NCBI GenBank assembly: GCA_017427645.1
Contig: JAFRSI010000141.1
Location: forward strand, 6,395 to 70,394
Length of the DNA stretch: 64,000 nt
Direction of reading: 5' to 3'
From: Oscillospiraceae bacterium
Lineage (GTDB): Bacteria; Bacillota; Clostridia; Oscillospirales; Oscillospiraceae
Shown here: positions 1-64,000 of the stretch, piece after piece
Layout: every line of letters starts with the position of its first letter
Numbering within the stretch: position 1 is the first letter of the stretch
Made by a program: the position numbers and the translations under genes
Notes under the pieces: generated by a model
Seen by the model: only the letters and a program-made list of their open reading frames with translations
Databases searched by the model: none
What the model was told of the DNA's origin: nothing

Positions 1-68
1 TACAAAGGTCTTTCGTCAATGTCCACACCTTTTTCCATTTTTTTCTTCTACGAGTTGTACAAAACACA

Positions 69-104
69 ACGGCCGGATTTGTTGAAAACAGCAAATCCGG
101 TCGT
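69..104 (-). terminator. Hairpin terminator after the GH53 gene
   Basis: Inverted repeat acggccggatttg...caaatccggtcgt just past the stop at 118. Confidence 0.6.
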
Positions 105-117
105 CTCGCTTTTTCTG

Positions 118-2079
118 TCAGCTCTGTGAATTCAGCCGTGCGCTGTCGATTTTTCCCCAAGCGCCGTTGCCCTCGCCCTGGCACCGGACGGAGATCCCCA
201 CGGCCAGCTCCTGCCCCTCCGCCAGTCGGATATCGGAGATCACGCCGGTATCCCACTTGCCGTAAGAGGTGACGGACATGGGGGCCGTGGCCACGATCTG
301 GCCGTCCACCCTGGCGTAGGCAAATATCTCCGTCTCGCCGCAGTCGCCGCCCATGATGGAGATGGCGAACTCATAGCTGCCGGGCTCCACCCGGGCCTGC
401 TGCTCCAGGGTAAACGCCACACTGTCGGCCGCGGCGCTCCAGAAGTGCATGTGCCACACGCCTTCCCGGGAATCCGTCTGTTTTTCCTCCACATACAGTT
501 CGTCGGCATGGCCCAGTTCGGTGAGCTCCCAGCCGGTCAGGTCGCCGTCCTCGAAGCCCGGGTTGGTCAGAAAGTTGAACTTCACCATGGACACATGGCA
601 GTGGGCCTCCAGCCCTCCGGCGTCGCCCACGATATCATATTCCGCCGCGCCGCCAGTCTGCATCTTCTGGAGATCCGCATCCGTCACGTTCCAGGTCACC
701 GGGACGGCCTGGCGGCTGTCGTCGGTCATGACGGCATCCACCGTCTCCGGCAATTGGATCGTACCGGCCAGATCCACCGTCAGCCGACTGTCGGCAATGG
801 CGTCGGGCACGGGGATGATATCGTTGCCGTTCCGTACCAGTCCGAACACCTTCAGCGACTCCAGCGGCTTCCCGTCCGGCCCGAACAGGGCCTGGTTGTC
901 CACGGCACAGCCGCCGTAGTACTTGCCCGCGTCGTCCGGGTCATAGACGGCGGCATAGCTGCTGGCCCAGCCGGAGCCGTACTTCTCCCACAGGGCGTGG
1001 TTCTCCTCCCAGGAGGCAGCGCCCACGGTGATCCATGTCCCCTCCCAGTACACCACGCCGATGCCGTTGGGGGTGTGGGCCACCGTGTCGATCACGTCCC
1101 GCACGGAGTTGGCCTGCCCCTGGACGGTGAAGGGGTAATTCTTGGTGATCCCGCCGCCGTCGGAAATGGTGTTGCCGCTGAAATCCGTGTCCTCCGGGGT
1201 GAAGGCGTAGGAGGTCTCCATGACCATAACTTTTTTCCCGTATGTCCCGGCGATCTCCCCCAGCACGGCGGAGAGATTCTCCAGCGTGCCGTGCCAGTAC
1301 GGATAGTAGGACGAGGCGAACACGTCGTAATCCACGTCATAATAGTCCAGCTTCTTGGCATAATTGGCATAGGCCCCGGCCTTCTCCGGGTTGGCAAAGT
1401 GGACCGCCACCAGCGCCTGCGGGTAGACCTCCCGGATGGCCCGGGAGCCGGCCTGCATGATGTACTGGATGTGGAACCAGGTAGTCTCGCCGCAGAGGGC
1501 GCCGTTGGTCTCGTTGCCCACCTGCACCATGGCCACGTCCACCTTGGCGTCCTTCAGCTTCTGCAGGGATTCCCTGGTGTAGTCATAGGCCGCCTGGGTC
1601 TTGGTCTCGATGTCCATATCCTTCCAGGCCAGGGGAACCATCTGCTTGCCCGGATCGGCCCAGAAATCGGAGTAGTGGAAATCCACGATCAGCTTCATGC
1701 CGTACCGGGTCGCCCGCCTGCCGATCTCCACCGCCGCATCGATGTTGCAGTTGCCGCCGCCGTAGCCGTTGCCCGCCGCATCAAAGGGGTGGTTCCAGAC
1801 CCGGACGCGGATGTGCGTGATGCCGTTCTCCGCCAGGGTGCGGAACACGTCCTGCTCCTCCCCGGCGAAGTTGTAATACTTCACGCCGCTGCGCTCCTCC
1901 GCCAGGACGGAGGAGGCGTCCATGCCCAGGATGAAGTCCTCCGGCAGCCCCTCCACCCTCTTCACGTGGAGCGTCTCGCTGCGCACCTCCGCCTTTTCGG
2001 GGGCGGCGGAGCCGCCGCAGGCCGCCAGCAGCGGGGCGGACAGCAGCAGGGCGGACAGCACCAACAGGATCCTTCGCAT
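118..2079 (-). CDS. GH53 endo-beta-1,4-galactanase lipoprotein with Ig-like and C-terminal carbohydrate-binding-type domains
   Basis: Lipobox LLAAC; GH53 motifs IRVRVWNHP, DFHYSDFWADPGKQ, VQVGNET, SSYYPYWHG, METSY; C-terminal NPGFEDG domain. Confidence 0.9.
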   Translation of the reverse strand: MRRILLVLSALLLSAPLLAACGGSAAPEKAEVRSETLHVKRVEGLPEDFILGMDASSVLAEERSGVKYYNFAGEEQDVFRTLAENGITHIRVRVWNHPFDAAGNGYGGGNCNIDAAVEIGRRATRYGMKLIVDFHYSDFWADPGKQMVPLAWKDMDIETKTQAAYDYTRESLQKLKDAKVDVAMVQVGNETNGALCGETTWFHIQYIMQAGSRAIREVYPQALVAVHFANPEKAGAYANYAKKLDYYDVDYDVFASSYYPYWHGTLENLSAVLGEIAGTYGKKVMVMETSYAFTPEDTDFSGNTISDGGGITKNYPFTVQGQANSVRDVIDTVAHTPNGIGVVYWEGTWITVGAASWEENHALWEKYGSGWASSYAAVYDPDDAGKYYGGCAVDNQALFGPDGKPLESLKVFGLVRNGNDIIPVPDAIADSRLTVDLAGTIQLPETVDAVMTDDSRQAVPVTWNVTDADLQKMQTGGAAEYDIVGDAGGLEAHCHVSMVKFNFLTNPGFEDGDLTGWELTELGHADELYVEEKQTDSREGVWHMHFWSAAADSVAFTLEQQARVEPGSYEFAISIMGGDCGETEIFAYARVDGQIVATAPMSVTSYGKWDTGVISDIRLAEGQELAVGISVRCQGEGNGAWGKIDSARLNSQS

Positions 2080-2093
2080 GCACCTCTCCCCTT

Positions 2094-2654
2094 TCAGTTC
2101 ATCTGCAGCAGCTTTTCCGCCACCGCCAGGGCCGCGTCGTCCCCCTTGCCGGTCAGGGATGCGGCATGCAGGGATTTGACGCCGAAAAACAGGTAGTAGT
2201 CCTCCGCCGGCGCATCCGGGGACACGTAGCCGATATACTGCCGGGCGCCTCCCTCTCCGGTGGAGGCGTCATAGATGCGGAAGCCGGCCGGCAGGTCCGG
2301 CGATACGCTCTCCGCCGCCGGCAGACTCGCCGCCGACAGGAAGGAGTCCCGATACTCTGCCGCCTTGGACGCCGACACGATGAAGATGTCGGCGTTCAGC
2401 AGGGTGCTCTCGTCAAACATGGCGTAGGAGAAGGGGTGTACCTGGATCATCCGCAGACCCTCCGGCATGTCCTCCTCCAGCGCCAGGCGCAGCGCCATGT
2501 CCTGGCAGACGTCGGTTTCGATGAACACGACCACCTTCTTTGCCGGTGCGGTGTCGGTAACGAAGGTGAAGATCCAGCCCCACAGCAGGGCCGCCAGCAG
2601 CAGCCACAGGAGATAGATATGGAATTGTGACAGGATATTTTTCAGCACTCTCAT
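2094..2654 (-). CDS. Hypothetical membrane-anchored protein
   Basis: N-terminal TM helix; 4-bp overlap with upstream ORF; GC3-rich codons. Confidence 0.65.
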   Translation of the reverse strand: MRVLKNILSQFHIYLLWLLLAALLWGWIFTFVTDTAPAKKVVVFIETDVCQDMALRLALEEDMPEGLRMIQVHPFSYAMFDESTLLNADIFIVSASKAAEYRDSFLSAASLPAAESVSPDLPAGFRIYDASTGEGGARQYIGYVSPDAPAEDYYLFFGVKSLHAASLTGKGDDAALAVAEKLLQMN

Positions 2655-3154
2655 GGCAGCACCTTAAACGCGGCCACATAGCCGCTGACTACGTCCAGCT
2701 CGCACATCCGCTCTCCGCCGCCCAGCGCCTGCTCCAGGGACCTGGCCCGCGCCGCGTTCACGAACAGCCGCCGGGCCTGCCCATCCTCCCGGACGGTCAC
2801 GGTCCGCACGGCGATGCTCTTCCGGATGCGGACGGTCCGGGCCGCCAGCTCCGTCCGCCCCCGAACCGTCTCCCGCTCTCCTGCCAGCATGCGGCGGGCG
2901 TGGTCCTCCTCCCGGCCCAGGGCCGCCACCCGGAAGGTCAGCAGGTAGATATCCACCCACCCGGCCAGGGTGAACACGGCAATGGCGCTCAGCTCCATCC
3001 GCATGGCGTTGGCCGTACCCGTCAGCAGGCAAAAAAGGACGCAGAGCACCAGGGCCCCGGCGGCGATCACGCACACCGCGGTCAACCAGACGCTGCGTCT
3101 TTTTTTCAGTCGCTCCGGCTCTCCCGGGCGATACAGCTCGTTCTTATCGTTCAT
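2651..3154 (-). CDS. Hypothetical two-TM membrane protein, probably leaderless
   Basis: ATG at 3154 (MNDKNELY); two hydrophobic helices; start lies 6 nt after a TGnTATAAT -10. Confidence 0.65.
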   Translation of the reverse strand: MNDKNELYRPGEPERLKKRRSVWLTAVCVIAAGALVLCVLFCLLTGTANAMRMELSAIAVFTLAGWVDIYLLTFRVAALGREEDHARRMLAGERETVRGRTELAARTVRIRKSIAVRTVTVREDGQARRLFVNAARARSLEQALGGGERMCELDVVSGYVAAFKVLP

Positions 3155-3160
3155 GGGCCC

Positions 3161-3188
3161 ATTATACCACAAAATCGGGGCCGCGCAA
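3161..3188 (-). promoter_or_regulatory. SigA promoter for the leftward operon
   Basis: TTGCGC-16-TATAAT with extended TG on the minus strand. Confidence 0.6.
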
Positions 3189-3240
3189 TGGTCCATCTGT
3201 CCATTTCTGTGGACAAAAAAGGGACACCGTCCTCCCCCGC

Positions 3241-3270
3241 TTGACAAGCTTTTTCTCACTGTAGTAGTAT
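3241..3270 (+). promoter_or_regulatory. SigA promoter for the GH13 gene
   Basis: TTGACA-18-TAGTAT. Confidence 0.55.
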
Positions 3271-3303
3271 TAAAGTATCCTAATCTTGATCGGGGGGTCG
3301 ACT

Positions 3304-4953
3304 ATGAAAAGAACCGTCTCTCTCCTGCTGGCTGTCCTGCTGCTCTGCACCGCTGCGCTGACGGGCTGCGGCCAGTCCTCTGCTCCCATGGACGCCTCGG
3401 GCAAATACAAGCTCAGCAAGAGCGGCGAGGCCATCATCAATGACGACAATCTGCACGCCGACGCGCAGACGGACGACAACAACCGGGTCTTTTATGAGAT
3501 CTTCGTGGGTTCCTTCTCCGACTCCGACGGAGACGGCACCGGCGATCTGCGGGGCATCATCAACCGCATGGATTACCTCAACGACGGCGACCCCAACTCC
3601 GGTCTGAGTCTGGGAGTGGAGGGCCTGTGGCTGACGCCCATCTTCCGCTCCCCCTCCTACCACAAGTACGACGTGACCGACTACTACGCCATCGACCCCG
3701 CCTTCGGCACCCAGGCTGACCTGGAGGAGCTGATCGCCCTGTGCCACGAGCGGAACGTTAAGCTGATCCTGGACCTGCCTCTGAACCACACCGGCTCCGG
3801 CAACGAGTGGTTCGCCCGGTTCAAGGCGGCCCACATCCACGGCAACACCGGGGATGAATACTACAACTTCTACTCCTTTTACACCCAGGGCCAGGGCAGC
3901 CCCGGCGGCAGCACCTACGCGCCCATCTCCGGCACCCAGGATTACTACGAGTGCAACTTCTCCGGCGACATGCCCGAACTGAACTTCAACGAAACGGCAG
4001 TGCGCAGCGCCGTTCTGGACGTAGCCAAGTACTACCTGGATCTGGGGGTGGACGGCTTCCGCTTCGACGCCGCCAAGTACATCTACTTCGGAGACAACAG
4101 CCGCAGCGTCGCCTTCTGGGACTGGTATCTGGGCGAGCTGCGCCGGATCAAGCCCGATATCTACACCGTGGCCGAGGTATGGGACGGCGACGGCGTCACC
4201 GACATCTACTACCACGCCACGGACTGCTTCGATTTCTCCGTGGCTCAACCCACCGGCCTCATCGCCGAAACGGCGAAGAACGGCAACGTGGACCGCTACA
4301 CCTCCTACGTGGACAGCTATATCCAGCGGGTGGAGGGCATCCGGGACGGGGCCATGTATCTCCCCTTCGTGGCCAACCACGACACGGACCGCGCCGCCGG
4401 CTTCCTGCCGGTGTCCTACGGCCAGATGCAGGTGGCCGCCAACCTCTATCTGCTCTCCCCCGGCTCCCCCTTCATCTATTATGGCGAGGAGCTGGGCATG
4501 AAGGGCTCCCGGGGCGGCGCCAACACCGACGCCAACCGCCGCCTGGCCATGCTGTGGGGGGACGAGGATACGGTGAAGAATCCCACCGGCACCACCTATG
4601 ACAGCTCCAAGCAGGTGGAGAACGGCGTCACCGTGCAGAAGGGCGACGGCGACAGTCTCTACAGCTACTACAAAAAGCTGCTTATGATCCGCAAGGCCAA
4701 CCCGGAGATCGCCCGGGGCGACTATCAGGCCCTGGACATCCCCGACAGCAAGCTGGGCGGCTTTATCGCCTCCTATGAGGGCAGCAGCGTCTGCGTGCTC
4801 CACAACGCCACCACAGAGCCCATCACCGTGGATCTGGCTCAGGTCACCGACCTGCCCCTGAAGGAGATCTGCGCCGCCATCGGCATGGGCGAGGCCAAAC
4901 TGGAGGGCACTTCCCTGACAGTGGACGGCCAGACCAGCGTGGTCCTGCGGTAA
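3304..4953 (+). CDS. GH13 alpha-amylase family lipoprotein
   Basis: Lipobox LTGC; YEIFVGSFSDSDGDGTGDLRG, SYHKYDVTDY, DGFRFDAAK, VAEVW, NHDTDR, YYGEELGM. Confidence 0.9.
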   Translation: MKRTVSLLLAVLLLCTAALTGCGQSSAPMDASGKYKLSKSGEAIINDDNLHADAQTDDNNRVFYEIFVGSFSDSDGDGTGDLRGIINRMDYLNDGDPNSGLSLGVEGLWLTPIFRSPSYHKYDVTDYYAIDPAFGTQADLEELIALCHERNVKLILDLPLNHTGSGNEWFARFKAAHIHGNTGDEYYNFYSFYTQGQGSPGGSTYAPISGTQDYYECNFSGDMPELNFNETAVRSAVLDVAKYYLDLGVDGFRFDAAKYIYFGDNSRSVAFWDWYLGELRRIKPDIYTVAEVWDGDGVTDIYYHATDCFDFSVAQPTGLIAETAKNGNVDRYTSYVDSYIQRVEGIRDGAMYLPFVANHDTDRAAGFLPVSYGQMQVAANLYLLSPGSPFIYYGEELGMKGSRGGANTDANRRLAMLWGDEDTVKNPTGTTYDSSKQVENGVTVQKGDGDSLYSYYKKLLMIRKANPEIARGDYQALDIPDSKLGGFIASYEGSSVCVLHNATTEPITVDLAQVTDLPLKEICAAIGMGEAKLEGTSLTVDGQTSVVLR

Positions 4954-4966
4954 AAGGAGGTTTTCC

Positions 4967-6202
4967 ATGTCAACGCTGTTGATCCATAACGTCGGCCTGC
5001 TGGCCACGCCCCTGGGCCATTCCGCCCGCCGGGGCGCGGAGCAGGGGGACATCCAATTGCTCCGGGACGCCTGGGTCCTGGTGGAGGACGGGATGATCGC
5101 CGCCGTGGGCGCCGGGACGCCGGCCCCCGCGGCCGACACGGCGCTGGACGCCGGCGGCCATCTGGTGACGCCGGGTCTGGTGGACGCCCACACCCATCTG
5201 ATCTTCGGCGGCTGGCGGCAGAACGAGCTGGGGCTCAAGCTCCACGGCGCCACCTATCTGGAGATCCTGGCCCGGGGAGGCGGCATCCTCTCCACCGTCA
5301 CCGCCACCCGGCAGGCCACGGAGCAGGCCCTCTATGACAAGGCCCGGGCCGCCCTGAACGAGATGCTGGCCCTGGGCGTCACCACCGTGGAGGCCAAGAG
5401 CGGCTACGGGCTGGACACGGAGACGGAGCTCAAGCAGCTGCGGGTGATCCGCGCCCTGCAGGAGGACCACCCCTGCGACCTGGCCGCCACCTTCCTGGGA
5501 GCCCACGCCGTGCCCGCCGAGTACAAAAACGACCGGGAGGCCTATATCCGCCTGCTGTGCGAGGAGATGATCCCCGCCGTGGCCCGGGAAAACCTGGCCA
5601 GATTCTGCGACGTGTTCTGCGAGACCGGCGTGTTCTCCGCCGAGGAGTCACGGCAGATCCTGGAGGCCGGCAAGCGATACGGCCTGATCCCCAAGATCCA
5701 CGCCGACGAGATCGACCCCATCGGCGGCTCGGAGCTGACGGCCCGGGTGGGCGCCATCTCCGCCGAGCACCTGATCGTCTGCCCCCCGGCGGGCATCGCC
5801 GCCATGGCGGAGGCCGGCACGGTGGCCTGCTGTCTGCCCGCCACCAGCTTCTATCTGGGCTCCACCTTCGCCCCCGTCCGGGACATGGTGAACGCCGGCG
5901 TGCCGGTAGCCATGGCCTCCGACTTCAACCCCGGCTCCTGCCCCAGCCTGAACCTGCAGTTCGTCATGAATCTGGGCTGCCTCAAATACCGGCTGACGCC
6001 GGAGGAGGTGCTCACCGCCGTTACCCTCAACGCCGCCGCCGCCATCGACATGGCGGACCGGGTCGGCTCCGTGGAAATCGGCAAGCAGGGCGACCTGGTG
6101 ATCTGGGACGCCCCGGACCTGGACTATATCTGCTACCGCATGGGCAGCAATTTGGCCCGGACGGTGGTCAAGAAGGGACAGGTCGTGAAAAACAGATTGT
6201 AA
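4967..6202 (+). CDS. hutI: Imidazolonepropionase
   Basis: PGLVDAHTHLIFGG, GGGILSTV, EAKSGYGLD, FLGAHA, DVFCE, KIHADEI, SDFNPGS; RBS aggagg. Confidence 0.93.
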   Translation: MSTLLIHNVGLLATPLGHSARRGAEQGDIQLLRDAWVLVEDGMIAAVGAGTPAPAADTALDAGGHLVTPGLVDAHTHLIFGGWRQNELGLKLHGATYLEILARGGGILSTVTATRQATEQALYDKARAALNEMLALGVTTVEAKSGYGLDTETELKQLRVIRALQEDHPCDLAATFLGAHAVPAEYKNDREAYIRLLCEEMIPAVARENLARFCDVFCETGVFSAEESRQILEAGKRYGLIPKIHADEIDPIGGSELTARVGAISAEHLIVCPPAGIAAMAEAGTVACCLPATSFYLGSTFAPVRDMVNAGVPVAMASDFNPGSCPSLNLQFVMNLGCLKYRLTPEEVLTAVTLNAAAAIDMADRVGSVEIGKQGDLVIWDAPDLDYICYRMGSNLARTVVKKGQVVKNRL

Positions 6203-6236
6203 GCATATAAGCTCAGTATTTTTGAATATAACGAGT

Positions 6237-6269
6237 AACAACGCCGCGGCTATCCGCCGCGGCGTTGTT
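6237..6269. terminator. Bidirectional hairpin terminator
   Basis: aacaacgccgcggc-tatcc-gccgcggcgttgtt between convergent genes. Confidence 0.75.
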
Positions 6270-6295
6270 GCTTTCAAATGTCTGCCTTTGTTTGT

Positions 6296-6838
6296 TTATC
6301 GATGGCGTACCTTCTCTGGCCATTTTAAGTATCCATCCAGATACTTTTGCTTTGTTTGAAGTTCGCGGGAAAAGCGCGGCGGAATAGCGTTAAGGATTTC
6401 CTGAAAATCTCTTGCGCTGTACTGAAAGAAAGCAACCTTCCCCAAATCATCCCATTTTCTGTTGAAACACAATATGCACTCTCCATCCTCCAGGTGGCGC
6501 GTTGAAAAATAAACCCAAACATTACGGCCGCCCTGTACCATCACCCACATATCACATTCCTGGACCTCCTCCCATGAAATCGTCCAGCATTTGCGCCAAA
6601 TGTGCATGGTGATTCCTGTCCTATCGACTGAAAACTTGCCGAATCTATACGTCGGGAGGCATCTATATAGAGTGAACAAGGGTATCAGCAGTGCAGAGAT
6701 CGCAAAAAACCATATTTCATGATTACCAGCAATAAACAGATACGCAGAATACAAGCCAATGATGAAGAGAATTAATGCGATAATAGACCCAACCACGCCC
6801 CACCTTAATTGGTATCTGGAAATCCAATATGACTTCAT
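6296..6838 (-). CDS. AT-rich hypothetical membrane protein (2 TM plus soluble domain)
   Basis: 180-aa ORF, clearly lower GC than its flanks, two N-terminal TM helices. Confidence 0.7.
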   Translation of the reverse strand: MKSYWISRYQLRWGVVGSIIALILFIIGLYSAYLFIAGNHEIWFFAISALLIPLFTLYRCLPTYRFGKFSVDRTGITMHIWRKCWTISWEEVQECDMWVMVQGGRNVWVYFSTRHLEDGECILCFNRKWDDLGKVAFFQYSARDFQEILNAIPPRFSRELQTKQKYLDGYLKWPEKVRHR

Positions 6839-6852
6839 TGTCTTGCCTTTCT

Positions 6853-8214
6853 TCAGATCCCCAGGCTCTGCTTCAGCAGTGCCAGGGCCGCCTCCGGGTA
6901 CGTCTTGCTCAGAACACCCAGGGAGGCCATGATATAGTGGTTGTCAAACAGCACTCTTGCCTTTCCCGGCTTGGGATAGAGCATCATGCCGTTTTTGTTG
7001 CAGTCGGCGATCTGCCGCTGGATCTGCTCGTGGTGGGGCAGGCGGGTCAGGGCGCCGCCGGTACCCACGATGGTGCGCACCACCGTCAGATCCTTCCCCT
7101 CGGCAATGGTCTGGCGGCCCCGGGGGGTGTAGATATACCGCAGCCGCCCGGCGTGGCGGTCCACTGCCAGCAGCCCCGCCTCCAGGCACAGCCGCTCCGT
7201 CAGGGCGAACTGCTCCGCCGTGTCGGGGATGGGCTTGTAGGCCGCCATCACCGCGTCCATATCCAGTCCCAGCTCCTGGGCCAGCTTGTCCCTGCCGATG
7301 AGCTCCACCAGGTTTTTGGCGTTGACGAACAGGCCCAGATCCCCCTCCACCGTGCGCTTGGCAAAGGGCTCCGGCGTGGTCTGCAGCACGGCGATCTCCT
7401 CGGACCCGGCAGTGACGGAGTGGACGTCCGTGGTGGCGCCGCCGATATCGATGACGGCCAGGTCGCCGATCTCCCCGTAGAGGAGCTGGGCGGCCTCCAT
7501 CACCGCGCCGGGGGTGGGGATGATGTTCCCCGTCACCATGTCGCGGATGTGCTCCATGCCCGCCGCCTTGACGATGTGCTCTTCAAACACGCTGTGGATG
7601 ATCCGCCGGGCGGGCTCGATGTTCAGCAGGTCCAGCTTGGGATAGACGTTCTCCGTCAGATAGCAGGGCACGCCGGCCTCGGTGAAGATCTTCTCGATGA
7701 GCCGCTGATTCTGGATATTGCCGCCGTAGATCACCGGGGTCTTCAGGCCGGAGGCGGCCAGCAGCCTGGCGTTGTACACCGCCGTCTCCCGCTCGCCGTA
7801 GTCGGTGCCGCCGGCCAGCAGGATCAGATTGGGCTTCACCAGGGCGATATCCTCCATATCGAATTCGGAGAGCTTGCCCGCCGTGGTCATCTTGATGATG
7901 GCGCCGGCGCCCAGAGCGGCCGCCTGGGCGGCCTTGGCCGTCATGTCGTAGACCAGGCCGTGTACCGTCATCCGCAGGCCGCCGGCGGCGCTGGAGGTGG
8001 CGAACATCTCCCCGTATTCGATCTTTTCGGCCCCCAGATTCCGGGCCAGGTCGTCCACGGCGCCCTGCAGGCCGATGCGCACGTCCCCCTCCAGCACGCT
8101 GGTGGGGGCCTGTCCCTGGCCGATGAAGCGGGGCGAGGCCGAGGCGATGCCCTGAAAGGCGTTGACGAGCGTTGTGGTGGAGCCGATCTCGGCCACCAGA
8201 ATGTCAATCATCAT
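6853..8214 (-). CDS. GlmL/MutL-like reactivating factor for D-ornithine aminomutase
   Basis: AEIGSTTT, ATSSAAGGLRM, LLAGGTDYG, DIGGATTDVHS, KRTVEGDLG; directly after oraE. Confidence 0.85.
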   Translation of the reverse strand: MMIDILVAEIGSTTTLVNAFQGIASASPRFIGQGQAPTSVLEGDVRIGLQGAVDDLARNLGAEKIEYGEMFATSSAAGGLRMTVHGLVYDMTAKAAQAAALGAGAIIKMTTAGKLSEFDMEDIALVKPNLILLAGGTDYGERETAVYNARLLAASGLKTPVIYGGNIQNQRLIEKIFTEAGVPCYLTENVYPKLDLLNIEPARRIIHSVFEEHIVKAAGMEHIRDMVTGNIIPTPGAVMEAAQLLYGEIGDLAVIDIGGATTDVHSVTAGSEEIAVLQTTPEPFAKRTVEGDLGLFVNAKNLVELIGRDKLAQELGLDMDAVMAAYKPIPDTAEQFALTERLCLEAGLLAVDRHAGRLRYIYTPRGRQTIAEGKDLTVVRTIVGTGGALTRLPHHEQIQRQIADCNKNGMMLYPKPGKARVLFDNHYIMASLGVLSKTYPEAALALLKQSLGI

Positions 8215-8229
8215 AGTCGTAAAAAAGAG

Positions 8230-8279
8230 GGGCGGAACGGTCAACCCTCAACCCTTCGTTGACCGCTGCCGTTCCGCCC
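8230..8279 (-). terminator. Intra-operon hairpin with U-tract between oraE and the GlmL-like gene
   Basis: gggcggaacgg...ccgttccgccc followed by ctctttttt on the minus strand. Confidence 0.6.
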
Positions 8280-8291
8280 GCAGATCCGATG

Positions 8292-10544
8292 TTACTTGTT
8301 CTCCTGTTCCTTCTTCGCCTTCTCGGCGGCCTCCATCTCCCATCTGCGCTTGATGAGGAAGGTGGCGTCGTGGACGCCGTGGCTGCCGCGGCCGAAGCCC
8401 TCGTCGGCGCCGGCCTTGCGGGCCAGCTCCGGGGTCACCTGGGTGCCGCCGGCGATAAAAATGATCTTGTCGCGGATGCCCATCTCCCGGGCGATCTTGT
8501 CGATCTTGGCGATGTTCTTGTAGTGGGTGTCATCGTGGCTGATGATGGTGGAGGCCATGATGGCGTCGGCGTTCAGCTCCACGGCGGCGTTCACCAGCTT
8601 CTCCGGCGGGCAGGAGGTGCCCAGATAGATGACCTCCATGCCGTACTTCTCGATGCCGCCGTGCTTGATGTCGATGATCTCCCGCAGGCCCACGGAGTGT
8701 TCATCCTCGCCCACGGTGGCGGCCACGATCTTCATGGGACGCCGCTCGATATCCTTGCGGATCACCTCGTCGCTGAGCACGTCCGGCTCCTTGGGGATCA
8801 CCAGGGAGTCCACGTCGATGGCGAAGGGCACCTTGCCCTTGACCTCGATGCGGGTGCCCTCCTGGCCGTGCATGATCTCGCGGCTGATGACCTCGCACTC
8901 GGTGAGGTTCATCCGCTTGGCGCACTCCAGGGCGGCGGCCTCGGCGATGGGCTTGGGGGCTGGGAAGAACATGGTCAGCATGACGGTGCCGTCGGCCAGC
9001 CACTCCATCTCGGGCCGGATCTGCTTGCCGGCGCCGGGGACGAAGTCCTTGACGCCGTCCATGCGGACGTTGACGTTGTCCTGCTCGTCCAGCTCGTCGA
9101 TGTAGACGATCTTCTCCGGGCACTCCAGGGTGCAGCCGCCGATGAGGGCGGAGGGATTGTCCACGTACTCCTGGCCGTACTGGGCCACGTTGTTGTAGCC
9201 GTAGTGGGCGGTGACGGGGGCCATGTAGTCCTTGCTCCGCTTGACGATGGTGCCGGCGCCGATGCCGCCGTCGATCTTGCGGGCGATGCCGTCGCCGTTG
9301 CGCTCGGGATAGATGCCGCTGTCAACGAAGAAGCCCTCCTGCACGGCGTTGAAGTAGCCGCCCAGCTCTACCATCTCCTCCATGAACAGCACGGCGCGCT
9401 CCTTCAGCTCGCGGGCCTTCTGGCGCAGGTAGCCGTCCTTCTTCAGCTCCACCATCTCCATCAGACCGTCCAGACCCACCAGCGTCTGCTTGGCGGTGTC
9501 GCAGGCCTCGATGTTGTAGATGTGCCAGGGCACGTTGCGGCCCTCGTCCGGGGTGATGGTGCTCTGGATATCGGCGCTGGTCAGCTTGGAGATCACCATG
9601 TTCAGCACATGGGTCACGGTGGCCTCGCGGGTGCTGGATTCGATATACTTGGTGTTCATCTGGGCGCGCATCCGGTACTCGTGGAAGATGTCGCGCAGGG
9701 CCACCGCGTAAGGCAGATCCATGTACACGCAGGGGGCCGGGGTGGCCGTGGGCGGCACGGTGGACAAGCAGATGTTGGACTTGGGCACGCCCACCCGGGC
9801 GGAGAAAATGGCGTTGATGCCGTGCTGCACCATCAGCTCGGGCATGACCTTCCAGGCCTCCCGGGCAGTGGCGTTGGCGTTGTGGGCGCCGTCGATCTGT
9901 GCCATGTCGGCCCAGGCGATCAGCTTCTTGCTCTCGCAGGCGTCCACGAAGGAGCGGATCATATTGATATTGCGGTAGATGACGTTGTACTGGGGGTCCT
10001 GATGGACGCCGTTGACGCCCTCCTCGGCAAACATCACCGCGATGTCGGGGCCGGCCACGCCGGAGACGTAGCTGTGATAGTTGATGGGGCGGCCCACCTC
10101 GTCCTCGATCATGTCCAGGGCCTTGCGCTGGGCGCGGACCTGCTTGCGGGTGATGGGCACGCCGCCCATGCCCTGGGGGGTGCCCTCGATCAGGCCGTCG
10201 AAGTGGCTCTGACCGGCGGTGCGGATGACCATGATGTGGTCGGCGCCGTGGTGGGCGGCCATGCGCATGCGGCGGATATCGTCCTCAAACCGGCCGGAGG
10301 CGATCTCCGTGGTGATGACGGGGCCGGGCTGGGGGTCGATGTTCTCAAAATAGTGGGCCGGGGGCAGGGGCACGCTGGCCTTCAGGGGCTTGGTGCAGTC
10401 GTGGTACGTGAAGGGACCCATATGCAGATCGGGCACGGGGGTGCGCCAGGTCCAGCCCCGGCGGCGGGGACGGTAGGACTCCAGATCCTTCAGGATCTCC
10501 GCCACGTCGATGGGCTTGTTGGGATCCAGTCTGTACTCGCTCAT
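8292..10544 (-). CDS. oraE: D-ornithine 4,5-aminomutase beta subunit (AdoCbl/PLP)
   Basis: TTEIASGRFEDDIRRMRMAA, MVIRTAGQSH, HQDPQYN; B12-binding DEHSVGLREIIDIKHGG. Confidence 0.95.
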   Translation of the reverse strand: MSEYRLDPNKPIDVAEILKDLESYRPRRRGWTWRTPVPDLHMGPFTYHDCTKPLKASVPLPPAHYFENIDPQPGPVITTEIASGRFEDDIRRMRMAAHHGADHIMVIRTAGQSHFDGLIEGTPQGMGGVPITRKQVRAQRKALDMIEDEVGRPINYHSYVSGVAGPDIAVMFAEEGVNGVHQDPQYNVIYRNINMIRSFVDACESKKLIAWADMAQIDGAHNANATAREAWKVMPELMVQHGINAIFSARVGVPKSNICLSTVPPTATPAPCVYMDLPYAVALRDIFHEYRMRAQMNTKYIESSTREATVTHVLNMVISKLTSADIQSTITPDEGRNVPWHIYNIEACDTAKQTLVGLDGLMEMVELKKDGYLRQKARELKERAVLFMEEMVELGGYFNAVQEGFFVDSGIYPERNGDGIARKIDGGIGAGTIVKRSKDYMAPVTAHYGYNNVAQYGQEYVDNPSALIGGCTLECPEKIVYIDELDEQDNVNVRMDGVKDFVPGAGKQIRPEMEWLADGTVMLTMFFPAPKPIAEAAALECAKRMNLTECEVISREIMHGQEGTRIEVKGKVPFAIDVDSLVIPKEPDVLSDEVIRKDIERRPMKIVAATVGEDEHSVGLREIIDIKHGGIEKYGMEVIYLGTSCPPEKLVNAAVELNADAIMASTIISHDDTHYKNIAKIDKIAREMGIRDKIIFIAGGTQVTPELARKAGADEGFGRGSHGVHDATFLIKRRWEMEAAEKAKKEQENK

Positions 10545-10909
10545 TCCTCGTTCCCCCCTTCAAACAGCTTTTCAGCCTCGCTCCACAGCTTGCCGTCGGC
10601 CAGGGCCAGGCCCGCCTGGCGCAGATCCATGTTCTGCGCTCTGGACAGGCGGTAGACCACGTGGCCGGCGCCGTGGGACATGAGATCGTGCTCCATGCAG
10701 CCCTCCACGATGGCCTTGGCCTCGATGGAGGAGAAGCCCATGCGCAGCAGGACGGAGCGCTCTACCGCAGGGGAGGTGTACTCGTAGCCCATCTGCAGCA
10801 GGGGGTCCACCAGCTGGTTGGCCAGCTGCCAGAACCGCTCCTCCAGCTCCTTGTCGGAGAGATCGGCCAGGTGCGCTCTGCGCTCCAGGTAATCGTCGTT
10901 TCTCTTCAT
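10541..10909 (-). CDS. oraS: D-ornithine 4,5-aminomutase alpha subunit
   Basis: ERFWQL...SPAVERSVLLRMGFSSIEAK...GAGHVV. Confidence 0.93.
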   Translation of the reverse strand: MKRNDDYLERRAHLADLSDKELEERFWQLANQLVDPLLQMGYEYTSPAVERSVLLRMGFSSIEAKAIVEGCMEHDLMSHGAGHVVYRLSRAQNMDLRQAGLALADGKLWSEAEKLFEGGNEE

Positions 10910-10949
10910 ATCGTTTTCAACCTCATCGCAAAAAATGTGAGATCCGCTT

Positions 10950-12362
10950 TTACAGGGTTTCCAGGACCTTCCGCACGAAGGCCGCGTCGCTCTTGGTCTC
11001 CTCCGCCAGATAAGCCACGTCCGCCTCAGTCAGGGCGGCGGTGGCGTGGGAGGCCTGGCGGCGGATCAGGGACGCCTTCATGTGGTCCAGGTCCGCATCG
11101 CGGGCCTTCAGCAGGCGGGGATCGGCGGGGAATACGATGTTGGTGCCGGGGATCTCCGTCTCGGGGTCGCCGAACAGCAGCTCGATGCCGTTCTTCCGGG
11201 CAAAGGCCAGCTGGGGCTGGATGTGCTTGCCGGCGCCGGTATACTCGGTCTCCTGGGCCACGATGATCTGATCCTGATCCATCTCCTGGGCCAGGGCAAA
11301 GGCGGCGGCCAGGCTGGTGTTGCCGGCGGGGCCCTTCTCCATGCCCTCCAGGGTGGCCAGGGCCTCGGTGATGTAGAACACCTCGCCCTGCTTCACGGTC
11401 ACGTAGCGGTCCATGTAGCGCAGGGGGCGGGCGGCGCTGCGGGGCACGTCGCTGTGGTCGGGATCGGTGGCGTAGGGCACGCCGAAGCCGGTGTGGGCGG
11501 TGGTGAAGCTCTTGCGGTTGAACTGCTGGTCGGAGGCCATGCTCAGGCCCTTCAGATCCACGGAGGCGGCCACCACCTGGGCGGGGCAGCCGGCCTTGAT
11601 GAGGCCGCGGGCGGTGCCGGTCAGGTTGCCGCCGCCGGCGTTGGCGCAGACCACCACGTCGGGATGGCGGCCGTAGCGGTCCATGAACTGGTGGCCCAGC
11701 TCCCAGCCCAGGGTCTCCACGCCGCCGATGCCGAAGGCGGAATACAGGGAGGCGTTGAAGTAGCCGGTCTCCTCCAGCATCATCAGCACCTCATAGAACA
11801 GCTCCGGGCCCACGCTCAGCTGCAGGACCTCGGCGCCCAGGGCCTCGCACTTGCGGGCCTTCTCGATGATCTCGGGCTGGCCGCTGGCCTTGGAGTCGTA
11901 ACACTCCTGCACGATGATGCACTTGAGGCCCTGCATGGCGGCCTGAGAGGCCACGGCGGCGCCGTAGTTGCCGCTGGTGGCGGCGATGACGCCCTTGTAG
12001 CCCATCTTTTTGGCGTGATAGACGGAGGCGGCGGCCCGGCGCTCCTTGAAGCTGCCGGCGGGGTTGGACGCCTCGTCCTTGACGAAGATGCGGGCGCCCT
12101 TGCCGGGGGCGGCGCACTTGCGGGCCAGGGCGGTCAGGTTGTGGAGCTCGAACACCGGGGTGTTGCCCACGTTGAACTGGCGCTGGATGCGGATATGGTC
12201 CTCCAGAGAGTAACCGGTATCGTTCATCAGGGCCTCGTAGTCGAATACGATACCGCCCCGCTCATACTTGCTGTAATCCACGCCCATGGCCTTGTTGATG
12301 ATCTCGCCCATGCGGCCGGTGACGGCCTGATAGCTCTTATCCACGATCATTCCGTTGATCAC
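10950..12362 (-). CDS. ortB: 2-amino-4-ketopentanoate thiolase beta subunit (PLP)
   Basis: KDEASNPAGSFKERRA, ATSGNYGAAVASQAA, FNRKSFTT. Confidence 0.92.
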   Translation of the reverse strand: MINGMIVDKSYQAVTGRMGEIINKAMGVDYSKYERGGIVFDYEALMNDTGYSLEDHIRIQRQFNVGNTPVFELHNLTALARKCAAPGKGARIFVKDEASNPAGSFKERRAAASVYHAKKMGYKGVIAATSGNYGAAVASQAAMQGLKCIIVQECYDSKASGQPEIIEKARKCEALGAEVLQLSVGPELFYEVLMMLEETGYFNASLYSAFGIGGVETLGWELGHQFMDRYGRHPDVVVCANAGGGNLTGTARGLIKAGCPAQVVAASVDLKGLSMASDQQFNRKSFTTAHTGFGVPYATDPDHSDVPRSAARPLRYMDRYVTVKQGEVFYITEALATLEGMEKGPAGNTSLAAAFALAQEMDQDQIIVAQETEYTGAGKHIQPQLAFARKNGIELLFGDPETEIPGTNIVFPADPRLLKARDADLDHMKASLIRRQASHATAALTEADVAYLAEETKSDAAFVRKVLETL

Positions 12363-12664
12363 GTCAGGTCACCTCCAAACAGCGCGCCGCGCAGGCGCTC
12401 CTCCATCTCCAGGATCTCCGGCACAAAGGCGCCGTAGTTCAGGTCATAGCAGGGGTTGACCTCGATGAGCGTACCGTGCTCGCTGCGGCCCACACAGGTG
12501 GTGATGGTCACCTGATCGCCGATCTCGGCGGTCTCGTTCTGCAGGCGGCCCTTCACCCACATCTCCAGCGGCACCTTTTTGGTGTCCTCCGGCAGCTTTC
12601 CGGTCCGCTCGGCGGGCTCCAGCACGTTCCGGTGGATGCGGACCCAATCGTTTTTCTTTGCCAT
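12359..12664 (-). CDS. ortA: 2-amino-4-ketopentanoate thiolase alpha subunit
   Basis: DWVRIH...ERT...PEDTKKVPLEMWVKG. Confidence 0.92.
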   Translation of the reverse strand: MAKKNDWVRIHRNVLEPAERTGKLPEDTKKVPLEMWVKGRLQNETAEIGDQVTITTCVGRSEHGTLIEVNPCYDLNYGAFVPEILEMEERLRGALFGGDLT

Positions 12665-12744
12665 GTTCTCCTCCCGTTGACAGTGATAACAGCGAAAACC
12701 GGGCGGCGGGCCTCAGATCCCGCCGCCGGGTCTCGCTGTCTTGT

Positions 12745-13812
12745 TTACTTTACGATCTTCTTGTCGGGGTTGATGCGCTTGCGCATATCGCCCATGATGG
12801 CGCGGGGCACGGGCAGGGTCAGCATAGTGTGCAGGCCCGGCTCGGCGTTGATGATCTGGGGGATCATGTTCACGCACATGGCGATGGTGCCGATGCCGCC
12901 GTCGATCTCCGGGGAATTGAGCATATTGACGGCGGGAGTGCCGTTGATGATAACATAGTCGCCGGTCTGGACGCCCACCTGCTCCGGCTCGATCTGCTGG
13001 GGGTGATCCATCTCGATGAGGCACTGGCCGTTCTTATAGCCCCAGGCCTTCATGGCCACGCCCGCCACGTTGCCGGCGGCGGCGAAGCCGTAGGGGCTCT
13101 TGCGGTCCACATCGGTGATGATGGGCTCCATGTCCTGCTTGAAATCGTCCAGCTCCCAGCCGATGCCGTCGCAGATCATGCCGACGGACTCGGCAAAGCC
13201 CACGTGGCCGGACAGATGGCCGGAGCCCTTGCCCTCCTTGCGCAGGTAGAACTCCTCCTTGGTGATGCCGATGCCCTGCTCGCTCATGACGGCGGGGCCG
13301 AAGGGAGACAGACTGTTGACGCGGCGGGAGACGATGTGCTCCACGTCCGTCATGCAGCCGGTCCAGATCAGGACCAGCAGATCCATGATGAGACCGGGGT
13401 TGATGCCGGTGCCCAGGATGGATACGCCGTTGGCCTTGGCGATCTTGTCCAGCTCCTCGGCCAGCTCGGGATTCTTGGCCTTGGGATATGCCATCTCCTC
13501 GGCAGAGGTGATCACGTTGATGCCCTGCTCCAGGATGAACTTCATGCGGGGAAACGCCTCTTTGGTGAAGGAGTCCGTGCACAGCAGCACCACGTCGGCA
13601 GCGCCGGGTTTGATGACGTCCTCCGGGGCGCCGATGATGACGTCGGGACGCTCGCCGCGCTCGGTCTTGATATAGTCATACATGCTGGTGCCGATCTTCT
13701 TGCCGCGGCCTGCCACGCCGACGATATCCACGCCCTGCTTCTTCAGCAGCATGTCCGCCATGCCGCCGCCCATCGCGCCAAGACCCCAAATGATGACCTT
13801 TACGTTTTCCAT
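12745..13812 (-). CDS. ord: 2,4-diaminopentanoate dehydrogenase
   Basis: IIWGLGAMGGG Rossmann motif, GTGINPG, GHVGF, HPQQIEPE; RBS ggagg. Confidence 0.92.
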   Translation of the reverse strand: MENVKVIIWGLGAMGGGMADMLLKKQGVDIVGVAGRGKKIGTSMYDYIKTERGERPDVIIGAPEDVIKPGAADVVLLCTDSFTKEAFPRMKFILEQGINVITSAEEMAYPKAKNPELAEELDKIAKANGVSILGTGINPGLIMDLLVLIWTGCMTDVEHIVSRRVNSLSPFGPAVMSEQGIGITKEEFYLRKEGKGSGHLSGHVGFAESVGMICDGIGWELDDFKQDMEPIITDVDRKSPYGFAAAGNVAGVAMKAWGYKNGQCLIEMDHPQQIEPEQVGVQTGDYVIINGTPAVNMLNSPEIDGGIGTIAMCVNMIPQIINAEPGLHTMLTLPVPRAIMGDMRKRINPDKKIVK

Positions 13813-13980
13813 GAGATGCCTCCTGCAATATGTTTTTCTTTCGGCACGATTCACATGCCCAACTTCATTGATTATAGCACAGCGTGCCCTGCTTGAAAAT
13901 ACCTAATTGTGCCGGAATTGTGGAAAAACCGCAAAAAACCTGCTGCAGCGACCCTCTGTGCGGCGCAGGCCGCCATACAA

Positions 13981-14019
13981 AGCAAAAATCCTGCCGACTT
14001 CGTCGACAGGATTTTTGCT
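13981..14019 (-). terminator. Terminator after tRNA-Thr
   Basis: agcaaaaatcctg...caggatttttgct inverted repeat. Confidence 0.75.
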
Positions 14020-14020
14020 T

Positions 14021-14095
14021 TGGAGCTACTGGTGAGAATCGAACTCACAACCCCTTCATTACGAGTGAAGTGCTCTGCCGTTGAGCCACAGTAGC
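14021..14095 (-). tRNA. tRNA-Thr (anticodon CGT)
   Basis: Minus strand GCTACTG...CTTCA-CT-CGT-AA-TGAAG...GTTCGATTC...CAGTAGC-T-CCA; cloverleaf with encoded CCA. Confidence 0.97.
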
Positions 14096-14140
14096 ATACG
14101 CTATCATGCGGTTTTCGGCCCCCCCGAAACCACGTGTGCT

Positions 14141-14169
14141 ATTCTACCATTCTTTTTTCCTTTCGTCAA
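14141..14169 (-). promoter_or_regulatory. SigA promoter of tRNA-Thr
   Basis: TTGACG-17-TAGAAT with extended TG. Confidence 0.75.
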
Positions 14170-14428
14170 CTGTAAATTGCCGCTTATGACTGCTATCCGC
14201 CGGATTAATACATAACGTAATCATTCAAAAGAAAGCGGCGAAAAAGTCCTTTTCTGCCCCGCCGATCCGGGCCGGGCCGCACTGCGCTCCGCTAAAAATA
14301 CCAGGCGGGAAAAGGCGCATATGGCCGGGGTTTTGGGGGTTTTCCAGCATAATTGCGGGTTTTTTCTCCGCTTGATTGCCTTTTCGTAAATTTACATAAT
14401 ATTTTGTCGGATAATGCTTTACAAATAG

Positions 14429-14458
14429 TTATCCACATTTTCCACCGTTTTTTCCACA
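14429..14458 (+). promoter_or_regulatory. Cluster of DnaA-box-like 9-mers
   Basis: TTATCCACA (perfect), TTTTCCACC and TTTTCCACA in tandem in an AT-rich intergenic region. Confidence 0.5.
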
Positions 14459-14667
14459 TCTCAAAAACCGCACCGTTACGCGGTTTTTTCAGTTTCTTCC
14501 TAAAAAATACAAACCGGCAAACCGTGTTTTCAACTCCTTGTCAGCCCCGTCTTTTATTTTACATAATGCATTTTTCGTCCTTTTCCGGCCAACCGCCGAT
14601 CCGCATCGACTTCCGGACGGTTGACGCAAAATACGGGACGCGGCAAGGTGACCCGCGTCCCGTATCC

Positions 14668-15681
14668 TCATCTGCATTTTCCCAGGTCCATGGTGGCGTA
14701 GGCGTTCAGCTCCAGTCCGGCAGAGACGCCCGCCATATACTCATAGTAGCCCTGTGCGCCGATCATGGCGCCGTTGTCGCCGCACCAGCGCAGGGGCGGC
14801 AGATAGAGCCTGACCCCCGCTTTGCGGCAGGCAGCCTCCAGATCCGCCCGGATGATGGAGTTGGCCGCCACGCCGCCGGCCGCTGCCAGCCTGGTGTGTC
14901 CGGTCAGCTCGATGGCCCGCATGGCGCGGGGCACCAGCTCGTCGCTGACAGCCCGGGTGAAATCCCTGGCCAGGGCCGCGGCGTCCAGCTCCTCCCCCTT
15001 CTGTGCGGCGTTGTGGACCAGATTGACCACCGCCGTCTTGAGGCCGGAAAAGCTCATATCCAGCTCCGCGCCGTCCACGTGGGCTCGGGGCAGATCGTAC
15101 TTGCCGCCGGCGGACTGCCGGGCCAGCTCGTCCATGGGTCTGCCGCCGGGATAGGGCAGGCCCAGGACCCGCGCCGCCTTGTCAAAGCACTCCCCCGCCG
15201 CGTCGTCCCGGGTGGCTCCCAGGATCTCCATGTCAGTATAGTCCCGCACATCCACGATGAGCGTGTTGCCGCCGGAGATGGCCAGGGCCAGGAACGGCGG
15301 CTCCAGATCGGGGAAGGCCAGGTAATTGGCGGCAATATGGCCCCGGATGTGGTGTACCGGAATCAGCGGCACGCCCAGGGCGTAGGCCACGGACTTGGCA
15401 AAGCTGACGCCTACCAGCACCGCGCCGATGAGCCCCGGGGCGTAGGTCACCGCCACGGCGTCCACATCCTGTTTCGTCAGGCCCGCGTCCGCCAGGGCCC
15501 GGTCGGTGAGACCGGCAATGGCCTCCACGTGCTTGCGGGAGGCGATCTCCGGCACCACGCCGCCGTAGAGGGCGTGCATATCCGCCTGGGACAATATGGC
15601 GTCGGACAGCACGGTGCGGCCGTCCCGCACCACTGCCACGGCGGTCTCGTCACAGGAGGATTCAAAGGCCAGTATGTTCAT
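14668..15681 (-). CDS. tsaD: tRNA threonylcarbamoyltransferase subunit TsaD
   Basis: ESSCDETA, GGVVPEIASRKH, HHIRGH, ISGGNT, DDAAGECFDK, DNGAMIG. Confidence 0.96.
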   Translation of the reverse strand: MNILAFESSCDETAVAVVRDGRTVLSDAILSQADMHALYGGVVPEIASRKHVEAIAGLTDRALADAGLTKQDVDAVAVTYAPGLIGAVLVGVSFAKSVAYALGVPLIPVHHIRGHIAANYLAFPDLEPPFLALAISGGNTLIVDVRDYTDMEILGATRDDAAGECFDKAARVLGLPYPGGRPMDELARQSAGGKYDLPRAHVDGAELDMSFSGLKTAVVNLVHNAAQKGEELDAAALARDFTRAVSDELVPRAMRAIELTGHTRLAAAGGVAANSIIRADLEAACRKAGVRLYLPPLRWCGDNGAMIGAQGYYEYMAGVSAGLELNAYATMDLGKCR

Positions 15682-15686
15682 ATGCG

Positions 15687-16280
15687 TCACTCCTCCCAGG
15701 GGTGTTTTTCAGGCATCCCCATGGACGGATCCCAGGGGATATGAATAAACCTCTGATATGCTCTCTCCGACAGCCGGCTGCGATATGCCTGCCGATGGGC
15801 AGCCATCATTGCGGTCTCGTCGACCTGGTCCTCAGCCAGGTACAGCGTATGATACGGCACGCCGAACACCGCCGCCATGTAGTCTGCCTGCCGGGCGCCG
15901 TTGCGGCGGTAGAAGTCCAACCGCCGCCGGGCCATATCCGGGTCCGGCGCATATGCCGGCACCTCCGACTCGCCAAAGATAACGCTGCCCCGCTCCGCCT
16001 CCACAAGCGCCTTGATCAGGGCGGCACCCAGGCCGCCGCCCCGTCGGTCCGGGGCCACGCAGAGGCAGTCGAACAGCTTCCAGCCGGGCGCGCAGTCCCA
16101 CAAAAAGGCCTCGCCCAGGATCTCTGTCCCCTCCGTCAGCCCGTAGGTGCGGTAGATCCCCTGCCGGGCCATGTCCTGCATAGCGTGCAGAGGCCGCAGC
16201 TCAGCCTCCGGAAAGGCCGGGACCAGGTGCTCCCGGTATATTCTTGTCAATTCCTCATCGGTCAGCAGCCGGATCTCCAT
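15687..16280 (-). CDS. GNAT-family N-acetyltransferase
   Basis: Motif A CVAPDRRGGGLG; RRLDFYRRNG. Confidence 0.75.
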   Translation of the reverse strand: MEIRLLTDEELTRIYREHLVPAFPEAELRPLHAMQDMARQGIYRTYGLTEGTEILGEAFLWDCAPGWKLFDCLCVAPDRRGGGLGAALIKALVEAERGSVIFGESEVPAYAPDPDMARRRLDFYRRNGARQADYMAAVFGVPYHTLYLAEDQVDETAMMAAHRQAYRSRLSERAYQRFIHIPWDPSMGMPEKHPWEE

Positions 16281-16752
16281 GGGAATCCTCCTCATAGGTG
16301 TAATTCTTCGTCAGGATCAAGGCGTCCTCCCTGGGCAGATCGTAGTAGTTCCTGCGCCGCCCCGCCTCCTCAAAGCCGAAGCTGCGGTACAGCGCGATGG
16401 CGGGGCCGTTGGAGGGGCGCACCTCCAGCGTCAGGAAAGCCAGCCGGCTGCCCCGGGCAAAGCGGTCGAACACGGCGATCAGCTGCTCCGCCACGCCGCG
16501 GCGCCGGTATTCCGGGAACACCGCCACATTGGTGATGTAGCCCTCGTCGGCCATGACCAGCAGCCCCGCGTAGCCCACCACCTTTTCCGTCGCCGGTTCC
16601 ACGGCCACCAGAAAGGCGGCGCACTGGTTGTCCAGCTCCTCGGCCAGCATCTTCTGGGACCAGGGCCGGGAAAAGCAGATCCGCTCCAGCCGCTCCAGCT
16701 CCTCCAAATGGTCCGCCGTCATGGGGACCACGTTTACCTGCATCTTCTCCAT
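16255..16752 (-). CDS. rimI: Ribosomal protein alanine N-acetyltransferase
   Basis: FSRPWS, ITNVAVFPEYRRRG, LEVRPSN, RRNYY...EDALI. Confidence 0.9.
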   Translation of the reverse strand: MEKMQVNVVPMTADHLEELERLERICFSRPWSQKMLAEELDNQCAAFLVAVEPATEKVVGYAGLLVMADEGYITNVAVFPEYRRRGVAEQLIAVFDRFARGSRLAFLTLEVRPSNGPAIALYRSFGFEEAGRRRNYYDLPREDALILTKNYTYEEDSHGDPAADR

Positions 16753-16755
16753 CGC

Positions 16756-19404
16756 TTATCCTTTCGCCTCCAGCCAGTTGCGTCCGGCGTGGGCCTCTGC
16801 CCGCAGGGGCACCGCCAGCCGGGCCACCTGCTCCATCTCCTCCGTCAAGAGCTCCTTTACCTTTTCCTGCTCCGCCTCCGGGCACTCCACGATCAGTTCG
16901 TCGTGGACCTGCATGATGAGGCGGGCCTCCAGCCCCTCGGCCAGGAGCCGCTGCCGGACCTTCACCATGGCCAGCTTGATGATATCGGCGGCCGTGCCCT
17001 GGATGGGCATGTTCAGGGCCACCCGCTCGCCGAAGGCGCGCATGTTGAAATTGGAGGATTTCAGCTCCGGCAGGGCGCGGCGCCGGTGCCACAGCGTCTC
17101 CACGTAGCCCCGCTCCTTCGCCTGCTCCACCACGTCGGTCATATACCGCTTCACACCCTGATAGGTGTCAAAGTACCGCTCCATATAGCTCCTGGCCTCC
17201 GCCACCGTGACGCCGATATCCTGGCTCAGGGAAAAGGCGGAGATGCCGTACACGATGCCGAAATTCACCGCCTTGGCGCTGCGGCGCATGTCGGCGCTCA
17301 CCTGCTCCGGCGGCACGTGGAACACCCGGGCTGCGGTGACGGTGTGGAAATCCGCCCCCTGGGCAAAGGCCTGCTGCATGGCGGCGTCTCCCGCCATATG
17401 GGCCAGCAGCCGCAGCTCGATCTGGGAGTAGTCGGCGTCCACCAGCACGCATCCCTCCTCCGCCGTGAACAGGCGGCGGATCTGACTGCCCAGATCCGTC
17501 CGGGTGGGGATGTTTTGCAGGTTGGGCTCCGTGGAGCTGAGGCGGCCGGTGGCCGTGACCGTCATCTGGAAGCTGGTCCGCACCCGCCCGTCGGGGCAGA
17601 TGGCCTTCAGCAGTCCGTCGGCGTAGGTGGATTTCAGCTTGGTATACTGGCGGTAGGTCAGGATCCGGTCCACGACAGGCGCGTCGGCGCGCAGCTTTTC
17701 CAGCACCTCGGCGTTGGTGGACCAGCCGGTTTTCGTCTTCTTCCCATGGGGCAGGCGCAGGTCCTCAAAGAGCACCTTGCCCAGCTGCTTAGGGGAGTTG
17801 ATGTTGAACTCGCTGCCCGCCAGGTCGTAGATCTCCCGCTCCAGGGCGACGATCTTCCCCTCCAGCCAGGCGCCGAACGCAGCCAGCTGACCGCCGTCGC
17901 AGCGCATGCCGGCGCACTCCATCTCCGCCAGCACCCGGCACAGGGGCAGCTCCACCTCCGTGAACAACTGCCACATCTGCTGCTCTTTCAGCCGCGGCTC
18001 CTGGAACTCCCGCAGGGCGGCGATGGCGCTGCAGCGGCTGTCCAGCGAGGCCTCCGCCATGGCGGCGTCGCCCAGGGGGGAGAAATCGGCGGCGGCCAGG
18101 TGGGCCTGCCCCGTCACCTCCCGGTTGTAATAGCTCATAAAGAGCCGCTCGATTTCATAGCCGCCGGCGGTGGCGTCCAGCAGATAACCGGCCAGAGCCG
18201 TGTCGAAGACGAAGCCCGCCGGGTCGATCCCCTCCTCCAGCAGCGCGCGGATCAGATCCTTCACGTTGTGGGACACCTTTTTGACGTCCCCGGCAAACAG
18301 GGCGGCCAGCAGGGCGTCCCAGTCGCCGGTGTAGTGCTGGGCGATCAGATTGGCGGTGAGAGAGGTCCTCTCCCCCGTCTCGCACTCCACCGCTATGGCG
18401 CACAGATCCGGCAGGGCGCAGACCGTCACGGCCTCCGCCTGCCGCCACAGAGCCAGCAGCTCCTCCGCCCGTTCCGGGTCCGTGACGTTCTCCACGGTGA
18501 CCTGGCAGTCGGCGTCCAGCTCCTCCGTCTCCCGGGGCGGGACCAGATGGTATTTGTCGATGAGCTTCTTGAATTCCAGCCGCAGGAAGATATCGTACAG
18601 CTCCGGCCGGAAGGGCTGGCGCAGATTGTCCGCCGGGGCAAAGGGCAGCGGCGCGTCGGTGACGATGGTGGCCAGCCAGTAGGAGCGGCGGGCGCTCTCC
18701 TCCCCCTCGGTGAGCTTTTTGATGACGCCCGGCTTGGCGTGGAGCTGCGGCAGCGCGCCATAGATGGCGTCAATGCTCTTGTACTCCTGCACCAGGGCCA
18801 TGGCGGTCTTTTCTCCCACGCCCGGCACGCCGGGGATATTGTCCGAGGAATCGCCCATCAGGGCCTTCAGATCCACCATGTGGATGGGCTCAAAGCCGTA
18901 CTCCGCCTGGAAGCTCTCCGGCGTCATATCCCGGGTGGTGGTCTGGCCCATGCGGGTGGAGACCAGCTTTACCCTGGTGCGGTCCGTCACCAGTTGGAGG
19001 CTGTCCTTGTCGCCGGTGACCACCACGCACTCCCAGCCCTCCGCCTCACAGCGGCGGGAGATGGTGCCGATCAGATCGTCCGCCTCGTAGCCCGCCAGCT
19101 CGTAGCGGGGGATGGCCATGGCGTCCAGTACCTGCTTGAGCACCGGCATCTGCATGGCCAGCTCCTCCGGCATGGGGTGGCGGGTCGCCTTATAGCTCTC
19201 GTCCGCCCGGTGGCGGAAGGTGGGCTCCCGCCGGTCAAAGGTGACGCACAGCGCCTCCGGCCGCTCCTCATCCAGCAATCGCTGCAGCGTGGTGACGAAG
19301 CCGTACACCGCGTTGGTGTGCAGTCCCTCCCGGGTGGTCAGCGGGCGTATTCCGTAAAAAGAGCGGTTGATGATGCTGTTGCCGTCCAAAACCATCAGCT
19401 TCAA
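16756..19404 (-). CDS. polA: DNA polymerase I
   Basis: 5'-exonuclease DGNS, YEADD, GDSSDNIPGV; polymerase GRLSSTEPNLQNIP, DYSQIELR, KAVNFGIVYG, QVHDEL; TTG start with GGAGG RBS. Confidence 0.97.
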   Translation of the reverse strand: MKLMVLDGNSIINRSFYGIRPLTTREGLHTNAVYGFVTTLQRLLDEERPEALCVTFDRREPTFRHRADESYKATRHPMPEELAMQMPVLKQVLDAMAIPRYELAGYEADDLIGTISRRCEAEGWECVVVTGDKDSLQLVTDRTRVKLVSTRMGQTTTRDMTPESFQAEYGFEPIHMVDLKALMGDSSDNIPGVPGVGEKTAMALVQEYKSIDAIYGALPQLHAKPGVIKKLTEGEESARRSYWLATIVTDAPLPFAPADNLRQPFRPELYDIFLRLEFKKLIDKYHLVPPRETEELDADCQVTVENVTDPERAEELLALWRQAEAVTVCALPDLCAIAVECETGERTSLTANLIAQHYTGDWDALLAALFAGDVKKVSHNVKDLIRALLEEGIDPAGFVFDTALAGYLLDATAGGYEIERLFMSYYNREVTGQAHLAAADFSPLGDAAMAEASLDSRCSAIAALREFQEPRLKEQQMWQLFTEVELPLCRVLAEMECAGMRCDGGQLAAFGAWLEGKIVALEREIYDLAGSEFNINSPKQLGKVLFEDLRLPHGKKTKTGWSTNAEVLEKLRADAPVVDRILTYRQYTKLKSTYADGLLKAICPDGRVRTSFQMTVTATGRLSSTEPNLQNIPTRTDLGSQIRRLFTAEEGCVLVDADYSQIELRLLAHMAGDAAMQQAFAQGADFHTVTAARVFHVPPEQVSADMRRSAKAVNFGIVYGISAFSLSQDIGVTVAEARSYMERYFDTYQGVKRYMTDVVEQAKERGYVETLWHRRRALPELKSSNFNMRAFGERVALNMPIQGTAADIIKLAMVKVRQRLLAEGLEARLIMQVHDELIVECPEAEQEKVKELLTEEMEQVARLAVPLRAEAHAGRNWLEAKG

Positions 19405-19456
19405 GGCGATCCCTCCCTGCCGTCGCTCGTATCGTCGCACGTTTAATCAATTGTTT

Positions 19457-19485
19457 ATTATAGTACATTTTCCCCCATAAGACAA
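19457..19485 (-). promoter_or_regulatory. polA promoter
   Basis: TTGTCT-17-TATAAT. Confidence 0.65.
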
Positions 19486-19496
19486 CTGTGAAACTC

Positions 19497-19524
19497 TTGA
19501 CAAGTCATTTTGGTGTGGTAAACT
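19497..19524 (+). promoter_or_regulatory. Promoter of the AEC transporter operon
   Basis: TTGACA-16-TAAACT with extended TG. Confidence 0.65.
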
Positions 19525-19784
19525 TGCTGTGTTCATTTTGCCGCGGCAGAACAGGCAGCGCATTTATGGGATCCGGAACACTTTCAATAATCCGTGTCCG
19601 TTTCTCCGTGCCGCAATCCCGGGACTGGCCGGGCTGCCTGTCCTCCCTGGAGCTGCTCTGCGGCGGCTGTCTGCTGCTGCCGCCTGGGCACCGCCGGCAT
19701 GCTCCGGTTCCCGGCGACTGCCGCCGCTGCCGGCGCTTTCGCCGTGTTTTTGGCGACGCGCAAGAAAGGAGATACAAGAAGCCA

Positions 19785-20720
19785 ATGACGATCCTCTCTT
19801 CCTTCCTGATGGTGGGCGAGCGCGTTTTCCATCTGTTCCTCATGTCCGTGGCCGGCTTCATTCTGGGGCGGGCCAGGCTCCTCGACGAGCGGGGCGCCTA
19901 CGGTCTGAACAACGTGCTGCTCTACGTCGGTCTCCCCTGCATGCTGCTCTCCGCCTTTCAGAAGGCCCCGGAGGACGGCGGGCTGTCCAACTTCTTCCTG
20001 GCTACCCTTCTGGCCGCCGCCATTCACGTTATCAGCATCCTGATCGCCCATCTGACGATCCACCACGAGAACCGCCAGCAGGAGACCGTCTTCCGGCTGG
20101 CTGCCAGCATGTGCAACTGCGGCTTCATGGCTATGCCCCTGCAGTCGTCCCTGCTGGGCAGCATCGGCGTCTTCTACGGCTCCGCTTACAGCATGGTGTT
20201 CAACCTGTTCAGCTGGACCTACGCCCTCACCATGATGTCCGGCTCGAGAAAAGGCTTCTCCGTCCGGCGCCTGATCCTCAACCCCGGCATCATGGGGGTG
20301 ATCGTGTCCCTCACGCTGTATCTCCTGCACGTCCGGCTCCCCAGTCTGCTGCTGACTCCCGTCACCTATCTGGGCGAGCTGACCATCACTCTGCCCATGC
20401 TCATCATCGGCTACCAGCTCTCCCAGGTGAATTTTAGCTTCGTGCTGAAGCGCAGCGGATTCTGGATCTCCGCCGCCCTGCGGCTCCTGGTCTTCCCCGC
20501 TCTGGCGCTGGGGCTCTGCATCCTTCTGCGCATGGACCGGACCCTTCTGCTGACCATGGTCATCGCCGCCTCCACGCCGGCGGCCGCCGTCATCAACATG
20601 TTCGCCCTGCGCTTCAACGGCGATTCCAAGCTGGCCTCCAGCACGGTGGCCGTCTCCACGGTGCTCTCCTGCCTGACCATCCCGCTGATGGTGGGCCTGG
20701 CCATGGCCCTGGTGCCGTAA
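19785..20720 (+). CDS. AEC (auxin efflux carrier/malate permease) family transporter
   Basis: About 10 TM; NCGFMAMP, NPGI, ASTPAA, STVLSCLTIP; RBS aaagga. Confidence 0.85.
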   Translation: MTILSSFLMVGERVFHLFLMSVAGFILGRARLLDERGAYGLNNVLLYVGLPCMLLSAFQKAPEDGGLSNFFLATLLAAAIHVISILIAHLTIHHENRQQETVFRLAASMCNCGFMAMPLQSSLLGSIGVFYGSAYSMVFNLFSWTYALTMMSGSRKGFSVRRLILNPGIMGVIVSLTLYLLHVRLPSLLLTPVTYLGELTITLPMLIIGYQLSQVNFSFVLKRSGFWISAALRLLVFPALALGLCILLRMDRTLLLTMVIAASTPAAAVINMFALRFNGDSKLASSTVAVSTVLSCLTIPLMVGLAMALVP

Positions 20721-20742
20721 TGCCCTCACAAGGAGGTTCCCC

Positions 20743-21459
20743 ATGCTGAAGGCTGTTTTATTCGATCTGGACGGAACGCTTCTGCCCATGGACCAGGACG
20801 CGTTCACCGAAGGCTATTTCAAGTTTCTGTGCAAAAAGCTGATCCCCCACGGATACGAGCCCCAGGCCTTGATCCGGTCCATCTGGCACAGCACCGGCGC
20901 CATGGTGCGCAACGACGGCTCCTGCTCCAACGAGGAGGCCTTTTGGCGGGACTTTACGCAGGTCCTGGGACAGAAGGCCGCGGAGGACCGCCCCCTGTTC
21001 GAGGAATTCTACGCCGTTGATTTCCAGGTCGCCCGATCCCTGTGCGGCTTCACGCCCCGGGCAGCGGAGACCATCGCCCTGCTGAAGGACGCCGGCGTCC
21101 GCAGGATCCTGGCCACCAATCCCATTTTCCCCGCCGTCGCCACCCGGACCCGGATCCGCTGGGCGGGCCTGGAGCCGGAGGACTTTGAGCTCTGCACCAC
21201 CTATGAGAACATCGGCTTCAGCAAGCCGAACCCCGCGTACTACCGGGAGATTCTGCGCAGGCTGGAGCTCCCGGCGGAGGATTGCCTGATGGTGGGCAAC
21301 GACGTGGAGGAGGACATGATCGCCGCCCGGCTGAACATGCCGGTCTTTCTCCTCACCGACTGCCTTATCAACCGCTCCGACGCAGATCTGTCCGCCTTTC
21401 CCCACGGCGGATTTGACGAGCTGATGACCTTCCTGCGCCGACGCCTGACAAACGCATAA
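20743..21459 (+). CDS. HAD-family hydrolase
   Basis: FDLDGTLL, ATNP, KPNP, MVGND. Confidence 0.85.
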   Translation: MLKAVLFDLDGTLLPMDQDAFTEGYFKFLCKKLIPHGYEPQALIRSIWHSTGAMVRNDGSCSNEEAFWRDFTQVLGQKAAEDRPLFEEFYAVDFQVARSLCGFTPRAAETIALLKDAGVRRILATNPIFPAVATRTRIRWAGLEPEDFELCTTYENIGFSKPNPAYYREILRRLELPAEDCLMVGNDVEEDMIAARLNMPVFLLTDCLINRSDADLSAFPHGGFDELMTFLRRRLTNA

Positions 21460-21460
21460 G

Positions 21461-21499
21461 AAACGCCCGCAGACGCTGTCCACGTCTGCGGGCGTTTTT
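21461..21499. terminator. Bidirectional terminator
   Basis: aaacgcccgcagacg...cgtctgcgggcgttttt. Confidence 0.8.
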
Positions 21500-21507
21500 C
21501 ATTTTTC

Positions 21508-22416
21508 CTATTCCCCTGTCAGCGGGTAGCTGATATCCACCGTCCCGAAGGTTCCCCGCATCTCGCCGTCCAGCAGAATCTGCACCGCGTCGACGCCGTC
21601 GATGGAGCACAGGGAGCGGGTCACGCTCTGGACCAGCAGGGCCTGCTGCTCCGGGTCCTCCGGCAGAAGCTCCTCGTCCGTGCCCGGCAGATTCAAATAG
21701 CAGACGCCGTTTTCCGCCCGCAGGGACAGGGCAGCAAAGCCATGCGGCAGCAGGGGCGTCAGCTCCGTGCTCTCCGGCCCGGCCAGCAGCGCGTTCATGA
21801 TGACAGTGCCGCGGCTCTCGCCCTCGTACAGGGTCAGCAGCCGGTCCTCTCCCGCCAGCTCCCCTTCCGATCCGCGGAAATACAGCCGGGCGGCAAAGGT
21901 TCGCACCACATCTTCTGTGCTGGTGAGCAGAGCGTCGCCTGCCAGAAGGATATTGCTGTGGCGGTAAGAGAGCTCCAGTCCATTCACCAGGATACGCACC
22001 ATGCGGATGGGCGCGATCTGCGTCAGCGTCAGGGTGACGCAGTAGTCGGCCATGCTCAGTTTCATGCCGGAGAGCTGGCCGTAGGCGGCGGAGAAGTCCA
22101 CCACCGCCATGCTGCCGTTGATGCTGCAGCCCAGCAGATGGGTCCCCGCCGGGATGGGGCTGGACAATGCCGGATCGTCGCTCCCCGCCAGCAGCAGGTG
22201 CAGGGCTTCACGGGCCTGTACCTCCGGCGGGCGCTTTGCCTGCTCCGTCCAATCCACCCGGGCGGCGGCCAGGATATCTCCGCCCCCCGCCTGCTGGGGC
22301 TCGGCGACGTAATAGACGGACAATCCGGTCCCCTCCGGCGCCGTGGAGGCGACGCCGCAGCCGGCCAGGCAGATCAGCACGGTCAGGCACAGCAGCAGGG
22401 TCAGCCATCTCTTCAT
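21508..22416 (-). CDS. GerMN-domain lipoprotein (two GerMN repeats)
   Basis: Lipobox LAGC; LLAG..SPIPAGT..VDFS..TLTQ and LLAGP..YLNL..SLCSIDGVDAVQILLDG repeats. Confidence 0.8.
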   Translation of the reverse strand: MKRWLTLLLCLTVLICLAGCGVASTAPEGTGLSVYYVAEPQQAGGGDILAAARVDWTEQAKRPPEVQAREALHLLLAGSDDPALSSPIPAGTHLLGCSINGSMAVVDFSAAYGQLSGMKLSMADYCVTLTLTQIAPIRMVRILVNGLELSYRHSNILLAGDALLTSTEDVVRTFAARLYFRGSEGELAGEDRLLTLYEGESRGTVIMNALLAGPESTELTPLLPHGFAALSLRAENGVCYLNLPGTDEELLPEDPEQQALLVQSVTRSLCSIDGVDAVQILLDGEMRGTFGTVDISYPLTGE

Positions 22417-23840
22417 GCGTCGCCACCTCCCTCCGCCAGCGGAAGCCGGACGGTAAAGACCGATCCTCTGCCGGCAGCGCGGGGACTGACGGAGACGGTG
22501 CCGCCCCGCCGCACCACGGTGTCACGCACGATGGACAGGCCCAGGCCCGTGCCGCCCACCTGGCGGGAGCGCGTCTTGTCCACCCGGTAAAAGCGCTCAA
22601 AGATGTGGTCCATGTCCTCCGCCGGGATACCGATACCGTTGTCCTCCACCCGGATGACCACGGCCTGCTCCTCCACGGAGGCGATGGTATGGACAAAGCC
22701 CATCTGGCTGGAGTACTTGATGGCGTTCTCCATCAGATTGTAGAGGATCTGGTGCACGTCGTCCTCCGTGGCCAGCACCACGGCCTGCGGGTCCGCCTCC
22801 CAGGACAGGGAGACCTCCTTTTCCCGGGCCACCATGCCCAGCATACGCACCACACGCTCCAGCACCGGTCCCACCGGCACGGCGCCGGGGCTCTCCATGG
22901 CGTCGCTGTCCAGCCGCGTCAGGCGCAGAAGGTCCTCGCTGATCCGGCTGAGGCGCTCCGCCTCCTGGCCGATGTCCGTGACGAACTCCCGCACGGTGGC
23001 GGGATCCATCTGCTCGGTCTGCAGGATGGAATCCGTCAGCAGCCGGATGCCGGCCAGCGGCGTCTTCAGCTCGTGACTGGCGTCGGAGACAAAACGGCGG
23101 CGGGCGTTTTCCGTGGTCTGCAGGCGGTCGGTCAGACTGTTGAATTCGGCGGCGATCTGGGCGATCTCGTCCGTGCCGCGGACGTTGGCCCGGCGGCTGT
23201 AGGCGCCCTCCCGCACGCTGCGGATGGCCTGCAGCAGGTCGCTGATCTGCCGGGTGAACAGCCGGGAGAGCAGCATGCTCAGCAGGATCACCAGCACGCC
23301 GATGACTGCCGAAATCACCATCAGGTTCTGCTGGAAGCTCTGCAGCAGCTCCGCCTGCTCCGTGTCATACTCGTAGGCGTAGATCGCCCCGATGATCTGA
23401 TTGTGATAGACCAGAGGCTCGGCGCTGCGGCTGATGAACGCCTTGCTGTCGTAGCGGCAGTAGAAGGCGTCGTTGCCCGACAGGGCCTGGGCCACCTCGG
23501 TATAAAAGGCGTACAGCCCCCGGGCGTTGCCCGTCTCACGGGAGTCGTACAAGATGCGCCCGGCGGTGTCTGTCACCAGGAGGCGGCTGACGCCGGTCTC
23601 CCGGAGGCCGCCCAATGCCTGCCCCACGTTCTCCTCCGTCAGCCGTGCCAGGCCGGACAGGGAGGTTTCGATCACCTTCACGCTGTTGAACATGGCCGTC
23701 CGCTTGGAGCGGAACACCAGGTTCTGCGACACCAGCAGCGGGTAGGAGTTCAGCAGCACCAGAACGGCCAGGATGATGACGATGTAACTGGCGCCGAACT
23801 TAAATTGCAGGCTGGTTCTCCCCTTGAAAATAGTAACCAA
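22413..23840 (-). CDS. HAMP-domain sensor histidine kinase
   Basis: Two TM; H-box SDASHELKTPL; NLMENAIKY, DNGIGI, FERFYRVD, GTGLGL; start codon uncertain. Confidence 0.92.
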   Translation of the reverse strand: MVTIFKGRTSLQFKFGASYIVIILAVLVLLNSYPLLVSQNLVFRSKRTAMFNSVKVIETSLSGLARLTEENVGQALGGLRETGVSRLLVTDTAGRILYDSRETGNARGLYAFYTEVAQALSGNDAFYCRYDSKAFISRSAEPLVYHNQIIGAIYAYEYDTEQAELLQSFQQNLMVISAVIGVLVILLSMLLSRLFTRQISDLLQAIRSVREGAYSRRANVRGTDEIAQIAAEFNSLTDRLQTTENARRRFVSDASHELKTPLAGIRLLTDSILQTEQMDPATVREFVTDIGQEAERLSRISEDLLRLTRLDSDAMESPGAVPVGPVLERVVRMLGMVAREKEVSLSWEADPQAVVLATEDDVHQILYNLMENAIKYSSQMGFVHTIASVEEQAVVIRVEDNGIGIPAEDMDHIFERFYRVDKTRSRQVGGTGLGLSIVRDTVVRRGGTVSVSPRAAGRGSVFTVRLPLAEGGGDA

Positions 23841-24501
23841 CTCCCCACTTCGTCATGATATATACCGGCTCGGCCGGATTTGGTTCCAGCTTCTCACGCA
23901 GGCGGCGGACGTGGACGTCCACCGTGCGGTAATCACCCACGTAGGAGTAGCCCCACACCAGGTTCATGAGGCTCTCGCGGCTGTAGACACGCCGGGGATT
24001 CTTCATCAGCAGCTCCAGGAGATCGTACTCCTTGGCGGTCAGATCGATGATCTTTCCGCCCCGGATCGCCACGCGCTGCTCCATATCCAGGCTCAGCGAG
24101 CCCACCGTCAGCAGGGCGCCGGAACGCTGCTGCTGACCGGCGCTGTTGGCCCGGCGCAGCAGGGCCCGGATCCGGGCGATGACCTCCCGGATATTGAAGG
24201 GCTTTGTCACGTAGTCGTCCGCGCCGCAGGCAAAGCCCATCAGCTTGTCCTCGTCCTCGCTGCGGGCGGTCAGCATGATCACAGGCACGTCGGAAAACTC
24301 CCGGATCTTCATACAGGCCTCCGTGCCGGAGAGGACGGGCATCATCAGATCCAGAATGATCAGGTCAAAATTGCCGGTGCGGGCCAGCTCCACGGCGGTG
24401 GCTCCGTCGTAGGCTGTCTCCACCTGAAAGCCCTCGTTTTCCAGGTTGAACCGGATCCCCTTGACCAACAGCTTTTCGTCGTCAACTACCAGAATCTTCA
24501 C
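23800..24501 (-). CDS. OmpR/PhoB-family response regulator
   Basis: VVDDE, LDLMMP, DDYVTKPF, RTVDVHVRRLREK, WGVGY. Confidence 0.93.
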   Translation of the reverse strand: MKILVVDDEKLLVKGIRFNLENEGFQVETAYDGATAVELARTGNFDLIILDLMMPVLSGTEACMKIREFSDVPVIMLTARSEDEDKLMGFACGADDYVTKPFNIREVIARIRALLRRANSAGQQQRSGALLTVGSLSLDMEQRVAIRGGKIIDLTAKEYDLLELLMKNPRRVYSRESLMNLVWGYSYVGDYRTVDVHVRRLREKLEPNPAEPVYIMTKWGVGYYFQGENQPAI

Positions 24502-24892
24502 GCGCTGCCTCCTCTCCCTTATCCTGCGGCGCCGTGCCGCTCACCGTAACGTAGGGGCGGATGTCCTCTACCGTCTTTTCTCCGATGCCGCTGACCCGGG
24601 TCAGCTCCTCCACCGAGGCAAAGGGGCCGTTGGCCGCCCGGTCGGCCACGATCCGTTCCGCCAGCGCCGGACCGATCCCCGGCAGGCGCTGCAGGGCCTC
24701 TTCGTCCGCCGTGTTCAGGTCGATGGGGTCCGGCTGCTGTGCCTCCTGCTCCTGCTGGGTCCGGACGGTGTAGCCGCCCTGCTTCTCCGCCCCGCGGCTG
24801 TTCAGATGCAGGATCAGCACCAGAAGCACGAAGGCAAACGTGGCGCACAGCAGAAATATCTCACTTTTTGTAACCTTCTCCGGCTTTCTCAC
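24482..24892 (-). CDS. comEA: ComEA-family helix-hairpin-helix DNA-binding protein
   Basis: N-terminal TM; IDLNTA..LQRLPGIGPALAERI..GPF..VSGIGEKT. Confidence 0.85.
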   Translation of the reverse strand: MRKPEKVTKSEIFLLCATFAFVLLVLILHLNSRGAEKQGGYTVRTQQEQEAQQPDPIDLNTADEEALQRLPGIGPALAERIVADRAANGPFASVEELTRVSGIGEKTVEDIRPYVTVSGTAPQDKGEEAAREDSGS

Positions 24893-24894
24893 GG

Positions 24895-24923
24895 TTGACT
24901 ACCCCACGCATTTTGCATATAAT
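24895..24923 (+). promoter_or_regulatory. Promoter of the D,D-carboxypeptidase gene
   Basis: TTGACT-17-TATAAT. Confidence 0.7.
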
Positions 24924-25018
24924 GGATTTACTCTACCTTCCAATCGCTGCGCATCGCAGCATTTTTGCACATAAAACCATACCATTTGTCATTATAGCAC
25001 ATCGGGAGAAAAAAGGAT

Positions 25019-26350
25019 ATGAAAATACGCCGTATTTTATCTGTTTTTTTGCTGACGGTCCTGCTCAGCACCATGTTCTGCATCGCCCCCGCCTACGCGC
25101 TGGAGGATCCGGACATTCAGGCTGCGGCGGCCCTGCTGGTGGACGCCGACACCGGGCACGTCCTCTACGCCAAAAATGAAAACGTACGGCGCGCTCCCGC
25201 CAGTCTGACAAAGCTGATGGTCTCCCTGCTGGTGATGGAGGCCCTGGAGCGGGGCGAGCTGAAGCTGGACCAGCCCATCACCGCCACCGTCAGCTCTCTG
25301 GCCAATCTGACGCCGGACAGCAGCACCGCCGATATCCGGGCTGGCGAGACCCTGACCGTGGAGCAGCTGCTCTACTGCATGCTGCTGGTGTCCGCCAACG
25401 AGGTGGGCGACATCATCGGCGAGGCCTACTGCGGCTCCGTGGGCGCCTTCATTGATCTGATGAACCAGCGCGCCATGGAGCTGGGCTGCACAAACACCAA
25501 TTTCGTCAATTCCTCCGGTCTGGACGATCCCAACCATTACACCACCGCCTGGGATCTCTACCTGATCACCCGGGAGGTCATGAAGTACGACACCTTTATG
25601 ACCATCTGCAACAGCAAATCCTATACCGTGCCCGAGACCAATATCTCCGGCGCCCGGGAGCTGCACACCACCAACGGCCTCATCTCCAACTGGCGCTATC
25701 TGGGCTACCTGTACGACGGCGCCGTGGGCATCAAGACCGGCACCACGCCGGAGGCAGGGCGCTGCCTGGTATCCTCCGCCAAACGGTCCGGCCGCTCCCT
25801 GGTCAGCGTGATGCTGGGCGCGGGGCTGTCGGAGGACGGGCGCATCATGAGCTTCCTGGAGACGGCCCGCCTCTTTGACTGGGGCTTCGACAACTTCGTC
25901 TTCACCAAGGTGACGGATGAGGACAAGCTCTACGCCGTGCCGGTGGAGCTGTCCAAGGAGACCGACACCATCATGGTCCATCCGGAGGAGACCACCGAGG
26001 TGCTCCTGCCCAAGGATCTGGTGCCGGAGACCGACCTGACCTACAAGCTGGATCTGCCCGAATCCGTGGACGCCCCCATTGCCGCCGGGCAGAGACTGGG
26101 CACTGTGACCGTCATCTACAACGGTGAGGAATACGCCGTGGTCCCCCTGCTGGCCGTCAGCGACGTCTCCTCCTCCCGTTTCCTGATCATCAAGCGGACC
26201 ATCCAGCAGTACCTGGCCATGCCCTACGTGAGGATCGGCCTCATCGCGCTGGCCGTTTTGATCCTGGTGCTGGTGATCTGGATCCGCCTGACCCGCACCC
26301 GCCGCCGCTATCGCCGGGGCGGAAAGCGCTACCGCGGCAGAAGCAGATAA
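25019..26350 (+). CDS. D-alanyl-D-alanine carboxypeptidase (peptidase S11, DacA-like)
   Basis: PASLTK (SxxK), SAN (SxN), KTG; signal peptide and C-terminal TM with basic tail. Confidence 0.92.
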   Translation: MKIRRILSVFLLTVLLSTMFCIAPAYALEDPDIQAAAALLVDADTGHVLYAKNENVRRAPASLTKLMVSLLVMEALERGELKLDQPITATVSSLANLTPDSSTADIRAGETLTVEQLLYCMLLVSANEVGDIIGEAYCGSVGAFIDLMNQRAMELGCTNTNFVNSSGLDDPNHYTTAWDLYLITREVMKYDTFMTICNSKSYTVPETNISGARELHTTNGLISNWRYLGYLYDGAVGIKTGTTPEAGRCLVSSAKRSGRSLVSVMLGAGLSEDGRIMSFLETARLFDWGFDNFVFTKVTDEDKLYAVPVELSKETDTIMVHPEETTEVLLPKDLVPETDLTYKLDLPESVDAPIAAGQRLGTVTVIYNGEEYAVVPLLAVSDVSSSRFLIIKRTIQQYLAMPYVRIGLIALAVLILVLVIWIRLTRTRRRYRRGGKRYRGRSR

Positions 26351-26356
26351 GATTTG

Positions 26357-26392
26357 AATACGGCCATCCCACAATCCGGGGATGGCCGTATT
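26357..26392 (+). terminator. Hairpin terminator after the carboxypeptidase
   Basis: aatacggccatccc...gggatggccgtatt. Confidence 0.7.
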
Positions 26393-26408
26393 GTTGAAAG
26401 GAGTTCCC

Positions 26409-27071
26409 ATGCCGGACGTAACGATTCTCTACCAGGACGCCCACCTGGCGGTGGCCGTCAAGCCCGCAGGTGTGCTGAGCGAGGACGGGGACGGCGCCTC
26501 CATGCCGGCCCTGCTCCGGGAGCACTACCGCGCCGCCGGGCAGAACGACTATATTGCCACCGTCCACCGGCTGGACCGGATCGTAGGCGGAGTCATGGTG
26601 TTTTCCCGGCGCCGGGAGATCACCGGCAAGCTCACCGAGGCCGTCCGGGAGCACCGGGTCACCAAGGAGTACCTGGCCGTTCTGCGGGGCCACCCGGCGG
26701 AGCCGGAGGCCACCCTCACCGATTTGCTGTTCCGGGACGCCGCCCACAACAAGAGTTACGTGGTCAAGCGGATGCGCAAGGGCGTCCGGGAGGCCAGTCT
26801 GGACTACCGGGAGCTGGGGCGGACGGACGCCCTCTCCCTGGTCCGCGTCCGCCTTCACACCGGGCGCACCCACCAGATCCGCGTACAGTTTGCCTCCCGG
26901 GGCCTGCCCCTGCTGGGCGACATCCGCTACGGCAGCAAGGACCCCCGCTGCACCGCCGCCCTGTGGTCGTATCATCTGGCCTTTGCCCACCCCGTCACCG
27001 GCAGGCCGGTGGATGTGATCTGCCCGCCCCCTGCAGCCTATCCCTGGACTCTGTTCGAGGGGGCGTTCTGA
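26409..27071 (+). CDS. RluA-family RNA pseudouridine synthase
   Basis: KPAG, VHRLD, TGRTHQIRVQ, GDIRYG. Confidence 0.9.
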   Translation: MPDVTILYQDAHLAVAVKPAGVLSEDGDGASMPALLREHYRAAGQNDYIATVHRLDRIVGGVMVFSRRREITGKLTEAVREHRVTKEYLAVLRGHPAEPEATLTDLLFRDAAHNKSYVVKRMRKGVREASLDYRELGRTDALSLVRVRLHTGRTHQIRVQFASRGLPLLGDIRYGSKDPRCTAALWSYHLAFAHPVTGRPVDVICPPPAAYPWTLFEGAF

Positions 27072-27088
27072 AAAGCGCAGCGCCCCCG

Positions 27089-27200
27089 CCTGTCATCTTG
27101 AGCGGAGTGAGCGCAGCGAACGCAGTCGAAAGATCCTCCCCCTCCCACGCCCGGCAGCGGCAAGCGCCTTCGATTTCCTCCGCTCGCTCAGGATGACAGG
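27089..27200. repeat. REP-like palindromic element (GTCATCYTGAGCG...CGCTCAGGATGAC type)
   Basis: Terminal inverted repeat cctgtcatcttgagcg / cgctcaggatgacagg. Confidence 0.7.
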
Positions 27201-27372
27201 AAAAGCCGCCCATCGGGGCACGTTTCGCAAGGAAGTTGCTTTGAGGCAGTTATTACCGGCTAAAAAGGACATGAAAGGGGCGTGACCGCTATGGTCACGC
27301 CTGTTTTGTCTTTTGGATTTTGTGGGGCAAAATCCGATGCTCGTTATGAATGTGGACAAGGATGCATCCCCA

Positions 27373-27422
27373 CCTCATCCGACCTCGCTTTGCTCAGCCA
27401 CCTTCCTCTCAAGGGGACGGCT
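27373..27422 (+). repeat. Second REP/CIR-like short palindromic element
   Basis: cctcatccgacc...gccaccttcctctcaaggggacgg resembles the CCTCATCCG...CACCTTCCCC..GGGGAAGG repeat family. Confidence 0.5.
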
Positions 27423-27446
27423 TTTTCTGCCCTCGCGGCATCTCCG

Positions 27447-27732
27447 CAAACCGGAATTTGTCGCTTCATTTATCCTGCTTTTTAAAATCGCGAACTACTC
27501 CATAGACTAAGAAGCAAATGCCTGCAATGAGTGCGATAATGGCTGCGACTTTCAAAGGCGATCCTACATAACTTAATCCGGCTTGGAACAAGGAACTATC
27601 CCAACTCACCACATTACTCATGAAAATCGCTGCTGCTATGTATCGTGCACTCATTAAAACAGCTGAGATCAAACAGAATATTGCGCCAATACCTTTGTTA
27701 TTCATAAATTCACCTCCATAAATCCCGATTTG
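27447..27732. mobile_element. Putative single-gene cassette bounded by inverted 14-bp sites
   Basis: CAAACCGGAATTTG (27447-27460) and TAAATCCCGATTTG (27719-27732) flank an AT-rich ORF. Confidence 0.45.
27466..27705 (-). CDS. AT-rich 79-aa two-TM membrane protein
   Basis: RBS ggaggtg; two hydrophobic helices; low GC. Confidence 0.75.
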   Translation of the reverse strand: MNNKGIGAIFCLISAVLMSARYIAAAIFMSNVVSWDSSLFQAGLSYVGSPLKVAAIIALIAGICFLVYGVVRDFKKQDK

Positions 27733-27740
27733 TTTTGGTC

Positions 27741-27769
27741 ATTATACTATTGTTGACCGACGTAGTCAA
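27741..27769 (-). promoter_or_regulatory. Near-consensus SigA promoter just outside the cassette
   Basis: TTGACT-17-TATAAT. Confidence 0.75.
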
Positions 27770-27788
27770 TTACCTTGCACTTGAGGCA

Positions 27789-27821
27789 GACGGAGGCACT
27801 TCCTTACGAAGTGCCTCCGTC
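27789..27821 (-). terminator. Hairpin after the spo0A paralogue
   Basis: gacggaggcacttc...gaagtgcctccgtc. Confidence 0.65.
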
Positions 27822-27848
27822 GGGGCGGCTTTTCCGTTCTTCTCTTCT

Positions 27849-28577
27849 TCATGCCGCGGAGCTCTCCCGCTCCCGGCGCAGCTTCTCCGCCATAGCGGCG
27901 ATGAACACGCCGTTGCTGGGCTTGTCCACGTTGAAATACGCCCGCTGGAGCTCCGGGTCACCCCGCAGCCACGCCGCGTCCACGGCGCTGCGGATGGCCC
28001 GCTCCACGCAGGAGGGCGTAGTGCCGAATTCCCGGGCCAGGGCCGGATACAGCGCCTTGGTCAAGGCGTGAGCCAGCTCCGGCTCCGCTATCACCATCAG
28101 GATCGCCCGGCGCACGTAGGGATATCCCTTCATGTGGGCCGGCATCCCCACGGCGTGCAGCGCCCGGGATACCGCCGCCTCCGTCTGCCGCAAACTCTGC
28201 CGCTCCCCGTCGGCGCCGCAGGCACGGCGCAGCAGCGCCAGCAGCACGTCGGTGTGGAACGGCTTGGGCAGAAACAGGCGGATCTCCCGCCGGATCACCT
28301 CCAGCAGGATATCCTGCCGGCAGTGCCCCGTGACCATCAGCGCGCCGGGCACCACACCCTTCAGCGCATCCAGCAAGGCAAAGCCGTCCAGCTCCGGCAG
28401 CACCGCGTCCGTCACCACGACGTCCGGCTGCAGCCGCCGGGCCAGCGCCAGGGCCTCGGTCCCGCTGCCCGTGTGGGCGACCAGGACGAATTCGCCGGTG
28501 CTCTCGATCTTCTCTTTCATCAGGAGGCGGTACTCCTCGTCGGCGTCTGCCAACAGGACCCGGTATGCTGTGCCCAT
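27849..28577 (-). CDS. Spo0A-like response regulator (paralogue)
   Basis: Receiver (VTDAVLPELDG, LPKPF) plus Spo0A C-domain (GMPAHMKGY, TKALYP, VERAIR, KPSN). Confidence 0.85.
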   Translation of the reverse strand: MGTAYRVLLADADEEYRLLMKEKIESTGEFVLVAHTGSGTEALALARRLQPDVVVTDAVLPELDGFALLDALKGVVPGALMVTGHCRQDILLEVIRREIRLFLPKPFHTDVLLALLRRACGADGERQSLRQTEAAVSRALHAVGMPAHMKGYPYVRRAILMVIAEPELAHALTKALYPALAREFGTTPSCVERAIRSAVDAAWLRGDPELQRAYFNVDKPSNGVFIAAMAEKLRRERESSAA

Positions 28578-28689
28578 GGCCGTTCCCCCATCCGCTTCGC
28601 GTTATTTCGCCGATGCTCTGTGTGCTCTGTAGCGTAGCACATATTTGTTCCGAAATCAAGCTGAAGTGGCGCTTTTTCGCCGCATTTCG

Positions 28690-28696
28690 TTCGACA
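28690..28696 (-). promoter_or_regulatory. Spo0A box upstream of the paralogue
   Basis: TGTCGAA on the minus strand. Confidence 0.5.
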
Positions 28697-28874
28697 AAAT
28701 CCGCATATCGGGACAGCGCGGCATATGTTGTTGTCCGGTGTTTTGTGGGCACAAGATGTTGATTGTTGCAGGGAAATGGCCAGTGGAAAATCCTTTGGTA
28801 CAGCGCAGCAAAGGAGGGCCGGGCCGCGTTCAGTGAACCGGGCGGAGTCGTGTACCGGGGACATTGGGATAATT

Positions 28875-28907
28875 AAGCAACCGCTGCGAGATTCGCAGCG
28901 GTTGCTT
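28875..28907 (-). terminator. Terminator after spo0A
   Basis: aagcaaccgctgcga-gat-tcgcagcggttgctt. Confidence 0.75.
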
Positions 28908-28940
28908 TCTGTTACAAATCCTTGCGCCCCAACGCTTTCC

Positions 28941-29699
28941 TCACGCGCGCTTCTGCTTCATCTGCAGGGACAGCCGATCGGCGATCATGGCGATGAACTC
29001 GGAATTCGTCGGCTTGCCCTTGGCGGAGTTGACGGTGTAGCCGAAGTATTTCTGCAGCGTGTCCAGATCCCCGCGGTCCCAGGCCACCTCGATGGCGTGG
29101 CGGATGGCCCGCTCCACCCGGGAGGCGGTGGTGTCGAAGCGCCGGGCCACCTCCGGGTACAGCACCTTGGTGACGGCGTTGATCACGTCCATATCGTTGA
29201 CGGCGATCATGATGGCCTCCCGGAGATACTGGTAGCCCTTGATGTGGGCGGGCACGCCGATCTCGTGAATGATGGCGGTGACCTGGGCCTCCAGCTCCGG
29301 CGCCGGATCCTCGGCCGCCTCCGCCGGGCGCAGGGCCCGGCGCATATGCTCCAGCAGCGAGGGCCCGTTGACCGGCTTGGGCAGGAACGAGCAGGCGCCC
29401 AGCTCCGCAGCCTCCGCCACCGTACGCGGCGCGCAGAAGGAGGACGCTACGATCACCTGCGGGCCCCGATCCCCCAACTCCCTGCAGCGGCGCAGCAGGG
29501 CGAAGCCGTCCAGTCCCGGCAGCACCAGATCCGTCACCAGCAGCTCCGGCCGCCGCTCCACCACCAGGCGCCAGGCCTCCTGCCCGTCCCCGGTCTCACC
29601 GACCACCCGGAACTCCCCCGACTCCTCCAACAGCTGCTTTGTCAACACCCGAAATTCCTCGCTGCCGTCGGCGAGGATCACCTTGCTCCAGTTCTCCAT
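28941..29699 (-). CDS. spo0A: Sporulation master regulator Spo0A
   Basis: [57 protein letters not shown]; downstream of spoIVB. Confidence 0.95.
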
Positions 29700-29823
29700 T
29701 CATCGATCCTTCTTCCCCAAGTAGTAGCCGCCCGGATAGCCCGGCGGCTGCGCAACAAATCAACATCCGTCGCTTGACCTGCCTATAATGTAGCAGAATG
29801 GGACAGCGTTTTTCAGCGGATTT

Positions 29824-29852
29824 CGTCGAAACCCACGGAGAATCGTTCGACA
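29824..29852. promoter_or_regulatory. Spo0A boxes upstream of spo0A
   Basis: cgtcgaa (29824-29830, one mismatch) and ttcgaca (29846-29852). Confidence 0.55.
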
Positions 29853-29908
29853 AATTCCGCCGCAAAAGGACGGCCGGGGTAACCCCCGGCCGTCCTTCTG
29901 GGCAATCT

Positions 29909-30940
29909 CTATCCCGCCATGGCCAGCATGTTCTCCATCAGGATCCCGTAGCCCTGTGCGGGGTCGTTGACCAGCACGTGGGTCACAGCGCCCACAAACT
30001 TGCCGTCCTGCAGGATGGGACTTCCGCTCATCCCCTGCACGATGCCGCCGGTGGTCTCCAGCAGCCGCGGATCGGTGACCCGCAGCAGCAGATTTCGCAT
30101 GTCCTGCTTCTCCGGGCAGATCCGCACGATCTCCACCCGGTAGCTGTCGATCTCCTGTCCCGAAACGGTACACAGGATGGTGGCGGGGCCCAGGCGCACC
30201 TCCTCCGGCGCAGCCACCGGAAGAGGCTCTCCGGCGCCGACAAAGGCGTCGTCGGACACGGTGCCGAAGATGCCCGCCGCCGTATTGGCCGACACGGTGC
30301 CCACGTCGCGCTGGACGGAGAAATCCCCCTTCAGCTCGCCCGGGTCGCCCCGGCGGCCCTTTTTTACCGCCCGCACCGGCGTATCCATAATGGAGCCGCT
30401 GCTCAGGGGCATGAGCACGTGGGTGTCCACGTCGGTGACGCCGTGGCCCAGGGCGCCGTAGCTGCCGGTGACGGGATCGTAAAAGGTCAGCGTGCCGATG
30501 CCGGCCATGCTGTCACGGATCCACACGCCCAGGCGATAGACGCCGTCGCCGCAGAGCACCGGGCAGGCCTCCGCCTCCCAGGTCCTGCCGCCCCGGCGGA
30601 CCGTCAGCACCACCGGCTCCTCCCCCGTCTCCTGCAGCACGGACTGCAGATGCTCCGTTGATCGGATCTCCTGGCGGTTGATCCGGAGGATCAGGTCCCC
30701 CTCCTTCAAGCCGCAGTCCTCCGCAGGAGAGTTGTCGCCGCCGTCCAGATCGGACACGGCCACCACCAGCACACCGTCGGCAAACAGCTTGATCCCGACG
30801 GTCCTCCCCATGGGGATCAATTCCCGCTCCCGCCCCTGAGCGGCCCATGCCTGCTCCGTGCAGACGGAGAGGGACAGCAGGATCGCCAGCGCCAGCGCCG
30901 CGATCCGCTGCCGGCAAAACGTCTGCCGCGTTTCATGCAT
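29909..30940 (-). CDS. spoIVB: SpoIVB peptidase (S55, PDZ)
   Basis: WIRDSMAGIGTLTF, GALGHG, TGGIVQGMSGSPI, GAVTHV. Confidence 0.95.
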   Translation of the reverse strand: MHETRQTFCRQRIAALALAILLSLSVCTEQAWAAQGRERELIPMGRTVGIKLFADGVLVVAVSDLDGGDNSPAEDCGLKEGDLILRINRQEIRSTEHLQSVLQETGEEPVVLTVRRGGRTWEAEACPVLCGDGVYRLGVWIRDSMAGIGTLTFYDPVTGSYGALGHGVTDVDTHVLMPLSSGSIMDTPVRAVKKGRRGDPGELKGDFSVQRDVGTVSANTAAGIFGTVSDDAFVGAGEPLPVAAPEEVRLGPATILCTVSGQEIDSYRVEIVRICPEKQDMRNLLLRVTDPRLLETTGGIVQGMSGSPILQDGKFVGAVTHVLVNDPAQGYGILMENMLAMAG

Positions 30941-31026
30941 CGGATCACCCCTTTTTTGTTTTTGCCGCGCGGCAGATTTACTTTGTGCCGATTCGACGGG
31001 ATTATCAGCAACAAATAAAGGAAACA

Positions 31027-31060
31027 AAAAGCCGCCGCAGCTTGGCTGCGGCGGCTCTTT
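31027..31060 (-). terminator. Terminator after ftsZ
   Basis: aaaagccgccgcag...ctgcggcggctcttt. Confidence 0.75.
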
Positions 31061-31078
31061 GACAGTTTTTTTCAACTT

Positions 31079-32167
31079 TTAGAAGTTCCTGCTCTTGAAG
31101 ATATCGATGATGTCGTCAAAGGACTTGTCCTCGCTCTTGGACTCCTCGGCCTGCTCGGCCAGCGGCTTCAGGGGCTCCAGGGCGGGCTTGTCCTGCTCCT
31201 CTACCTTATTGCCGTCCTCAAAGCCGGTGGCGATCACGGTGACGCGGATCTCATCGTCCAGAGACTCGTCGAAGGTGGCGCCGAAGATGCTCAGCGCGTC
31301 GGGATGCACGGCCTGGCGCACCAGATCGGCGGCCTGCGCCACCTCGTCCAGCCCGATATCCATGGAGCCGGTGACGTTGATCAGCACGCCCTTGGCGCCG
31401 TTGATGGAGGTCTCCAGCAGCGGGCTGGAGATGGCCATGTGGGCGGCCTCCTCCGCCTTGTTCTTGCCGGCGGCGCGGCCCACGCCCATGTGGGCAAGGC
31501 CGGCGTCCTTCATGACGGCGGTCACGTCGGCGAAGTCCAGGTTGATGAAGCCGGTGTCGCGGATCAGGTCGGAGATGGACTGCACGGCCTGGCGCAGCAC
31601 GTCGTCGGCGATCTCGAAGGCGTTGGCAAAGGTGATCTTCTCGTCGGTGGCGTATTTCAGCCGCTCGTTGGGGATGATGACAAGGGAGTCCACCTTGCCC
31701 TGCAGCTCCTCGATGCCCTGCTCGGCCTGGGTCATGCGGCGGCGGCCCTCAAAGCCGAAGGGCTTGGTGACCACGCCCACCGTCAGCACGCCCTGCTCCC
31801 GGGCGATCTCCGCCACCACGGGGGCCGCGCCGGTACCGGTGCCGCCGCCCATACCGGCGGTGATGAACACCATGTCGGTCTTCTCCAGGGCCTTGGTGAT
31901 CTGATTGCGGCTCTCCTCGGCGGCCTTGCGGCCCACCTCGGGGTTGGAGCCGGCGCCCTTGCCGCCGGTCAGCTTCTCGCCGATCTGGATCTTATATGTG
32001 GCGCTGGAAGCGTTCAGCGCCTGCTTATCGGTATTGACAGCGATAAACTCCACGTTCTTGGTGCCGGAGCGCACCATGCGATTCACCACGTTATTGCCTG
32101 CGCCGCCAATGCCCACGACCTTGATGTTGACAACGTTTTCAACGCCCGTTTCCAATCCAAAACTCAT
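31079..32167 (-). CDS. ftsZ: Cell division protein FtsZ
   Basis: [23 protein letters not shown]. Confidence 0.98.
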
Positions 32168-32244
32168 GACGGTTCCTCCTGCTATCTCTTGTATTCAAAA
32201 GCCATTTTTCCTGCTCTTAACCCCAATATAGAGTGGTTTGTATT

Positions 32245-32273
32245 ATTGTATTACGGATTGGGCCGGAGGTCAA
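32245..32273 (-). promoter_or_regulatory. ftsZ promoter
   Basis: TTGACC-17-TACAAT. Confidence 0.65.
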
Positions 32274-32308
32274 GTGCTCCCGTGTGATTTCCTGAAAAAA
32301 GTTGCAGA

Positions 32309-33058
32309 TCAATCGGGAATAAAATTGACCTTGTGATCCTGGGTCATGTTGATGGTGCCCTTCTCGTTGTCCTCCAGGCGCTCCACCACCGCCAGCAGAT
32401 AGTTCAGCTTATAATCCATATCGGCGTTCCAGGGGATCTGGACGGTGAAGCGGTTCAGATAGCGCATGGTGATGACGGAGGCATCCTCCAGGTGGATCGC
32501 CTGCACGTCCTTCAGCATATCCTTCTCCCGCAGCCGCTGCAGCATATCCAGCAGTACCCGGCCGGCATCCTCGTTCTCCGCGCGGAAGGTCTCGCCGATC
32601 CGGGGTTCCTTCAGCACCAGGCCTGTGACGGCGGGATACTCCCTGGTGCCGGACGTCACCGTGTCCACGATCTTGCCCGCGCCGGACAGCAGCCACAGCA
32701 CCTCGTCCTGCTCCACCGCCAGGGCCACGCGGCTCTCTGTGATGGTGATGCACAGGGTGCTGGGCAGCTTGCGGACGATCCGCACCGTCTCCACATAGCT
32801 CAGCTCCGAGCGGATGCGGTTGGCCACCTCGTATTTGTCCATGAGGAAGAGGTTGTCACCCAGATCCACGCCGCTGGCCGCCACCACGTCCTCCTGGGCG
32901 TAGCGCTCCGCGCCCTGCACCTCGATGCTCTCCACCTTGAAGAACAGGGCCAGCGCCGCCACGATGGCGCCGCAGATCACCACGAAGGTCAGCAGGCGAT
33001 AGAGGACGGCGAACCTTCCCCTGTTGCTTCTGCGTTTTCTTCTATTGCGTCTGCCCAT
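32309..33058 (-). CDS. ftsQ: Cell division protein FtsQ/DivIB
   Basis: Basic N-terminus, TM, POTRA domain (FKVESIEVQG..NLF..RKLPSTL); position between murA and ftsZ. Confidence 0.85.
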   Translation of the reverse strand: MGRRNRRKRRSNRGRFAVLYRLLTFVVICGAIVAALALFFKVESIEVQGAERYAQEDVVAASGVDLGDNLFLMDKYEVANRIRSELSYVETVRIVRKLPSTLCITITESRVALAVEQDEVLWLLSGAGKIVDTVTSGTREYPAVTGLVLKEPRIGETFRAENEDAGRVLLDMLQRLREKDMLKDVQAIHLEDASVITMRYLNRFTVQIPWNADMDYKLNYLLAVVERLEDNEKGTINMTQDHKVNFIPD

Positions 33059-33067
33059 GTGAAACTC

Positions 33068-34321
33068 CTATCTCTCTGTCTCCTGTATCGCTGCGCCCAG
33101 CCGGGCCAGATCGCCCGTCAGGTCGCCGTATCCCCGCTTGATGTGGCGGATCTCCTCCACCTGGGTGATGCCGTCTGCCTGCAGACCTGCCACCACCAGT
33201 GCCGCGCCGCCCCGCAGATCCGTACATCGCACGGCGGCTCCGCTCAGACGCGGTACGCCGCACAGCACCGCCACCCGCCCCTCGGAACGGATATCGGCGC
33301 CCATGCGCAGCAGCTCTCCCACGTGCCGGTATCGGCTTTGGAACATGTTTTCCACGAACATCGTGGTGCCGTGTGACCGCAGCAGGGCCGCCATCACCAC
33401 CGCCTGGGCGTCCGTGGGGAACCCCGGATAGGGCGAGGTGCGGATGGGGCTGACGCCTCGCAGCACGCCGCGGCTCTGCAGCCGGATGCAGGCCTCGTCA
33501 CAGCTGACGCAGCAGCCCGCCTGCCGCAGCACGGTGGTCACCGTGGAGACGTGGCGGTAATCCACGCCCCGCAGTACGACGTCGCCGCCGGCGGCAGCCG
33601 CCGCCGACAGATATGTAGCCGCCGCGATCCGGTCGCCGATGCAGCGGTGCCGGCAGCCGTGAAGCGGACGGCCGCCCTCCACGATCACCGTGGCGGAACC
33701 CGCGCCGCGGACGGCGGCGCCCATGGCCCGGAGAAATCCCTGCAGATCCACGATCTCCGGCTCTCTGGCGGCGTTGGAAATCACCGTGACGCCCCTTGCG
33801 CCGCAGGCCGCCAGCATGGCGTTCTCCGTGGCGCCCACGCTGGGCAGAGGCAGCACGATCTCCGTCCCCAGCAGGCCGCCCTGACACTGCAGACGGCCGC
33901 CGCACTCGTCGATCCGGGCCCCCAGGGCCCGCAGAGCGGCCAAGTGGATATCAATGGGCCGGGGCCCCAGCTCGCAGCCGCCGGGATAGCTCAGCTCCGC
34001 CCTGCCGCAGCGGCCCAGGATCGCCCCCAGAAAGATCACCGACGAGCGCATCCGCCGCATCAGCGCATCCGGGATCTCCCAGCCGCTCAAGGTGCTGCTG
34101 TCCACCGTCAGGGTTTCGCCCTCCCGGCTCACCCGGCAGCCCAGATGGCGCAGGATGGCCGCGCTGGCCTCCACGTCCTCCAGGGGCGGACAGTTCTCGA
34201 TCACGCAGACGCCGCCGCTGAGGACGGCGGCTGCCAGAATGGGCAGTACGCTGTTCTTTGCCCCCTGCACCGTCAGCTCCCCCCGGAGCCGACGGCCTCC
34301 CTCCACTGTGATCACTCTCAT
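33068..34321 (-). CDS. murA: UDP-N-acetylglucosamine 1-carboxyvinyltransferase
   Basis: GAKNS, PGGCELGPRPIDIH, SVGATEN, YPGFPTDAQ, DLRGGA. Confidence 0.95.
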   Translation of the reverse strand: MRVITVEGGRRLRGELTVQGAKNSVLPILAAAVLSGGVCVIENCPPLEDVEASAAILRHLGCRVSREGETLTVDSSTLSGWEIPDALMRRMRSSVIFLGAILGRCGRAELSYPGGCELGPRPIDIHLAALRALGARIDECGGRLQCQGGLLGTEIVLPLPSVGATENAMLAACGARGVTVISNAAREPEIVDLQGFLRAMGAAVRGAGSATVIVEGGRPLHGCRHRCIGDRIAAATYLSAAAAAGGDVVLRGVDYRHVSTVTTVLRQAGCCVSCDEACIRLQSRGVLRGVSPIRTSPYPGFPTDAQAVVMAALLRSHGTTMFVENMFQSRYRHVGELLRMGADIRSEGRVAVLCGVPRLSGAAVRCTDLRGGAALVVAGLQADGITQVEEIRHIKRGYGDLTGDLARLGAAIQETER

Positions 34322-34380
34322 GGTCCGCCCTGCCTTTCCTCGCTTTTTCAAGCCATCTTATGCAGGGCAGGCCCATCCGG

Positions 34381-35499
34381 TCACTTGACCAGAGCCATAA
34401 CCGTGTCGTAGATCCGCTGGGTGGCGTCCAGGATCCCCAGGGACCCCATGGCGCGGCTCATGGCCGCGCAGCGCCCCGGATCGTCCAGGATCTCCCGGGC
34501 GGCCCGATAGAGGCCCTCTCCGGTGCACTCCGCCTCCAGCATCAGCCTGGCGCCGCCGTGCTTTTCCAGGATCCTGGCGTTCTTCTCCTGATGATTGTTG
34601 GTCACGTAGGGCGATGGGACGATGATGGTGGGCACCGCCAAAGCCGTGATCTCGCTGACGGTGGATGCACCGGCCCGGCAGATCACCAGATCCGCCGCCC
34701 GCATGACCACCGCCATGTCGTAAATGTACTCCCGCACGTCCAGGGAGGGACACTTGTCCAGCCCTCTGGCCTCCAGCTCGGTGCGGATGCTCTTCCAGCC
34801 GCTGCTGCCCACGGCGTGGATGTGGTGGAACGGCTCGCCGCCCTGCTGCTCACACCGGAAAAAGTCCAGCATCTTCTGGTTCATGTCCCGGGCGCCCAGG
34901 CTGCCCCAGAAGGACACCACCAGCGGCCGGTCGTCTGTAAAGCCCAGCTTTTGCCGGGCCTCCCGGCGGCTCAGTTCAAAGAAATCGCCCCGCACCGGCG
35001 TGCCGGTGACTACGATCTTCTCCGGGTGGCGGTAGTGCTGGCGGCAGTCCTCAAAGCCCACCATGATCCGGTCGGCGTAGGGCTCCAGCCGCTTGGTGGT
35101 CAGGCCGGGGACCATGTTGGACTCATGCACCGCCGTGGGCACACCGGCCCGGGCCGCGCAGCGCACCATGGGATAGCTGGCATAGCCGCCGGTCCCCACC
35201 ACCAGATCGGGGTGAAATTCGTCGAAGATCTGCCGGGCCTGGCGGGGAGAGGCCATCAGCGTTTTGACGGCCCGCAGGTTGAAGGCCAGGGATTTCGGCT
35301 TCAGGGACCGGCGGAAGCCGGATACCTCCACGCCCCGGAAGGCATATCCCTGCTTCTCCACCAGCTCCCGCTCCATGCCGTCCGGCGTGCCCACGAAGAG
35401 CACGTTCAGCTTCGGCAGCTTCTGCTCCATATATTTTGCCAGCGCCAGGGCGGGATTGACGTGGCCCGCCGTGCCGCCGCAGGTAAATATCACGTTCAT
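34381..35499 (-). CDS. murG: Lipid II GlcNAc transferase
   Basis: GGTAGHVNP, GGYAS, HESN, GSLGA, RAGASTVSE, HQEKNA. Confidence 0.96.
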   Translation of the reverse strand: MNVIFTCGGTAGHVNPALALAKYMEQKLPKLNVLFVGTPDGMERELVEKQGYAFRGVEVSGFRRSLKPKSLAFNLRAVKTLMASPRQARQIFDEFHPDLVVGTGGYASYPMVRCAARAGVPTAVHESNMVPGLTTKRLEPYADRIMVGFEDCRQHYRHPEKIVVTGTPVRGDFFELSRREARQKLGFTDDRPLVVSFWGSLGARDMNQKMLDFFRCEQQGGEPFHHIHAVGSSGWKSIRTELEARGLDKCPSLDVREYIYDMAVVMRAADLVICRAGASTVSEITALAVPTIIVPSPYVTNNHQEKNARILEKHGGARLMLEAECTGEGLYRAAREILDDPGRCAAMSRAMGSLGILDATQRIYDTVMALVK

Positions 35500-35519
35500 G
35501 TCCTATCCTCCCGCTCCCG

Positions 35520-36719
35520 TTAGCCGTCCTTCGGCGCCGGGATCTGCCGCGATACGCTGAGTACGATACCCATTTCAAATAGCTGCAGGGCCAGAGCCGT
35601 GCCGCCGTAGCTGAAGAACGGCAGGGAGATGCCGGTGGCGGGGACCAGGCCGCTGACCACGGCAATGTTCAGAAACGTCTGCAGGGCGATGTGGGTCACC
35701 ACGCCCACCGCCAGCAGCGAGCCGAAGCGGTCCCGGGCGTGGAGGGCGATCCAGAAGCCGCGGATGATCAGCAGGGCGAAGATCAGCATGATGACGCAGG
35801 CGCCGATCAGGCCCAGCTCCTCACAGACGATGGCGAAAATACAGTCGTTGTGCTCTTCGGGCAGGTAGAGGAATTTCTGGCGGCTCTTGCCCAGGCCCAC
35901 GCCCAGCAGGCCGCCGGAGCCGATGGCGATCAGGCTCTGTACCATCTGATAGCCGTCGCCCAGCTCGTCGATCCAGGGGTTGTGCCACATGGCGATGCGG
36001 CTGGAGCCGTAGGTGATGATCCCGGCCTCCACCAGCTTGACATAGGCGAAGACGGCCGCGGCGCCGCCGCCCACCCCCAGGCCCACCAGCCAGGCGCGGA
36101 TGCCGCCCACGATCATCATGACCACGCCGGTGCCCACGATGAGGATGGTGCCGGACAGATGGGGCTCCAGCATCATCAGCACGGCGATGATGCCCAGAAT
36201 GGCCATATAGGGCCAGATGCCCTGGCGCCAGGTCAGCATCTTGTCCTTCTTTTTGGAGATGCTGTCGGCAAAGTAGACGATGACGCCCAGCTTGGCGATC
36301 TCCGATGGCTGGAAGGTGAAGACGCCGCGCTTGCCCAGCCAGCGGGTGGCGTTGTTGACGGTGATGCCCACGTGGGGGATGATCACCAGGATCAGCAGGA
36401 ACACAGAGAAGCCCAGCAGCAGCTTGGCGGCGCCCCGCCAGCGCTGGTAGGCGAACTTGCTCACCACGAACATGGCCACGATGCCCAGGGCGGCAAAGAT
36501 GGCCTGGCGCTTGAAGTAGTAGGCCGGATCGCCGGATTCGTAATAGGCGGAGGGGAAGCTGGCGGAAAACACCATCACCAGTCCGATGGCCGTCAGCAGC
36601 AGCGTCAGCAGCAGGAAGGGAATATCCATCCTGCCCTTTGCCGCCTCCAGATTCTTTTGTTCCGTCTCTCTGGCGCGTTTCTGGCGCTCCTTCAGCGCCT
36701 GGTGCTCTGCACGGGTCAA
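35520..36719 (-). CDS. ftsW: SEDS protein FtsW/SpoVE
   Basis: FQPSEIAK, GYQ..QS..AIGSGG, YLPEEHND, LPFFSYGG. Confidence 0.92.
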   Translation of the reverse strand: MTRAEHQALKERQKRARETEQKNLEAAKGRMDIPFLLLTLLLTAIGLVMVFSASFPSAYYESGDPAYYFKRQAIFAALGIVAMFVVSKFAYQRWRGAAKLLLGFSVFLLILVIIPHVGITVNNATRWLGKRGVFTFQPSEIAKLGVIVYFADSISKKKDKMLTWRQGIWPYMAILGIIAVLMMLEPHLSGTILIVGTGVVMMIVGGIRAWLVGLGVGGGAAAVFAYVKLVEAGIITYGSSRIAMWHNPWIDELGDGYQMVQSLIAIGSGGLLGVGLGKSRQKFLYLPEEHNDCIFAIVCEELGLIGACVIMLIFALLIIRGFWIALHARDRFGSLLAVGVVTHIALQTFLNIAVVSGLVPATGISLPFFSYGGTALALQLFEMGIVLSVSRQIPAPKDG

Positions 36720-36753
36720 CGCCGTCCCCTCCTTTCGTTCTGATTCTCGCTCA

Positions 36754-37746
36754 TCAAACGGCGAAGCGGTCCATGACGCCCAGATAGGCCAGGACGCAGA
36801 AAATCAGACTCACGGCGGTGAACACCGCCACGATCTTGGTCTCCTTCCAGCCGCACATCTCAAAGTGGTGGTGCAGCGGGGCCATTTTGAACACCCGCTT
36901 GCCGTGGGTCAGCTTGAAATAGCCCACCTGGATGATGTCGCTCATGGTCTCGCAGATATACACGACGCCCACCAGGATCAGCACCAGGGGCATATCGTAG
37001 GCAAAGGCCAGCGCCGCCACGGCGCCGCCCAGAAACAGAGAGCCGGTATCGCCCATGAAGATCTTGGCGGGATAGTGGTTGTAGAGCAGGAACCCCAGCA
37101 GACCGCCCAGCATGGCGGCGGCAAAAATGCTCAGCTGCAGATACTCCGTGCCCCAGCGGTAGCCGATCACGGCGAAGAAGACAGCCACCGGCACCGTCAC
37201 GCTGGAGCTGAGGCCGTCCAGTCCGTCGGTGATGTTCACCGCATTCACCGTGCCCACGATGATAAAGGCGGCCAGGATCAGGTAGACCACCCAGTTCAGC
37301 ACGATATGGGTGTGGAAAAAGGGCACGTACAGGTTGGGGCTCAGCATCCCCTCATAGCGCATCAGGCACAGGAACGCCACCGCAGCCGCCAGCTGCAGCA
37401 GGAACTTCTGCAGGGAGGTCAGGCCGGTATTCTGGTGATGCTTTACCTTCTGGTAGTCGTCGATATAGCCGATGATGCCGAATACCAGGGAGAAGACGAA
37501 CACGTACAGGTGGGAGAGGTCCCCCTCCATCATGCCTTTCCAGCCCAGGATCAGAATGGCAGCGCCGATGCCGATGATGAACATCAGCCCGCCCATGGTG
37601 GGGATGCCCTGCTTGTTCATATGCCAGGTGGGGCCGATCTCCTTGATGCTCTGGCCCACCTTCAGCTGCACCAGCACCGGGATCAGCAGTTTGCCTGCCA
37701 CAGCGGTTGCCGCAAAGCTGACAATGAGCGCCAGTAAAATTCTCAT
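36754..37746 (-). CDS. mraY: Phospho-MurNAc-pentapeptide transferase
   Basis: PTMGG, IDDY, NITDGLDGL, FMGDTGS, MAPLHHHFE. Confidence 0.97.
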   Translation of the reverse strand: MRILLALIVSFAATAVAGKLLIPVLVQLKVGQSIKEIGPTWHMNKQGIPTMGGLMFIIGIGAAILILGWKGMMEGDLSHLYVFVFSLVFGIIGYIDDYQKVKHHQNTGLTSLQKFLLQLAAAVAFLCLMRYEGMLSPNLYVPFFHTHIVLNWVVYLILAAFIIVGTVNAVNITDGLDGLSSSVTVPVAVFFAVIGYRWGTEYLQLSIFAAAMLGGLLGFLLYNHYPAKIFMGDTGSLFLGGAVAALAFAYDMPLVLILVGVVYICETMSDIIQVGYFKLTHGKRVFKMAPLHHHFEMCGWKETKIVAVFTAVSLIFCVLAYLGVMDRFAV

Positions 37747-37786
37747 ATCCGTTCTCCTCCCGCCCCGCAGGGCGCTGTCTCCTGTG

Positions 37787-39226
37787 TTACCTGTTTTCGA
37801 AATATGCCCGCACGATCTCCCGCTCGTCCAGGTGCCGGCGCTCCCGTCCGATCTCCTGGTAGCTCTCGTGTCCCTTGCCGCACAGCACCACCACGTCGCC
37901 GCGGCCGGCGTGTGCCAGCGCCCAGCGGATCGCCTCGGACCGGTCCGGGATGACCACCGCGTTTTGTCCGCCGTCCATGCCCGCCACGATCTCCCCGATG
38001 ATGGTCAACGGGTCCTCCGTACGGGGGTTGTCGCTGGTGACCACGGCCACGTCCGCCAGGCGGGCGGCCGCGGCTCCCATCAGGGGGCGCTTGGTGCGGT
38101 CCCGGTCGCCGCCGCAGCCGAACACGGCGAACACGCGGCCCCGGGCAAAGCTCTTCACCGCCGTCAGCACGTTTTCCAGGGCGTCCGGCGTGTGGGCGTA
38201 GTCGATCAAGACCCGGAAATCCCGGCCGCCGGTATCCACCGGCTCCATCCGGCCCCGCACGGGGGGTACGTCCGCCAGGGCGGCGGCGCCGTCTTCAAGC
38301 GGGATCCCCAGGGCCAGCGCGGCCCCCAGGGCGGCCAGGGAATTGGAAACCGTAAACCGGCCCGGAATGGGCACATGCACCGCCGCCCGCTCCGTTTCCG
38401 TCACGGCCCGGTAGGATACGCCCGCATCCGTCAGGCGGAGATCCTCCGCCCGCAGATCCGCCGGGCTGTCCACGCCGTAATATATGCGCCGGCAGGCGCT
38501 GCCGTGCAGCACCCTGCCGCACCAGGGATCGTCCCGGTTGCACACCGCCGCTTCGCACTGCCGGAACAGGCGTGCCTTGGCGCCGCAGTAGTTTTCCATG
38601 GTCCCGTGAAAATCCAGATGATCCTGTGTCAGGTTGGTGAAGATTCCCACGGCAAAGGGGATGCCGTACACCCGGTCCAGCGACAGCGCGTGGCTGGACA
38701 CCTCCATTACCGCGTGGGTGCAGCCCCCGTCCGCCATCTGGCGCAGCAGCGCCTGCAGATCGGCGGATTCCGGCGTGGTGCGCCGGGCGGGTAGCACTCT
38801 GTCTCCCACCAGGTTTTCCACCGTTCCCACCAGGCCCGCCTCCGTACGGAGACACGCCCGGAGGATATGCCGCAGGAAAAAAGCCGTGCTGGTTTTTCCG
38901 TTGGTCCCGGTGACGCCGATCACCCGGAGCTGCCGGGCCGGCCAACCGTACCAGTTGGCGCCGGCCACCGCCAGGGCCTGCCGGGCCGAGGGCACCACCA
39001 CATGGGGAAGCCCCTCCAGCGGACGCTGGCACAGCACGCAGACGGCGCCGCGCCGGACGGCCTGGGCCGCGTAGCGGCTGCCGTCGGTCTCTTCGCCGGG
39101 GATGGCCGCAAAGACGTGGCCCGCCTCCACCCTGCGGGAATCGTAACTGACGCCGGTGATCTCCCGGGTCAGATCGGCCCGGACGGACAGGACCGTCAGG
39201 CCGTCGAGGACTTCTTTCAATTGCAT
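37787..39226 (-). CDS. murE: UDP-MurNAc-tripeptide ligase (meso-DAP type)
   Basis: GTNGKTS, MEVSSH, DHLDFH, DYAHTPD, DNPR, GKGHE. Confidence 0.95.
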   Translation of the reverse strand: MQLKEVLDGLTVLSVRADLTREITGVSYDSRRVEAGHVFAAIPGEETDGSRYAAQAVRRGAVCVLCQRPLEGLPHVVVPSARQALAVAGANWYGWPARQLRVIGVTGTNGKTSTAFFLRHILRACLRTEAGLVGTVENLVGDRVLPARRTTPESADLQALLRQMADGGCTHAVMEVSSHALSLDRVYGIPFAVGIFTNLTQDHLDFHGTMENYCGAKARLFRQCEAAVCNRDDPWCGRVLHGSACRRIYYGVDSPADLRAEDLRLTDAGVSYRAVTETERAAVHVPIPGRFTVSNSLAALGAALALGIPLEDGAAALADVPPVRGRMEPVDTGGRDFRVLIDYAHTPDALENVLTAVKSFARGRVFAVFGCGGDRDRTKRPLMGAAAARLADVAVVTSDNPRTEDPLTIIGEIVAGMDGGQNAVVIPDRSEAIRWALAHAGRGDVVVLCGKGHESYQEIGRERRHLDEREIVRAYFENR

Positions 39227-39324
39227 CGGAGCATCTCCCTCTGCCGGTTTTTTCCTTCCGGTCACCGAGGGCCGCTCCTTCGTGTCAGCGGATGCGCTCC
39301 GCTCCGTTTATCCTATGCGCCGCT

Positions 39325-41598
39325 TTAGTCGCGAATGTCCGTATCGCCCAGCTGCACCGTGATGACCGTGCCGGCGGGAAGCTGGACGCCGGCCTCCTCC
39401 GACTGGCTCATGACGCGGACGTCGCCGCCGCTGCTGGTCGCGCCGGTAAAGCGGATCAGCAGTCCGGCGCTGGTGACGATCCGGTTGGCCTCGGCAGGCG
39501 TGTGTCCCAGCAGATGGGGCACCGTGCACAGATCGTCCGGCTTCTCCTCTCCGGCGTAAAGAACCACCACGGACTTGCCGGGTATGATGGCGCCGCCCAC
39601 GGGCGTCTGGTCGGTGATCCTGTCGCCCTCGCCCACCACGCGGCTGCTGAGGCCGCGGTCCTTCAGCTTCTGCTGGGCCTCCTCGATCCCGCAGCCCACC
39701 ACGTTGGGCACGGTGGTATCGGCGCCCAGCAGCTCCTCGGCGGAATAGGAGGGCTCGATGCCCAGATAGGGCAGGATCTCCGCCATGATCTGGCTGCACC
39801 CCGGGGCCACCATGTTGCCGCCGGAGGGATAGGTCCCGGTATAGGGGCTGGGGCTGTCCAGGGCGATGAGCATGATGATCTCCGGATCGTCCGCCGGGGC
39901 CATGCACATAAAGGACACGATGACCTCTTTCGTCTGGCCCGTGGCGTCGCGCTTATCCGCCGTACCGGACTTGCCGCCGATACGATAGCCCGCCACCTGG
40001 GCGTTGCGGCCGGTACCGCCGGCCACCACCGTCTCCAGGCACTCGCGCACCTTGGCGCTGGTCTCCTCGCTGACCACCTGGCGCACCGGCGTGTCGTCAT
40101 GCTGCCAGATCACGTTGCCCTCGTCGTCCAGCACCTGGGCCACCACGTAGGGCTTGTGGAGATAGCCGCCGTTGACGCAGGCCGCCTGGGCCGCGATCAG
40201 CGAAATGGGCGTCACACTGAAGTTCTGGCCGAAGGCGTAGCACGCCAGGTCCAGCTGGGTGAAGGAGCTGGCCGGCTGGAAGATGCTGTTGCCCTCGCCG
40301 TCCAGATCCACACCGGAGCCGCTCATCAGGTTAAAGGCCCGCATGTACTCGTAATACTTCTCGGTCCCCAGCCGCAGGCCGTAGGTGATGAAGGCCGGGT
40401 TGCAGGAGTTGGCCACCGTCTTGGCCAGGTTCTGGAAGCCGTGCTTGCCGGAGCACTTGATGGTGGCGGTGGATACGTGGATGGAGCCGGTGCAGGTGAA
40501 CGTGCTGTCCATATCCACCACGCCCTCCTCCAGGGCGGCCGCCAGGGTCAGCACCTTGGAGGTGGAACCGGGCTCATACACCTCATTCACCGCCTTGTTC
40601 CACCACTGCTTCATCTGCATCTCGCCCAGGGTCGCCTCGCCGGACTCAATGGCGTCCAGCAGCCGCTGATCCTGTACGGTGGAAAAGGCGTTCAGATCGT
40701 AATTGGGATAAGAGGCCATGCCCAGGATGGCGCCGGTCTTGGCGTTCATGATGACGCCCATGCCGCCCTCCTTCGCCTCGTACTTGTAGACGCAGTCCTT
40801 CAGCATCTTCTCCAGATAGTACTGAACGGTGTTGTCCAGCGTCAGCACCAGGGAGTCGCCGTTGTGGGGATCAAAGTACTGCTCGTACTCATAGAGCAGG
40901 TCGTGGTTGGCGGCGTCCTTGGCCGTGATGACCAGGCCGGTCTGTCCCTCCAGCTGCTTTTCGTAGCGGGCCTCCAGACCGTACAGGCCCGTATTGTCGT
41001 TGCCCACGAAGCCGATGATGTGACAGGCCAGATCCCCGTAGGGATAGTAGCGTTTGGAGTCCGTCACCAGGTAGACGCCCCGGACCTTGTTCTCGTTGAT
41101 GTATTCCCGGACCTTGTTTGCCACGTCCTCGTCGGCCCGCAGCTTGATGACTTCGTACATGGAGTCCAGCCGGTCCATCCGCTTGCGGACGCTCTCCTCA
41201 TTGACGTCCAGGATCTCCGCCAGCGCCGCCGCCAGGGAATCCTTGGTCCAGTTCACTTTGTCCTTGGCGTCCTTGGCCTCGCTGCTGGCCGTCAGGACCT
41301 CGTCGATCTCCTTGGGGGACAGGAATATCGTCTCCGCCGTGGCGGAGATCGCCAGGATGTTCCCGTTGCAGTCGTAGATGGTGCCCCGCGAGGCGGAAAC
41401 CACCGTGCTGCGGGTCTGCTGGCTCACTGCCATTTTCTGCAGCTCCTCGTGACGGTTGATCTGCAGATCGTAGAGCTTGAAGAACAGCACAACAAAGACG
41501 CCCACCCCCAGCACCAGCATCAGGACAAATGTGCGCAGCTGGATCACGCGGTTGGCGCGGCGTACGACTTCACTTTTTCGATTCCCTGAATTTGCCAC
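39325..41598 (-). CDS. Class B penicillin-binding protein with PASTA domains (SpoVD/FtsI-like)
   Basis: RGTIYD, EPGSTSK (SxxK), SCN, KSG; two PASTA repeats; GTG start with RBS aaggag. Confidence 0.92.
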   Translation of the reverse strand: MANSGNRKSEVVRRANRVIQLRTFVLMLVLGVGVFVVLFFKLYDLQINRHEELQKMAVSQQTRSTVVSASRGTIYDCNGNILAISATAETIFLSPKEIDEVLTASSEAKDAKDKVNWTKDSLAAALAEILDVNEESVRKRMDRLDSMYEVIKLRADEDVANKVREYINENKVRGVYLVTDSKRYYPYGDLACHIIGFVGNDNTGLYGLEARYEKQLEGQTGLVITAKDAANHDLLYEYEQYFDPHNGDSLVLTLDNTVQYYLEKMLKDCVYKYEAKEGGMGVIMNAKTGAILGMASYPNYDLNAFSTVQDQRLLDAIESGEATLGEMQMKQWWNKAVNEVYEPGSTSKVLTLAAALEEGVVDMDSTFTCTGSIHVSTATIKCSGKHGFQNLAKTVANSCNPAFITYGLRLGTEKYYEYMRAFNLMSGSGVDLDGEGNSIFQPASSFTQLDLACYAFGQNFSVTPISLIAAQAACVNGGYLHKPYVVAQVLDDEGNVIWQHDDTPVRQVVSEETSAKVRECLETVVAGGTGRNAQVAGYRIGGKSGTADKRDATGQTKEVIVSFMCMAPADDPEIIMLIALDSPSPYTGTYPSGGNMVAPGCSQIMAEILPYLGIEPSYSAEELLGADTTVPNVVGCGIEEAQQKLKDRGLSSRVVGEGDRITDQTPVGGAIIPGKSVVVLYAGEEKPDDLCTVPHLLGHTPAEANRIVTSAGLLIRFTGATSSGGDVRVMSQSEEAGVQLPAGTVITVQLGDTDIRD

Positions 41599-41753
41599 GG
41601 TCTTCTCCTTTCGGCTCTCATCGCCGCCTTGCCCCGCACGCCGAGAGCGGCAGGCGGGGCGCTTATACCAACGAAGGAGCAAGAAGTCCCCTTCTTACTC
41701 CTTTCATCGTTTCTCTGTTTGTTGTCCACTCCTTCCCCACTATATGGGGCAGC

Positions 41754-42305
41754 TCAACGGAAATATTCCAGCACTGCGTTGAAGCCACGCTCCACGCCGT
41801 TCATGATGCCGGTGAGCAATCCCTCGGCGCTGGCCCGATATACCACAGCCGTATCCGAGCCCGACAGATCCACGTATTCGATCTGCGCGCTGGTGGGCTT
41901 GCTCATGCCGGCGGCCTCCGCCGTTTCCTTTACGGTGGCCAGATCGAAGGTCTGCTCATACTTGGTCAGCAGCGAAACGTGCTCGTCGTTCAGCTCCGCC
42001 AGTTCGCTCTTCATTGCGGCCATGCTGCCGGAGATGGTGGTCAGCTGTACGTAGCCCATGATCAGCAGCAGCACCATGGCCGCCAGCACCACCACGCACC
42101 CCACCACCAGCGGGGACGCCTTGGCGCGGGGGACTGCCGCAGCAGCAGCCTGCCGCTGGGTCTGGGGACGGCGGCGTACCGGCTGGCGCTCATGCTCCTG
42201 TACCTTGCCGGCTTCCTCCAGGTTGTGCTCCCGAACCAGCGCGTCCAGATCGTACGCCAGGCTGCCGTATGTAGTTGTGCCGGGGCGTTTCTTCTGTTCC
42301 GCCAT
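41754..42305 (-). CDS. FtsL-like cell division protein
   Basis: GSLAYD N-terminus, single TM, coiled coil; between rsmH and the PBP. Confidence 0.7.
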   Translation of the reverse strand: MAEQKKRPGTTTYGSLAYDLDALVREHNLEEAGKVQEHERQPVRRRPQTQRQAAAAAVPRAKASPLVVGCVVVLAAMVLLLIMGYVQLTTISGSMAAMKSELAELNDEHVSLLTKYEQTFDLATVKETAEAAGMSKPTSAQIEYVDLSGSDTAVVYRASAEGLLTGIMNGVERGFNAVLEYFR

Positions 42306-42325
42306 GGTCGGGAAGCTCCTTTCTC

Positions 42326-43297
42326 TTACAGTTTTTCCGCCACGCGCAGCTTGGCGCTGCGGGCGCGTGGGTTATATGTCAGCTCCGCAGGTCCGGCTGT
42401 CACCGGCTTGCGGGTGATGATCTTCATGCGGGGTTTCTTGCCGCACACGCACACCGGGAATTCCGGCGGGCAGGTACAGCCTGTGGCCAGCTCCTGCAGG
42501 GTTTTCTTGACGATCCGATCCTCCAGGGAGTGGAAGGAGATCACCGCCAGCCTGCCGCCGGGGTTCAGACCGTCCGCTGCAGCCCGCAGCATGGGCGGCA
42601 GCGCGTCCAGCTCGCCGTTGACGGCAATGCGGATCGCCTGGAAGCTGCGCTTGGCGGGGTGCTGCTTCTCCCGCAGGGCCTTGGCCGGCATGGCGCCGCG
42701 GATCAGCTCCGCCAGCTCCAGCGTGGTCTCGATGGGGCGCTCCTCCCGCCGGCGGCAGATGGCCGCCGCAACGGCCGGTGCGTAGCGCTCCTCGCCGTAG
42801 TCGTACAGGATGCGCCGCAGTTCCTCATAGCTCCAGCCGTTGACCACGTCGCGGGCCGTCAGGGGCGCCGTCCGGTCCATCCGCATGTCCAGCGGCGCGT
42901 CGTGCATATAGGAAAAACCGCGCTGTGCGTCATCCAGCTGCGGAGAGGACACGCCCAGATCGAAAAGCATTCCGTCCGCGCCGGGCAGATTCAGCTCCCG
43001 CAGGATCTCATCCAGCTGCTGGAAGTTGCCGTGTACCAGAGTCACCCGGTCCATATATCCGGCCAGCCGTTCCCGGGCCGCGTCGATGGCCGTCTGATCC
43101 CGGTCGATGCCGATAAGCCGCCCCGCAGTCAGACGCCGGACGATCTCCAGCGCGTGTCCGGCCCGGCCCAGGGTGCCGTCCACGTAGACGCCGTCGGGCC
43201 GGATCTGCAGTCCCTCCAGACACTCCTCCAGCAGCACCGGCTTGTGGCCGTAGGCTGCGTCCTCTGCCTGATTGGGGCGAAAGGCTTTCGCGTCCAC
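42326..43297 (-). CDS. rsmH: 16S rRNA m4C1402 methyltransferase
   Basis: HKPVLL, DLGVSSPQLD, PLDMRM, SFHSLEDR, NPRARSAKLR. Confidence 0.97.
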   Translation of the reverse strand: MDAKAFRPNQAEDAAYGHKPVLLEECLEGLQIRPDGVYVDGTLGRAGHALEIVRRLTAGRLIGIDRDQTAIDAARERLAGYMDRVTLVHGNFQQLDEILRELNLPGADGMLFDLGVSSPQLDDAQRGFSYMHDAPLDMRMDRTAPLTARDVVNGWSYEELRRILYDYGEERYAPAVAAAICRRREERPIETTLELAELIRGAMPAKALREKQHPAKRSFQAIRIAVNGELDALPPMLRAAADGLNPGGRLAVISFHSLEDRIVKKTLQELATGCTCPPEFPVCVCGKKPRMKIITRKPVTAGPAELTYNPRARSAKLRVAEKL

Positions 43298-43300
43298 CGC

Positions 43301-43717
43301 TTACAGCCCCATGGATTCCATGGCCGCCTCCAGCGCGCCGGTGGAGAAAGCCTCTTCCTCCATCTCGGCCCAGCGGCGGGCGTTCCAGACCTCCACGCGG
43401 TCAAAGCTGCCGATAACGACGACTTCTTTTTCCAGATTCGCATAGTCCCGGAGTCTGGCCGGGATCAGGATGCGGCCCTGACTGTCCGGCTCACAGTCCG
43501 CAGCGTTGGCAAACACGGACCGCAGCGTCTTGATCTCGCTGTAGGACTTGGTCTTCAACTGCTCCATCCAGGCGTTCCAGCGGTCCTCCGAGAAGATGGA
43601 CAGGCAGTGATCCTGTCCTGCGATCACGTGGAAGGTGCTGCCCAGCTCCTCCCGCAGCTTCGCCGGGATAAACAGGCGGCCCTTGGCGTCGATATTGTGT
43701 GCATATTGACCGGTCAC
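43301..43717 (-). CDS. mraZ: Transcriptional regulator MraZ
   Basis: DAKGRLFIP and DSQGRILIP repeats; GTG start with ggaggtg. Confidence 0.95.
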   Translation of the reverse strand: MTGQYAHNIDAKGRLFIPAKLREELGSTFHVIAGQDHCLSIFSEDRWNAWMEQLKTKSYSEIKTLRSVFANAADCEPDSQGRILIPARLRDYANLEKEVVVIGSFDRVEVWNARRWAEMEEEAFSTGALEAAMESMGL

Positions 43718-43760
43718 GCCTGTCACCTCCCTCGTCTGCGGATCGGATTTTGAGGGAAAC

Positions 43761-43811
43761 TGTGGGAATATCCCCCACAAATGGGGGCACTACCCCCACA
43801 TTCCCCCACCA
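43761..43811 (-). promoter_or_regulatory. MraZ-binding GTGG repeats
   Basis: Minus strand GTGGGGgaatGTGGGGgtaGTGcc...GTGGGG just downstream of the promoter. Confidence 0.7.
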
Positions 43812-43820
43812 GGTAAGATG

Positions 43821-43849
43821 AGTATACATAATTTCCCGGTCAAATGCAA
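43821..43849 (-). promoter_or_regulatory. dcw cluster promoter
   Basis: TTGCAT-17-TATACT. Confidence 0.7.
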
Positions 43850-43962
43850 GAAGATTTTTTGTGAAAAAGCTCCTTTTTTTCTCGCAATTTCGCCGGTTTT
43901 TGGCATATTATTCCGCATTTTTTGAAACATGCGTTCTATAAAGCGGGTGAAAAAGCCGGCAG

Positions 43963-44008
43963 ACACTATATATAGTGCCTGCCGGCTTTCAGAAACCACA
44001 AGATGTGC
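43963..44008. promoter_or_regulatory. NrdR-box-like tandem
   Basis: ACACTATATATAGTG palindrome plus weaker CACAAGATGTG 33 bp further on. Confidence 0.5.
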
Positions 44009-44087
44009 CTCTCGTTATTTGCTTTTTGATCCGACGCCGCAAAAAATCAGCATTATGCACAAACAAGCGGCGTAAATTTCAGCGTTT

Positions 44088-44609
44088 TTACTCCTCTTCG
44101 GTTTTGTTCTGCGAGGCGTTCAGCTGTTCACGCTGCTCCTGCATCTTCTCCGCAGAGGCGGTGCGGAAGCGGGTGCGGGACTCCTGCACCTCGCTCAGCG
44201 CCATCTGGATGGCCTCCTCCGTGCGGCGCAGGGCGTCCTCGGTATAGCTGTTGGCCGCGCGATAGAGCTCCTTGCTCCGCTCCTCGGCCCGGCGGATGAT
44301 CTCCGCGCTCTTCAGGCGGGCCTGCTGCAGGGTCTCGCTGTCGGAGACGATATTCTTGGCGTCGGTCTCCGCCTGGCGGAGCATCTTCTCCACCTCCTTC
44401 TTGGCGGCGGCAACGTACTCGTCCCGTGCCTGGATCAGCTCCTGGGCTTTCTTCAGCTCCAGCGGCAGCTTGCCGCGGATCTCATCCAGCAGATCCAGGA
44501 CCTCGTCCCGGTTGAGCACGCACTTGTCGGGGCTGAAAGCGGCGCTTTTCGCCTCGTCTACCATGCCGTAGAGGATATCCAGCAAACGTCTTACATCTTT
44601 CTCTTCCAT
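44088..44609 (-). CDS. Conserved coiled-coil protein downstream of coaD
   Basis: All-helical repeats (LP.ELKKAQELI..RDE); usual neighbour of coaD. Confidence 0.75.
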   Translation of the reverse strand: MEEKDVRRLLDILYGMVDEAKSAAFSPDKCVLNRDEVLDLLDEIRGKLPLELKKAQELIQARDEYVAAAKKEVEKMLRQAETDAKNIVSDSETLQQARLKSAEIIRRAEERSKELYRAANSYTEDALRRTEEAIQMALSEVQESRTRFRTASAEKMQEQREQLNASQNKTEEE

Positions 44610-44610
44610 A

Positions 44611-45093
44611 TTACGCCCTTCCCTTTCTTTTCAACTCCTCCGCCACCGGTGCGGGTACGTACTTTTCCATCGGTTGTCCGTACTTGATCATTTCACGGAC
44701 CATGGTGCTGCTGAAATGCTGATATGCCACGCTGGCCGGCAGCAGCACCGTTTCCAGCTCGCGGTGGATCCCCCGGTTGATATTGGCCATCTGGTACTCC
44801 TGGTCAAAATCCGTGGCGTTGCGCACGCCCTTGACCAGCACGTTGGCTCCTTTTGCCACGGCGTAGTCCGCCAGAAGGCCGCTGTATGCCTCCACTTCCA
44901 CGTTTTCCATTCCCTCTATGGAGGCGCGGATCAGCGCTACGCGCTCCTCCGCAGTGAACATAGGCGACTTTTTCTCGGCGTTGACCATCACGCACACGCA
45001 CAAGCGGTCAAAACAGGCCGCTGCGCGGCGAATCACGTCCAGGTGGCCCAGGGTGATGGGGTCAAAGCTGCCGGGGTAGATTGCAAAGCTCAT
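44611..45093 (-). CDS. coaD: Phosphopantetheine adenylyltransferase
   Basis: YPGSFDPITLGHLD, KGVR..DF..E, SSTMVRE. Confidence 0.96.
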   Translation of the reverse strand: MSFAIYPGSFDPITLGHLDVIRRAAACFDRLCVCVMVNAEKKSPMFTAEERVALIRASIEGMENVEVEAYSGLLADYAVAKGANVLVKGVRNATDFDQEYQMANINRGIHRELETVLLPASVAYQHFSSTMVREMIKYGQPMEKYVPAPVAEELKRKGRA

Positions 45094-45647
45094 TCGTCGT
45101 CCTCATTTCCGCTGCGGCGGTACACCGTCAGCTTGATCTTTCCGTAGCGGTACTCCCGATAGAGCCGATAGGGCGGCTGCACCGGCGGAAGCACGTGGTC
45201 TGCGGCGCTTTCCGCCACAATTATACCATGCTGTCGGCAAATGTCAAACCCCGTGATGCTCTCCATGGCGGCATTCAGCAGATCGCCGGCATAGGGGGGA
45301 TCCAGGAAGATCAGATCGAATTTCTCGCCGCTGCGCAGGTAGGCCAGGGCATCCCCCCGGCGGATCACGGTCCTGTCCTCCAGGCCGCACAGCCGCACGT
45401 TCTCCCGGATCAGCTCCACCGCATCGGCGCGGTGATCTACGAAAATGCACTCCGCCGCGCCCCGGCTCAGCGCCTCGATGCCCAGCTGTCCCGTGCCGGC
45501 GAACAGGTCCAGGGCCCGCCGCCCTTCGATGTCGAACTGGATGATGGAGAACATGCTCTCCTTTACTTTATCGGTGGTGGGGCGGGTCTCCGTGCCCGTC
45601 AGTTCCTTCAGCCGTCTGCCTCTGGCAGAGCCTGTAATCACTCTCAT
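45090..45647 (-). CDS. rsmD: 16S rRNA m2G966 methyltransferase
   Basis: MRVITG..RPTTDKVKES, DLFAGTG, DPPY. Confidence 0.95.
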   Translation of the reverse strand: MRVITGSARGRRLKELTGTETRPTTDKVKESMFSIIQFDIEGRRALDLFAGTGQLGIEALSRGAAECIFVDHRADAVELIRENVRLCGLEDRTVIRRGDALAYLRSGEKFDLIFLDPPYAGDLLNAAMESITGFDICRQHGIIVAESAADHVLPPVQPPYRLYREYRYGKIKLTVYRRSGNEDDE

Positions 45648-45649
45648 GT

Positions 45650-46486
45650 TTACTCTCCCTTTGGATCAAATCGCTCAAAGATCACCAGATTGCCGGCCCG
45701 TTCCGCCGCCTCCATGTCGCGGCGGTCGGCGATGGTCCAGTTGATCTCCTGGACCTTGTAGAACCGGCGGCACCAGCGCACGCTCAGACAGTCCCGGTCA
45801 GAAAAACGGTAGGCGATGAAATCCGGCACCGTCAGGCAGTTCATCAGCAGGTTGCTCAGAACAAAGCGCGTCAGCCGGCTCAGGTTGGCGCCGTCTTTCT
45901 CGTGGCGCAGAAACTGCTCGCTGAGCTGACCCCGGACGATCTCCGGCCGGTTTTTGCGCAGCCACTGCAGACACCGGGGGTCGAAGGACTCGATGCAGTA
46001 CTGCACCCGGTACCTGTCCAGCATGGCCACCGCGGCGGCGGCCAGCTCGTTGTAATTGCCCCGCTCCGCCTTCAGCTCCACGATCAGAGGCGTCTGCCCC
46101 TCAAAGAGAGTCAGCACCTCCTCCAGCAGGGGGATCTGCTCGTCAGTGCCCTCCAGGCGGTACTGCTTCAGCTCCTCCGCCGTCAGATCCTCCACGGCCA
46201 CGTCCACGCCGGCCGTCCGCAGGAGGCTGCTGTCGTGGATCACGGCCAGGCGGCCGTCCTTCATCAGATGGACGTCCAGCTCCACCCCGAAGCGGCGGTC
46301 CAGCGCCCGGCGGAAGGCCGCCATGGAGTTCTCCGGGATACGGGGCTTGTCGTGATAGCCCCGGTGTGCGTAGCGCCACAGGCGCAGGATCTTCCAGTCC
46401 GGATGACCCCGCCGGCAGCGCAGCGCCAGGGTATAGAGCTCACCCAGCACCACCAGGATGAGCAGGATCAACAATACATACCACAT
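45650..46486 (-). CDS. Glycerophosphodiester phosphodiesterase
   Basis: AHRG, PENS..AF, ELDV..KDG..IHD, VELK, ESFDP; N-terminal TM. Confidence 0.88.
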   Translation of the reverse strand: MWYVLLILLILVVLGELYTLALRCRRGHPDWKILRLWRYAHRGYHDKPRIPENSMAAFRRALDRRFGVELDVHLMKDGRLAVIHDSSLLRTAGVDVAVEDLTAEELKQYRLEGTDEQIPLLEEVLTLFEGQTPLIVELKAERGNYNELAAAAVAMLDRYRVQYCIESFDPRCLQWLRKNRPEIVRGQLSEQFLRHEKDGANLSRLTRFVLSNLLMNCLTVPDFIAYRFSDRDCLSVRWCRRFYKVQEINWTIADRRDMEAAERAGNLVIFERFDPKGE

Positions 46487-46495
46487 AGCCTATCC

Positions 46496-47917
46496 TCAAT
46501 CGTCGCCGCCCAGGGCCTCCAGACCGGTAACGTTGGCTACCTTGCCGGCCTTGATGTTCTTCACCAGGGAGGTAAAGACCGTGCAGCTCAGCAGCGTGAG
46601 GATGCACGCGTAGACCGGCAGGGCGCGCCAGGCGTTGGCCGCCCGCAGGACCAGGCCCAGCAGCACGGGCGTGACGGTCTGGGCGGACATGCTGGCTGCG
46701 TAGTAGTAGCCGGTAAACTTTCCGATCCGCTTGGCCGAGCAGAGCTCCACCACCATCGGGAAGGAGCAGTTGTGCACCAGCGCCATGCCGAAGCCCTTGA
46801 GCACCCAGACCACATAGAGCAGGGCCGGGAAGGAGAATTCGCCGTGGGCGGCGTTGGCGGCGGCTTTCCCGGTGGGCACGACGAAGCACATGATGATCAG
46901 ACCGACGAAGGTGATCATCAGGCCCGTGGAGATCGTCCACTTGCGTCCGATCTTGTCCGCGATGGCGCCGGCAATGGCGAAGCCGACGACGGAGGCGAGG
47001 CCGCCCAGGATCGTCAGGATCATCGTCGCGCTGGACACGGAGTTCAGATAGTAGATCACGTAGTTGCCCACGTAGGTGCCCAGGGCGTTGTCGCTCATGA
47101 ACCAGAGGAACTCGGCGCCCAGGATCGCCAGCAGCATGTTGCGGTTGGCCCTGGACATGGGCTTGTCGTCGTCGATAGGCGTCTCCACGGCAGCCAGCTG
47201 CTCGCCCAGCTCCATCTCTTCCTTCAGCGTTTCCGCCAGCTCGTTTTCCCGGATGGTCTTGAACAGCACCAGGGCGGAGATCACCATCAGCACGGAGGCG
47301 ATGATGAAGGGCAGCTCGATGGTCCAGAGATTGCGCTCGGCCACGGGGGTGTTGATGTAATGGGACAGCACGAAGGCCAGACCCAGCACCGTGGCAAAGG
47401 CGCCGCCGAAATAGCCCATGATATTGATGATGCCGTTGGCCTTGGCCCGCAGGGGCTTGGGCGTGATGTCGGGCATCAGCGCCACAGCCGGGTTGCGGTA
47501 CATCATCATGAACAGCAGCACGATCGCCATCATGGCGATCATACCGGCCACGTTGTTGTAATGGAAGAAGAGCGGGATAAAGGGGAAGGACACGGCGGAG
47601 ACGAAGGTGCCCACCAGGATGTAAGGCATGCGCTTGCCGATGGGGGTCTTCGTCTTGTCGGAGAGGTTGCCGAAAATCGGCAGCAGGATCAGCGCGGCCA
47701 GGTTGTCGCAGGCCATGATGACGCCCACGATCCACTGGACGTTGAGGATCTTCTCCGGGTCGCTTGCCTTCAGCTCCGCCGAGGACATCTCATAGATGTT
47801 GCGGGCAAAGATGTCGGTCAGGAAGGTGGGGCACCAGGAGTCGTACACCTGCCACAAAAGCAGGATGCCGAAGAAGGCAAAGCCGATCAGCGCGGTGCGT
47901 TTGTAGTTGAGTTTCAT
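46496..47917 (-). CDS. MFS transporter (GPH/sugar type)
   Basis: About 12 TM; GNLSDKTKTPIGKRMPY, ALMPDITP, ADKIGRK. Confidence 0.88.
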   Translation of the reverse strand: MKLNYKRTALIGFAFFGILLLWQVYDSWCPTFLTDIFARNIYEMSSAELKASDPEKILNVQWIVGVIMACDNLAALILLPIFGNLSDKTKTPIGKRMPYILVGTFVSAVSFPFIPLFFHYNNVAGMIAMMAIVLLFMMMYRNPAVALMPDITPKPLRAKANGIINIMGYFGGAFATVLGLAFVLSHYINTPVAERNLWTIELPFIIASVLMVISALVLFKTIRENELAETLKEEMELGEQLAAVETPIDDDKPMSRANRNMLLAILGAEFLWFMSDNALGTYVGNYVIYYLNSVSSATMILTILGGLASVVGFAIAGAIADKIGRKWTISTGLMITFVGLIIMCFVVPTGKAAANAAHGEFSFPALLYVVWVLKGFGMALVHNCSFPMVVELCSAKRIGKFTGYYYAASMSAQTVTPVLLGLVLRAANAWRALPVYACILTLLSCTVFTSLVKNIKAGKVANVTGLEALGGDD

Positions 47918-48705
47918 CGCAATTCCTCCCAAATTTTCTCGATATCCGGAAACACCCACGTGGGGGTGATCTGATACTTTTCCATGTCCGCCATCACGCC
48001 CTCGCCGGAGAGGACGAAGATGGAGTCGATCCCGGCGTTGACGCCGCAGGCCACGTCAGTATAGAGCCGATCCCCGATGATGACGGCCTGCTCCGGGGCA
48101 AAGCCCGTCCGCTCCAGGGCCAGGTCCACCATGGCCCGCTTGGGCTTGCCGATGACCAGCGGCTCCCGGCCCGTGGCCCGCTTCAGCATCTGGCACACGC
48201 TGCCGCAGTCCGGCACGCTGCCGTACCAGGTGGGGCACACCCAGTCCGGGTTGGTGGCGATCCACTCCGCGCCCCGGTTCAGCAGGATGCAGGCGTCCTC
48301 CAGCTTCTGAAAGGTCAGCTCCGTGTCAAAGCCGCACAGCAGCACGTCCACGCCGTCCTCCCGGTCGCAGGTCACGGGGATGCCCGCCGCCTCCAGCTGC
48401 TGATAGAAGGACCGGGTGCCGAAGACGTAGCACCGCTTGCCGGGCAGATGGCGGCGCAGGTGGCGGATGGTGGCGTCCACGGAGGTGAGGAAGTCCTCCT
48501 CCGCGGCCTGGATGCCCAGGCGGCGCATCTTTTGGATGTACCCCTCCACGCCCCGGGAGGAGTTGTTGGTCAGAAAGAGATACCGCCCGCCGACGGCGCG
48601 GACGTGGGCCAGGAATTCCTTTACCCCGGCAAAGAGCTGCTCGTCCAGATAGATGGTGCCGTCCATATCCAGCAGAAACAGCCGCTTGTCGCGCAGCTCG
48701 GCCAT
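47914..48705 (-). CDS. HAD-IIA (NagD-like) phosphatase
   Basis: LDMDGTIY, LTNNS, ATNPD, GKP, GDRLYTD; RBS ggagg. Confidence 0.9.
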   Translation of the reverse strand: MAELRDKRLFLLDMDGTIYLDEQLFAGVKEFLAHVRAVGGRYLFLTNNSSRGVEGYIQKMRRLGIQAAEEDFLTSVDATIRHLRRHLPGKRCYVFGTRSFYQQLEAAGIPVTCDREDGVDVLLCGFDTELTFQKLEDACILLNRGAEWIATNPDWVCPTWYGSVPDCGSVCQMLKRATGREPLVIGKPKRAMVDLALERTGFAPEQAVIIGDRLYTDVACGVNAGIDSIFVLSGEGVMADMEKYQITPTWVFPDIEKIWEELR

Positions 48706-48797
48706 GCGATATCCCTCCCATCTCATAATAATACATGGTAAGCATATCACAAAGCCGCCCCGTACGCAAGCAGGGCGGCTTTCCAATCTGTATTTTT

Positions 48798-50204
48798 TCA
48801 CGTGTTCTCCCGGCTGATGGGGCGGCGGTGCAGCAGGGCCAGCAGAGCCCGGCCGTTGAAGGGGATCAGCGGGTAGAGATAGCCCCGGCCCACCAGGGGG
48901 CGGGTGGAGGCGATCAGCCCCAGGATCACGGCCACGCCCAGGCCGAAGCCCCACCAGCCCAGCAGCCAGATCAGCACCAGCAGCATGATGCGGCACAGCT
49001 TGAAGGCATAGCCCATCTCGTAGCTGTGCTGGGCGTAGTTGGCCACCGCCACGAAGGCCATATACACCAGCACCTCCGGCACCAGCCAGCGGGAGCGGAC
49101 GGCGAAATCCCCCAGGATCAGGGCCCCCAGCATGCTGAAGGAGTTGCTCAGGGCGTTGGGCGTGTTCAGGGAGGCCAGCTTCAGCACGTCGATGATGAAT
49201 TCCACCAGCAGGAGCTGGATGATCAGCGGCACGGCGTACTCCCCCTCCACCAGCAGGAAGTGCAGCTCCGCCGGCAGATGGGCCGGGTCGTTGACCAGCA
49301 GATACCACATAGGTGTGATGAACAGCGTCATGGTCAGCACCGCCAGGCGGAGCAGACGCAGATAGGTACCGATGATGGGCGGAAAATAGTAGTCGTTGAC
49401 CTCCTCGGCGAAGCTCCAGATGGTGGTGGGCAGGATCATCACCGAGGAGGAGTTGTCCAGCATCAGCAGCACGTTCCCCTCCATCAGGCAGGCGGCCGCC
49501 ACGTCGGGCCGCTCCGTGTAGCGCACCTTGGGAAAGGGGTTGTACCAGCAGCGGGGCGACAGGCACTCCGCCACGCTCTCCTGGCTCATGGAGAGGGAGC
49601 GCACGTCGATGGCGGAGAGCTTGCGGCGCAGCTGGTCCAGGAGCTTTCCGTCCGCCTCGCCTTCCAGATAGCACACCGCCGCGTCCAGGCCCGTCCGTCC
49701 GCCCAGCCGGTGGGGCTCCATAGCCAGGGAGGAGCTGCGGATCCGGCGGCGCAGCAGGGCGGCGTTGCGCATCAGGCTCTCGCCGAAGCCGTCGTGACTG
49801 CCCCGCAGCACCCGGCTGGCGTCCGGCTCCTCCACGGAGCGCAGGGGAAACTGCTTGGCGTCCAGCAGGATCCCGCCGCCGAAGCCCTCGATCACCAGCA
49901 GCGTCTTGCCGGCAAAGACGCCCAGGGCGATCTGCTGCCGGTCCTCCTCCACCGTCACGTCGGCAATGCTGACGTAGCGCTCCACAAAATCCCGCAGGTC
50001 GGCCACGCCGTCCCCGTCGGGGATAGCCAGCCACACCGCGATCATCCGCTCCAGCACGGCGTCGTCGGCGTAGCCGTTGACCACCCACAGCCCGGCCCGC
50101 CGGCCGGCGATCCGCAGCGTCCGGCTGGTCAGATCGAAACAGCGGCCGCTGCCCAGCAGCTCGTCCGTTTCCCGCAGCCTTGCGCTGAAATCCTCCCGCT
50201 CCAT
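48798..50204 (-). CDS. GerA/SpoVAF-family spore germination protein
   Basis: RSVEEP..LRGSHDGF.E..N..LLRRRIR, FPKVRYTERPD, GALILGDFAV. Confidence 0.88.
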   Translation of the reverse strand: MEREDFSARLRETDELLGSGRCFDLTSRTLRIAGRRAGLWVVNGYADDAVLERMIAVWLAIPDGDGVADLRDFVERYVSIADVTVEEDRQQIALGVFAGKTLLVIEGFGGGILLDAKQFPLRSVEEPDASRVLRGSHDGFGESLMRNAALLRRRIRSSSLAMEPHRLGGRTGLDAAVCYLEGEADGKLLDQLRRKLSAIDVRSLSMSQESVAECLSPRCWYNPFPKVRYTERPDVAAACLMEGNVLLMLDNSSSVMILPTTIWSFAEEVNDYYFPPIIGTYLRLLRLAVLTMTLFITPMWYLLVNDPAHLPAELHFLLVEGEYAVPLIIQLLLVEFIIDVLKLASLNTPNALSNSFSMLGALILGDFAVRSRWLVPEVLVYMAFVAVANYAQHSYEMGYAFKLCRIMLLVLIWLLGWWGFGLGVAVILGLIASTRPLVGRGYLYPLIPFNGRALLALLHRRPISRENT

Positions 50205-50231
50205 ACGTCGCCTCCCCCCTCGTTTCCCGTA

Positions 50232-50261
50232 TAGTATGGGTGGGCGCCGCCGCCTTTATTC
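50232..50261 (-). promoter_or_regulatory. SigG-type forespore promoter
   Basis: GAATA-18-CATACTA upstream of the germination gene. Confidence 0.65.
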
Positions 50262-50312
50262 CCGCGAAAAAAGCCGGGAGAACGGTTTTTCCGTCCTCCC
50301 GGCTCCATGCCG

Positions 50313-51710
50313 TCATACCGTTTTGATGAAATAGAAAAAGATCTCGTCCTGGCCGCTGCGCCGCATGCAGGAGGACAGCATCCGGAAGGACGCCTGATTC
50401 TCCTTATAGCACTTTGCCACCACCCGGTCCAGCCCCAGGCGGTACAGGGCCCACTCCGCCGCCGCGGCAAAGGCCTCGGTGCCGTAACCGTGGCCGGCGT
50501 ATGCCGGCGCGATCCGGCAGCCCAGCTCCGCACCGCCCCGCCAGTCCAGATTGTAGAGCACCGCCTCGCCGATCAGCCGCCCCTCCAGGCGGACCGCGAA
50601 ATTGACAGCCAGCCGGTCGTCAAAATCGCGGCGGGCCACCTCCAGGAAGTAGTCCTCCGTCCATTCCCCCTGCAGATCCTCCCGGTAGTCGTAGCCCCAC
50701 CAGCGGTTGCGCTCATCATCCAGGCACAGGGCGTTGTAGGCGGCCTTGTCGTCCTCCGTCAGTTCGTCCAGCACCAGGCGCTCCGTTTTCAGTGCGGGGA
50801 CGGCGTCCAGATCGTCCAACTCGCTGCCCACGGCAAAGTGGATCTTGCTGCCCAGCTCCGCCGGCAGATACTGGAGCTTGGAGGTGCGAAGCCCCTTGTC
50901 CTGGGCGTCGTCCTCCCGGTTGATCCACCGGCACTCCGCCCCGAAACGGGCGGCAAAGGCCTGCACCAGCGTGGGATAGGCGCCGGGGCAGGAGTAGAGG
51001 GCCTTCTCGGCGTGGATCACAAGGGTGTCCCCGCATTTCTCCGCCAGGCAGAGGGCCAGCAGGCGCCCCTCGTCCTCCAGACCGCCGGCGCAGAACCAGC
51101 CCCGGTCCAGCAGACGGAACATGCCCTTGGCGGTTTCCAGCTCCCACAGAGCCATGGGGCTGGTCTTCTGGAACTCCACCTCGTACCGGCGCCAGAACGC
51201 CTCGATCCGGTCGGCATCCGCCATCGTCAGCTCCGTGAAGCGGGCCTGGGGATACAGCTTCCTGAATTTGTTGATATGGTTTCGCTGGCCGCTGTAGCGT
51301 CGCCCGGCAAAAGCCGCCATGTCGGCGGCGCGGTAGAGATAGTCTCTCCATATCCGCTCGTTGGTGATCGTCACCCGGGAATACCGGCTGCACAGCCGCG
51401 CCGTCTGCTCCGCGGGCACCACCCAGATCTCGGGGTGCATCCCCTTTTTGGTGCAGTATTCCTCAATGGCGGTCAGCGCCGCGTCCACGTCTCCGTTTTC
51501 CCCCGGCACCGGCATGTCAAAGAAGATCCCCTCCTCCACCCGGTTCAGGACCACCAGACAGCCGGCCACCTCGGCAAAAGACGACTTCAGATGGTCGTCC
51601 CACATCACCTTGGTGCCCACGGCGTACTCGCACAGGCGATAATTGCAGTTTTCATAGTACGGCTTCAAACGGCCCGCGTTCTCCGCCGTGATCGGTTCAA
51701 ATGTCAGCAT
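50313..51710 (-). CDS. DUF2156 (aminoacyltransferase-like) domain fused to a RimJ/RimL-type GNAT
   Basis: DYLY..GRRYSGQRNHINKF, HAEKA, INREDD..GLRTSKLQY; C-terminal TERLVL..GHGYGTEA..ENQAS. Confidence 0.8.
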   Translation of the reverse strand: MLTFEPITAENAGRLKPYYENCNYRLCEYAVGTKVMWDDHLKSSFAEVAGCLVVLNRVEEGIFFDMPVPGENGDVDAALTAIEEYCTKKGMHPEIWVVPAEQTARLCSRYSRVTITNERIWRDYLYRAADMAAFAGRRYSGQRNHINKFRKLYPQARFTELTMADADRIEAFWRRYEVEFQKTSPMALWELETAKGMFRLLDRGWFCAGGLEDEGRLLALCLAEKCGDTLVIHAEKALYSCPGAYPTLVQAFAARFGAECRWINREDDAQDKGLRTSKLQYLPAELGSKIHFAVGSELDDLDAVPALKTERLVLDELTEDDKAAYNALCLDDERNRWWGYDYREDLQGEWTEDYFLEVARRDFDDRLAVNFAVRLEGRLIGEAVLYNLDWRGGAELGCRIAPAYAGHGYGTEAFAAAAEWALYRLGLDRVVAKCYKENQASFRMLSSCMRRSGQDEIFFYFIKTV

Positions 51711-51780
51711 AGGCGTTTTCCCTCTGAAATGAAAAGAGAAACGCCGGCCGGGCGGCCGGCATTTCTCTCGTTGCCATATT

Positions 51781-52155
51781 TCAATTGCAGTGCTTCTGCC
51801 AGAAGGCGCGGAGCTTTTCATAGGTCTCCTCGCTCAAGTGATGCTCGATCAGGCAAGCGTCGTGCTCCGCCGTCTCGGCGCTGACGCCCAGGGCGCAGAA
51901 CAGCTCCGTCAGCATATGGTGCTTGTCCAGGGTGCTTTGGGCAATGGCAAGGCCCTTCTCCGTCAGCACCAGCTGGCCGTCGGAGAGGCGCTCCAGGCAG
52001 CCGCTGTCCACCAGCTTGCCTACCGCCACGCTGACGCTGGGCTTGGAAAAACCCAGATGGGTCGCCACGTCGATGCTGCGGCAGCTCCCCTTGGCCTCCC
52101 GGATCATCAGGATCGCCTCCAGATAGTCCTCGCTGGAACGGTGACCGTCCGCCAT
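51781..52155 (-). CDS. DtxR/MntR-family metal-dependent regulator
   Basis: SEDYLEAI, SKPSVS, LGVSAETAEHDACLIEH. Confidence 0.9.
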   Translation of the reverse strand: MADGHRSSEDYLEAILMIREAKGSCRSIDVATHLGFSKPSVSVAVGKLVDSGCLERLSDGQLVLTEKGLAIAQSTLDKHHMLTELFCALGVSAETAEHDACLIEHHLSEETYEKLRAFWQKHCN

Positions 52156-52257
52156 TGCTGTTCCCTCCTCCCGCGGCAAAGCGCCGCTTTTTCTTATCCT
52201 ACCCCATAACGGCCCGTCTTGTCAAGGACAAGGCGGCGCGGAAATGCCGGAAAACCG

Positions 52258-52297
52258 CGAGGTCCGCACAGAGTGTCTTTCCCCTGTGCGGACCTCG
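52258..52297 (-). terminator. Terminator ending the oxidoreductase operon
   Basis: cgaggtccgcacag...ctgtgcggacctcg, 14-bp stem. Confidence 0.7.
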
Positions 52298-52329
52298 TTC
52301 ATTTTACTATGGAACGGTTCTTCCCGGCG

Positions 52330-55143
52330 TCACTGCATGGTCGGATACTCCGACTTTCCGGTGATCTTTTTCTTGAGGATCTTCATGCCGCGCTTGATGG
52401 CATAGGGCTTGACCACGTCCATCATCTCCTCAGCGGTGTGCATCTCGCTGGCCTCGGGGATATCGCGGGACAGGTGGATGGCGTCGAACTGGCAGCGGGT
52501 GGTACACAGGCCGCAGCCGATGCACTGGTTCAGGTCCACCGTGGTGGCGCCGCACTTGAGGCATCGGTTGGCCTCCACCTTCACCTGCTCCTCCGTCAGC
52601 GGCAGGCGCAGGTCCTCGAAGGTGGCCGCCGCCTCGCCGGGCTTCATGCCGGGCATCTGGCGCTTGGCATTGTCGTAGCTCTCCACCAGGATGTCGTCCC
52701 GATCCAGCTCGATGAAGTTCCTCAGGTCACGGCCCAGGGTCAGGGACTGACCGGGATGCACGAAGCGGTTGATGGACACGGCGGCCTCGCGGCCGGCGGC
52801 AATGGCGTCGATGACGAACTTCTGGCCGGTGCAGACGTCGCCGCCCACGAAGATGTCCGGCTCCGCCGTCTGGAGCGTGACCGGGTCGGCCTTGACGGTG
52901 CCGTTGCGGTTGAACTCCACCCGGGTGCCCTCCAGCAGCTTGCCCAGATCGGGCTTCTGGCCGATGCAGTAGAGCACGGTGGTGCAGGCGGCCTCGGCGG
53001 TATCGCCGTCGTCGAACTTCGGGTCGAAGCGGCCCTCGGCATTCTTGACGGACAGGCACTTGCGGAAGCGGATCCCGGTGCACCTGCCGTCCGCCGTCAG
53101 GATCTCCGTCTGGCCCCAGCCGGCGTGGATGGCGATGCCGTCCGCCTCCACCTCGGCCCGGTCGTCGGGCCCCATGGGCATCTCGTCGTAGCTCTCCAGG
53201 CAGTAGAGGTCCACCTTGGCGGCCCCTGCCCGGACGGCGGTCCGGGCGATGTCCGCGGCGATATTTCCGCCGCCGATCACCACCACGCTGCCGCTGAGCT
53301 TCTTCTCCGGGTGCTGGGTGATCTCACGGGAGAAGGTGATGCCGGGGATCACGCCCTGGGCGTCGTCGCCGGGGATCCCCAGCCTGCCGCCGCTCTGCAG
53401 GCCGGCAGCCAGGAAAAACGCCTTGTAGCCCTGGGCGCGCAGCTGATCCAGGGTCACGTCCCTGCCCACGTCGACGCCGCAGCGGAACTCCACGCCCATC
53501 CGGCGGATGATGTCGATCTCGCCCTCGATGACCTTCTTCTCCAGGCGGAAGTTGGGGATGCCGTTCATCATCATGCCGCCGGGGCGCTGCTCCCGGTCAA
53601 ACACCGTGACGGGGTAGCCCTCCTGCCGCAGATAGTAGGCGGCGCTCAGGCCGGCGGGGCCGGCGCCGATGACGGCGATCGGGAAATCGTCCCACTGCTT
53701 GCCGTCCATGTTCTCGCAGACGGGAACGTAGTCGGCGGGGTGCTGCAGCTCCCACTGGGCCAGGAACTTCTTGATCTCGTCGATTGCCACGGGCGCGTCG
53801 ATGGTGCCGCGGGTGCAGCGGTCCTCGCAGCGGCGGTTGCAGATGGCGCCGCAGACGGCCGGGAAGGGGTTGTCCTGCCGGATCAGGCGGATCGCCTCGT
53901 CGTAGCGGCCCTCGGCGGCCATGCGGATATAGCCCTGTACCGCCAGATGGGCGGGACAGGCGGTTTTGCACGGAGACGTGCCCGTATCGTAGCAGTTGAT
54001 CTTGTTGTGATCCCGGTAGTCCGGGTCCCAGCGATCCTCGCCCCACACGTTGTCGTCCGGCAGATCGTGCATGGGGTACATCACCTTGGAGCCGTCCGCC
54101 CGGCAGAGCTTCTGGCCCAGCTTGGCGGCGCCGGAGGGACAGACCTCCACGCATTTGCCGCAGGCCACGCACTTGGTGGCGTCCACGTGGGCGCGGTAGG
54201 CGGAGCGGGACATGTTGGGCGTGTTGAACAGCTGGGAGGTCCGCAGGCCGTAGCAGCTGCCGGGAGAGCAGTTGCAGATTCCCACGATGCGGTCCGGGCC
54301 GTCCAGGTTGGTGATCTGGTGGACGTAGCCCTTGCGCTCGGCCCGCTCAATGATCTCCATGGCCTCCTCGCGGGTGATGTAGTGGGCGTCCTTGCCGGAC
54401 TCCACCAGAAACTCGGCGATATCGCCCACGCCGATGCACATGTAGCCCTCGATATCGCCCACACCCTCGCCGCGGATGCGCTGGGCCTTGCGGCAGGCGC
54501 AGACCATGGTGCAGAACTTGTCGTTCTTCTGCAGCCAGTGGCTCAGATGCTCCACGCTGACCGACTGGGAGGCTCCGTCGATGGCCTGCTCCACGGGGAT
54601 CACGTGCATGCCGATGCCGGCGCCCCCGGGAGGCACCAGCTTGGCAGCCAGCTCCAGGGGCTCCTGGGGTGCCAGGTTGAACATGGTGGCCACCTCGGGA
54701 TGCTCGTCGGCCAGGGTGGGATGCTCCACCATGTATTCGCCGGAGCCCACCACCCACTTGGGGATCCAGTACTGGATGTGCTGATCCGGGTTGTCCCGGT
54801 TCTGCTCCAGGATACCGATCCACAGCAGGTGGTCGATGACCTTCTGCGCCTCCTCCACGCTCATCTGATTGCGCTCCGCCAGCTCCGGGGTGGTGAGCCC
54901 GAAACGGCGCTTCCTGAAGCTGAGCATGAAGCGGACTTCATCCTTGGTCAGCAGCTGGTCCAGGATCCAGAAATCCATGTGGTTTTCCTTCATGCCGCCG
55001 GGCAGCTTGCGGGGAATGTTGTCCGTGATCATGCGGGCCAGCTTCATCACCAGCTTTTTCTTTTCCGGATCGCTGCAGCGGTGATCCGTCACGGGATAGT
55101 CCCGCTGGTTCACGTGTATTCTGGGATTGACTTCCTTTACCAT
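52330..55143 (-). CDS. Multi-Fe-S, FAD/NAD(P)-binding oxidoreductase (GltD-like core with ferredoxin domains)
   Basis: CxCR..C..CNC..C; CVACGKCVEVCP; CKTACP..CGAICNRRCEDRC; GAGPAG; GGGNIAAD; C-terminal CLKC..CIGCGLCTTRC. Confidence 0.88.
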   Translation of the reverse strand: MVKEVNPRIHVNQRDYPVTDHRCSDPEKKKLVMKLARMITDNIPRKLPGGMKENHMDFWILDQLLTKDEVRFMLSFRKRRFGLTTPELAERNQMSVEEAQKVIDHLLWIGILEQNRDNPDQHIQYWIPKWVVGSGEYMVEHPTLADEHPEVATMFNLAPQEPLELAAKLVPPGGAGIGMHVIPVEQAIDGASQSVSVEHLSHWLQKNDKFCTMVCACRKAQRIRGEGVGDIEGYMCIGVGDIAEFLVESGKDAHYITREEAMEIIERAERKGYVHQITNLDGPDRIVGICNCSPGSCYGLRTSQLFNTPNMSRSAYRAHVDATKCVACGKCVEVCPSGAAKLGQKLCRADGSKVMYPMHDLPDDNVWGEDRWDPDYRDHNKINCYDTGTSPCKTACPAHLAVQGYIRMAAEGRYDEAIRLIRQDNPFPAVCGAICNRRCEDRCTRGTIDAPVAIDEIKKFLAQWELQHPADYVPVCENMDGKQWDDFPIAVIGAGPAGLSAAYYLRQEGYPVTVFDREQRPGGMMMNGIPNFRLEKKVIEGEIDIIRRMGVEFRCGVDVGRDVTLDQLRAQGYKAFFLAAGLQSGGRLGIPGDDAQGVIPGITFSREITQHPEKKLSGSVVVIGGGNIAADIARTAVRAGAAKVDLYCLESYDEMPMGPDDRAEVEADGIAIHAGWGQTEILTADGRCTGIRFRKCLSVKNAEGRFDPKFDDGDTAEAACTTVLYCIGQKPDLGKLLEGTRVEFNRNGTVKADPVTLQTAEPDIFVGGDVCTGQKFVIDAIAAGREAAVSINRFVHPGQSLTLGRDLRNFIELDRDDILVESYDNAKRQMPGMKPGEAAATFEDLRLPLTEEQVKVEANRCLKCGATTVDLNQCIGCGLCTTRCQFDAIHLSRDIPEASEMHTAEEMMDVVKPYAIKRGMKILKKKITGKSEYPTMQ

Positions 55144-55178
55144 TTTCTATCTCCCTCGTACGAATTCTGTGGGGATGC

Positions 55179-56363
55179 TCACATGATGGGGATCTTGATC
55201 CTGACGTCGCTGGTGGGATAGGCGGCGCAGGCGTGGACGTAGCCGAAGTCGCGGTCCGCGCCCCGGCGGCCGTCGTTCTCCGGGCAGATATAGACGCTGC
55301 CGGAGAGGACCTTGGTGCGGCAGAAGCCGCATTCGCCGCTGCGGCAGCCGGTTTCGATGCGGATGCCGGCCCGCTCCAGGGCCACCACCAGGCTCTCCGT
55401 GGCCTTGGCGGGGATCACGTCCTCGCGGAGACCGCGGACAACGGTGAGCTGATAGGTCCGATCCCGGCACTCCATGGGATAGCCGGGGAAGGTGGTGATA
55501 TCCTTGGCCTGGCCGAACACCTCGAAGCGCACGCGGCGCTTGGGAATATCCAGCTTGGCCAGCTCCCCGTGGAGGAAGCGGTACATCACCTGGGGGCCGC
55601 AGATAAAGTAGGTGGTGTCCGGCGCGGAATACTTCCGGATCAGCTCCGCTGTCAGGAAGCCCCTTTCGCCCTGCCAGTCCGGCTCGTCGCCGGAGAGGAC
55701 GTGGACCACGCGGACGTGCTCGCCCTCCAGGGCGGCCAGCTCCTCCTTCAGCGTGATGTCGTCGGAGGACACGGAGCCGTAGAGGATGGTCAGATCCATG
55801 TCCAGCGTGCCGTGGGCTACCTCCCGGGCCATGGAGGCGAAGGGCGTGATGCCCACGCCGCCGGCCAGGGCCACCACGTGCTTTGCGTCGCGCAGGGGCT
55901 CGTAGTAGAACTGGCCGCAGCCGATCAAGCCGCGGAAGGTGTCGCCCACCTTCACGTTGTCGTTGATGTGGTCGCAGATAAAGCCGTCGCCCTTGGAGCG
56001 GCGGACCGTGATCTCCACAAAGCCCTTCTCCTGCCGGGCCTGCCAGGGCGCCGAGGAGATGGAGTAGGGTCGGGAGATCAGGCTCTGGCCAATGGGGAAG
56101 TCCAGCACCATGAACTGACCGGCGTAGAAGGGGGGCAGCTTTCCGCCGCCGACCTTTTCAAAGCGGACGGTCTTGGCGGTCCTGGAGGCGTCGCGGATCT
56201 CCGTCACCACCAGGTCCAGCTTGCCGGGATGCCACTCTCTGGCTACGTCGGCGATGGGGTCCTCCCGGACCGGCGCGGGAGAAGCGGCTGCAAACGCGTG
56301 GAGACGCGCCTTGGTGACGCGGGAGGCGCCTCCTACGTCCTTCAAAAAGCCGTTTACTTTCAT
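55179..56363 (-). CDS. FNR-type FAD/NAD-binding reductase with C-terminal 2Fe-2S ferredoxin
   Basis: RPYSISS, AGGVGITPF, ICGP, FEVF, CRSGECGFC..C; 4-bp overlap with upstream gene. Confidence 0.88.
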   Translation of the reverse strand: MKVNGFLKDVGGASRVTKARLHAFAAASPAPVREDPIADVAREWHPGKLDLVVTEIRDASRTAKTVRFEKVGGGKLPPFYAGQFMVLDFPIGQSLISRPYSISSAPWQARQEKGFVEITVRRSKGDGFICDHINDNVKVGDTFRGLIGCGQFYYEPLRDAKHVVALAGGVGITPFASMAREVAHGTLDMDLTILYGSVSSDDITLKEELAALEGEHVRVVHVLSGDEPDWQGERGFLTAELIRKYSAPDTTYFICGPQVMYRFLHGELAKLDIPKRRVRFEVFGQAKDITTFPGYPMECRDRTYQLTVVRGLREDVIPAKATESLVVALERAGIRIETGCRSGECGFCRTKVLSGSVYICPENDGRRGADRDFGYVHACAAYPTSDVRIKIPIM

Positions 56364-57889
56364 TTCGCCGCCTCCTTTGCCATGGTATCCAGCACATTTT
56401 TCGCCGCCTTGCGGCCGTTGACCACCGCCGGGCCCATACCGTCGCCGCTGATCTGGTGGGCGCCGGAGAACTCCAGATGGCCGATGAACTTCTCCTCCTC
56501 TTCCGTCTGCAGACGGGCAACGATGTGGTCCTCCATGGTGTGGGCATAGCCGTAGATGCAGCCGTTCCACATGCCGGTATAGCGGGCCACGGTCATGGGC
56601 GTCTCGATCACGATCTCCAGTATGTGATCCAGCAGATTCACGCCGAAGTAGGCGCTCATATCGTCGATGAGCTGCTTGGCCACCTGATGCTTCACGCGGT
56701 CATACTCGTCGGCGGTAACGGTCTTCCAGCCGTCCACGCGCGGCAGAACGGTGATGGAGAAGGAGCAGGTCCCCGCGGGGGTGGCGTCGGGATTGCCGTA
56801 GTTGTGGCAGATACAGGTGAGATAGCTGTACGGACCCAGGCCCTTCAGCTCATCGTAAATCCTGTCGGTATCCATCGTGGTGCCGTGGAAGATGCTGTAA
56901 TCCTTGATGTTCAGCTCCTCGGCGCTCTTGTCCAGGATCAGGATGACAGAGAATGCCGTCAGACTGATGCGGCGGCCGTTGACCATCTTGATGGCCCCGG
57001 CGGGCACCGCCTCAGCCGGCTCGATCATGGAGGTGTAGACCTTGTTGGGGTAGGCCGAGCAGATCACGTAGTCGGCGTAGATCTCGTCGCCCCGGGCGGT
57101 GCGGACGCCGTAAGCCTTGCCGTCCTTCACCAGGATCTTGTCCACGTGCTGCCGGTACTCGATCTGTACGCCCATCTCCTCGGCCTTTTCCGCCATCTTC
57201 AGGCTCATCTCATGGCTGAACTTCCGGGGGATATAGGAGCCGTTGCCGATATACTCGCCCATCAGCACGGCGTAGATGGTGAAGGGCAGATCGTTGAAGC
57301 CGCTGCCCACGTAGATCCAGTAGGGGGCCAGCAGATCCAGGGCCTTCTGCGGCAGGTCGAAGGTGTCCAGCACCTCTTTGGTGCTGTAACCGGCGGTCTT
57401 GACAAAGGCCGGGTGCTTGAGCAGCATCTGGGGCTTGCTCAGGTGGTTGACGGACAGATAGTTGACGCTGTCATACACGGTGGCGCACAGGTCCATCAGA
57501 CGCTTGACCTTCTCGTACGTGCCGGGCACGGCGGCGTCGATCTCGCGGGAGAAAGTCTCCATGCCCGGGTGCAGCGTCACCTCCAGGCCGGGGAGACTGG
57601 CATGGTACGCCTCCGGTACCCGGAGCCAGTCGATGTCGATGCCCAGCTGGTCGAAAAATACGCCCACCTTCTGCCGGTTGTCCTTGGCGCCGATATACAT
57701 CATTTCGTGGAGGGCCGCTTCGATCTCGATGCCGCCGCGCACGAAAGAGGTGGCCACGCCGCCGGGCAGATTGTGACGCTCCAGCACCAGCACGTCCTTG
57801 CCCTTGTCCGCCAGCTGCAGCGCCGCCGAAAGGCCCGCCAGCGCGCCGCCCACCACGATGACGTCATAGTGGTCTTTGTAAAATTTCAT
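56360..57889 (-). CDS. CrtI/phytoene desaturase-retinol saturase family FAD oxidoreductase
   Basis: VGGALAGL..VLERHNLPGG..SFVRGG..EAALH; ETPMTVARYT..NGCIYG; GDGM..VNGRKAA. Confidence 0.85.
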   Translation of the reverse strand: MKFYKDHYDVIVVGGALAGLSAALQLADKGKDVLVLERHNLPGGVATSFVRGGIEIEAALHEMMYIGAKDNRQKVGVFFDQLGIDIDWLRVPEAYHASLPGLEVTLHPGMETFSREIDAAVPGTYEKVKRLMDLCATVYDSVNYLSVNHLSKPQMLLKHPAFVKTAGYSTKEVLDTFDLPQKALDLLAPYWIYVGSGFNDLPFTIYAVLMGEYIGNGSYIPRKFSHEMSLKMAEKAEEMGVQIEYRQHVDKILVKDGKAYGVRTARGDEIYADYVICSAYPNKVYTSMIEPAEAVPAGAIKMVNGRRISLTAFSVILILDKSAEELNIKDYSIFHGTTMDTDRIYDELKGLGPYSYLTCICHNYGNPDATPAGTCSFSITVLPRVDGWKTVTADEYDRVKHQVAKQLIDDMSAYFGVNLLDHILEIVIETPMTVARYTGMWNGCIYGYAHTMEDHIVARLQTEEEEKFIGHLEFSGAHQISGDGMGPAVVNGRKAAKNVLDTMAKEAAK

Positions 57890-57911
57890 AGGCAATTATC
57901 CTTTCCGAAAA

Positions 57912-57936
57912 ACGGGGGCGGTTGTCCCGCCCCCGT
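57912..57936 (-). terminator. Hairpin with U-tract between the isomerase and the CrtI-like gene
   Basis: Minus strand acgggggcgg-gacaa-ccgcccccg-ttttt. Confidence 0.6.
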
Positions 57937-57947
57937 CTCTGCAAGTC

Positions 57948-59336
57948 TTAGAAGAAGCGATCCACCAGCTCGCGGGAGTACTCGGCCGTCTCGTCCATGT
58001 CGCCGAAGGACATGATCTCGCCGGCATAATAGGTGTCGTACTTGCCCTGCATGGCCTCCACCTTGTCATACCAGCCGGCGGCATAGTCGTCGGAGAAGAC
58101 GTGGGGGAAGTAATACACGGACCACTCGTTGATGACCTCTCTGGCGGGGTTCTTCATGATCTTCAGATCGTCCTGCACCATCTGGCGGCACTCCTCGTAG
58201 GGGATCTCCCTGGAGTTCTTGTGCTTGCGCAGGGCGTAGGTGGTGATGACCTGGTCGATCTGATCCTTCCAGCGGCGATAGTAGACCATCAGGTGGCCCA
58301 GCTTCTCGGGCACCATGTTGTCAAACACGTAGTAGGAGATCTCGGGGTGATCCTCGGGTCTGGTTAGCACGGCCTGGACGTCATAGCGCTCGTAGTCGAT
58401 CTTGGAGAACAGCGCCTTTTCGTCCTCGCGGGCGTCGAAGTAGTCCACCATGCCCTTCTGGCCGTCGGCCCGGGTGCCGGGGATATACAGCGGCGCGGTG
58501 ACGATGATCTTGTCATACTCCTCCACCTGGCCGTTGACGGTGACGTAGACCTTGCCGTCCCGGCGCTCCACCTTCTCGATGGTGCTGCCCAGGCGGGCGG
58601 GATTCTTCAGATGGGCGTTGAGCTGCTCCCAGATGTACTGGGTGCCCTCCTTCCAGGTCCAGAGATTGACCTTCACGAAGTTCATGCAGGTCTGATAGTC
58701 CAGATACTTCACCACGTAGCCGGCGGGGATCTCGTCGAAGTAGCCGTAGCCAAAAGAGGTAAAGGGCCCGATCCAGATCTTCTGCACCAGGGGCACGCCG
58801 TTCATCTCGCAGAACTGCTTGAAGGGCATGGCCAGATCCTTCAGGTTGGGGTTGACGCCCTCCACCTTCTCGCGGCCGGGGGTGACGGCATAGCCCTCGT
58901 AGCGGCCTTCGGCAACGCCGCGGTGGCCGTTGATGTCGTAGCCCTTGTACTTGGTCTCCAGCAGCTCGCCGAACTTCTTGAGCTGGCTCTTCATCTTCAG
59001 CATCCAGGGATTCTTGATGATGTTGCCGATGGTGCGGGCAAAGGGCTCAATGACCTCGCCCTTGGCGTTCTTGTAATTGCGGTTCAGCTTGGGACCGTCG
59101 TGGGTGATGCCGCAGAAATCCTCCACGTCCTTGACGGCGTAGTAGCTGGGCACGCCCATGATGGCGCCCATCTCATAGCGCCGCCCGTTGTAATGGGGGG
59201 ACCAGCACTTGCCGCCCACGCGATCCTGGCGCTCCAGGATGGTGTAGTTCTCATAGCCCTTCTGCTCCAGATACATACCGGCGGAAAGACCGGCGGGGCC
59301 GCCGCCCACGATGCAGATGCGAATGTTCTTGTCCAT
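57948..59336 (-). CDS. Polyunsaturated fatty acid isomerase (PAI-type linoleate 10,12-isomerase) homologue
   Basis: Blocks shared with C. acnes PAI as recalled: GPAGL.AGMYLEQ, YTILER, VGGKC.SP, GRRYEMGAIMGVPSY, DGPKL.R, PFT.FGYG.FD, LGH.MVYY.RW, EECRQMV.DD, YYFPHV, GWY.KVE.MQG, YAGEIMSFG; RBS ggagg. Confidence 0.88.
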   Translation of the reverse strand: MDKNIRICIVGGGPAGLSAGMYLEQKGYENYTILERQDRVGGKCWSPHYNGRRYEMGAIMGVPSYYAVKDVEDFCGITHDGPKLNRNYKNAKGEVIEPFARTIGNIIKNPWMLKMKSQLKKFGELLETKYKGYDINGHRGVAEGRYEGYAVTPGREKVEGVNPNLKDLAMPFKQFCEMNGVPLVQKIWIGPFTSFGYGYFDEIPAGYVVKYLDYQTCMNFVKVNLWTWKEGTQYIWEQLNAHLKNPARLGSTIEKVERRDGKVYVTVNGQVEEYDKIIVTAPLYIPGTRADGQKGMVDYFDAREDEKALFSKIDYERYDVQAVLTRPEDHPEISYYVFDNMVPEKLGHLMVYYRRWKDQIDQVITTYALRKHKNSREIPYEECRQMVQDDLKIMKNPAREVINEWSVYYFPHVFSDDYAAGWYDKVEAMQGKYDTYYAGEIMSFGDMDETAEYSRELVDRFF

Positions 59337-59393
59337 GTTCAGCCTCCATATCATTATTCCGTATTCGGTATTGAAACCGCAATCGTGTAGTAT

Positions 59394-59422
59394 ATTATAT
59401 CGCCGTTTTCGTTTAAATTCAA
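59394..59422 (-). promoter_or_regulatory. Promoter of the isomerase operon
   Basis: TTGAAT-17-TATAAT. Confidence 0.7.
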
Positions 59423-59471
59423 CAGACAATTATCGATTATAAACATTTTCATGCAATTTGAAAGAGAAATC

Positions 59472-59500
59472 TTTATTTTATATGACGAATATGGTATACT
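59472..59500 (+). promoter_or_regulatory. Divergent promoter of the ligase-ACP-thioesterase operon
   Basis: TTTATT-17-TATACT with extended TG. Confidence 0.6.
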
Positions 59501-59522
59501 GCCCGCAGGGAGGTGCGTTTGT

Positions 59523-60863
59523 ATGCGATTTGACGGCTTCCGGCATCTGCTGGCCCACTGGGCGGAGCGTCAGCCGGACGCACCGGCGCTGCGCTTCGGC
59601 GCCCAAAGCTGCTCTTTCGGGGAGCTTCTGCACCGGGTCGAGCAGCGCTCGGCTCAGCTGCGGGCAGAGGGGAATACCTGCATGGGGATCCTCTCCGACG
59701 GCAGCCTGGACTGCGTGATCGAGATCTTTGCGGCCAACGCCGCCGGACTGCAGGCGGTGCTGCTGGACGAGCAGCTCCCCGAGGACGTGCTGCGGGGGCT
59801 GATCCGGTATGCCGACATCGACCGACTGTGGGGCGACGAGGACCTGGTGCAGGAATTGACGCCCGCCCTGACCGGCGGCACGGCCGACGGCGCGGGAAAG
59901 CTCCTGTTCTTCACCTCCGGCACCACGGAGCAGTCCAAGGCCGTGGTCCTGACGGATCACAGCCTGTGCCAGAGCGCCTGGAACGGCTCCCAGATGCTGC
60001 CCCTCTCCCGGGAGGACACGCTGCTTTGCCTGCTGCCTCTGGGCCACGTATTCGGCTTCGTGTGCGGCCTTCTGTGGGGTCTCTCCAACGGGGCCTGCGT
60101 CGCCCTGGGCCGCGGCGTGCGCCACTATTTTGACGACTGCGCCTTCTACTCCCCCACGGCGGTTTCCGTGGTGCCCCTGCTGCTGGAGCACCTTTTGCGC
60201 GCCGATGCCCTGGGGCCCACTCTGCGGACGGTCCTGGTAGGCGCCGGCGACTGCCCCGCCCCCCTGCTGGCCGCCGCTGCGGCCCGGGGCCTGCGGATCA
60301 GCTTCGGCTACGGCCTCACGGAGACCAGCTCCGGTGTGGCCATCAGCACGGGCGGCGATCCCTTTGCCATGGATATCTGCCCCGACGACACCGTCACCCT
60401 GGCCCCGGACGGCGAGATCCTGATTGAAGCGCCCACCTGCATGATGCAGGGCTACTACAAGCGCCCGGACGCCACCGCTGCCGTGCTGCAGGACGGCGTT
60501 CTGCACACGGGGGATCTGGGCCGGTTCGACCAGGAGGGGCGGCTCCATATCCTGGGCCGCAAGAAGGACGTCCTGGTGCTGCCGGACGGCACGAAGCTCT
60601 ATCTCCCCGAATATGAAAGCGAAATCGCGGAGGCCCTGGGGATCCGCGACCTGGCCGTCACCCTCCGCAGCGGACGGCCCATCCTCCTGCTGCACGGCGA
60701 GATCAGCCCCGCCGAGGCAGTGCAAAAGCTGCGCCCCCTCATGGCGCGGCGCCCCCGCGGACAGCAGCTGACGGACGTCCTGGTGACGAATCAGCCTCTG
60801 CCCCGTACGGCTACCGGAAAGATCAAACGCTGGGAACTCCAGCAGAAAGTGAGTGTGCTATGA
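59523..60863 (+). CDS. AMP-binding (ANL) long-chain acyl ligase
   Basis: FTSGTT..SK, GYGLTET, HTGDLG, GRKKD, LPRTATGKIKR; RBS ggaggtg. Confidence 0.9.
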   Translation: MRFDGFRHLLAHWAERQPDAPALRFGAQSCSFGELLHRVEQRSAQLRAEGNTCMGILSDGSLDCVIEIFAANAAGLQAVLLDEQLPEDVLRGLIRYADIDRLWGDEDLVQELTPALTGGTADGAGKLLFFTSGTTEQSKAVVLTDHSLCQSAWNGSQMLPLSREDTLLCLLPLGHVFGFVCGLLWGLSNGACVALGRGVRHYFDDCAFYSPTAVSVVPLLLEHLLRADALGPTLRTVLVGAGDCPAPLLAAAAARGLRISFGYGLTETSSGVAISTGGDPFAMDICPDDTVTLAPDGEILIEAPTCMMQGYYKRPDATAAVLQDGVLHTGDLGRFDQEGRLHILGRKKDVLVLPDGTKLYLPEYESEIAEALGIRDLAVTLRSGRPILLLHGEISPAEAVQKLRPLMARRPRGQQLTDVLVTNQPLPRTATGKIKRWELQQKVSVL

Positions 60864-61108
60864 AAAGAGAAGAGATCCTGGAAAAGACCCGCAAGATTAT
60901 CTACGACTGCTTCCCCGAGTTGGCGGACGCGGAGCTGCGGGAGGACACGGTGATCAATACGGATACCGGTATCGACTCCATGGGCTTCGTGCTCATCATC
61001 TGCAAGCTGGAGGCCCTGTTCAACGTGCGGATCCCGGAGCGGCAGTGGAAGAAGCTCTCCACCCTGGGCGACGTGGTGGACGCCATCTCCAACCGTCTGT
61101 CCAAATGA
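60860..61108 (+). CDS. Acyl carrier protein
   Basis: 82 aa; GIDSM phosphopantetheine site; ATGA overlap with the ligase. Confidence 0.9.
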   Translation: MKREEILEKTRKIIYDCFPELADAELREDTVINTDTGIDSMGFVLIICKLEALFNVRIPERQWKKLSTLGDVVDAISNRLSK

Positions 61109-61824
61109 GTATTTATCAGAAGGAGCTGCGCCTGCGCAGCTCGGACGTGGATCTCCACCGGCGATTGCGCCTGTCCACCCTGTTCGCCCTGCTCCAGGAG
61201 GCCGCCATCGCCCACACGGAGCAGTTGGGGATGGGCCGGGCCATGACCCTGGACCGCGGCGCCCTGTGGATCGTAACGCTGCAGTCGGCGCAGATCCGGC
61301 GCATGCCGGAATATGACGAGGAGATCGTGCTCCGCTCCTGGCCGGGACAGACCATGCACGTTCTGTTTCCCCGCTACTGCGCCGTTGATACGGCCTGCGG
61401 CGAGCCGCTGATCCGCGCCAGCGCCCTGTGGACGCTGATCGACGGCGACACCCGGAAGCTGGTTTTCCCGGAGCGGCTGGGGGTGGAGATCCAGGGCGTC
61501 TCCCGCCCGGAGGACGAGATCCCCCTGCCCTCTGCCCCGCGGCCCATCCCGACCACGCAGCACCGGGAGTTCACCGTGCCCTACAGCTACGTGGATCTCA
61601 ACGGCCACATGAACAACACCCGTTACTTCGACCTGGCGGAGGACTGCATCAGCGCCGCAGCGGAGGGACGGCCTCTGCGCGCCGTCAGCACGGAATTCAA
61701 ACAGGAGGCCCGCCTGGGCGAGACCCTCTCCCTGGCGTGGGGCCGGGACGGCGAGCGCTGGTATCTGGCCGGCGCCGCAGAGAAGAACGTCTTCCGCATG
61801 AGTCTCACCTACGGCGAGGGCTGA
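61105..61824 (+). CDS. Acyl-ACP thioesterase (FatA/FatB-like double hot-dog)
   Basis: SDVD..LQEAA.AH, DLNGHMNNTRY; ATGA overlap with ACP. Confidence 0.9.
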   Translation: MSIYQKELRLRSSDVDLHRRLRLSTLFALLQEAAIAHTEQLGMGRAMTLDRGALWIVTLQSAQIRRMPEYDEEIVLRSWPGQTMHVLFPRYCAVDTACGEPLIRASALWTLIDGDTRKLVFPERLGVEIQGVSRPEDEIPLPSAPRPIPTTQHREFTVPYSYVDLNGHMNNTRYFDLAEDCISAAAEGRPLRAVSTEFKQEARLGETLSLAWGRDGERWYLAGAAEKNVFRMSLTYGEG

Positions 61825-61881
61825 GAGGCGAATGATCCGCTTTCCGCATGGAAAGCAGCTCTCAGCGACGCAGATATGCAA

Positions 61882-61912
61882 GCCCCGCAGCCGATACGGC
61901 TGCGGGGCGTTT
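61882..61912. terminator. Bidirectional terminator
   Basis: gccccgcagccg-ata-cggctgcggggc followed by gtttt. Confidence 0.75.
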
Positions 61913-61930
61913 TGCAGACGTTTTGTTGTT

Positions 61931-64000
61931 TTATGTCAACCGATCCGTCTCGTCCGTTCCTCTATATTCCAGACACAGCATGGTCAGATCGTCGAACTGC
62001 TCAGCGTCGCCGACAAAAATGTCAACGGCCTGCCGAACTGCTTCCAGAATTCCCTCCGGACTTCTGTCGGAGCCGGCATCCAGCGCGGCCAGCATACGAT
62101 CCGTACCGAAGCGCGTGCCGTTCTCGTCCTCAGCCTCCGCGACTCCGTCCGTATAGACGAACAGCTTATCTCCCGGGGTCAGTTGGATCTGATACTCCGG
62201 ATAGTGTATACCCTCCATTGCGCCGATCACGAGACCGTGCTTATCCTTATACAGCTCGCTTTTTCCCTTCCTGATCCACACCGGATATTCATGTCCCGCG
62301 TTGGCCGCAGTGAGCAGGCCGGTTTTCAGATCCAGGATGCCTGCCCAGACCGTGACAAACATGGTGTCCTTGTTGTTGCCGCAGATTGCTGTATTGACCG
62401 TTTCCAACAGCTTAGCGGGGCTCTTGCTCAGCATGGCGTAGTTGTTCAGCATGATCTTACAGGCCATCATAAACAGGGCGGCGGGCACGCCTTTTCCGGA
62501 TACGTCGGCAATCAGGAGACACAGATGGTCGTCATCGATCAGGAAAAAGTCGTAAAAGTCGCCGCCCACCTCCTTGGCCGCGTCCATGGAGGCGAAAATG
62601 TCCACTTCCTTCTTGTCGGGGAAGGGCGGGAAGACACTGGGCAGCATATGGGACTGAATGCTGGCGGCCAGACTCAGCTCCGTGTTGATGCGCTCGTTCT
62701 CTGCGGTAATGCTCTCGATGTCGCTGATGTATTCCTTCATACGCAGAGTCAGCCCCCGGAACGAATCCGCCAGGACTTGGGTCTCGTCCCCGGTCTCCAG
62801 CTTCAACTGGAAGTCCAGATTACCGCCCTCCATGGTCCCTACCTCCTCCGTCAGCAGGCGGATAGGCTCGACGATCTGATGGGAGATCCTGACAGACACG
62901 GCAATGGCGATGAGCACGGCGACCCCCAGCAGGCCCAGCAGCAGATAAACCGCGTAACGGATATGATCTGTGGCGTTCTGCACCGTCTGATCGGTCACCT
63001 GGTCCACGTTGGCAAGCAGCCGGTTCGTCGGCTCCTCCACTGCCTCCTGGGGCAGGAAGACCACCATCGACCAGCCGACGGTTTTCATGGGGGCGTACGA
63101 TACATAGCAGGAGACTCCATCCACCGACGCCCGCAACAGGCCCGCGCCGCCTGACGTGGCATCCCTGGCGATCCTGGCAAGCTCCCAATCCTCGGACAGC
63201 CGGAGATCCGGCGCGTCCACCACGGCGGCAAAGGAGCCCTCATCGAATGTGGAGAACAGGACCTGTCCGTTCTCGTTGATGATACAGGCCTTGCCGCTGT
63301 TGCCCAGATTCACGCTCTGGACCAGATTCTCCATCTCGTCCAGATACATGCCTGCGCCGGCCACTGCCGCAAGCTCATCTCCGCGGAAGACCGGCACGCC
63401 ACACATGATAGCCAGGCGCGGCGTATGCGCGTCCTTGGTGACCGGTGTGAAAAACGGCTCGCCGGTGGCAGCGGCGCCCTGATACCACGGGCGCTCCTTT
63501 GCCTCCAGAGGCATGAGATTCCCGACCTCGTCGAATTTCTTGGCTGAGATATAGTCCGCCTGCACCATGAAGCCGGACTCTGTGGCCACGTAGATGGAGG
63601 CCATGTTGTCCTGGCTGGCATTCACGGCCATCAGCACACCCTGCACGTTGCCGATCAGGGCAAGCTCTTCCTGAATAGCCGGATCTGCCGGATCCGTACT
63701 TGCGGAGTAGAGGACCTGGGTGGTCAGCACGCCGTCGTTCTTCGGGTCGGGCAGGGGCGCAGGGTTGGGGGAATACCGCTCCGGGTTGTTGTAGATCTCC
63801 CCGGCAACGGACCCCACGATGACAACGCCCTGCCGGAAATTGGAGAAGATCCCGTCTGCGATTTCCGCCGACTTTCTGGCAAGCTCCACCAGCCGGCTCT
63901 TCGACTGGTTGGACAGGTACGTGGTGGATTCTTCGCCGATGGTCTCGCTCAGGTTCCGGTTGGACGAGGACAGCGTACCCGAAATGCTCCTTACGGTCAG
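61931..64000 (-). CDS. Cache-HAMP-PP2C (SpoIIE-family) sensor phosphatase, 5' end beyond the window
   Basis: ERPWY Cache motif, TM, HAMP, EVGGDFYD, ADVSGKG, NAGH, YTDGV, DDLT; frame stays open to base 64000. Confidence 0.9.
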   Translation of the reverse strand: MTVRSISGTLSSSNRNLSETIGEESTTYLSNQSKSRLVELARKSAEIADGIFSNFRQGVVIVGSVAGEIYNNPERYSPNPAPLPDPKNDGVLTTQVLYSASTDPADPAIQEELALIGNVQGVLMAVNASQDNMASIYVATESGFMVQADYISAKKFDEVGNLMPLEAKERPWYQGAAATGEPFFTPVTKDAHTPRLAIMCGVPVFRGDELAAVAGAGMYLDEMENLVQSVNLGNSGKACIINENGQVLFSTFDEGSFAAVVDAPDLRLSEDWELARIARDATSGGAGLLRASVDGVSCYVSYAPMKTVGWSMVVFLPQEAVEEPTNRLLANVDQVTDQTVQNATDHIRYAVYLLLGLLGVAVLIAIAVSVRISHQIVEPIRLLTEEVGTMEGGNLDFQLKLETGDETQVLADSFRGLTLRMKEYISDIESITAENERINTELSLAASIQSHMLPSVFPPFPDKKEVDIFASMDAAKEVGGDFYDFFLIDDDHLCLLIADVSGKGVPAALFMMACKIMLNNYAMLSKSPAKLLETVNTAICGNNKDTMFVTVWAGILDLKTGLLTAANAGHEYPVWIRKGKSELYKDKHGLVIGAMEGIHYPEYQIQLTPGDKLFVYTDGVAEAEDENGTRFGTDRMLAALDAGSDRSPEGILEAVRQAVDIFVGDAEQFDDLTMLCLEYRGTDETDRLT

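Follow-up and report, generated by a model that had tools for sequence, protein, structure and literature searches.

How did a single low-GC gene come to lie behind a near-consensus promoter, closely framed by two inverted 14-bp sites, amid host genes of much higher GC content? The question is raised by a 64,000-nucleotide stretch of a rumen Oscillospiraceae genome (hereafter the window), at a point between two spo0A paralogues (27849..28577 and 28941..29699; on the same strand and upstream, then SpoIVB and FtsZ) and the downstream, convergent gene rluA (26382..27071), which encodes an RluA-type pseudouridine synthase. A preliminary description had seen here an integron-like expression slot, in which an external promoter serves a foreign gene held between inverted sites and a recombinase acts in trans.

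The elements listed in that description are all present, in the order given. Read on the minus strand, the segment runs TTGACT-17-TATAAT, S1, ribosome-binding site, 79-aa low-GC gene, S2. The promoter (27741..27769) is of the sigma-70 type and matches the consensus at 11 of 12 positions, with a 17-nt spacer between the −35 hexamer TTGACT (27769..27764) and the −10 hexamer TATAAT (27746..27741). It was the single promoter-like site found on scanning 27050..27900, and it is kept in sister slots. The S1 site CAAATCGGGATTTA (27719..27732) lies 8 nt after the −10 hexamer and forms the 5′ boundary of the cassette, coinciding with homology breakpoints described below. The ribosome-binding site GGAGGTG (27711..27717) and the 79-aa ORF (27466..27705) come next, and the S2 site CAAATTCCGGTTTG (27447..27460), an inverted S1 that forms the 3′ boundary, begins 5 nt past the stop codon. 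Compared with S2 read as its reverse complement, S1 is identical at 11 of 14 positions, as had been claimed; when the two 40-nt flanks were shuffled (n=5000), an inverted 14-mer pair matching at 11 or more of 14 positions arose in 0.2% of cases. The GC content of the segment is 41–46%, compared with 65–71% for the flanking genes. Beyond S2, and still on the minus strand, are an extra segment of ~90 nt (27357..27446), a conserved D box (TTGTCCACA..ACGAGCATCGGATTTTGCCCCACAAAATCC; 27315..27359) and a terminator hairpin T (GGCGTGACC-ATAG-CGGTCACGCC; 27279..27301). Only some sister units have the extra segment, which occurs in the window and in loci L002, L004 and L075 and is missing from L073, L074 and L079. 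The D box is found in many copies in congeners and in the window's own genome, and T is conserved in sister units.

The cargo gene itself gave few clues to function. Its product matched no Pfam family (the top hit, DUF202, had E = 0.32, below the cut-off), and its ESM Atlas neighbours were all annotated as 'hypothetical protein'. The AlphaFold2 model is a helical hairpin of two helices with a mean pLDDT of 87.6, and we read the predicted product as a small membrane protein without an assigned role. The gene occurs in one copy in the window's genome, and searches of 24 congeners and of 16 further genomes from the order did not detect it. Elsewhere it is widespread, with 272 homologue clusters at 66–99% identity, and many unrelated rumen and gut taxa carry it at 66–100% identity. 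We compiled 51 loci, many of them at contig ends, from bins assigned to Clostridia, Ruminococcaceae, Lachnospiraceae, Christensenellales and even Bacteroidales and Eggerthellaceae. Phage records held no match, and plasmid records held homologues at 40–47% identity only, for example beside bcrABC on Listeria plasmids, which are uninformative for function. Judging by this distribution and its low GC content, the gene is foreign and horizontally acquired, in agreement with the earlier claim.

The notion of a fixed external promoter had to be abandoned. The promoter belongs to a mobile unit of ~607 bp (27212..27818, minus strand) that is composed of a hairpin H, the promoter, S1, the ORF, S2, the D region, terminator T and an inverted copy of H (H′). 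Hairpin H (GACGGAGGCACTTC-GTAAG-GAAGTGCCTCCGTC; 27789..27821) now terminates spo0A2 and is conserved in all sister units. H′ (27217..27239) is degenerate, makes up the right end of the unit and is kept as ..CAACTTCYTTACGGAGT.. in sister units; taken as terminal inverted repeats, H and H′ are imperfect and match over about 20–30 bp. H, T and H′ are replacement hairpins brought in by the unit, whose insertion has split a bidirectional terminator of the host. The left stem half of that terminator, GGAAAAGCCGCCC (27823..27835), is the perfect complement of 27211..27199, where the right half, GGGCGGCTTTTCC (27199..27211), is found. A loop or target tetranucleotide, CGAC (27819..27822), is repeated as CGAT at 27215..27212.

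Comparison of the rluA–spo0A2 locus across the genus, as the preliminary description had suggested, located the empty state in two congeners (G048 and G003). Their spo0A2–rluA gap is just 81–96 nt and contains one intact bidirectional terminator and no unit. Conversely, the stretch from ~27824 to 27201 of the window is 92–96% identical to four loci (L002, L004, L052 and L119) with neither spo0A nor rluA nearby, one of which (L052) carries the unit after a tRNA. Host DNA just outside the unit ends is perfectly complementary over 8–22 nt in 12 of 17 sister units, and these stems are locus-specific in sequence, one side bearing an A-run and the opposite side a T-run. It follows that members of the unit family insert into terminator loops of the host. 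CGA(N), by comparison, is present at both ends of most sister units and is the same sequence at every locus. At the level of sequence comparison, these data demonstrate that a non-autonomous unit of ~607 bp was inserted into the loop of the intrinsic terminator lying between spo0A2 and rluA.

Within the genus the unit family is patchy: it occurs many times in G003, G020 and G048, is missing from G022 and G072, both of them complete genomes, and is present in at least five copies in the window's own genome. The cargo of sister units is one to a few accessory genes, including GNATs, NUDIX, VanZ, DUF559, LysR, MerR with YhfC, and LytTR with DUF3021. Recognisable S sites are missing from some sister units.

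Inside this outer unit, the S1–ORF–S2 segment behaves as a module of its own. The same ORF is found in unrelated flanks at 84–99% DNA identity, and homology stops at S1 and S2. Aligned with the window, loci L003 (99%), L009 (91%), L005, L006, L007 and L049 were homologous from 27728–27734 to 27447/8, in keeping with the claim that the two sites bound the low-GC segment. The reciprocal arrangement was observed in congeners, in which scaffolds made of H plus promoter on one side and D on the other enclose other genes: a P-loop-like gene (L073), GNATs (L074 and L077), an MBL-fold gene (L075) and a PhzF-like gene (L078). The joints of these congener cassettes carry S1 and S2.

Swapped cassettes, which the preliminary description had proposed looking for, occur in the same promoter slot elsewhere. 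An exact 31-mer that covers the window's promoter and runs into S1 was found in 13 rumen metagenome contigs. Their H plus promoter was 95–99% identical to that of the window, what followed was of at least seven kinds, and homology to D came back at S2. The contents included the 79-aa gene in a new context (L119), an alpha/beta hydrolase (L113, L118 and L121) and a GNAT (L114 and L124; second in line in L116), as well as an IS110-family element that sits at the same chromosomal locus as the window's unit, inserted at CAAATC|GG. Cassette content thus varies at one platform, both as at least seven contents after the same promoter and as swapped ORFs in congeners.

The positions of the breakpoints are confined to a few nucleotides. 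Homology linked to the scaffold always reached CAAATC and then broke after position 6, 8, 12 or 14 of S1, whereas homology linked to the ORF started at AATC when the window was compared with L003. On the other side, D-linked homology of other cassettes restarted at 27459–27471. A hydrolase cassette (cassette A) kept its own S2 in front of two different downstream scaffolds, the break falling right after GTTTG. These positions place the exchange intervals in the arm of each site nearest the scaffold, which reads AATC for S1 and GTTT for S2; because the S sites resemble each other, the resolution is no finer than 4–6 nt. As judged from the alignments, modules and scaffolds reassort, and the breaks lie within S1 and S2. 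In the units, in tRNA-adjacent arrays and in the short-junction arrays of other genomes, the coding segment forms a module by itself. The locus comprises two nested mobile layers, the outer ~607-bp unit and the inner S1–ORF–S2 segment.

We then considered the S sites themselves. Each is the core of a longer palindrome of 20 bp, CGACAAAT-N4-ATTTGTCG, whose centre is asymmetric and sets the orientation (CGGR in S1, YCCG in S2), and S1 and S2 are inverted in both centres and arms. The S1 sequence has no stop codon in any frame. A search of 26800..28200 against Rfam gave no match. In the 64-kb window the generalised motif AAATYCSRRTTT occurs at the two S positions only, with 0.01 occurrences expected. 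Across the order, the exact 14-mer CAAAYCGGRATTTR was present in 144 of 401 genomes (~250 matches, compared with ~9 for a reversed control), and pairs of S sites in inverted orientation are spaced 0.4–1 kb apart. In a less biased sample of 40 exact matches, 14 lay deep within long ORFs and are probably due to chance; the other ~26 lay at ORF edges or between genes, and many of them showed the order −10..S1-SD-ATG. Loose regular expressions for S1/S2 were not enriched genome-wide over 300-bp local shuffles (25 versus 18.4 and 13 versus 5.3), so the significance of the motif rests on the exact core together with its position.

The scan for the motif in the genome and its relatives, again a suggestion of the preliminary description, located it at the boundaries of other accessory genes, in the window's own genome and order-wide. 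In the own genome, same-strand arrays of accessory genes follow tRNA-Ser(gga) on contig C113, tRNA-Leu(cag) on C142/C144 and tRNA-Leu(caa) on C40, and a further array lies behind a tRNA-like 3′ end on C73. At the junctions of these arrays an S2-like site is followed by TCGAG, a box of ~80 nt, a terminator, −35 and −10 hexamers, an S1-like site and a ribosome-binding site. The S-bounded cargo of the tRNA arrays comprises methyltransferases, three GNATs, an isochorismatase, DUF2268 and DUF5714. Shorter junctions of ~40 nt, consisting of S2, 13–22 nt and S1, were found elsewhere (L003, L005/L006, L095 and L098), and L005 and L006 have in common the ORF plus such a short junction. Overall, junction length ranges from 40 to about 200 bp. 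In the cassettes compared, S1 lies upstream of the Shine–Dalgarno sequence at a distance of 0–3 nt.

A mobile element that targets the centre of the S sites provided a second, independent sign that these sites are biologically recognised. In two of the metagenome loci (L115 and L117), which are 99% identical to the window from the end of spo0A2 through the promoter to CAAATC, an element of 1547 bp encoding a DEDD transposase of the IS110 family (PF01548 and PF02371) begins directly after CAAATC. A different slot in congener G020 (L076) breaks at the same base, and in total an IS110-family insertion exactly at CAAATC|GG or the equivalent S2 position was seen at four or more independent loci. 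In L127 the far end of the element (..ATTACTAATC) borders GGAAGTTG-RBS-ATG; in L126 it meets an S2-like site on that site's cassette side, and in L115 it is next to GGACAAT. The 242-nt 5′ non-coding region of the element contains an S-like stretch, AAATTCTCGATTGG, inside a stem, as would be expected for the target-binding loop of an RNA guide (PMC11208160; PMC11187229). The centre of the S site is therefore recognised by at least one site-specific recombinase family. The IS110 family is missing from G247 and G302, two complete S-bearing genomes, and also from G262; it consequently makes use of S sites but is not the mover that they require. We rejected it as an obligatory mover on these absences and because no copy was found in the window's own genome, which is ~80% complete.

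No recombinase gene was found in or beside the window's unit, the arrays on C73, C113 and C142, or at least 20 sister units. The own genome, within its ~80% completeness, encodes five tyrosine recombinases (PF00589; genes on contigs C90, C1, C35 and C127), none of which adjoins a unit; neither a serine recombinase nor a Y1 transposase was found in it, leaving a mover of the IS200/IS605 (Y1) or serine-recombinase type unsupported. The preliminary description is largely borne out, its suggested checks on the motif and on the locus having given results in its favour, with the amendments that the promoter is part of a mobile outer unit and that the sites are not attC; that a recombinase acts in trans is something we infer.

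Our preferred reading is that cassettes are exchanged at S sites by a trans-acting recombinase encoded elsewhere, to which we assign a probability of about 0.55. Site-specific recombination at the S sites would reassort modules and scaffolds, and a pair of crossovers joining two DNA molecules, the first at S1 and the second at S2, would amount to a cassette exchange. The unit's own promoter would then express whichever gene occupies the slot, here that of the 79-aa two-helix membrane protein. The five tyrosine recombinases of the own genome are candidate enzymes. Because S1 and S2 are inverted, exchange (or inversion) would be favoured over excision. A gene-free slot (H plus promoter, S and D) was sought among all sequences compared and none was found, which fits exchange since inverted sites disfavour excision; yet no inverted cassette, nor any circular form, was seen among the same sequences. 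Other points that speak against the reading are the share of exact matches that are probably due to chance, the lack of enrichment of loosely defined motifs and the sister units without recognisable S sites. The logic of this mechanism is shared with engineered recombinase-mediated cassette exchange and with the pdif modules of Acinetobacter. A wider version of the proposal can be put forward tentatively, at somewhat less than even odds: the S sites would be the crossover sites of an order-wide cassette exchange in gut and rumen Clostridia, a natural equivalent of recombinase-mediated cassette exchange in which single genes between inverted 20-bp palindromes are swapped among standard promoter/terminator platforms docked in terminator loops and behind tRNA genes, the enzyme being a host tyrosine recombinase or an RNA-guided one of the IS110 type.

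Inverted repeats of 14–20 bp exactly at the ends of shared DNA would also be produced by a non-autonomous transposon, a mobile insertion cassette or MITE with S1 and S2 as its terminal inverted repeats. The ORF segment would then be cut out at the outer edges of the repeats and pasted by a transposase encoded elsewhere, and the outer H..H′ would be another element of this kind that favours hairpin loops. The cargo-only, transposase-free units match the pattern of mobile insertion cassettes, and the outer unit has imperfect terminal inverted repeats of ~20–30 bp, CGA(N) at both ends and a terminator-loop location, much as IS1397 inserts into the loops of palindromic units. However, none of about 15 cassettes read had a target-site duplication around S1..S2, and the repeat runs outward into the scaffold (TCGA|CAAAT) instead of inward. 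The same sites also delimit the scaffolds that separate cassettes, which makes it ambiguous what segment would be the element. Among the units examined there was no autonomous element whose ends matched; the IS110-family element has different ends, and it is the sole element seen to cut an S site, by means of a recombinase that is not a DDE enzyme. We regard transposition of the inner segment as quite unlikely. Still less probable is that S1 and S2 serve to invert the gene between them, giving on/off phase variation under a fixed promoter, as in an inverton that flips the gene rather than the promoter. The inverted orientation of the sites is the geometry that yields inversion with any site-specific recombinase, and DNA inversion is among the activities reported for bridge recombinases and tyrosine invertases (PMC11208160; 10.1101/2025.05.14.653916). 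Every cassette read was nevertheless in the forward direction relative to the promoter, no invertase gene is adjacent, and inversion alone leaves the different genes in the same slot unexplained.

Another possibility is that the S sites are expression signals, either operators for a dimeric DNA-binding protein or RNA hairpins next to the Shine–Dalgarno sequence and the stop codon acting in stability, processing or translation, and that the shuffling is a by-product of ordinary recombination, aided by the short conserved sequences and with no dedicated enzyme. Each S site is a small palindrome capable of forming a hairpin, and S1 lies 0–3 nt upstream of the Shine–Dalgarno sequence in most cassettes; in this genus it is 8 nt past the −10 hexamer. 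Where junctions are short, an S2 would form a long imperfect hairpin with the S1 that follows it on one transcript. That S1 always abuts the Shine–Dalgarno sequence counts against exchange, in that the S sites could have a role in expression. Outside this genus, though, the spacing between −10 and S1 varies from 8 to 20 nt, so that a 5′-terminal mRNA hairpin is not general, and we rejected it as a general explanation. We likewise rejected base pairing between S1 and S2, whether in RNA or in single-stranded DNA, as the two do not covary: position 6 of S1 is an invariant C, whereas its would-be partner, position 9 of S2, is G, A or T. CsrA-binding hairpins (GGA-in-loop sites resemble S1) were discarded when CsrA was not found in five S-bearing genomes, and no Rfam family matched. 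Lastly, the breakpoints fall in the same 4–6 nt across many independent pairs, despite 14–20 bp of similarity, a length that is short for RecA-dependent exchange. Expression signals shuffled by ordinary recombination are an unlikely account of these sites, and exchange at S sites by an enzyme acting in trans remains the reading we favour.

The resemblance to integrons that had been noted initially is real in several respects. Like integron cassettes and CALINs (PMC4889954; PMC8618304), S cassettes are mostly single small accessory genes (GNATs, methyltransferases and unknowns) flanked by short sites in inverted orientation; neighbouring genes are separated by an imperfect palindrome that varies in length, arrays differ between strains, and expression comes from a promoter outside the cassette. 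As in CALINs, the arrays lack a nearby recombinase, and just as IS1111-attC elements target the attC sites of integrons (PMC11187229), the S sites are struck by a dedicated IS110/IS1111-family element. The cassettes nonetheless lack the defining features of integrons, since the sites are not attC and no IntI-like gene is adjacent. No S array has IntI beside it, the five PF00589 genes lying elsewhere, and the consensus CGACAAAT-N4-ATTTGTCG is unrelated to attC RYYYAAC/GTTRRRY; the R″/L″..L′/R′ boxes of attC were not found in the junction consensus CAAATTCCGGTTTG..CAAATCGGGATTTG. In further contrast to integrons, breakpoints occur at both cassette sites, so that a gene may move without its downstream junction. 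Many S junctions have their own terminator and promoter, the platforms are tRNA 3′ ends and terminator loops instead of attI, and the hosts are Clostridia.

Other systems share parts of this architecture. In Acinetobacter plasmids, pdif modules lie between short sites of inverse orientation and move between replicons without a recombinase of their own, a host enzyme presumably acting in trans; pdif sites are 28-bp XerC/XerD sites (11-6-11) that resemble the chromosomal dif. S cassettes likewise have inversely oriented sites and no recombinase of their own. Their sites (8-4-8), by contrast, are chromosomal and lie inside promoter/terminator scaffolds; they show no apparent resemblance to the pdif pattern or to the Bacillus dif sequence. 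Tycheposon-like, tRNA-associated cargo arrays are a further system for comparison. The own genome similarly stacks tandem cargo modules with repeated junctions at tRNA 3′ ends, but as single-gene units with S sites and without a tyrosine recombinase gene, and the window's unit is not at a tRNA. As in IS1397-type insertion, the outer unit enters palindromic terminator loops and has a 3–4-nt repeat at both ends. Non-autonomy, terminal inverted repeats and passenger genes are held in common with mobile insertion cassettes and MITEs (concept in PMC5444012), from which the present system differs in that S1..S2 lacks a target duplication, no matching autonomous IS was found and the scaffold supplies replacement terminators and a promoter. 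Finally, IS110/IS1111 bridge-RNA (seekRNA) elements (PMC11208160; PMC11187229) are related to the system through the 1547-bp element that enters the S centre and its S-like non-coding stretch, whereas the cassette encodes neither a recombinase nor such an RNA.

A literature search returned no description of the S sites, of these units or of a cassette system in Clostridia. The cassette architecture is real, recurrent and apparently undescribed. To our knowledge, and within the papers searched, integron-type cassette systems have not been described in Firmicutes/Clostridia. If the exchange is indeed site-specific, a bacterial order abundant in gut and rumen would possess a means of its own for sampling single accessory genes, among them acetyltransferases, methyltransferases, hydrolases and small membrane proteins. 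These genes would plug into ready-made expression units that preserve the termination of neighbouring host genes. Such a system would also explain why genes of this kind assemble poorly and why near-identical copies turn up in unrelated bins. The 20-bp palindrome would then be a sequence handle with which to catalogue the mobile gene pool of these organisms, and the system could yield a new recombinase/site pair together with natural 'landing pads' for anaerobes that are hard to engineer.

The insertion spot lies beside tandem Spo0A paralogues (27849-28577 and 28941-29699), both full-length with receiver and Spo0A_C domains. The terminator of the downstream copy is now hairpin H of the inserted expression unit. 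In the congener G073 a different insert of ~690 nt, which carries a GTCATTGCGAGGAGCGAAGCGACG-type repeat as well as an ORF on the opposite strand, occupies the same spo0A2-rluA intergenic spot (L064:830-1500, contig C3 of that genome). The intergenic terminator is therefore a recurrent insertion point.

An imperfect palindrome of ~115 nt (27084-27199; CCTGTCATCCTGAGCGAGCGGAGG..CCGCTCAAGATGACAGG) separates the split terminator from the stop codon of rluA, with an RNA fold of -60.5 kcal/mol and at least nine partial copies on other contigs of the same genome (C155, C46 with two, C101, C130, C18, C9 and C28). In appearance this is a distinct MITE-like repeat. The ~90-nt extra segment between S2, the second of the two inverted 14-bp sites, and the conserved D box (27357-27446) is present in the window and at the sister-unit loci L002, L004 and L075, and is absent from the other sister units; short pieces of it recur on contigs C23, C139 and C151.

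At the S sites, a 1547-bp IS110-family element sits precisely at CAAATC|GG. It was located at L115:1783-3329 and also at L117, L076, L126 and L127, and one of these insertions corresponds to the window's spo0A2-side slot in a 99%-identical metagenome strain. At L115 the element is followed by a second IS110-family gene (3433-4542).

Elsewhere in the window's own genome, arrays of single accessory genes (loci L053-L058; C113:10560-12500, C73:1240-4540, C142:25990-30680, C144:7804-8041 and C40:1-250) follow tRNA-Ser(gga), tRNA-Leu(cag) and tRNA-Leu(caa), beginning immediately 3' of their CCA ends. Their genes are spaced by a conserved junction of ~190 bp, which reads S2, an ~80-nt box, a terminator (AAACCTCTTTTGTCT..AAAGAGGTTT), a promoter and S1. 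The ~80-nt box aligns weakly with a tRNA 3' half. Behind the same tRNA-Leu(cag), the first cassette on C142 differs from that on C144.

Relatives of the 79-aa protein were found in other contexts. A 46% identical homologue, annotated as hypothetical, is encoded on the Listeria monocytogenes plasmid NZ_CP023053.1 (20658-20897; L168). On Listeria plasmids it has the bcrABC genes for quaternary-ammonium efflux on one side and a Tn3-family transposase on the other. At L006:3600-5300 the 79-aa gene is the first of a short-junction array behind a single promoter, followed by a ~205-aa gene and a methyltransferase-like gene. This array lies directly after a putative ArdC-like gene; if that reading, made by eye, is correct, the neighbour would suggest that the array is carried on a conjugative element.

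Follow-up and report, generated by a model that had tools for sequence, protein, structure and literature searches.

An accessory island of putative fatty-acid isomerase, reductase and acyl-carrier genes in uncultured ruminant-gut Clostridia

Seven genes around a divergent control region

The window, by which we mean the whole 64,000-nucleotide stretch analysed here, contains seven genes on either side of a divergent control region. All seven open reading frames claimed in the original prediction are present, with the domains ascribed to them, in Pfam and NCBIfam profile searches. On the minus strand lie a PAI-like FAD isomerase (462 aa, 57948..59336, with an ATG start at 59336 behind GGAGG), an FAD enzyme of the CrtI/CRTISO/RetSat superfamily that is a candidate double-bond saturase (509 aa, 56360..57889), an FNR-type FAD/NAD/2Fe-2S reductase (394 aa, 55179..56363) and an IsrA-like Fe-S flavoprotein, a candidate second (conjugated-diene) reductase (937 aa, 52330..55143). 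The plus strand carries an ANL-superfamily acyl ligase (446 aa, 59523..60863), a stand-alone acyl carrier protein (ACP; 82 aa, 60860..61108) and a FatA/B-type acyl-ACP thioesterase (239 aa, 61105..61824). For the ligase, a start at 59451 was replaced by the likelier ATG at 59523, which has GGGAGG just ahead of it. Stop and start codons overlap as ATGA at the ligase/ACP and ACP/thioesterase junctions, in line with the translational coupling predicted for that operon, and also at the CrtI/FNR junction.

The divergent control region (59337..59522) has the 186 bp and the AT-rich composition predicted for it, with 35% G+C against ~59–69% in the flanking 1-kb windows, and holds back-to-back promoter-like sites. 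A TTGAAT-17-TATAAT site (10/12; minus strand, 59422-59394) faces the isomerase gene, and an extended -10-like TGgTATACT precedes the ligase. Both -10 boxes are kept across 10 aligned relatives while the remainder of the region diverges, and the spacer is 93–301 bp long across 69 loci. The four leftward genes had been proposed to form one run from a single promoter. The promoter-like site is indeed there, but a strong GC-rich hairpin followed by U5 lies between the isomerase and CrtI-like genes (57908..57940, minus strand), so that the picture of one four-gene transcript has to be amended. This terminator- or attenuator-like element has an MFE of -29.1 kcal/mol (z -4.74; 0/200 shuffles fold as well), and a structured spacer (MFE <= -15) occurs at the same place in 67/76 related loci. 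A terminator-like hairpin closes the leftward operon (52259..52296, minus strand), with 13-bp arms at 52259 and 52284 followed on that strand by GCGGUUUUCC; the 91-nt stretch holding it (52240-52330) folds at -50.1 kcal/mol. Another terminator-like hairpin, with 11-bp GC-rich arms and then CGUUUUG, follows the thioesterase gene (61883..61907, plus strand).

The isomerase and its conserved neighbours

Judged by its sequence, the PAI-like protein is a true relative of the Cutibacterium acnes isomerase PAI, and the predicted assignment is strong: phmmer aligns its full length to PDB 2b9w (C. acnes PAI) at E 2.5e-135, and it is ~55% identical to C. acnes variant P0124. In 81/81 island copies the GxGxxG motif, E37, R88, F168 and F193 (C. 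acnes numbering) are unchanged; of these, we take R88, F168 and F193 to form the substrate gate, with R88 presumably binding the carboxylate. The FAD motif is the same in both enzymes, whereas a 22-aa insert (residues 140-161) and a further insert of ~10 aa set the window protein apart. To our knowledge, C. acnes PAI is the only solved linoleic-acid isomerase and the only characterised enzyme among its relatives, and any regiochemistry is therefore extrapolated across this identity. Because the carboxylate-binding Arg is kept, the substrates are probably free acids, and the ACP module then has no clear place in the route.

In other species with enough flanking sequence, the isomerase gene is accompanied by the CrtI-like gene in 69/69 loci, the FNR gene in 63/63, the ligase and ACP genes in 72/73 each and the thioesterase gene in 68/69. 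Such near-complete counts mean that the adjacency is not due to chance. The conserved core has the order TE-ACP-ligase <> PAI-CrtI-FNR. The predicted conservation of synteny in gut and rumen MAGs hence holds for six genes, but only partly for the seventh, given that an IsrA-like gene lies within 10 kb of the isomerase in only 12 of the 34 fully flanked loci. The gene set survives rearrangement: in Solobacterium all seven genes form a single run (PAI-CrtI-FNR-Lig-ACP-TE-IsrA), and in Clostridium oceanicum CrtI-FNR-PAI form one run with the IsrA-like gene on a separate contig.

The island is patchy and accessory, occurring in ~3% of the family's species. In an even 300-genome sample of the family, the isomerase and the CrtI orthologue are each found in 10/300 genomes and are adjacent in 8 shared genomes besides the window's own. 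The 80 closest loci span several families and include 78 from MAGs, with ruminant sources in most record titles, and the window DNA was found in bovine gut metagenomes.

Two candidate reductases

The CrtI-like protein matches Pfam Amino_oxidase, DAO and NAD_binding_8, and its NCBIfam matches TIGR02730 and TIGR02734 fall below cut-off. Its predicted structure (pLDDT 88.5) is closest to the CrtI-type desaturase 4rep among solved folds (TM 0.82-0.85), with which it shares the fold and an FAD-binding N-terminus at ~18% identity. The CrtI superfamily comprises desaturases, isomerases and saturases that are not separable by sequence, and RetSat is a precedent for saturation of a double bond in a conjugated polyene. 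The FNR protein combines FAD_binding_6, NAD_binding_1 and a C-terminal plant-type 2Fe-2S domain, preceded by a conserved N-terminal arm of 45 residues; RxYS, GGxGxTP and the cluster cysteines C340, C345, C348 and C379 are invariant in 29 sequences. Domain order and cofactor motifs are like those of the phthalate-dioxygenase-reductase-type proteins PaaE, Hcr and BenC. However, the FNR protein stays below every equivalog cut-off and has its own conserved arm, and an oxygenase partner, as in the setting of those proteins, is absent from the island's conserved core.

Structure prediction joins the CrtI-like enzyme and the FNR/2Fe-2S protein in a heterodimer. Three runs gave an ipSAE of 0.94, compared with 0.51 for the best of three controls; 58/80 solved complexes attain this mark, as do 2/110 mismatched pairs. 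The runs had at least 90% of contacts in common, with a partner pLDDT of at least 89, and place most of the interface on the N-terminal arm, with the 2Fe-2S loop also taking part. The modelled complex favours the predicted role of the FNR protein as electron partner of the CrtI-like enzyme, as would be expected of a reductive or reduced-flavin enzyme. The reduction of C=C is strongly exergonic with NAD(P)H as donor, which desaturation linked to NAD+ is not. We know of no CrtI enzyme paired with a dedicated FNR/2Fe-2S reductase; unlike CrtI, CRTISO and RetSat enzymes, the island protein has such a predicted partner, occurs in strict anaerobes and is encoded beside a fatty-acid isomerase. Independently of PAI, a lipid link comes from a stand-alone CrtI-FNR pair, which is preceded by a GntR/FadR_C regulator and adjoins a glycerophosphodiesterase gene.

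If the CrtI-like enzyme were instead a CRTISO-like isomerase, with the FNR protein merely keeping its flavin reduced, the core would work without net hydrogenation and the island would change the geometry or position of double bonds, giving for instance trans,trans-CLA. CRTISO requires its FAD in the reduced state but catalyses no net redox change, the fold is shown by PAI to be capable of fatty-acid isomerisation, and the best NCBIfam match is the carotenoid isomerase TIGR02730. That match, at 112 bits, is far under the cut-off of 587, however, and a coupled, stoichiometric NAD(P)H reductase with a predicted tight docking in 63/63 loci exceeds the usual need for priming, which makes this reading decidedly improbable. 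We continue to favour a double-bond saturase.

The large Fe-S flavoprotein had been cast as part of the electron chain; its architecture makes it more likely a second reductase, and its linkage in only 12/34 fully flanked loci also speaks against the earlier role. It contains PF14691, PF07992 and two Fer4 domains, a Cys6 site (C211, C215, C217 / C290, C292, C297) and CxxCxxCxxxC at 325 and 874. IsrA is a putative isoprene (conjugated-diene) reductase of Acetobacterium wieringae ISORED-2, one of the ‘clade 9’ GltD/NfnB-like oxidoreductases (PMC10134865), and is itself a putative reductase without biochemistry (PMC10134865; bioRxiv 2026.02.25.708027). On its published description (PMC10134865), on which the comparison rests, it shares with the window protein a length of ~900 aa, an unannotated N-terminal domain with two CxC motifs (Cys6), four canonical 4Fe-4S sites and the domains PF14691 and PF07992. 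IsrA sits in an isr operon, whereas the window gene trails the PAI-CrtI-FNR run.

These features raise a swap of roles, in which the IsrA-like protein, together with HypA and HypB, is the true conjugated-linoleate reductase and CrtI-FNR acts on a remaining isolated bond, on the cis-15 bond of linolenate products or in geometric isomerisation. Only for the IsrA family does an experiment, by proteomics, point to the reduction of unactivated conjugated dienes (PMC10134865), and the window protein matches its Cys6 architecture. The island proteins form an island-linked clade, and orthologues of at least 77% identity occur only in PAI-positive genomes of the 300-genome sample. HypA is encoded in 17/80 islands and HypB in 12/80; within the window neither is found, and both also lie beside an IsrA-like paralogue in the window's own genome. 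Against this, CrtI-FNR is never missing from loci in which the IsrA-like gene is mostly not nearby, C. oceanicum keeps CrtI-FNR-PAI together with the IsrA-like gene elsewhere, and many PAI-negative genomes have a member of the IsrA-like family (47/300 sampled genomes versus 10/300 for PAI). We regard the swap as unlikely and retain CrtI-FNR as the principal candidate.

The carrier module, a proposed route and known systems

The ligase matches PF00501 (E 1.5e-37) and reaches no NCBIfam equivalog; its nearest solved structure is MenE (3.3e-28), which is not a fatty-acid ligase. It presumably loads the adjacent ACP, which matches PF00550, carries the DSM serine motif within GIDSMGF and matches NCBIfam ACP models below cut-off. 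The thioesterase matches PF01643 and PF20791 above cut-offs, with 2own as its nearest solved structure (2.6e-15). A remote double bond is not activated by a thioester.

The closeness of the ligase to MenE could point to other plant polyenes as substrates, such as carotenoids or apocarotenoid acids, phytol-derived acids, terpenes or conjugated fatty acids of other lengths, as could the carotenoid desaturase nearest to the CrtI fold and the terpenes proposed as substrates of IsrA relatives (PMC10134865). Yet the product of the hub gene has 55% identity to a fatty-acid isomerase and keeps its gate residues without exception, the thioesterase belongs to the fatty acyl-ACP type and a FadR-type regulator lies beside the stand-alone CrtI-FNR pair, and such substrates seem very improbable to us. 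Still more remote is a biosynthetic island, in which PAI-like and CrtI-like enzymes would tailor an ACP-bound chain to an unusual conjugated or trans lipid, released for the cell's own membrane or as a metabolite. A translationally coupled ligase, ACP and thioesterase are a typical load-and-release set, and in Stecheria Lig-ACP-TE adjoins two PAI paralogues with no reductase at that locus. Stecheria intestinalis has every module of the island. However, the conserved core of the island loci contains no condensing, transferase or lipid-assembly genes, the island is patchy and mostly from PUFA-rich ruminant guts, and the isomerase retains the Arg for a free carboxylate.

Our best reading, held with moderate confidence, is isomerisation and then reduction of dietary PUFA by an accessory island of uncultured ruminant-gut Clostridia; the overall interpretation of the original prediction is partly supported. 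The first step is well supported by sequence: acting on free linoleate or linolenate, the PAI-like flavoenzyme would convert the cis-9,cis-12 diene to a conjugated one, most probably trans-10,cis-12. The CrtI-FNR heterodimer would then saturate one of the conjugated double bonds, with electrons passing from NAD(P)H through the FNR FAD and 2Fe-2S cluster to the CrtI FAD. Acting on its own with NAD(P)H, the IsrA-like protein could provide an alternative or further reduction of unactivated conjugated C=C, for which it may need nickel; since its gene is linked in some loci only, this step would be optional. Least certain is the carrier module, which may load the fatty acid or an intermediate on a dedicated carrier and release the product. 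The final product, the reductases' division of labour and the carrier role are what we infer; the cell would gain PUFA detoxification and/or an electron sink.

For the as yet undefined trans-10 route by which fat is hydrogenated in the rumen, the island offers candidate genes. Homologues of PAI in rumen Lachnospiraceae and Oscillospiraceae MAGs have already been reported (PMC10019597), which narrows the predicted novelty; our literature search found no description of a PAI-reductase-carrier island. New here are the predicted CrtI-FNR heterodimer and the IsrA match of the large Fe-S flavoprotein.

Whereas the island isomerase gene always lies within a six-to-seven-gene island, that of Cutibacterium stands alone, with no CrtI-like or IsrA-like gene at the PAI locus or in the genome. 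C. acnes is not known to go beyond t10,c12-CLA, as would be expected if both reductases are lacking. Lactiplantibacillus plantarum converts linoleate to conjugated and then monoenoic acids by the multi-gene CLA-HY / CLA-DH / CLA-DC / CLA-ER route (PMC13365329). Its enzyme families are wholly different: in Pfam and NCBIfam searches none of the window's seven proteins matches a hydratase, SDR, acetoacetate-decarboxylase-like or enone-reductase family. The route also passes through hydroxy and oxo intermediates, whereas the island would use a direct FAD isomerase. For the cis-9,trans-11-octadecadienoate (CLA) reductase of Butyrivibrio fibrisolvens, we know of no PAI partner. Its sequence family is described as absent from KEGG, COG and Pfam (PMC4478896). 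Its activity (Hughes 1982; Fukuda 2007, via PMC4478896) resembles the role proposed for the island, an NADH-linked conversion of conjugated linoleate to a trans-monoene in a rumen Firmicute, but belongs to the trans-11 pathway, unlike the trans-10 route proposed here.

Layout and control of the island

Open reading frames and domain searches of the window placed all seven genes precisely as in the original prediction. Four are read leftward: a PAI-like (polyenoic fatty-acid isomerase) FAD protein (57948-59336), a CrtI-family FAD protein (56360-57889), an FAD/NAD(P)H/2Fe-2S reductase (FNR; 55179-56363) and a 937-aa Fe-S flavoprotein (52330-55143). Three are read rightward: an ANL-type ligase, whose likely start is the ATG at 59523 with GGGAGG ahead of it (the upstream ATG at 59451 is not preferred), an 82-aa acyl carrier protein (ACP; 60860-61108) and a FatA/B-type acyl-ACP thioesterase (61105-61824). 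The predicted AT-rich divergent region is also there, with 186 bp between the two start codons at 35% G+C, and the 1-kb windows that flank it have about 59-69% G+C. A promoter-like TTGAAT-17-TATAAT is oriented towards PAI, and among ten relatives the only well-conserved parts of this spacer are the -10 boxes of both promoters.

ATGA overlaps couple ligase with ACP, ACP with thioesterase and CrtI with FNR, and both operons end in a hairpin and U-tract. The leftward genes had been read as a single run from one promoter; their order holds, but a strong hairpin followed by U5 between PAI and CrtI (57908-57940, minus strand, -29.1 kcal/mol, z -4.7) amends that picture. A structured spacer at this place (MFE of -15 kcal/mol or lower, typically 55-66 nt) is seen again in 67 of 76 related loci (L009-L088) despite its variable sequence. 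Hence, PAI is possibly expressed above the downstream genes; the hairpin could keep the reductase genes below PAI by partial termination or as a processing site. RNA-labelled bovine and sheep gut libraries (X15, X16, X18, X19) hold contigs matching both operons (window 51500-62500), with exact-match pieces covering both at low depth; as assembled Logan contigs, from which transcription, level and strand cannot be read and which may include DNA carry-over, they are no more than a hint of island expression. Contigs of relatives reach their greatest summed depth over PAI and the large flavoprotein gene; this is not readable as an expression level, since such depth cannot rank genes and the more conserved PAI attracts relatives' contigs.

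Genes on either side were considered as further island parts. The downstream MntR-like, MprF-C/GNAT and SpoIIE-type genes were rejected, since they are not recurrent neighbours of PAI in other genomes. The MntR/DtxR-type metal regulator (51781-52179, minus strand) lies directly downstream of the island terminator, outside the conserved island, with its own promoter-like site (52225-52196). A 502-aa fusion of MprF-type LPG_synthase_C and GNAT acetyltransferase (50313-51821, minus strand) has a 4-base overlap with the start of the next gene, which encodes an 800-aa protein with a C-terminal HAD-IIA phosphatase (47914-50316, minus strand); the pair may modify lipids or the envelope, and its position beside PAI is not conserved elsewhere. 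On the other side a sensor phosphatase with dCache_1, HAMP and SpoIIE/PP2C domains (61931-64000, minus strand) converges on the thioesterase gene, the terminator region being common to both, and sensor phosphatase-like genes near PAI in two other loci (L094, L124) are only 33-40% identical.

Conservation and natural variants of the gene set

The window comes from a 2.03-Mb MAG that is 79.5% complete, and its DNA is found in bovine gut metagenomes from several studies. A scan with one genome per species gave 387 loci encoding relatives. The best 80 of these are all at least 82% identical, and all but two are from MAGs, most with titles that name ruminant gut or rumen; the hosts in the titles are Oscillospiraceae/Ruminococcaceae, Lachnospiraceae, Anaerovoracaceae/Mogibacterium and Coriobacteriaceae. 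Synteny of the whole island in gut and rumen MAGs had been named as a check, and it was found for six of the genes, which are near-universal, and in part for the seventh. Among loci with enough flank, the CrtI-like gene comes after PAI in 69/69 and the FNR-like gene in 63/63, and the divergent partners upstream are the ligase (72/73), ACP (72/73) and thioesterase (68/69), with the reservation that related genomes in these counts are not independent observations. The 937-aa protein lies within 10 kb of PAI in 12 of 34 fully flanked loci and directly after FNR, as in the window, in about ten of the 80. The only recurrent extra neighbours in the 80 loci are HypA and HypB. One locus has about 7.4 kb inserted between ligase and PAI (L035; ligase 1440-2555, PAI 10001), and another has no ligase-ACP-thioesterase set within 10 kb of PAI (L055).

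The trait is patchy: in the window's genus 3 of 25 genomes have it, and an even sample of 300 genomes across the family has it in 10. A CrtI orthologue is likewise present in 10 of those 300, eight of them PAI genomes in which the two genes are adjacent. The PAI tree, built like the flavoprotein tree with FastTree only, mostly tracks host families, with a few nested exceptions (for example, two Coriobacteriales rows within an Oscillospiraceae clade). Identity of PAI to the window's copy (83-96%, L009-L088) is uncoupled from that of CrtI/FNR, which falls into classes of about 55% and about 80%: where PAI is 90-93% identical, CrtI/FNR are at about 55%, and where PAI is about 84% identical, they are at 80-85%. 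This mismatch suggests, at the level of sequence identity, that the reductase module has been exchanged between islands. Nearly all carriers are MAGs, whose bins may include foreign contigs, but many loci are on contigs of 50-500 kb; three distant PAI-like proteins (P0126, P0127, P0128) are on contigs of 2-4.6 kb with no usable neighbourhood.

The more distant loci are the most informative. A Solobacterium MAG (L107) carries all seven genes in one co-directional run, PAI-CrtI-FNR-ligase-ACP-thioesterase-flavoprotein. In the cultured Clostridium oceanicum JCM 1407 (L099) the run is CrtI-FNR-PAI and carrier genes are absent nearby. The cultured Stecheria intestinalis strain Oil+RF-744-GAM-WT-6 (L105, L136) has thioesterase-ACP-ligase facing two tandem PAI paralogues (L105), with a CrtI-FNR pair and two genes for the large flavoprotein on other contigs. 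That the gene set is kept while its order changes is the strongest computational evidence of joint function. Both cultured strains carry parts of the system and are possible test organisms. Partial sets occur too. A Cutibacterium genome (L092) has PAI alone, and neither a CrtI-like nor a full-length large flavoprotein gene occurs elsewhere in that genome; in C. acnes t10,c12-CLA builds up and is not known to be reduced further, and a PAI without reductases would fit that end point. Two Lachnospiraceae loci (L093/L094) have a 72%-identical PAI without any partner, and two Oscillospiraceae genomes (L122, L123; G323, G160) have a CrtI-FNR pair that stands alone, with neither PAI nor carrier genes, in L123 with a GntR-family/FadR_C regulator ahead and a GDPD glycerophosphodiesterase adjoining.

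A putative isomerase, two candidate reductases and a carrier module

None of the seven proteins has an NCBIfam equivalog above cut-off, and Atlas searches returned generic family names only. The reading we favour, and think somewhat more probable than all others together, is isomerisation by PAI, reduction by CrtI-FNR and the large flavoprotein, and handling on the carrier. PAI would convert linoleate or linolenate to a conjugated diene, a CrtI-FNR heterodimer would reduce this diene with NAD(P)H, the large flavoprotein would provide an alternative or further reduction, and the ligase-ACP-thioesterase set would handle substrate or product. We infer all steps after the isomerase from linkage, cofactor logic and one structure prediction.

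Homology for the isomerase step is strong. The PAI-like protein is ~55% identical to the C. acnes enzyme and matches its solved structure over the full length (E 2.5e-135, split over two stretches that together take in residues 2-463 of a query with one extra N-terminal residue). The FAD motif (G13, G15, G18, E37) and R88, F168 and F193, in C. acnes numbering, are shared with C. acnes and invariant in 81/81 island proteins, whereas a 22-residue insert (140-161) is a feature of the island copies that is absent from C. acnes. The last three residues, whose roles were reportedly described by Liavonchanka in 2006, we take to be the carboxylate gate and the channel wall or substrate entrance. Conversion of linoleate to trans-10,cis-12-CLA is the putative activity. 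The wider family has 166 clusters at 50% clustering (E of 1e-30 or lower). Given the gate residues held in common with the linoleate enzyme, we consider other plant polyenes as substrates quite improbable.

The model of the CrtI-like protein (pLDDT 88.5) has the CrtI-type three-domain FAD fold, and among solved structures it is matched best by the carotenoid desaturase 4rep (TM 0.82-0.85, E 2.7e-28), versus about 0.6 for amine oxidases. It scores below the cut-offs of TIGR02734 crtI_fam (92.4 versus 238.1 bits) and TIGR02730 carot_isom (112.3 versus 586.9 bits), and by these profiles is a distant branch of the superfamily outside the curated CrtI/CRTISO families. Its partner FNR has FAD_binding_6, NAD_binding_1 and Fer2 domains (Pfam), with invariant RxYS (R98, Y100, S104), GGxGxTP (G168-P174) and cluster cysteines (C340, C345, C348, C379), and a conserved 45-residue N-terminal extension. 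Complex prediction for the pair gave ipSAE 0.94 in three runs, compared with 0.51 for the best of three controls; the ipSAE mark, which is a model confidence and no measurement, is one that 58 of 80 solved complexes and 2 of 110 mismatched pairs attained. The runs have at least 90% of contacts in common, with partner pLDDT of at least 89. The predicted interface consists of the FNR N-terminal arm and the loops around the 2Fe-2S ligands, which contact, among others, CrtI residues 40-55 beside the FAD-binding motif. We know of no solved CrtI-FNR complex from which this could have been remembered, and the prediction supports binding of CrtI and FNR to each other.

A dedicated, docked NAD(P)H reductase points to CrtI being a reductive, or at least a reduced-flavin, enzyme. 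The second wording would accommodate a CRTISO-like isomerase primed by FNR; given a carot_isom score far under its cut-off, we consider this improbable. The context of a dedicated reductase partner makes CrtI a candidate saturase rather than a desaturase or isomerase. NAD+-linked desaturation is thermodynamically unfavourable, on which ground an NAD+-linked desaturase was rejected. A role of FNR in reducing an oxygenase or an O2-dependent desaturase was rejected because the conserved core has no such gene, and the hosts belong to families known as strict anaerobes. An NfnAB-like bifurcating pair of FNR and the large flavoprotein was also rejected: FNR is of the PDR/PaaE type with a plant-type 2Fe-2S domain and has CrtI as its predicted docking partner, and most 10-kb neighbourhoods lack the large protein.

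The large flavoprotein (REINTERPRETED, 937 aa) had been proposed as a link in the electron chain to CrtI, but its architecture points instead to a separate reductase. Residues 1-310 have no Pfam match and contain a Cys6 site (C211, C215, C217 and C290, C292, C297); PF14691 (384-468) and PF07992 (488-784) follow, and CxxCxxCxxxC occurs at 325 and 874, in keeping with four canonical 4Fe-4S sites and an FAD/NAD(P) domain. IsrA (VUZ27132.1), the putative isoprene reductase of Acetobacterium wieringae, is a GltD/NfnB-like protein of 901 aa whose N-terminal domain (~270 aa) is unannotated; it has two CxC motifs that make up a Cys6 site, PF14691 and PF07992, and four canonical 4Fe-4S clusters (PMC10134865). 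Compared with its published description, the window's protein agrees point by point, with the same Pfam domains in the same order and the CxC motifs 75 residues apart versus 74 in IsrA (PMC10134865).

The neighbourhood of IsrA includes hypA (73%) and hypB (56%), a homologue in A. woodii adjoins an oleate hydratase, and hydrogenation of other conjugated hydrocarbons was suggested for IsrA homologues by Kronen et al. (PMC10134865). The nickel-chaperone genes HypA and HypB are found in 17/80 and 12/80 related PAI islands, inside or at the edge and beside IsrA-like genes (L012, L026, L038, L040, L048-L052, L056, L065, L069, L073, L076, L080, L081), in L049 and L076 in the order HypA-HypB..thioesterase-ACP-ligase<>PAI-CrtI-FNR-IsrA. 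The window has neither, and the only HypA of its genome immediately follows an IsrA-like paralogue of 58% identity on another contig (region C24:2774-5710). The island-linked IsrA-like proteins of several families group together in one supported clade, separate from the non-island paralogues, in a sample biased by the discovery of most loci through PAI. In the unbiased 300-genome family sample, 47 genomes have the IsrA-like family, orthologues of at least 77% identity are limited to four genomes, all PAI-positive, and 9 of 10 PAI-positive genomes have some IsrA-like gene.

Architecture, HypA/HypB in related islands, the island clade and co-occurrence with PAI together lead us to read the IsrA-like protein, by analogy with an enzyme that is itself putative, as self-contained and as the second candidate for reduction of conjugated C=C bonds. 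The same evidence would suit a scheme in which it is the CLA reductase and CrtI-FNR performs another step; with CrtI-FNR the constant neighbour of PAI and the IsrA-like gene often farther away, we regard this scheme as rather unlikely and keep both as candidates for the reduction.

The thioesterase matches PF01643 (72.1 bits, gathering 23.7) and PF20791 (34.2 versus 21), with 2own as the nearest solved structure (2.6e-15), and is by homology of the fatty acyl-ACP type. The ACP matches PF00550 (27.5 versus 20.8 bits), has the DSM serine in GIDSMGF and is below the cut-offs of the NCBIfam housekeeping AcpP models. The ligase is a short ANL enzyme whose only Pfam match is the generic PF00501 and whose nearest PDB structure is MenE; it falls outside the characterised fatty-acid-specific ANL subfamilies, and the best equivalogs (MenE, long-chain ligases) are far below cut-offs. 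Linkage of this module to PAI is as tight as that of CrtI-FNR and persists in Stecheria, where CrtI-FNR is elsewhere. The retained carboxylate-binding Arg of PAI favours free-acid substrates, and we consider it very improbable that the island tailors an acyl chain on the carrier for biosynthesis. A remote double bond gains no activation from a thioester; plausible purposes of the module are to sequester a toxic free acid or to route the product.

Relation to known biohydrogenation

Ruminal biohydrogenation sets the amounts of trans and saturated fat that reach milk and meat, and the genes for its reductive steps are essentially undefined. The product of its trans-10 branch, t10,c12-CLA, lowers milk-fat synthesis and leads to large milk fat losses, and as of 2024 no rumen strain forming it was available until a Cutibacterium was isolated (PMC11770317). 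The island offers concrete candidates that are widespread in ruminant MAGs, a predicted enzyme complex for purification, a possible class of physiological substrates for the enigmatic IsrA family and a natural genotype series, which runs from PAI alone through PAI plus CrtI-FNR to the full set of modules, either in a single operon or, in a cultured strain, dispersed. If confirmed, its genes are possible markers or targets for managing milk-fat depression and its enzymes possible new biocatalysts that reduce unactivated dienes.

In its most far-reaching form, which we hold to be unlikely as a whole though worth stating, the island would be the rumen's missing trans-10 biohydrogenation pathway with two unprecedented reductases of unactivated double bonds, in hosts that drive milk-fat depression. 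A CrtI-type saturase would be hard-wired to its own FNR/2Fe-2S subunit, and the second reductase would be a nickel-dependent IsrA-type Fe-S flavoenzyme. Linoleate would be converted to t10,c12-CLA, then to t10-18:1 and possibly stearate, on or beside a dedicated acyl carrier, and uncultured Oscillospiraceae, Lachnospiraceae, Anaerovoracaceae and Erysipelotrichaceae would be the main agents of the trans-10 shift.

An earlier BLAST search detected PAI homologues in seven rumen MAGs, which belong to Lachnospiraceae, Oscillospiraceae and unclassified bacteria (PMC10019597). The original prediction knew of no description of the cluster in Clostridia, and our full-text literature search agrees, having found no description of the island, the CrtI-FNR pairing or an IsrA-PAI link. 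The Lactobacillus CLA-HY/DH/DC/ER pathway uses enzyme families unrelated to those of the island, and its hydratase (MCRA), SDR, acetoacetate-decarboxylase-like and enone-reductase families are absent from the window's seven proteins. The Butyrivibrio CLA reductase is without a database family (PMC4478896). The best reading is classical isomerise-then-reduce biohydrogenation, carried out by a previously undescribed gene set.

What the first reader, a model, noticed from the sequence alone, without database searches (positions are those of the whole stretch)
57948..59336. PAI-type linoleate isomerase in a Clostridia genome, key residues intact plus two insertions
The protein aligns end to end by eye with the recalled C. 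acnes PAI sequence. It keeps the equivalents of Met62 (GAIMG), the carboxylate-binding Arg88 (DGPKLNR), Phe168 (PFTSFGYG), the gate Phe193 (CMNF) and the GEIMSFG motif. It has an extra segment of about 20 aa after DINGH (GVAEGRYEGYAVTPGREKVEG) and about 10 aa after TAPL (IPGTRADGQKG), which could be docking surfaces for ACP or the reductase. Codon use is host-like and strongly GC3-biased, suggesting long residence and high expression.
Basis: partly seen in the sequence, partly recalled or inferred. Interest (0 to 1): 0.82.

Follow-up and report, generated by a model that had tools for sequence, protein, structure and literature searches.

The report
Rumen fat isomerase with carrier partner

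Summary
Confirmed. The 462-aa ORF matches C. acnes PAI (454 bits, next best 40; model TM 0.98, 1.4 A). The Met62/Arg88/Phe168/Phe193 equivalents are kept in 199-200 of 200 relatives. PAI homologues in rumen Lachnospiraceae/Oscillospiraceae MAGs are already in print (PMC10019597). I found no paper on the cluster: CrtI-like flavoprotein (77 of 77 loci), flavin/2Fe-2S reductase (68 of 68), and a divergent ligase-ACP-thioesterase operon (ACP 64 of 68). This scan reported the cluster before on other DNA (e1-5183000, e1-1446251). New here: (1) isomerase plus cluster ACP passed complex prediction (0.71, best control 0.00), with ACP Ser40 at the gate helix; (2) that ACP type occurs only with this isomerase clade in the genomes searched; (3) the host genus lacks fatty-acid synthesis genes; (4) a sister clade occurs in cultured Tractidigestivibacter (Olsenella) scatoligenes, a species linked to the trans-10 shift. 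The insertions are mostly not the dock: only the tip of insertion 1 touches ACP, and insertion 2 is dispensable. 'Long residence' is not supported (2 of 24 congeners). Activity, product isomer and reductase role are untested.

The parts
57948..59336 (-). PAI-type FAD fatty-acid double-bond isomerase, 462 aa (P0001)
59157..59159 (-). Met60 (= PAI Met62)
   Evidence: (200 of 200)
59079..59081 (-). Arg86 (= PAI Arg88; carboxylate/gate role recalled)
   Evidence: (200 of 200)
58752..58754 (-). Phe195 (= PAI Phe168)
   Evidence: (199 of 200, one gap)
58677..58679 (-). Phe220 (= PAI Phe193; gate role recalled)
   Evidence: (199 of 200, one gap)
58857..58922 (-). Insertion 1, residues 139-160, predicted beta-hairpin; shared by all gut-anaerobe clade A and B rows; tip 152-153 touches ACP in the model
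58458..58487 (-). Insertion 2, residues 284-293, variable loop limited to a subclade; not listed in the ACP interface
58998..59036 (-).
58665..58697 (-). Helix 214-224 carrying the Phe220 gate; part of the predicted ACP dock
58944..58991 (-). Helix 116-131; part of the predicted ACP dock
57900..57941 (-). Strong stem-loop between isomerase and CrtI-like gene (z -4.7); possible attenuator or RNA-stabilising hairpin
   Evidence: hairpin plus T tail in 26 of 76 loci
56360..57889 (-). CrtI/CRTISO-family FAD oxidoreductase, 509 aa; candidate conjugated-diene reductase
   Evidence: below all curated cut-offs; 4rep Z 36.5, rmsd 2.8, 472 aligned
55179..56363 (-). FAD/NAD-binding reductase with C-terminal 2Fe-2S domain, 394 aa; overlaps the CrtI-like stop; candidate electron donor
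52330..55143 (-). GltD-like 4Fe-4S flavoprotein, 937 aa; looser partner, also next to clade B isomerases
59371..59422 (.). Back-to-back sigma-70-like promoter matches in the divergent spacer
   Evidence: 3 of the 4 matches in 10.7 kb lie here; consensus match only
59523..60863 (+). Acyl-adenylate ligase (AMP-binding), 446 aa; candidate fatty acid:ACP ligase
60860..61108 (+). Dedicated acyl carrier protein, 82 aa, invariant Asp39-Ser40, non-acidic helix II; predicted to dock on the isomerase
61105..61824 (+). Acyl-ACP thioesterase, 239 aa
   Evidence: 2own, E 2.6e-15

Best explanation
The gene encodes an active PAI-type isomerase. [quoted passage not shown] It is the entry step of a three-module dietary-fat processing cluster. 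(a) The ligase loads fatty acid on a dedicated ACP, which docks with its Ser40 at the isomerase's gate helix, so acyl chains pass between carrier and isomerase as substrate or product. (b) The CrtI-like flavoprotein, fed electrons by the flavin/2Fe-2S reductase, most likely reduces the conjugated diene to a trans-10 monoene. (c) The thioesterase releases free acid. The host cannot make its own fatty acids, so the cluster would detoxify dietary PUFA, keep it away from the housekeeping ACP/PlsX pool and supply usable chains. Shown: homology, residues, gene linkage, co-occurrence, no FabF/FabZ/FabD found. Predicted: ACP docking. Inferred: activity (about 0.9), trans-10 product (about 0.7), real ACP contact (about 0.6), reductase step (about 0.5).
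For: PAI match of 454 vs 40 bits. AF2 model pLDDT 95.8; vs 2b9w TM 0.98 and rmsd 1.4, next hit TM 0.74-0.79. Key residues in 199-200 of 200. CrtI-like gene adjacent in 77 of 77 loci, reductase in 68 of 68, ACP 64, ligase 65, thioesterase 64 of 68 (top 80 of 388 loci, related genomes). In 301 Lachnospiraceae genomes all 5 with a clade-A isomerase have a close CrtI-like gene, against 1 of the other 296. The dedicated ACP is in 4 of 151 genomes, the same four clade-A handles, one of them on another contig (three of the four were in the query alignment). Complex score 0.71, best of 3 controls 0.00; mark reached by 116 of 157 solved and 2 of 215 mismatched pairs; runs agree in at least 90% of contacts, partner pLDDT at least 83; interface includes ACP 38-42 and isomerase 214-224. 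Interface positions are enriched for residues fixed in the ACP-linked clade and absent in the ACP-less clade, 9 of 21 vs 68 of 441. In 5 Coriobacteriales clade-A loci the isomerase heads a co-oriented ligase(-ACP-thioesterase) run, and no CrtI-like gene was found in 5 of 5 clade-A genomes checked. FabF not found in 25 of 25 genus genomes, FabZ and FabD in 0 of 5, while PlsX, housekeeping ACP and a PPTase are present in 5 of 5.
Against: No assay. Arg86 and Phe220 are intact, and in PAI these are said (recalled) to select free acids, which argues against an acyl-ACP substrate. One of the three complex runs scored only 0.32; my own row-matched alignments were used; carrier helix II docking can come from memory of other ACP complexes. 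Four of the nine clade-A-fixed interface residues (P63, S64, G123, M218) are shared with the C. acnes-type sequence P0124, so the patch is partly the ancestral substrate mouth. CrtI-like and reductase genes also travel as a pair without an isomerase nearby (7 of 8 loci), and the top family hit is carotenoid cis-trans isomerase, so their substrate is open. Family-level Oscillospiraceae abundance tended to fall as trans-10 rose (4.56 to 1.69, P 0.074; PMC9853040). FabF loss is a genus trait, not specific to carriers; 5 of 9 Lachnospiraceae isomerase genomes keep FabF.
Confidence: 0.5

Rival explanations
1. Plain PAI acting on free fatty acid with no physical link to ACP. The ligase-ACP-thioesterase operon handles uptake or editing of exogenous fatty acids, and the genes are merely co-regulated.
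For: Arg86/Phe220 invariant. Clade B and G053 keep the same catalytic residues with no ACP neighbour. Isomerase pairwise identity tracks ACP only weakly (Spearman 0.5) while ligase/ACP/thioesterase track each other at 0.81. The docking patch is partly shared with the C. acnes-type sequence.
Against: Complex passed with controls at 0.00 and Ser40 at the gate helix. The dedicated ACP was found only with clade A. Co-oriented operon in Coriobacteriales.
Confidence: 0.27
2. Same chemistry, different outcome: the enzyme gives another conjugated isomer (for example cis-9,trans-11) or prefers linolenate, or the CrtI-like protein is a cis-trans isomerase or desaturase. The cluster would then not be a trans-10 biohydrogenation route.
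For: About half of the residues differ from PAI, with clade-invariant changes such as F90 to Y88 and N410 to D446. The family is common in ordinary rumen MAGs. Carotenoid isomerase is the best NCBIfam hit of the CrtI-like protein. Oscillospiraceae trend down in trans-10 shift.
Against: All four named channel residues are identical and the fold superposes at 1.4 A. A PAI-bearing Lachnospiraceae MAG correlated with milk t10,c12 CLA (PMC10019597). A dedicated stoichiometric electron donor fits a reductase better (inference).
Confidence: 0.18
3. It is an amine oxidase or protoporphyrinogen oxidase, as database labels say.
For: JGI labels 'protoporphyrinogen oxidase' and Pfam Amino_oxidase.
Against: Those families match only the FAD motif (40 bits or less) and score far under NCBIfam cut-offs; structural matches at about 15% identity and TM about 0.6-0.7 vs 48% and 0.98; lipid-handling neighbours.
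Confidence: 0.03

Closest known systems
[quoted passage not shown]
   Same: End-to-end fold (TM 0.98 of target, rmsd 1.4), 48% identity by structure alignment, FAD motif, Met62/Arg88/Phe168/Phe193 equivalents, GEIMSFG.
   Different: 38 residues longer (22-aa hairpin, 10-aa loop, about 7 residues at 101-113); sits in a cluster with a dedicated ACP predicted to dock at the gate helix and with a candidate reductase pair. PAI is described as a soluble monomer converting free linoleate (PMC2885616).
PAI homologues in rumen MAGs (PMC10019597)
   Same: PAI hits (40% or more identity) in 7 MAGs including Lachnospiraceae and Oscillospiraceae; one correlates with milk t10,c12 CLA.
   Different: In the passages and Discussion I read there is no residue, structure or gene-neighbour analysis and no assay; supplements not read.
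Butyrivibrio fibrisolvens linoleate isomerase and CLA reductase (trans-11 route)
   Same: Same logic: isomerise to a conjugated diene, then reduce it; CLA-R reduces conjugated acids (PMC2654759).
   Different: [quoted passage not shown] I had no CLA-R sequence, so any relation to the CrtI-like gene is untested.
CrtI/CRTISO/retinol saturase flavoprotein family (for the neighbour 56360-57889)
   Same: Fold of gamma-carotene desaturase 4REP (Z 36.5, rmsd 2.8, 472 aligned); the family includes a polyene double-bond reductase (retinol saturase, recalled).
   Different: 18-19% identity; below every curated cut-off; followed by a flavin/2Fe-2S reductase in 68 of 68 close and 7 of 8 other loci.
Lactobacillus/Bifidobacterium MCRA hydratase CLA pathway
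   Same: Also converts linoleate to CLA and monoenes.
   Different: Different enzymes (hydratase, dehydrogenase, decarboxylase, enone reductase); no MCRA Pfam hit here.

Membership tests
PAI-type PUFA double-bond isomerase | End-to-end sequence and fold homology to PAI, well above amine oxidases | tested here: met
PAI-type PUFA double-bond isomerase | N-terminal FAD-binding GxGxxG and GG motifs | tested here: met
   FAD binding itself not measured
PAI-type PUFA double-bond isomerase | Met62, Arg88, Phe168, Phe193 equivalents (roles recalled; PNAS 2006 and JBC 2009 papers not held) | tested here: met
PAI-type PUFA double-bond isomerase | Converts linoleate to trans-10,cis-12 CLA | not testable with these tools
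   needs an assay
PAI-type PUFA double-bond isomerase | Accepts only free fatty acids (recalled) | tested here: inconclusive
   Arg86/Phe220 kept, but ACP is predicted to dock at the gate
PAI-type PUFA double-bond isomerase | Soluble monomer | not tested
   the single complex job went to ACP
Flavin amine oxidase / protoporphyrinogen oxidase | Full-length match above family cut-off | tested here: not met
   NCBIfam scores of 42 bits or less against cut-offs of 98-640 for the oxidase/desaturase families; the broad Pfam Amino_oxidase model is passed, and PAI itself is reported as homologous to that family
MCRA / oleate hydratase type linoleate isomerase | MCRA domain | tested here: not met
   no such Pfam hit
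Complete biohydrogenation cluster (isomerase plus conjugated-diene reductase) | Conserved linkage of isomerase with a flavin reductase and an electron donor | tested here: met
Complete biohydrogenation cluster (isomerase plus conjugated-diene reductase) | The CrtI-like protein reduces CLA | not testable with these tools
   fold gives family only
Acyl carrier protein (cluster ACP) | Invariant Asp-Ser attachment site and a PPTase in the genome | tested here: met
   D39-S40 in 40 of 40; PF01648 in 5 of 5 genomes

The most novel reading that the evidence does not exclude
Uncultured rumen fatty-acid auxotrophs run a carrier-based biohydrogenation line: dietary linoleate is loaded on a dedicated ACP, isomerised while tethered by a PAI variant that docks the ACP, reduced by a new CrtI-family conjugated-diene reductase with its own flavin/2Fe-2S donor, and released as trans-10 18:1. 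This would be the first gene set for a whole rumen trans-10 route and the first ACP-dependent PAI. The sister clade in Atopobiaceae (including T. scatoligenes) and in human gut bacteria would supply trans-10,cis-12 CLA.
Probability: 0.3. Interest if true: 0.92.

Novelty: new variant of a known kind. Interest (0 to 1): 0.74.

Why it matters
Which rumen bacteria make trans-10 intermediates, the cause of diet-induced milk fat depression, is unresolved: of 28 cultured strains only C. acnes did, and it was judged unlikely to be the main source (PMC7339423). This family is encoded at 388 matching stretches in species-level genomes, comes with candidate reductase and carrier genes, and has cultured carriers. 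The question becomes directly testable with six soluble proteins or a few available strains. An ACP-docking PAI would also be new enzymology, and useful for making CLA.

Tried and rejected
(1) Insertions as the ACP or reductase dock: mostly rejected. (2) My idea that insertion 1 docks the GltD-like Fe-S flavoprotein: in Lachnospiraceae all 8 insertion-bearing isomerase genomes have it and the insertion-less G053 does not (background 54 of 301), but none of 7 Coriobacteriales clade-A genomes with the insertion matched, so rejected as a rule. (3) Expression: 14 runs listed, 4 laid. All are contigs; two runs cover the flanking genes too and may hold DNA; relatives' isomerase contigs are present in RNA libraries of three studies. 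This does not show transcription or rank genes, so it is not used as evidence. (4) Linking the CrtI-like gene to Butyrivibrio CLA-R: no sequence or primer in the passages read. (5) The PAI structure and mechanism papers are not held, and residue-name searches found nothing relevant. (6) No conserved operator stood out upstream of 80 loci by 8-mer counts, only -10-like words. (7) ESM Atlas gave only phytoene desaturase/prolycopene isomerase-like clusters for the CrtI-like protein. (8) The tree is the quick search only; long branches and a partly deleted PAI stand-in (P0124) make deep nodes unsure, and no clade test was run. (9) Fisher tests treat related genomes or sites as independent and overstate. 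(10) Searches of earlier findings by place and by words returned nothing.

Full report
Observation. The ORF at 57948-59336 (-) encodes 462 residues. Against the PDB it matches C. acnes PAI (2b9w) at 454.6 bits, E 3.6e-135, and the next match is 40 bits over the FAD motif. An AlphaFold model (pLDDT 95.8) superposes on 2b9w with TM 0.98 (target-normalised), rmsd 1.4 A and 48% identity; the next structure is TM 0.74-0.79 and amine oxidases are about 0.6-0.7. Counting on the alignment gives M60=Met62, R86=Arg88, F195=Phe168, F220=Phe193. Among 200 close relatives (80 loci plus 120 proteins) M60 and R86 are kept in 200, F195 and F220 in 199 (one gap). The roles of these residues are recalled, since the two primary papers are not held. 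The insertions are real: 22 aa at 139-160 (predicted beta-hairpin) and 10 aa at 284-293, plus about 7 extra residues at 101-113. GC3s is 0.897 (73rd percentile) and CAI is at the 96th percentile of a crude set of 1072 ORFs with three reference genes.

Distribution. 970 proteins pass E 1e-20 and 388 stretches in species-level genomes encode a relative, of which I saw the best 80. Of these, 66 carry ruminant-type labels in their titles; labelled families are Oscillospiraceae 23, Lachnospiraceae 15, Anaerovoracaceae 4, Erysipelotrichaceae 4, Eubacteriaceae 1, one Actinomycetota row, and 32 without a family. It is patchy: 2 of 24 same-genus genomes, 9 of 301 Lachnospiraceae, 15 of 251 Coriobacteriales. 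None of the window's flanking genes (GNAT, MntR, SpoIIE-like) appear in the 80 loci. This fits a mobile or often lost cluster and does not support long residence. A quick tree of 65 rows puts the gut-anaerobe proteins, all with insertion 1, as sister to a C. acnes-type sequence (P0124, which has an internal deletion). They split into clade A (the window's) and clade B (about 50% identical). Clade B includes abundant human-gut proteins and cultured Tractidigestivibacter scatoligenes, Parafannyhessea umbonata, Olsenella sp. and Ndongobacter massiliensis. A 451-aa form occurs in Grylomicrobium aquisgranensis and Lactimicrobium massiliense; its place between the two clades is weakly supported and its neighbours were not seen.

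The cluster. Downstream on the same strand lie a CrtI-family flavoprotein, a flavin/NAD/2Fe-2S reductase and a GltD-like Fe-S flavoprotein; divergently lie an acyl-adenylate ligase, an ACP and an acyl-ACP thioesterase. Counting only loci with enough flank, the CrtI-like gene is adjacent in 77 of 77, the reductase in 68 of 68, and ligase, ACP and thioesterase in 65, 64 and 64 of 68. These loci were chosen for closeness and are not independent. In an even draw of 301 Lachnospiraceae genomes, all 5 with a clade-A isomerase have a close CrtI-like gene, against 1 of the other 296. The dedicated ACP was found in 4 of 151 genomes, the same clade-A handles, once on a different contig; three of the four were in the query alignment. 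Four clade-B genomes gave only weak ACP hits (E 2e-11 or worse vs 5e-27 for a clade-A genome that was in the alignment). Three modules appear: CrtI-like and reductase identities co-vary (Spearman 0.79), ligase/ACP/thioesterase co-vary (0.81), and the isomerase tracks either only at 0.3-0.5. Of 18 loci whose isomerase is at least 88% identical to the window's, 16 carry a CrtI-like gene only 52-58% identical. The CrtI-like/reductase pair also occurs without a nearby isomerase in 7 of 8 other loci. Clade B in human-gut contigs is followed by the GltD-like gene in 78 of 80 and has no CrtI, reductase or ACP hit in the DNA held. Five Coriobacteriales clade-A loci have the isomerase co-oriented with the ligase (then ACP and thioesterase where the DNA reaches), and no CrtI-like gene was found in 5 of 5 clade-A genomes checked. 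A strong hairpin (z -4.7) separates the isomerase from the CrtI-like gene.

The docking claim. It passed: score 0.71 (runs 0.83, 0.32, 0.71), best of three controls 0.00; the mark was reached by 116 of 157 solved complexes and 2 of 215 mismatched pairs, counts that hold only roughly with my own alignments; runs agree in at least 90% of contacts and partner pLDDT is at least 83. The interface uses isomerase 63-64, 116-131, 152-153 and 214-224, and ACP 15-22, 38-52 and 60, so the attachment serine (S40) lies at the helix carrying the F220 gate. Only the tip of insertion 1 takes part, and insertion 2 is not listed. As a check, 9 of 21 interface positions are fixed in 72 ACP-linked proteins and nearly absent from 69 clade-B proteins, against 68 of 441 elsewhere; clade B puts bulkier or charged residues at G123 and M218. 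Against this, P63, S64, G123 and M218 are shared with the C. acnes-type sequence, so the patch is partly the ancestral substrate mouth, and ACP interface residues are barely more conserved than the rest (0.69 vs 0.65). The cluster ACP is unusual: 15 acidic and 13 basic residues, against 24 and 6 for the housekeeping ACP. The model supports binding; it does not show it. Insertion 2 is absent in four Erysipelotrichaceae loci that keep ACP and CrtI neighbours. Insertion 1 is in clade B without ACP, and in Coriobacteriales clade A without the GltD-like gene, so its role stays open.

Host physiology. FabF was not found in 25 of 25 genomes of the genus, including 96-100% complete ones; FabZ and FabD were found in 0 of 5 genomes, four of them from the genus. 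PlsX, a housekeeping ACP and a PPTase are present in 5 of 5. The host is therefore a predicted fatty-acid auxotroph. In Lachnospiraceae, 8 of 11 genomes with the CrtI-like family lack FabF against 45 of 290 others, but only 4 of 9 isomerase genomes do, and 4 of 6 further Coriobacteriales carriers keep it. Auxotrophy is enriched, not required.

How it most likely works. PAI chemistry on linoleate or linolenate gives a conjugated diene, most likely trans-10,cis-12. The ligase, ACP and thioesterase form a load-and-release cycle that is futile unless something acts on the tethered chain; the predicted dock and the CrtI-less Coriobacteriales operon point to the isomerase as one such enzyme. The CrtI-like protein (fold of gamma-carotene desaturase, Z 36.5, rmsd 2.8, 472 aligned) with its electron donor is the candidate reductase to trans-10 18:1. 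Rivals: a plain free-acid PAI with co-regulated neighbours (intact Arg/Phe gate); a different product isomer, or a cis-trans isomerase in place of a reductase (best NCBIfam hit is carotenoid isomerase, far under cut-off); an amine oxidase (rejected).

What is known. PMC10019597 (passages and Discussion read, supplements not) already reports PAI hits in 7 rumen MAGs, including Lachnospiraceae and Oscillospiraceae, one correlated with milk t10,c12 CLA. PMC7339423 (abstract, strain table, first part of one Discussion section) found only C. acnes among 28 strains made trans-10 products, judged it unlikely to be the main source, tested no Atopobiaceae or Erysipelotrichaceae, and cites an old isolate called R. 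albus that made trans-10 18:1. PMC9853040 (passages) links an Olsenella scatoligenes OTU to the trans-10 shift, with its role unknown; that species (now Tractidigestivibacter, renaming recalled) encodes a clade-B protein with all four residues. The same paper shows Oscillospiraceae tending down with the shift (P 0.074), which counts against this lineage as the driver. Two 2026 reviews (PMC13365329, PMC13464031; passages) list PAI only from C. acnes and call uncultured taxa unvalidated. Other papers were seen as passages only (PMC2885616, PMC6249431, PMC6037716, PMC4478896, PMC4786556, PMC12254105, PMC2654759). Ten full-text searches found no description of the cluster or of an ACP-linked PAI; most subscription journals, including dairy science ones, are not searched. 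Two earlier reports of this scan reached the same cluster reading on other genomes; I had formed mine before seeing them, and they are not independent support.

Verdict. A real PAI-family member (activity untested) in a new setting: a new variant of a known kind. The isomerase alone is not surprising. The conserved carrier-plus-reductase cluster, the predicted ACP dock and the cultured carriers make a long-standing rumen question testable. Interest 0.74.

Noticed in passing
P0506, P0518, P0534, P0400; L084-L163: A sister clade (about 50% identity, all four key residues) occurs in cultured Atopobiaceae and abundant human-gut bacteria (one 90% cluster has 3019 members), followed by a GltD-like Fe-S flavoprotein and a small HypA-like gene (label by eye): a candidate human-gut source of t10,c12 CLA.
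   Followed up: partly
P0126, P0331, P0127, P0133: Full-length homologues with insertion 1 but changed channel residues (for example in Atopobium sp. oral taxon 416: Met, Arg, Phe, Phe positions read Phe, Tyr, Arg, Leu in the alignment); possibly new specificity or decay.
   Followed up: no
L225-L232: A CrtI-like gene followed by a flavin/2Fe-2S reductase is a recurring two-gene unit without an isomerase nearby (7 of 8 loci), enriched in genomes lacking FabF; an uncharacterised two-component enzyme.
   Followed up: partly
G000 and 24 same-genus genomes: The whole genus lacks FabF (and FabZ, FabD where checked) but keeps PlsX and a housekeeping ACP: predicted fatty-acid auxotrophy, also seen in 9 of 16 other genomes of the order.
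   Followed up: partly
window 52330-55143; G000:C24:3170-5896: The 937-aa GltD-like Fe-S flavoprotein has an unannotated cysteine-rich N-terminal region, a 55% paralogue in the same genome, and homologues in 54 of 301 Lachnospiraceae and 82 of 251 Coriobacteriales, in several loci beside hypA/hypB-like genes (labels by eye).
   Followed up: partly
L179 (G053:C7:531-1793): A Lachnospiraceae PAI homologue of 420 aa with no insertions and none of the cluster neighbours, the closest in layout to C. acnes PAI.
   Followed up: partly
P0135, P0151: Distant homologues of 860-890 aa, about twice the normal length; possibly tandem or fused PAI-like domains.
   Followed up: no
window 50313-51821 (-): Fusion of a phosphatidylglycerol lysyltransferase C-terminal-like domain with a GNAT acetyltransferase, just outside the cluster.
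   Followed up: no
L018: A Coriobacteriales-labelled 4.3-kb contig carries an isomerase 88% identical to the window's, nested among Oscillospiraceae copies: recent cross-phylum transfer or misbinning.
   Followed up: partly
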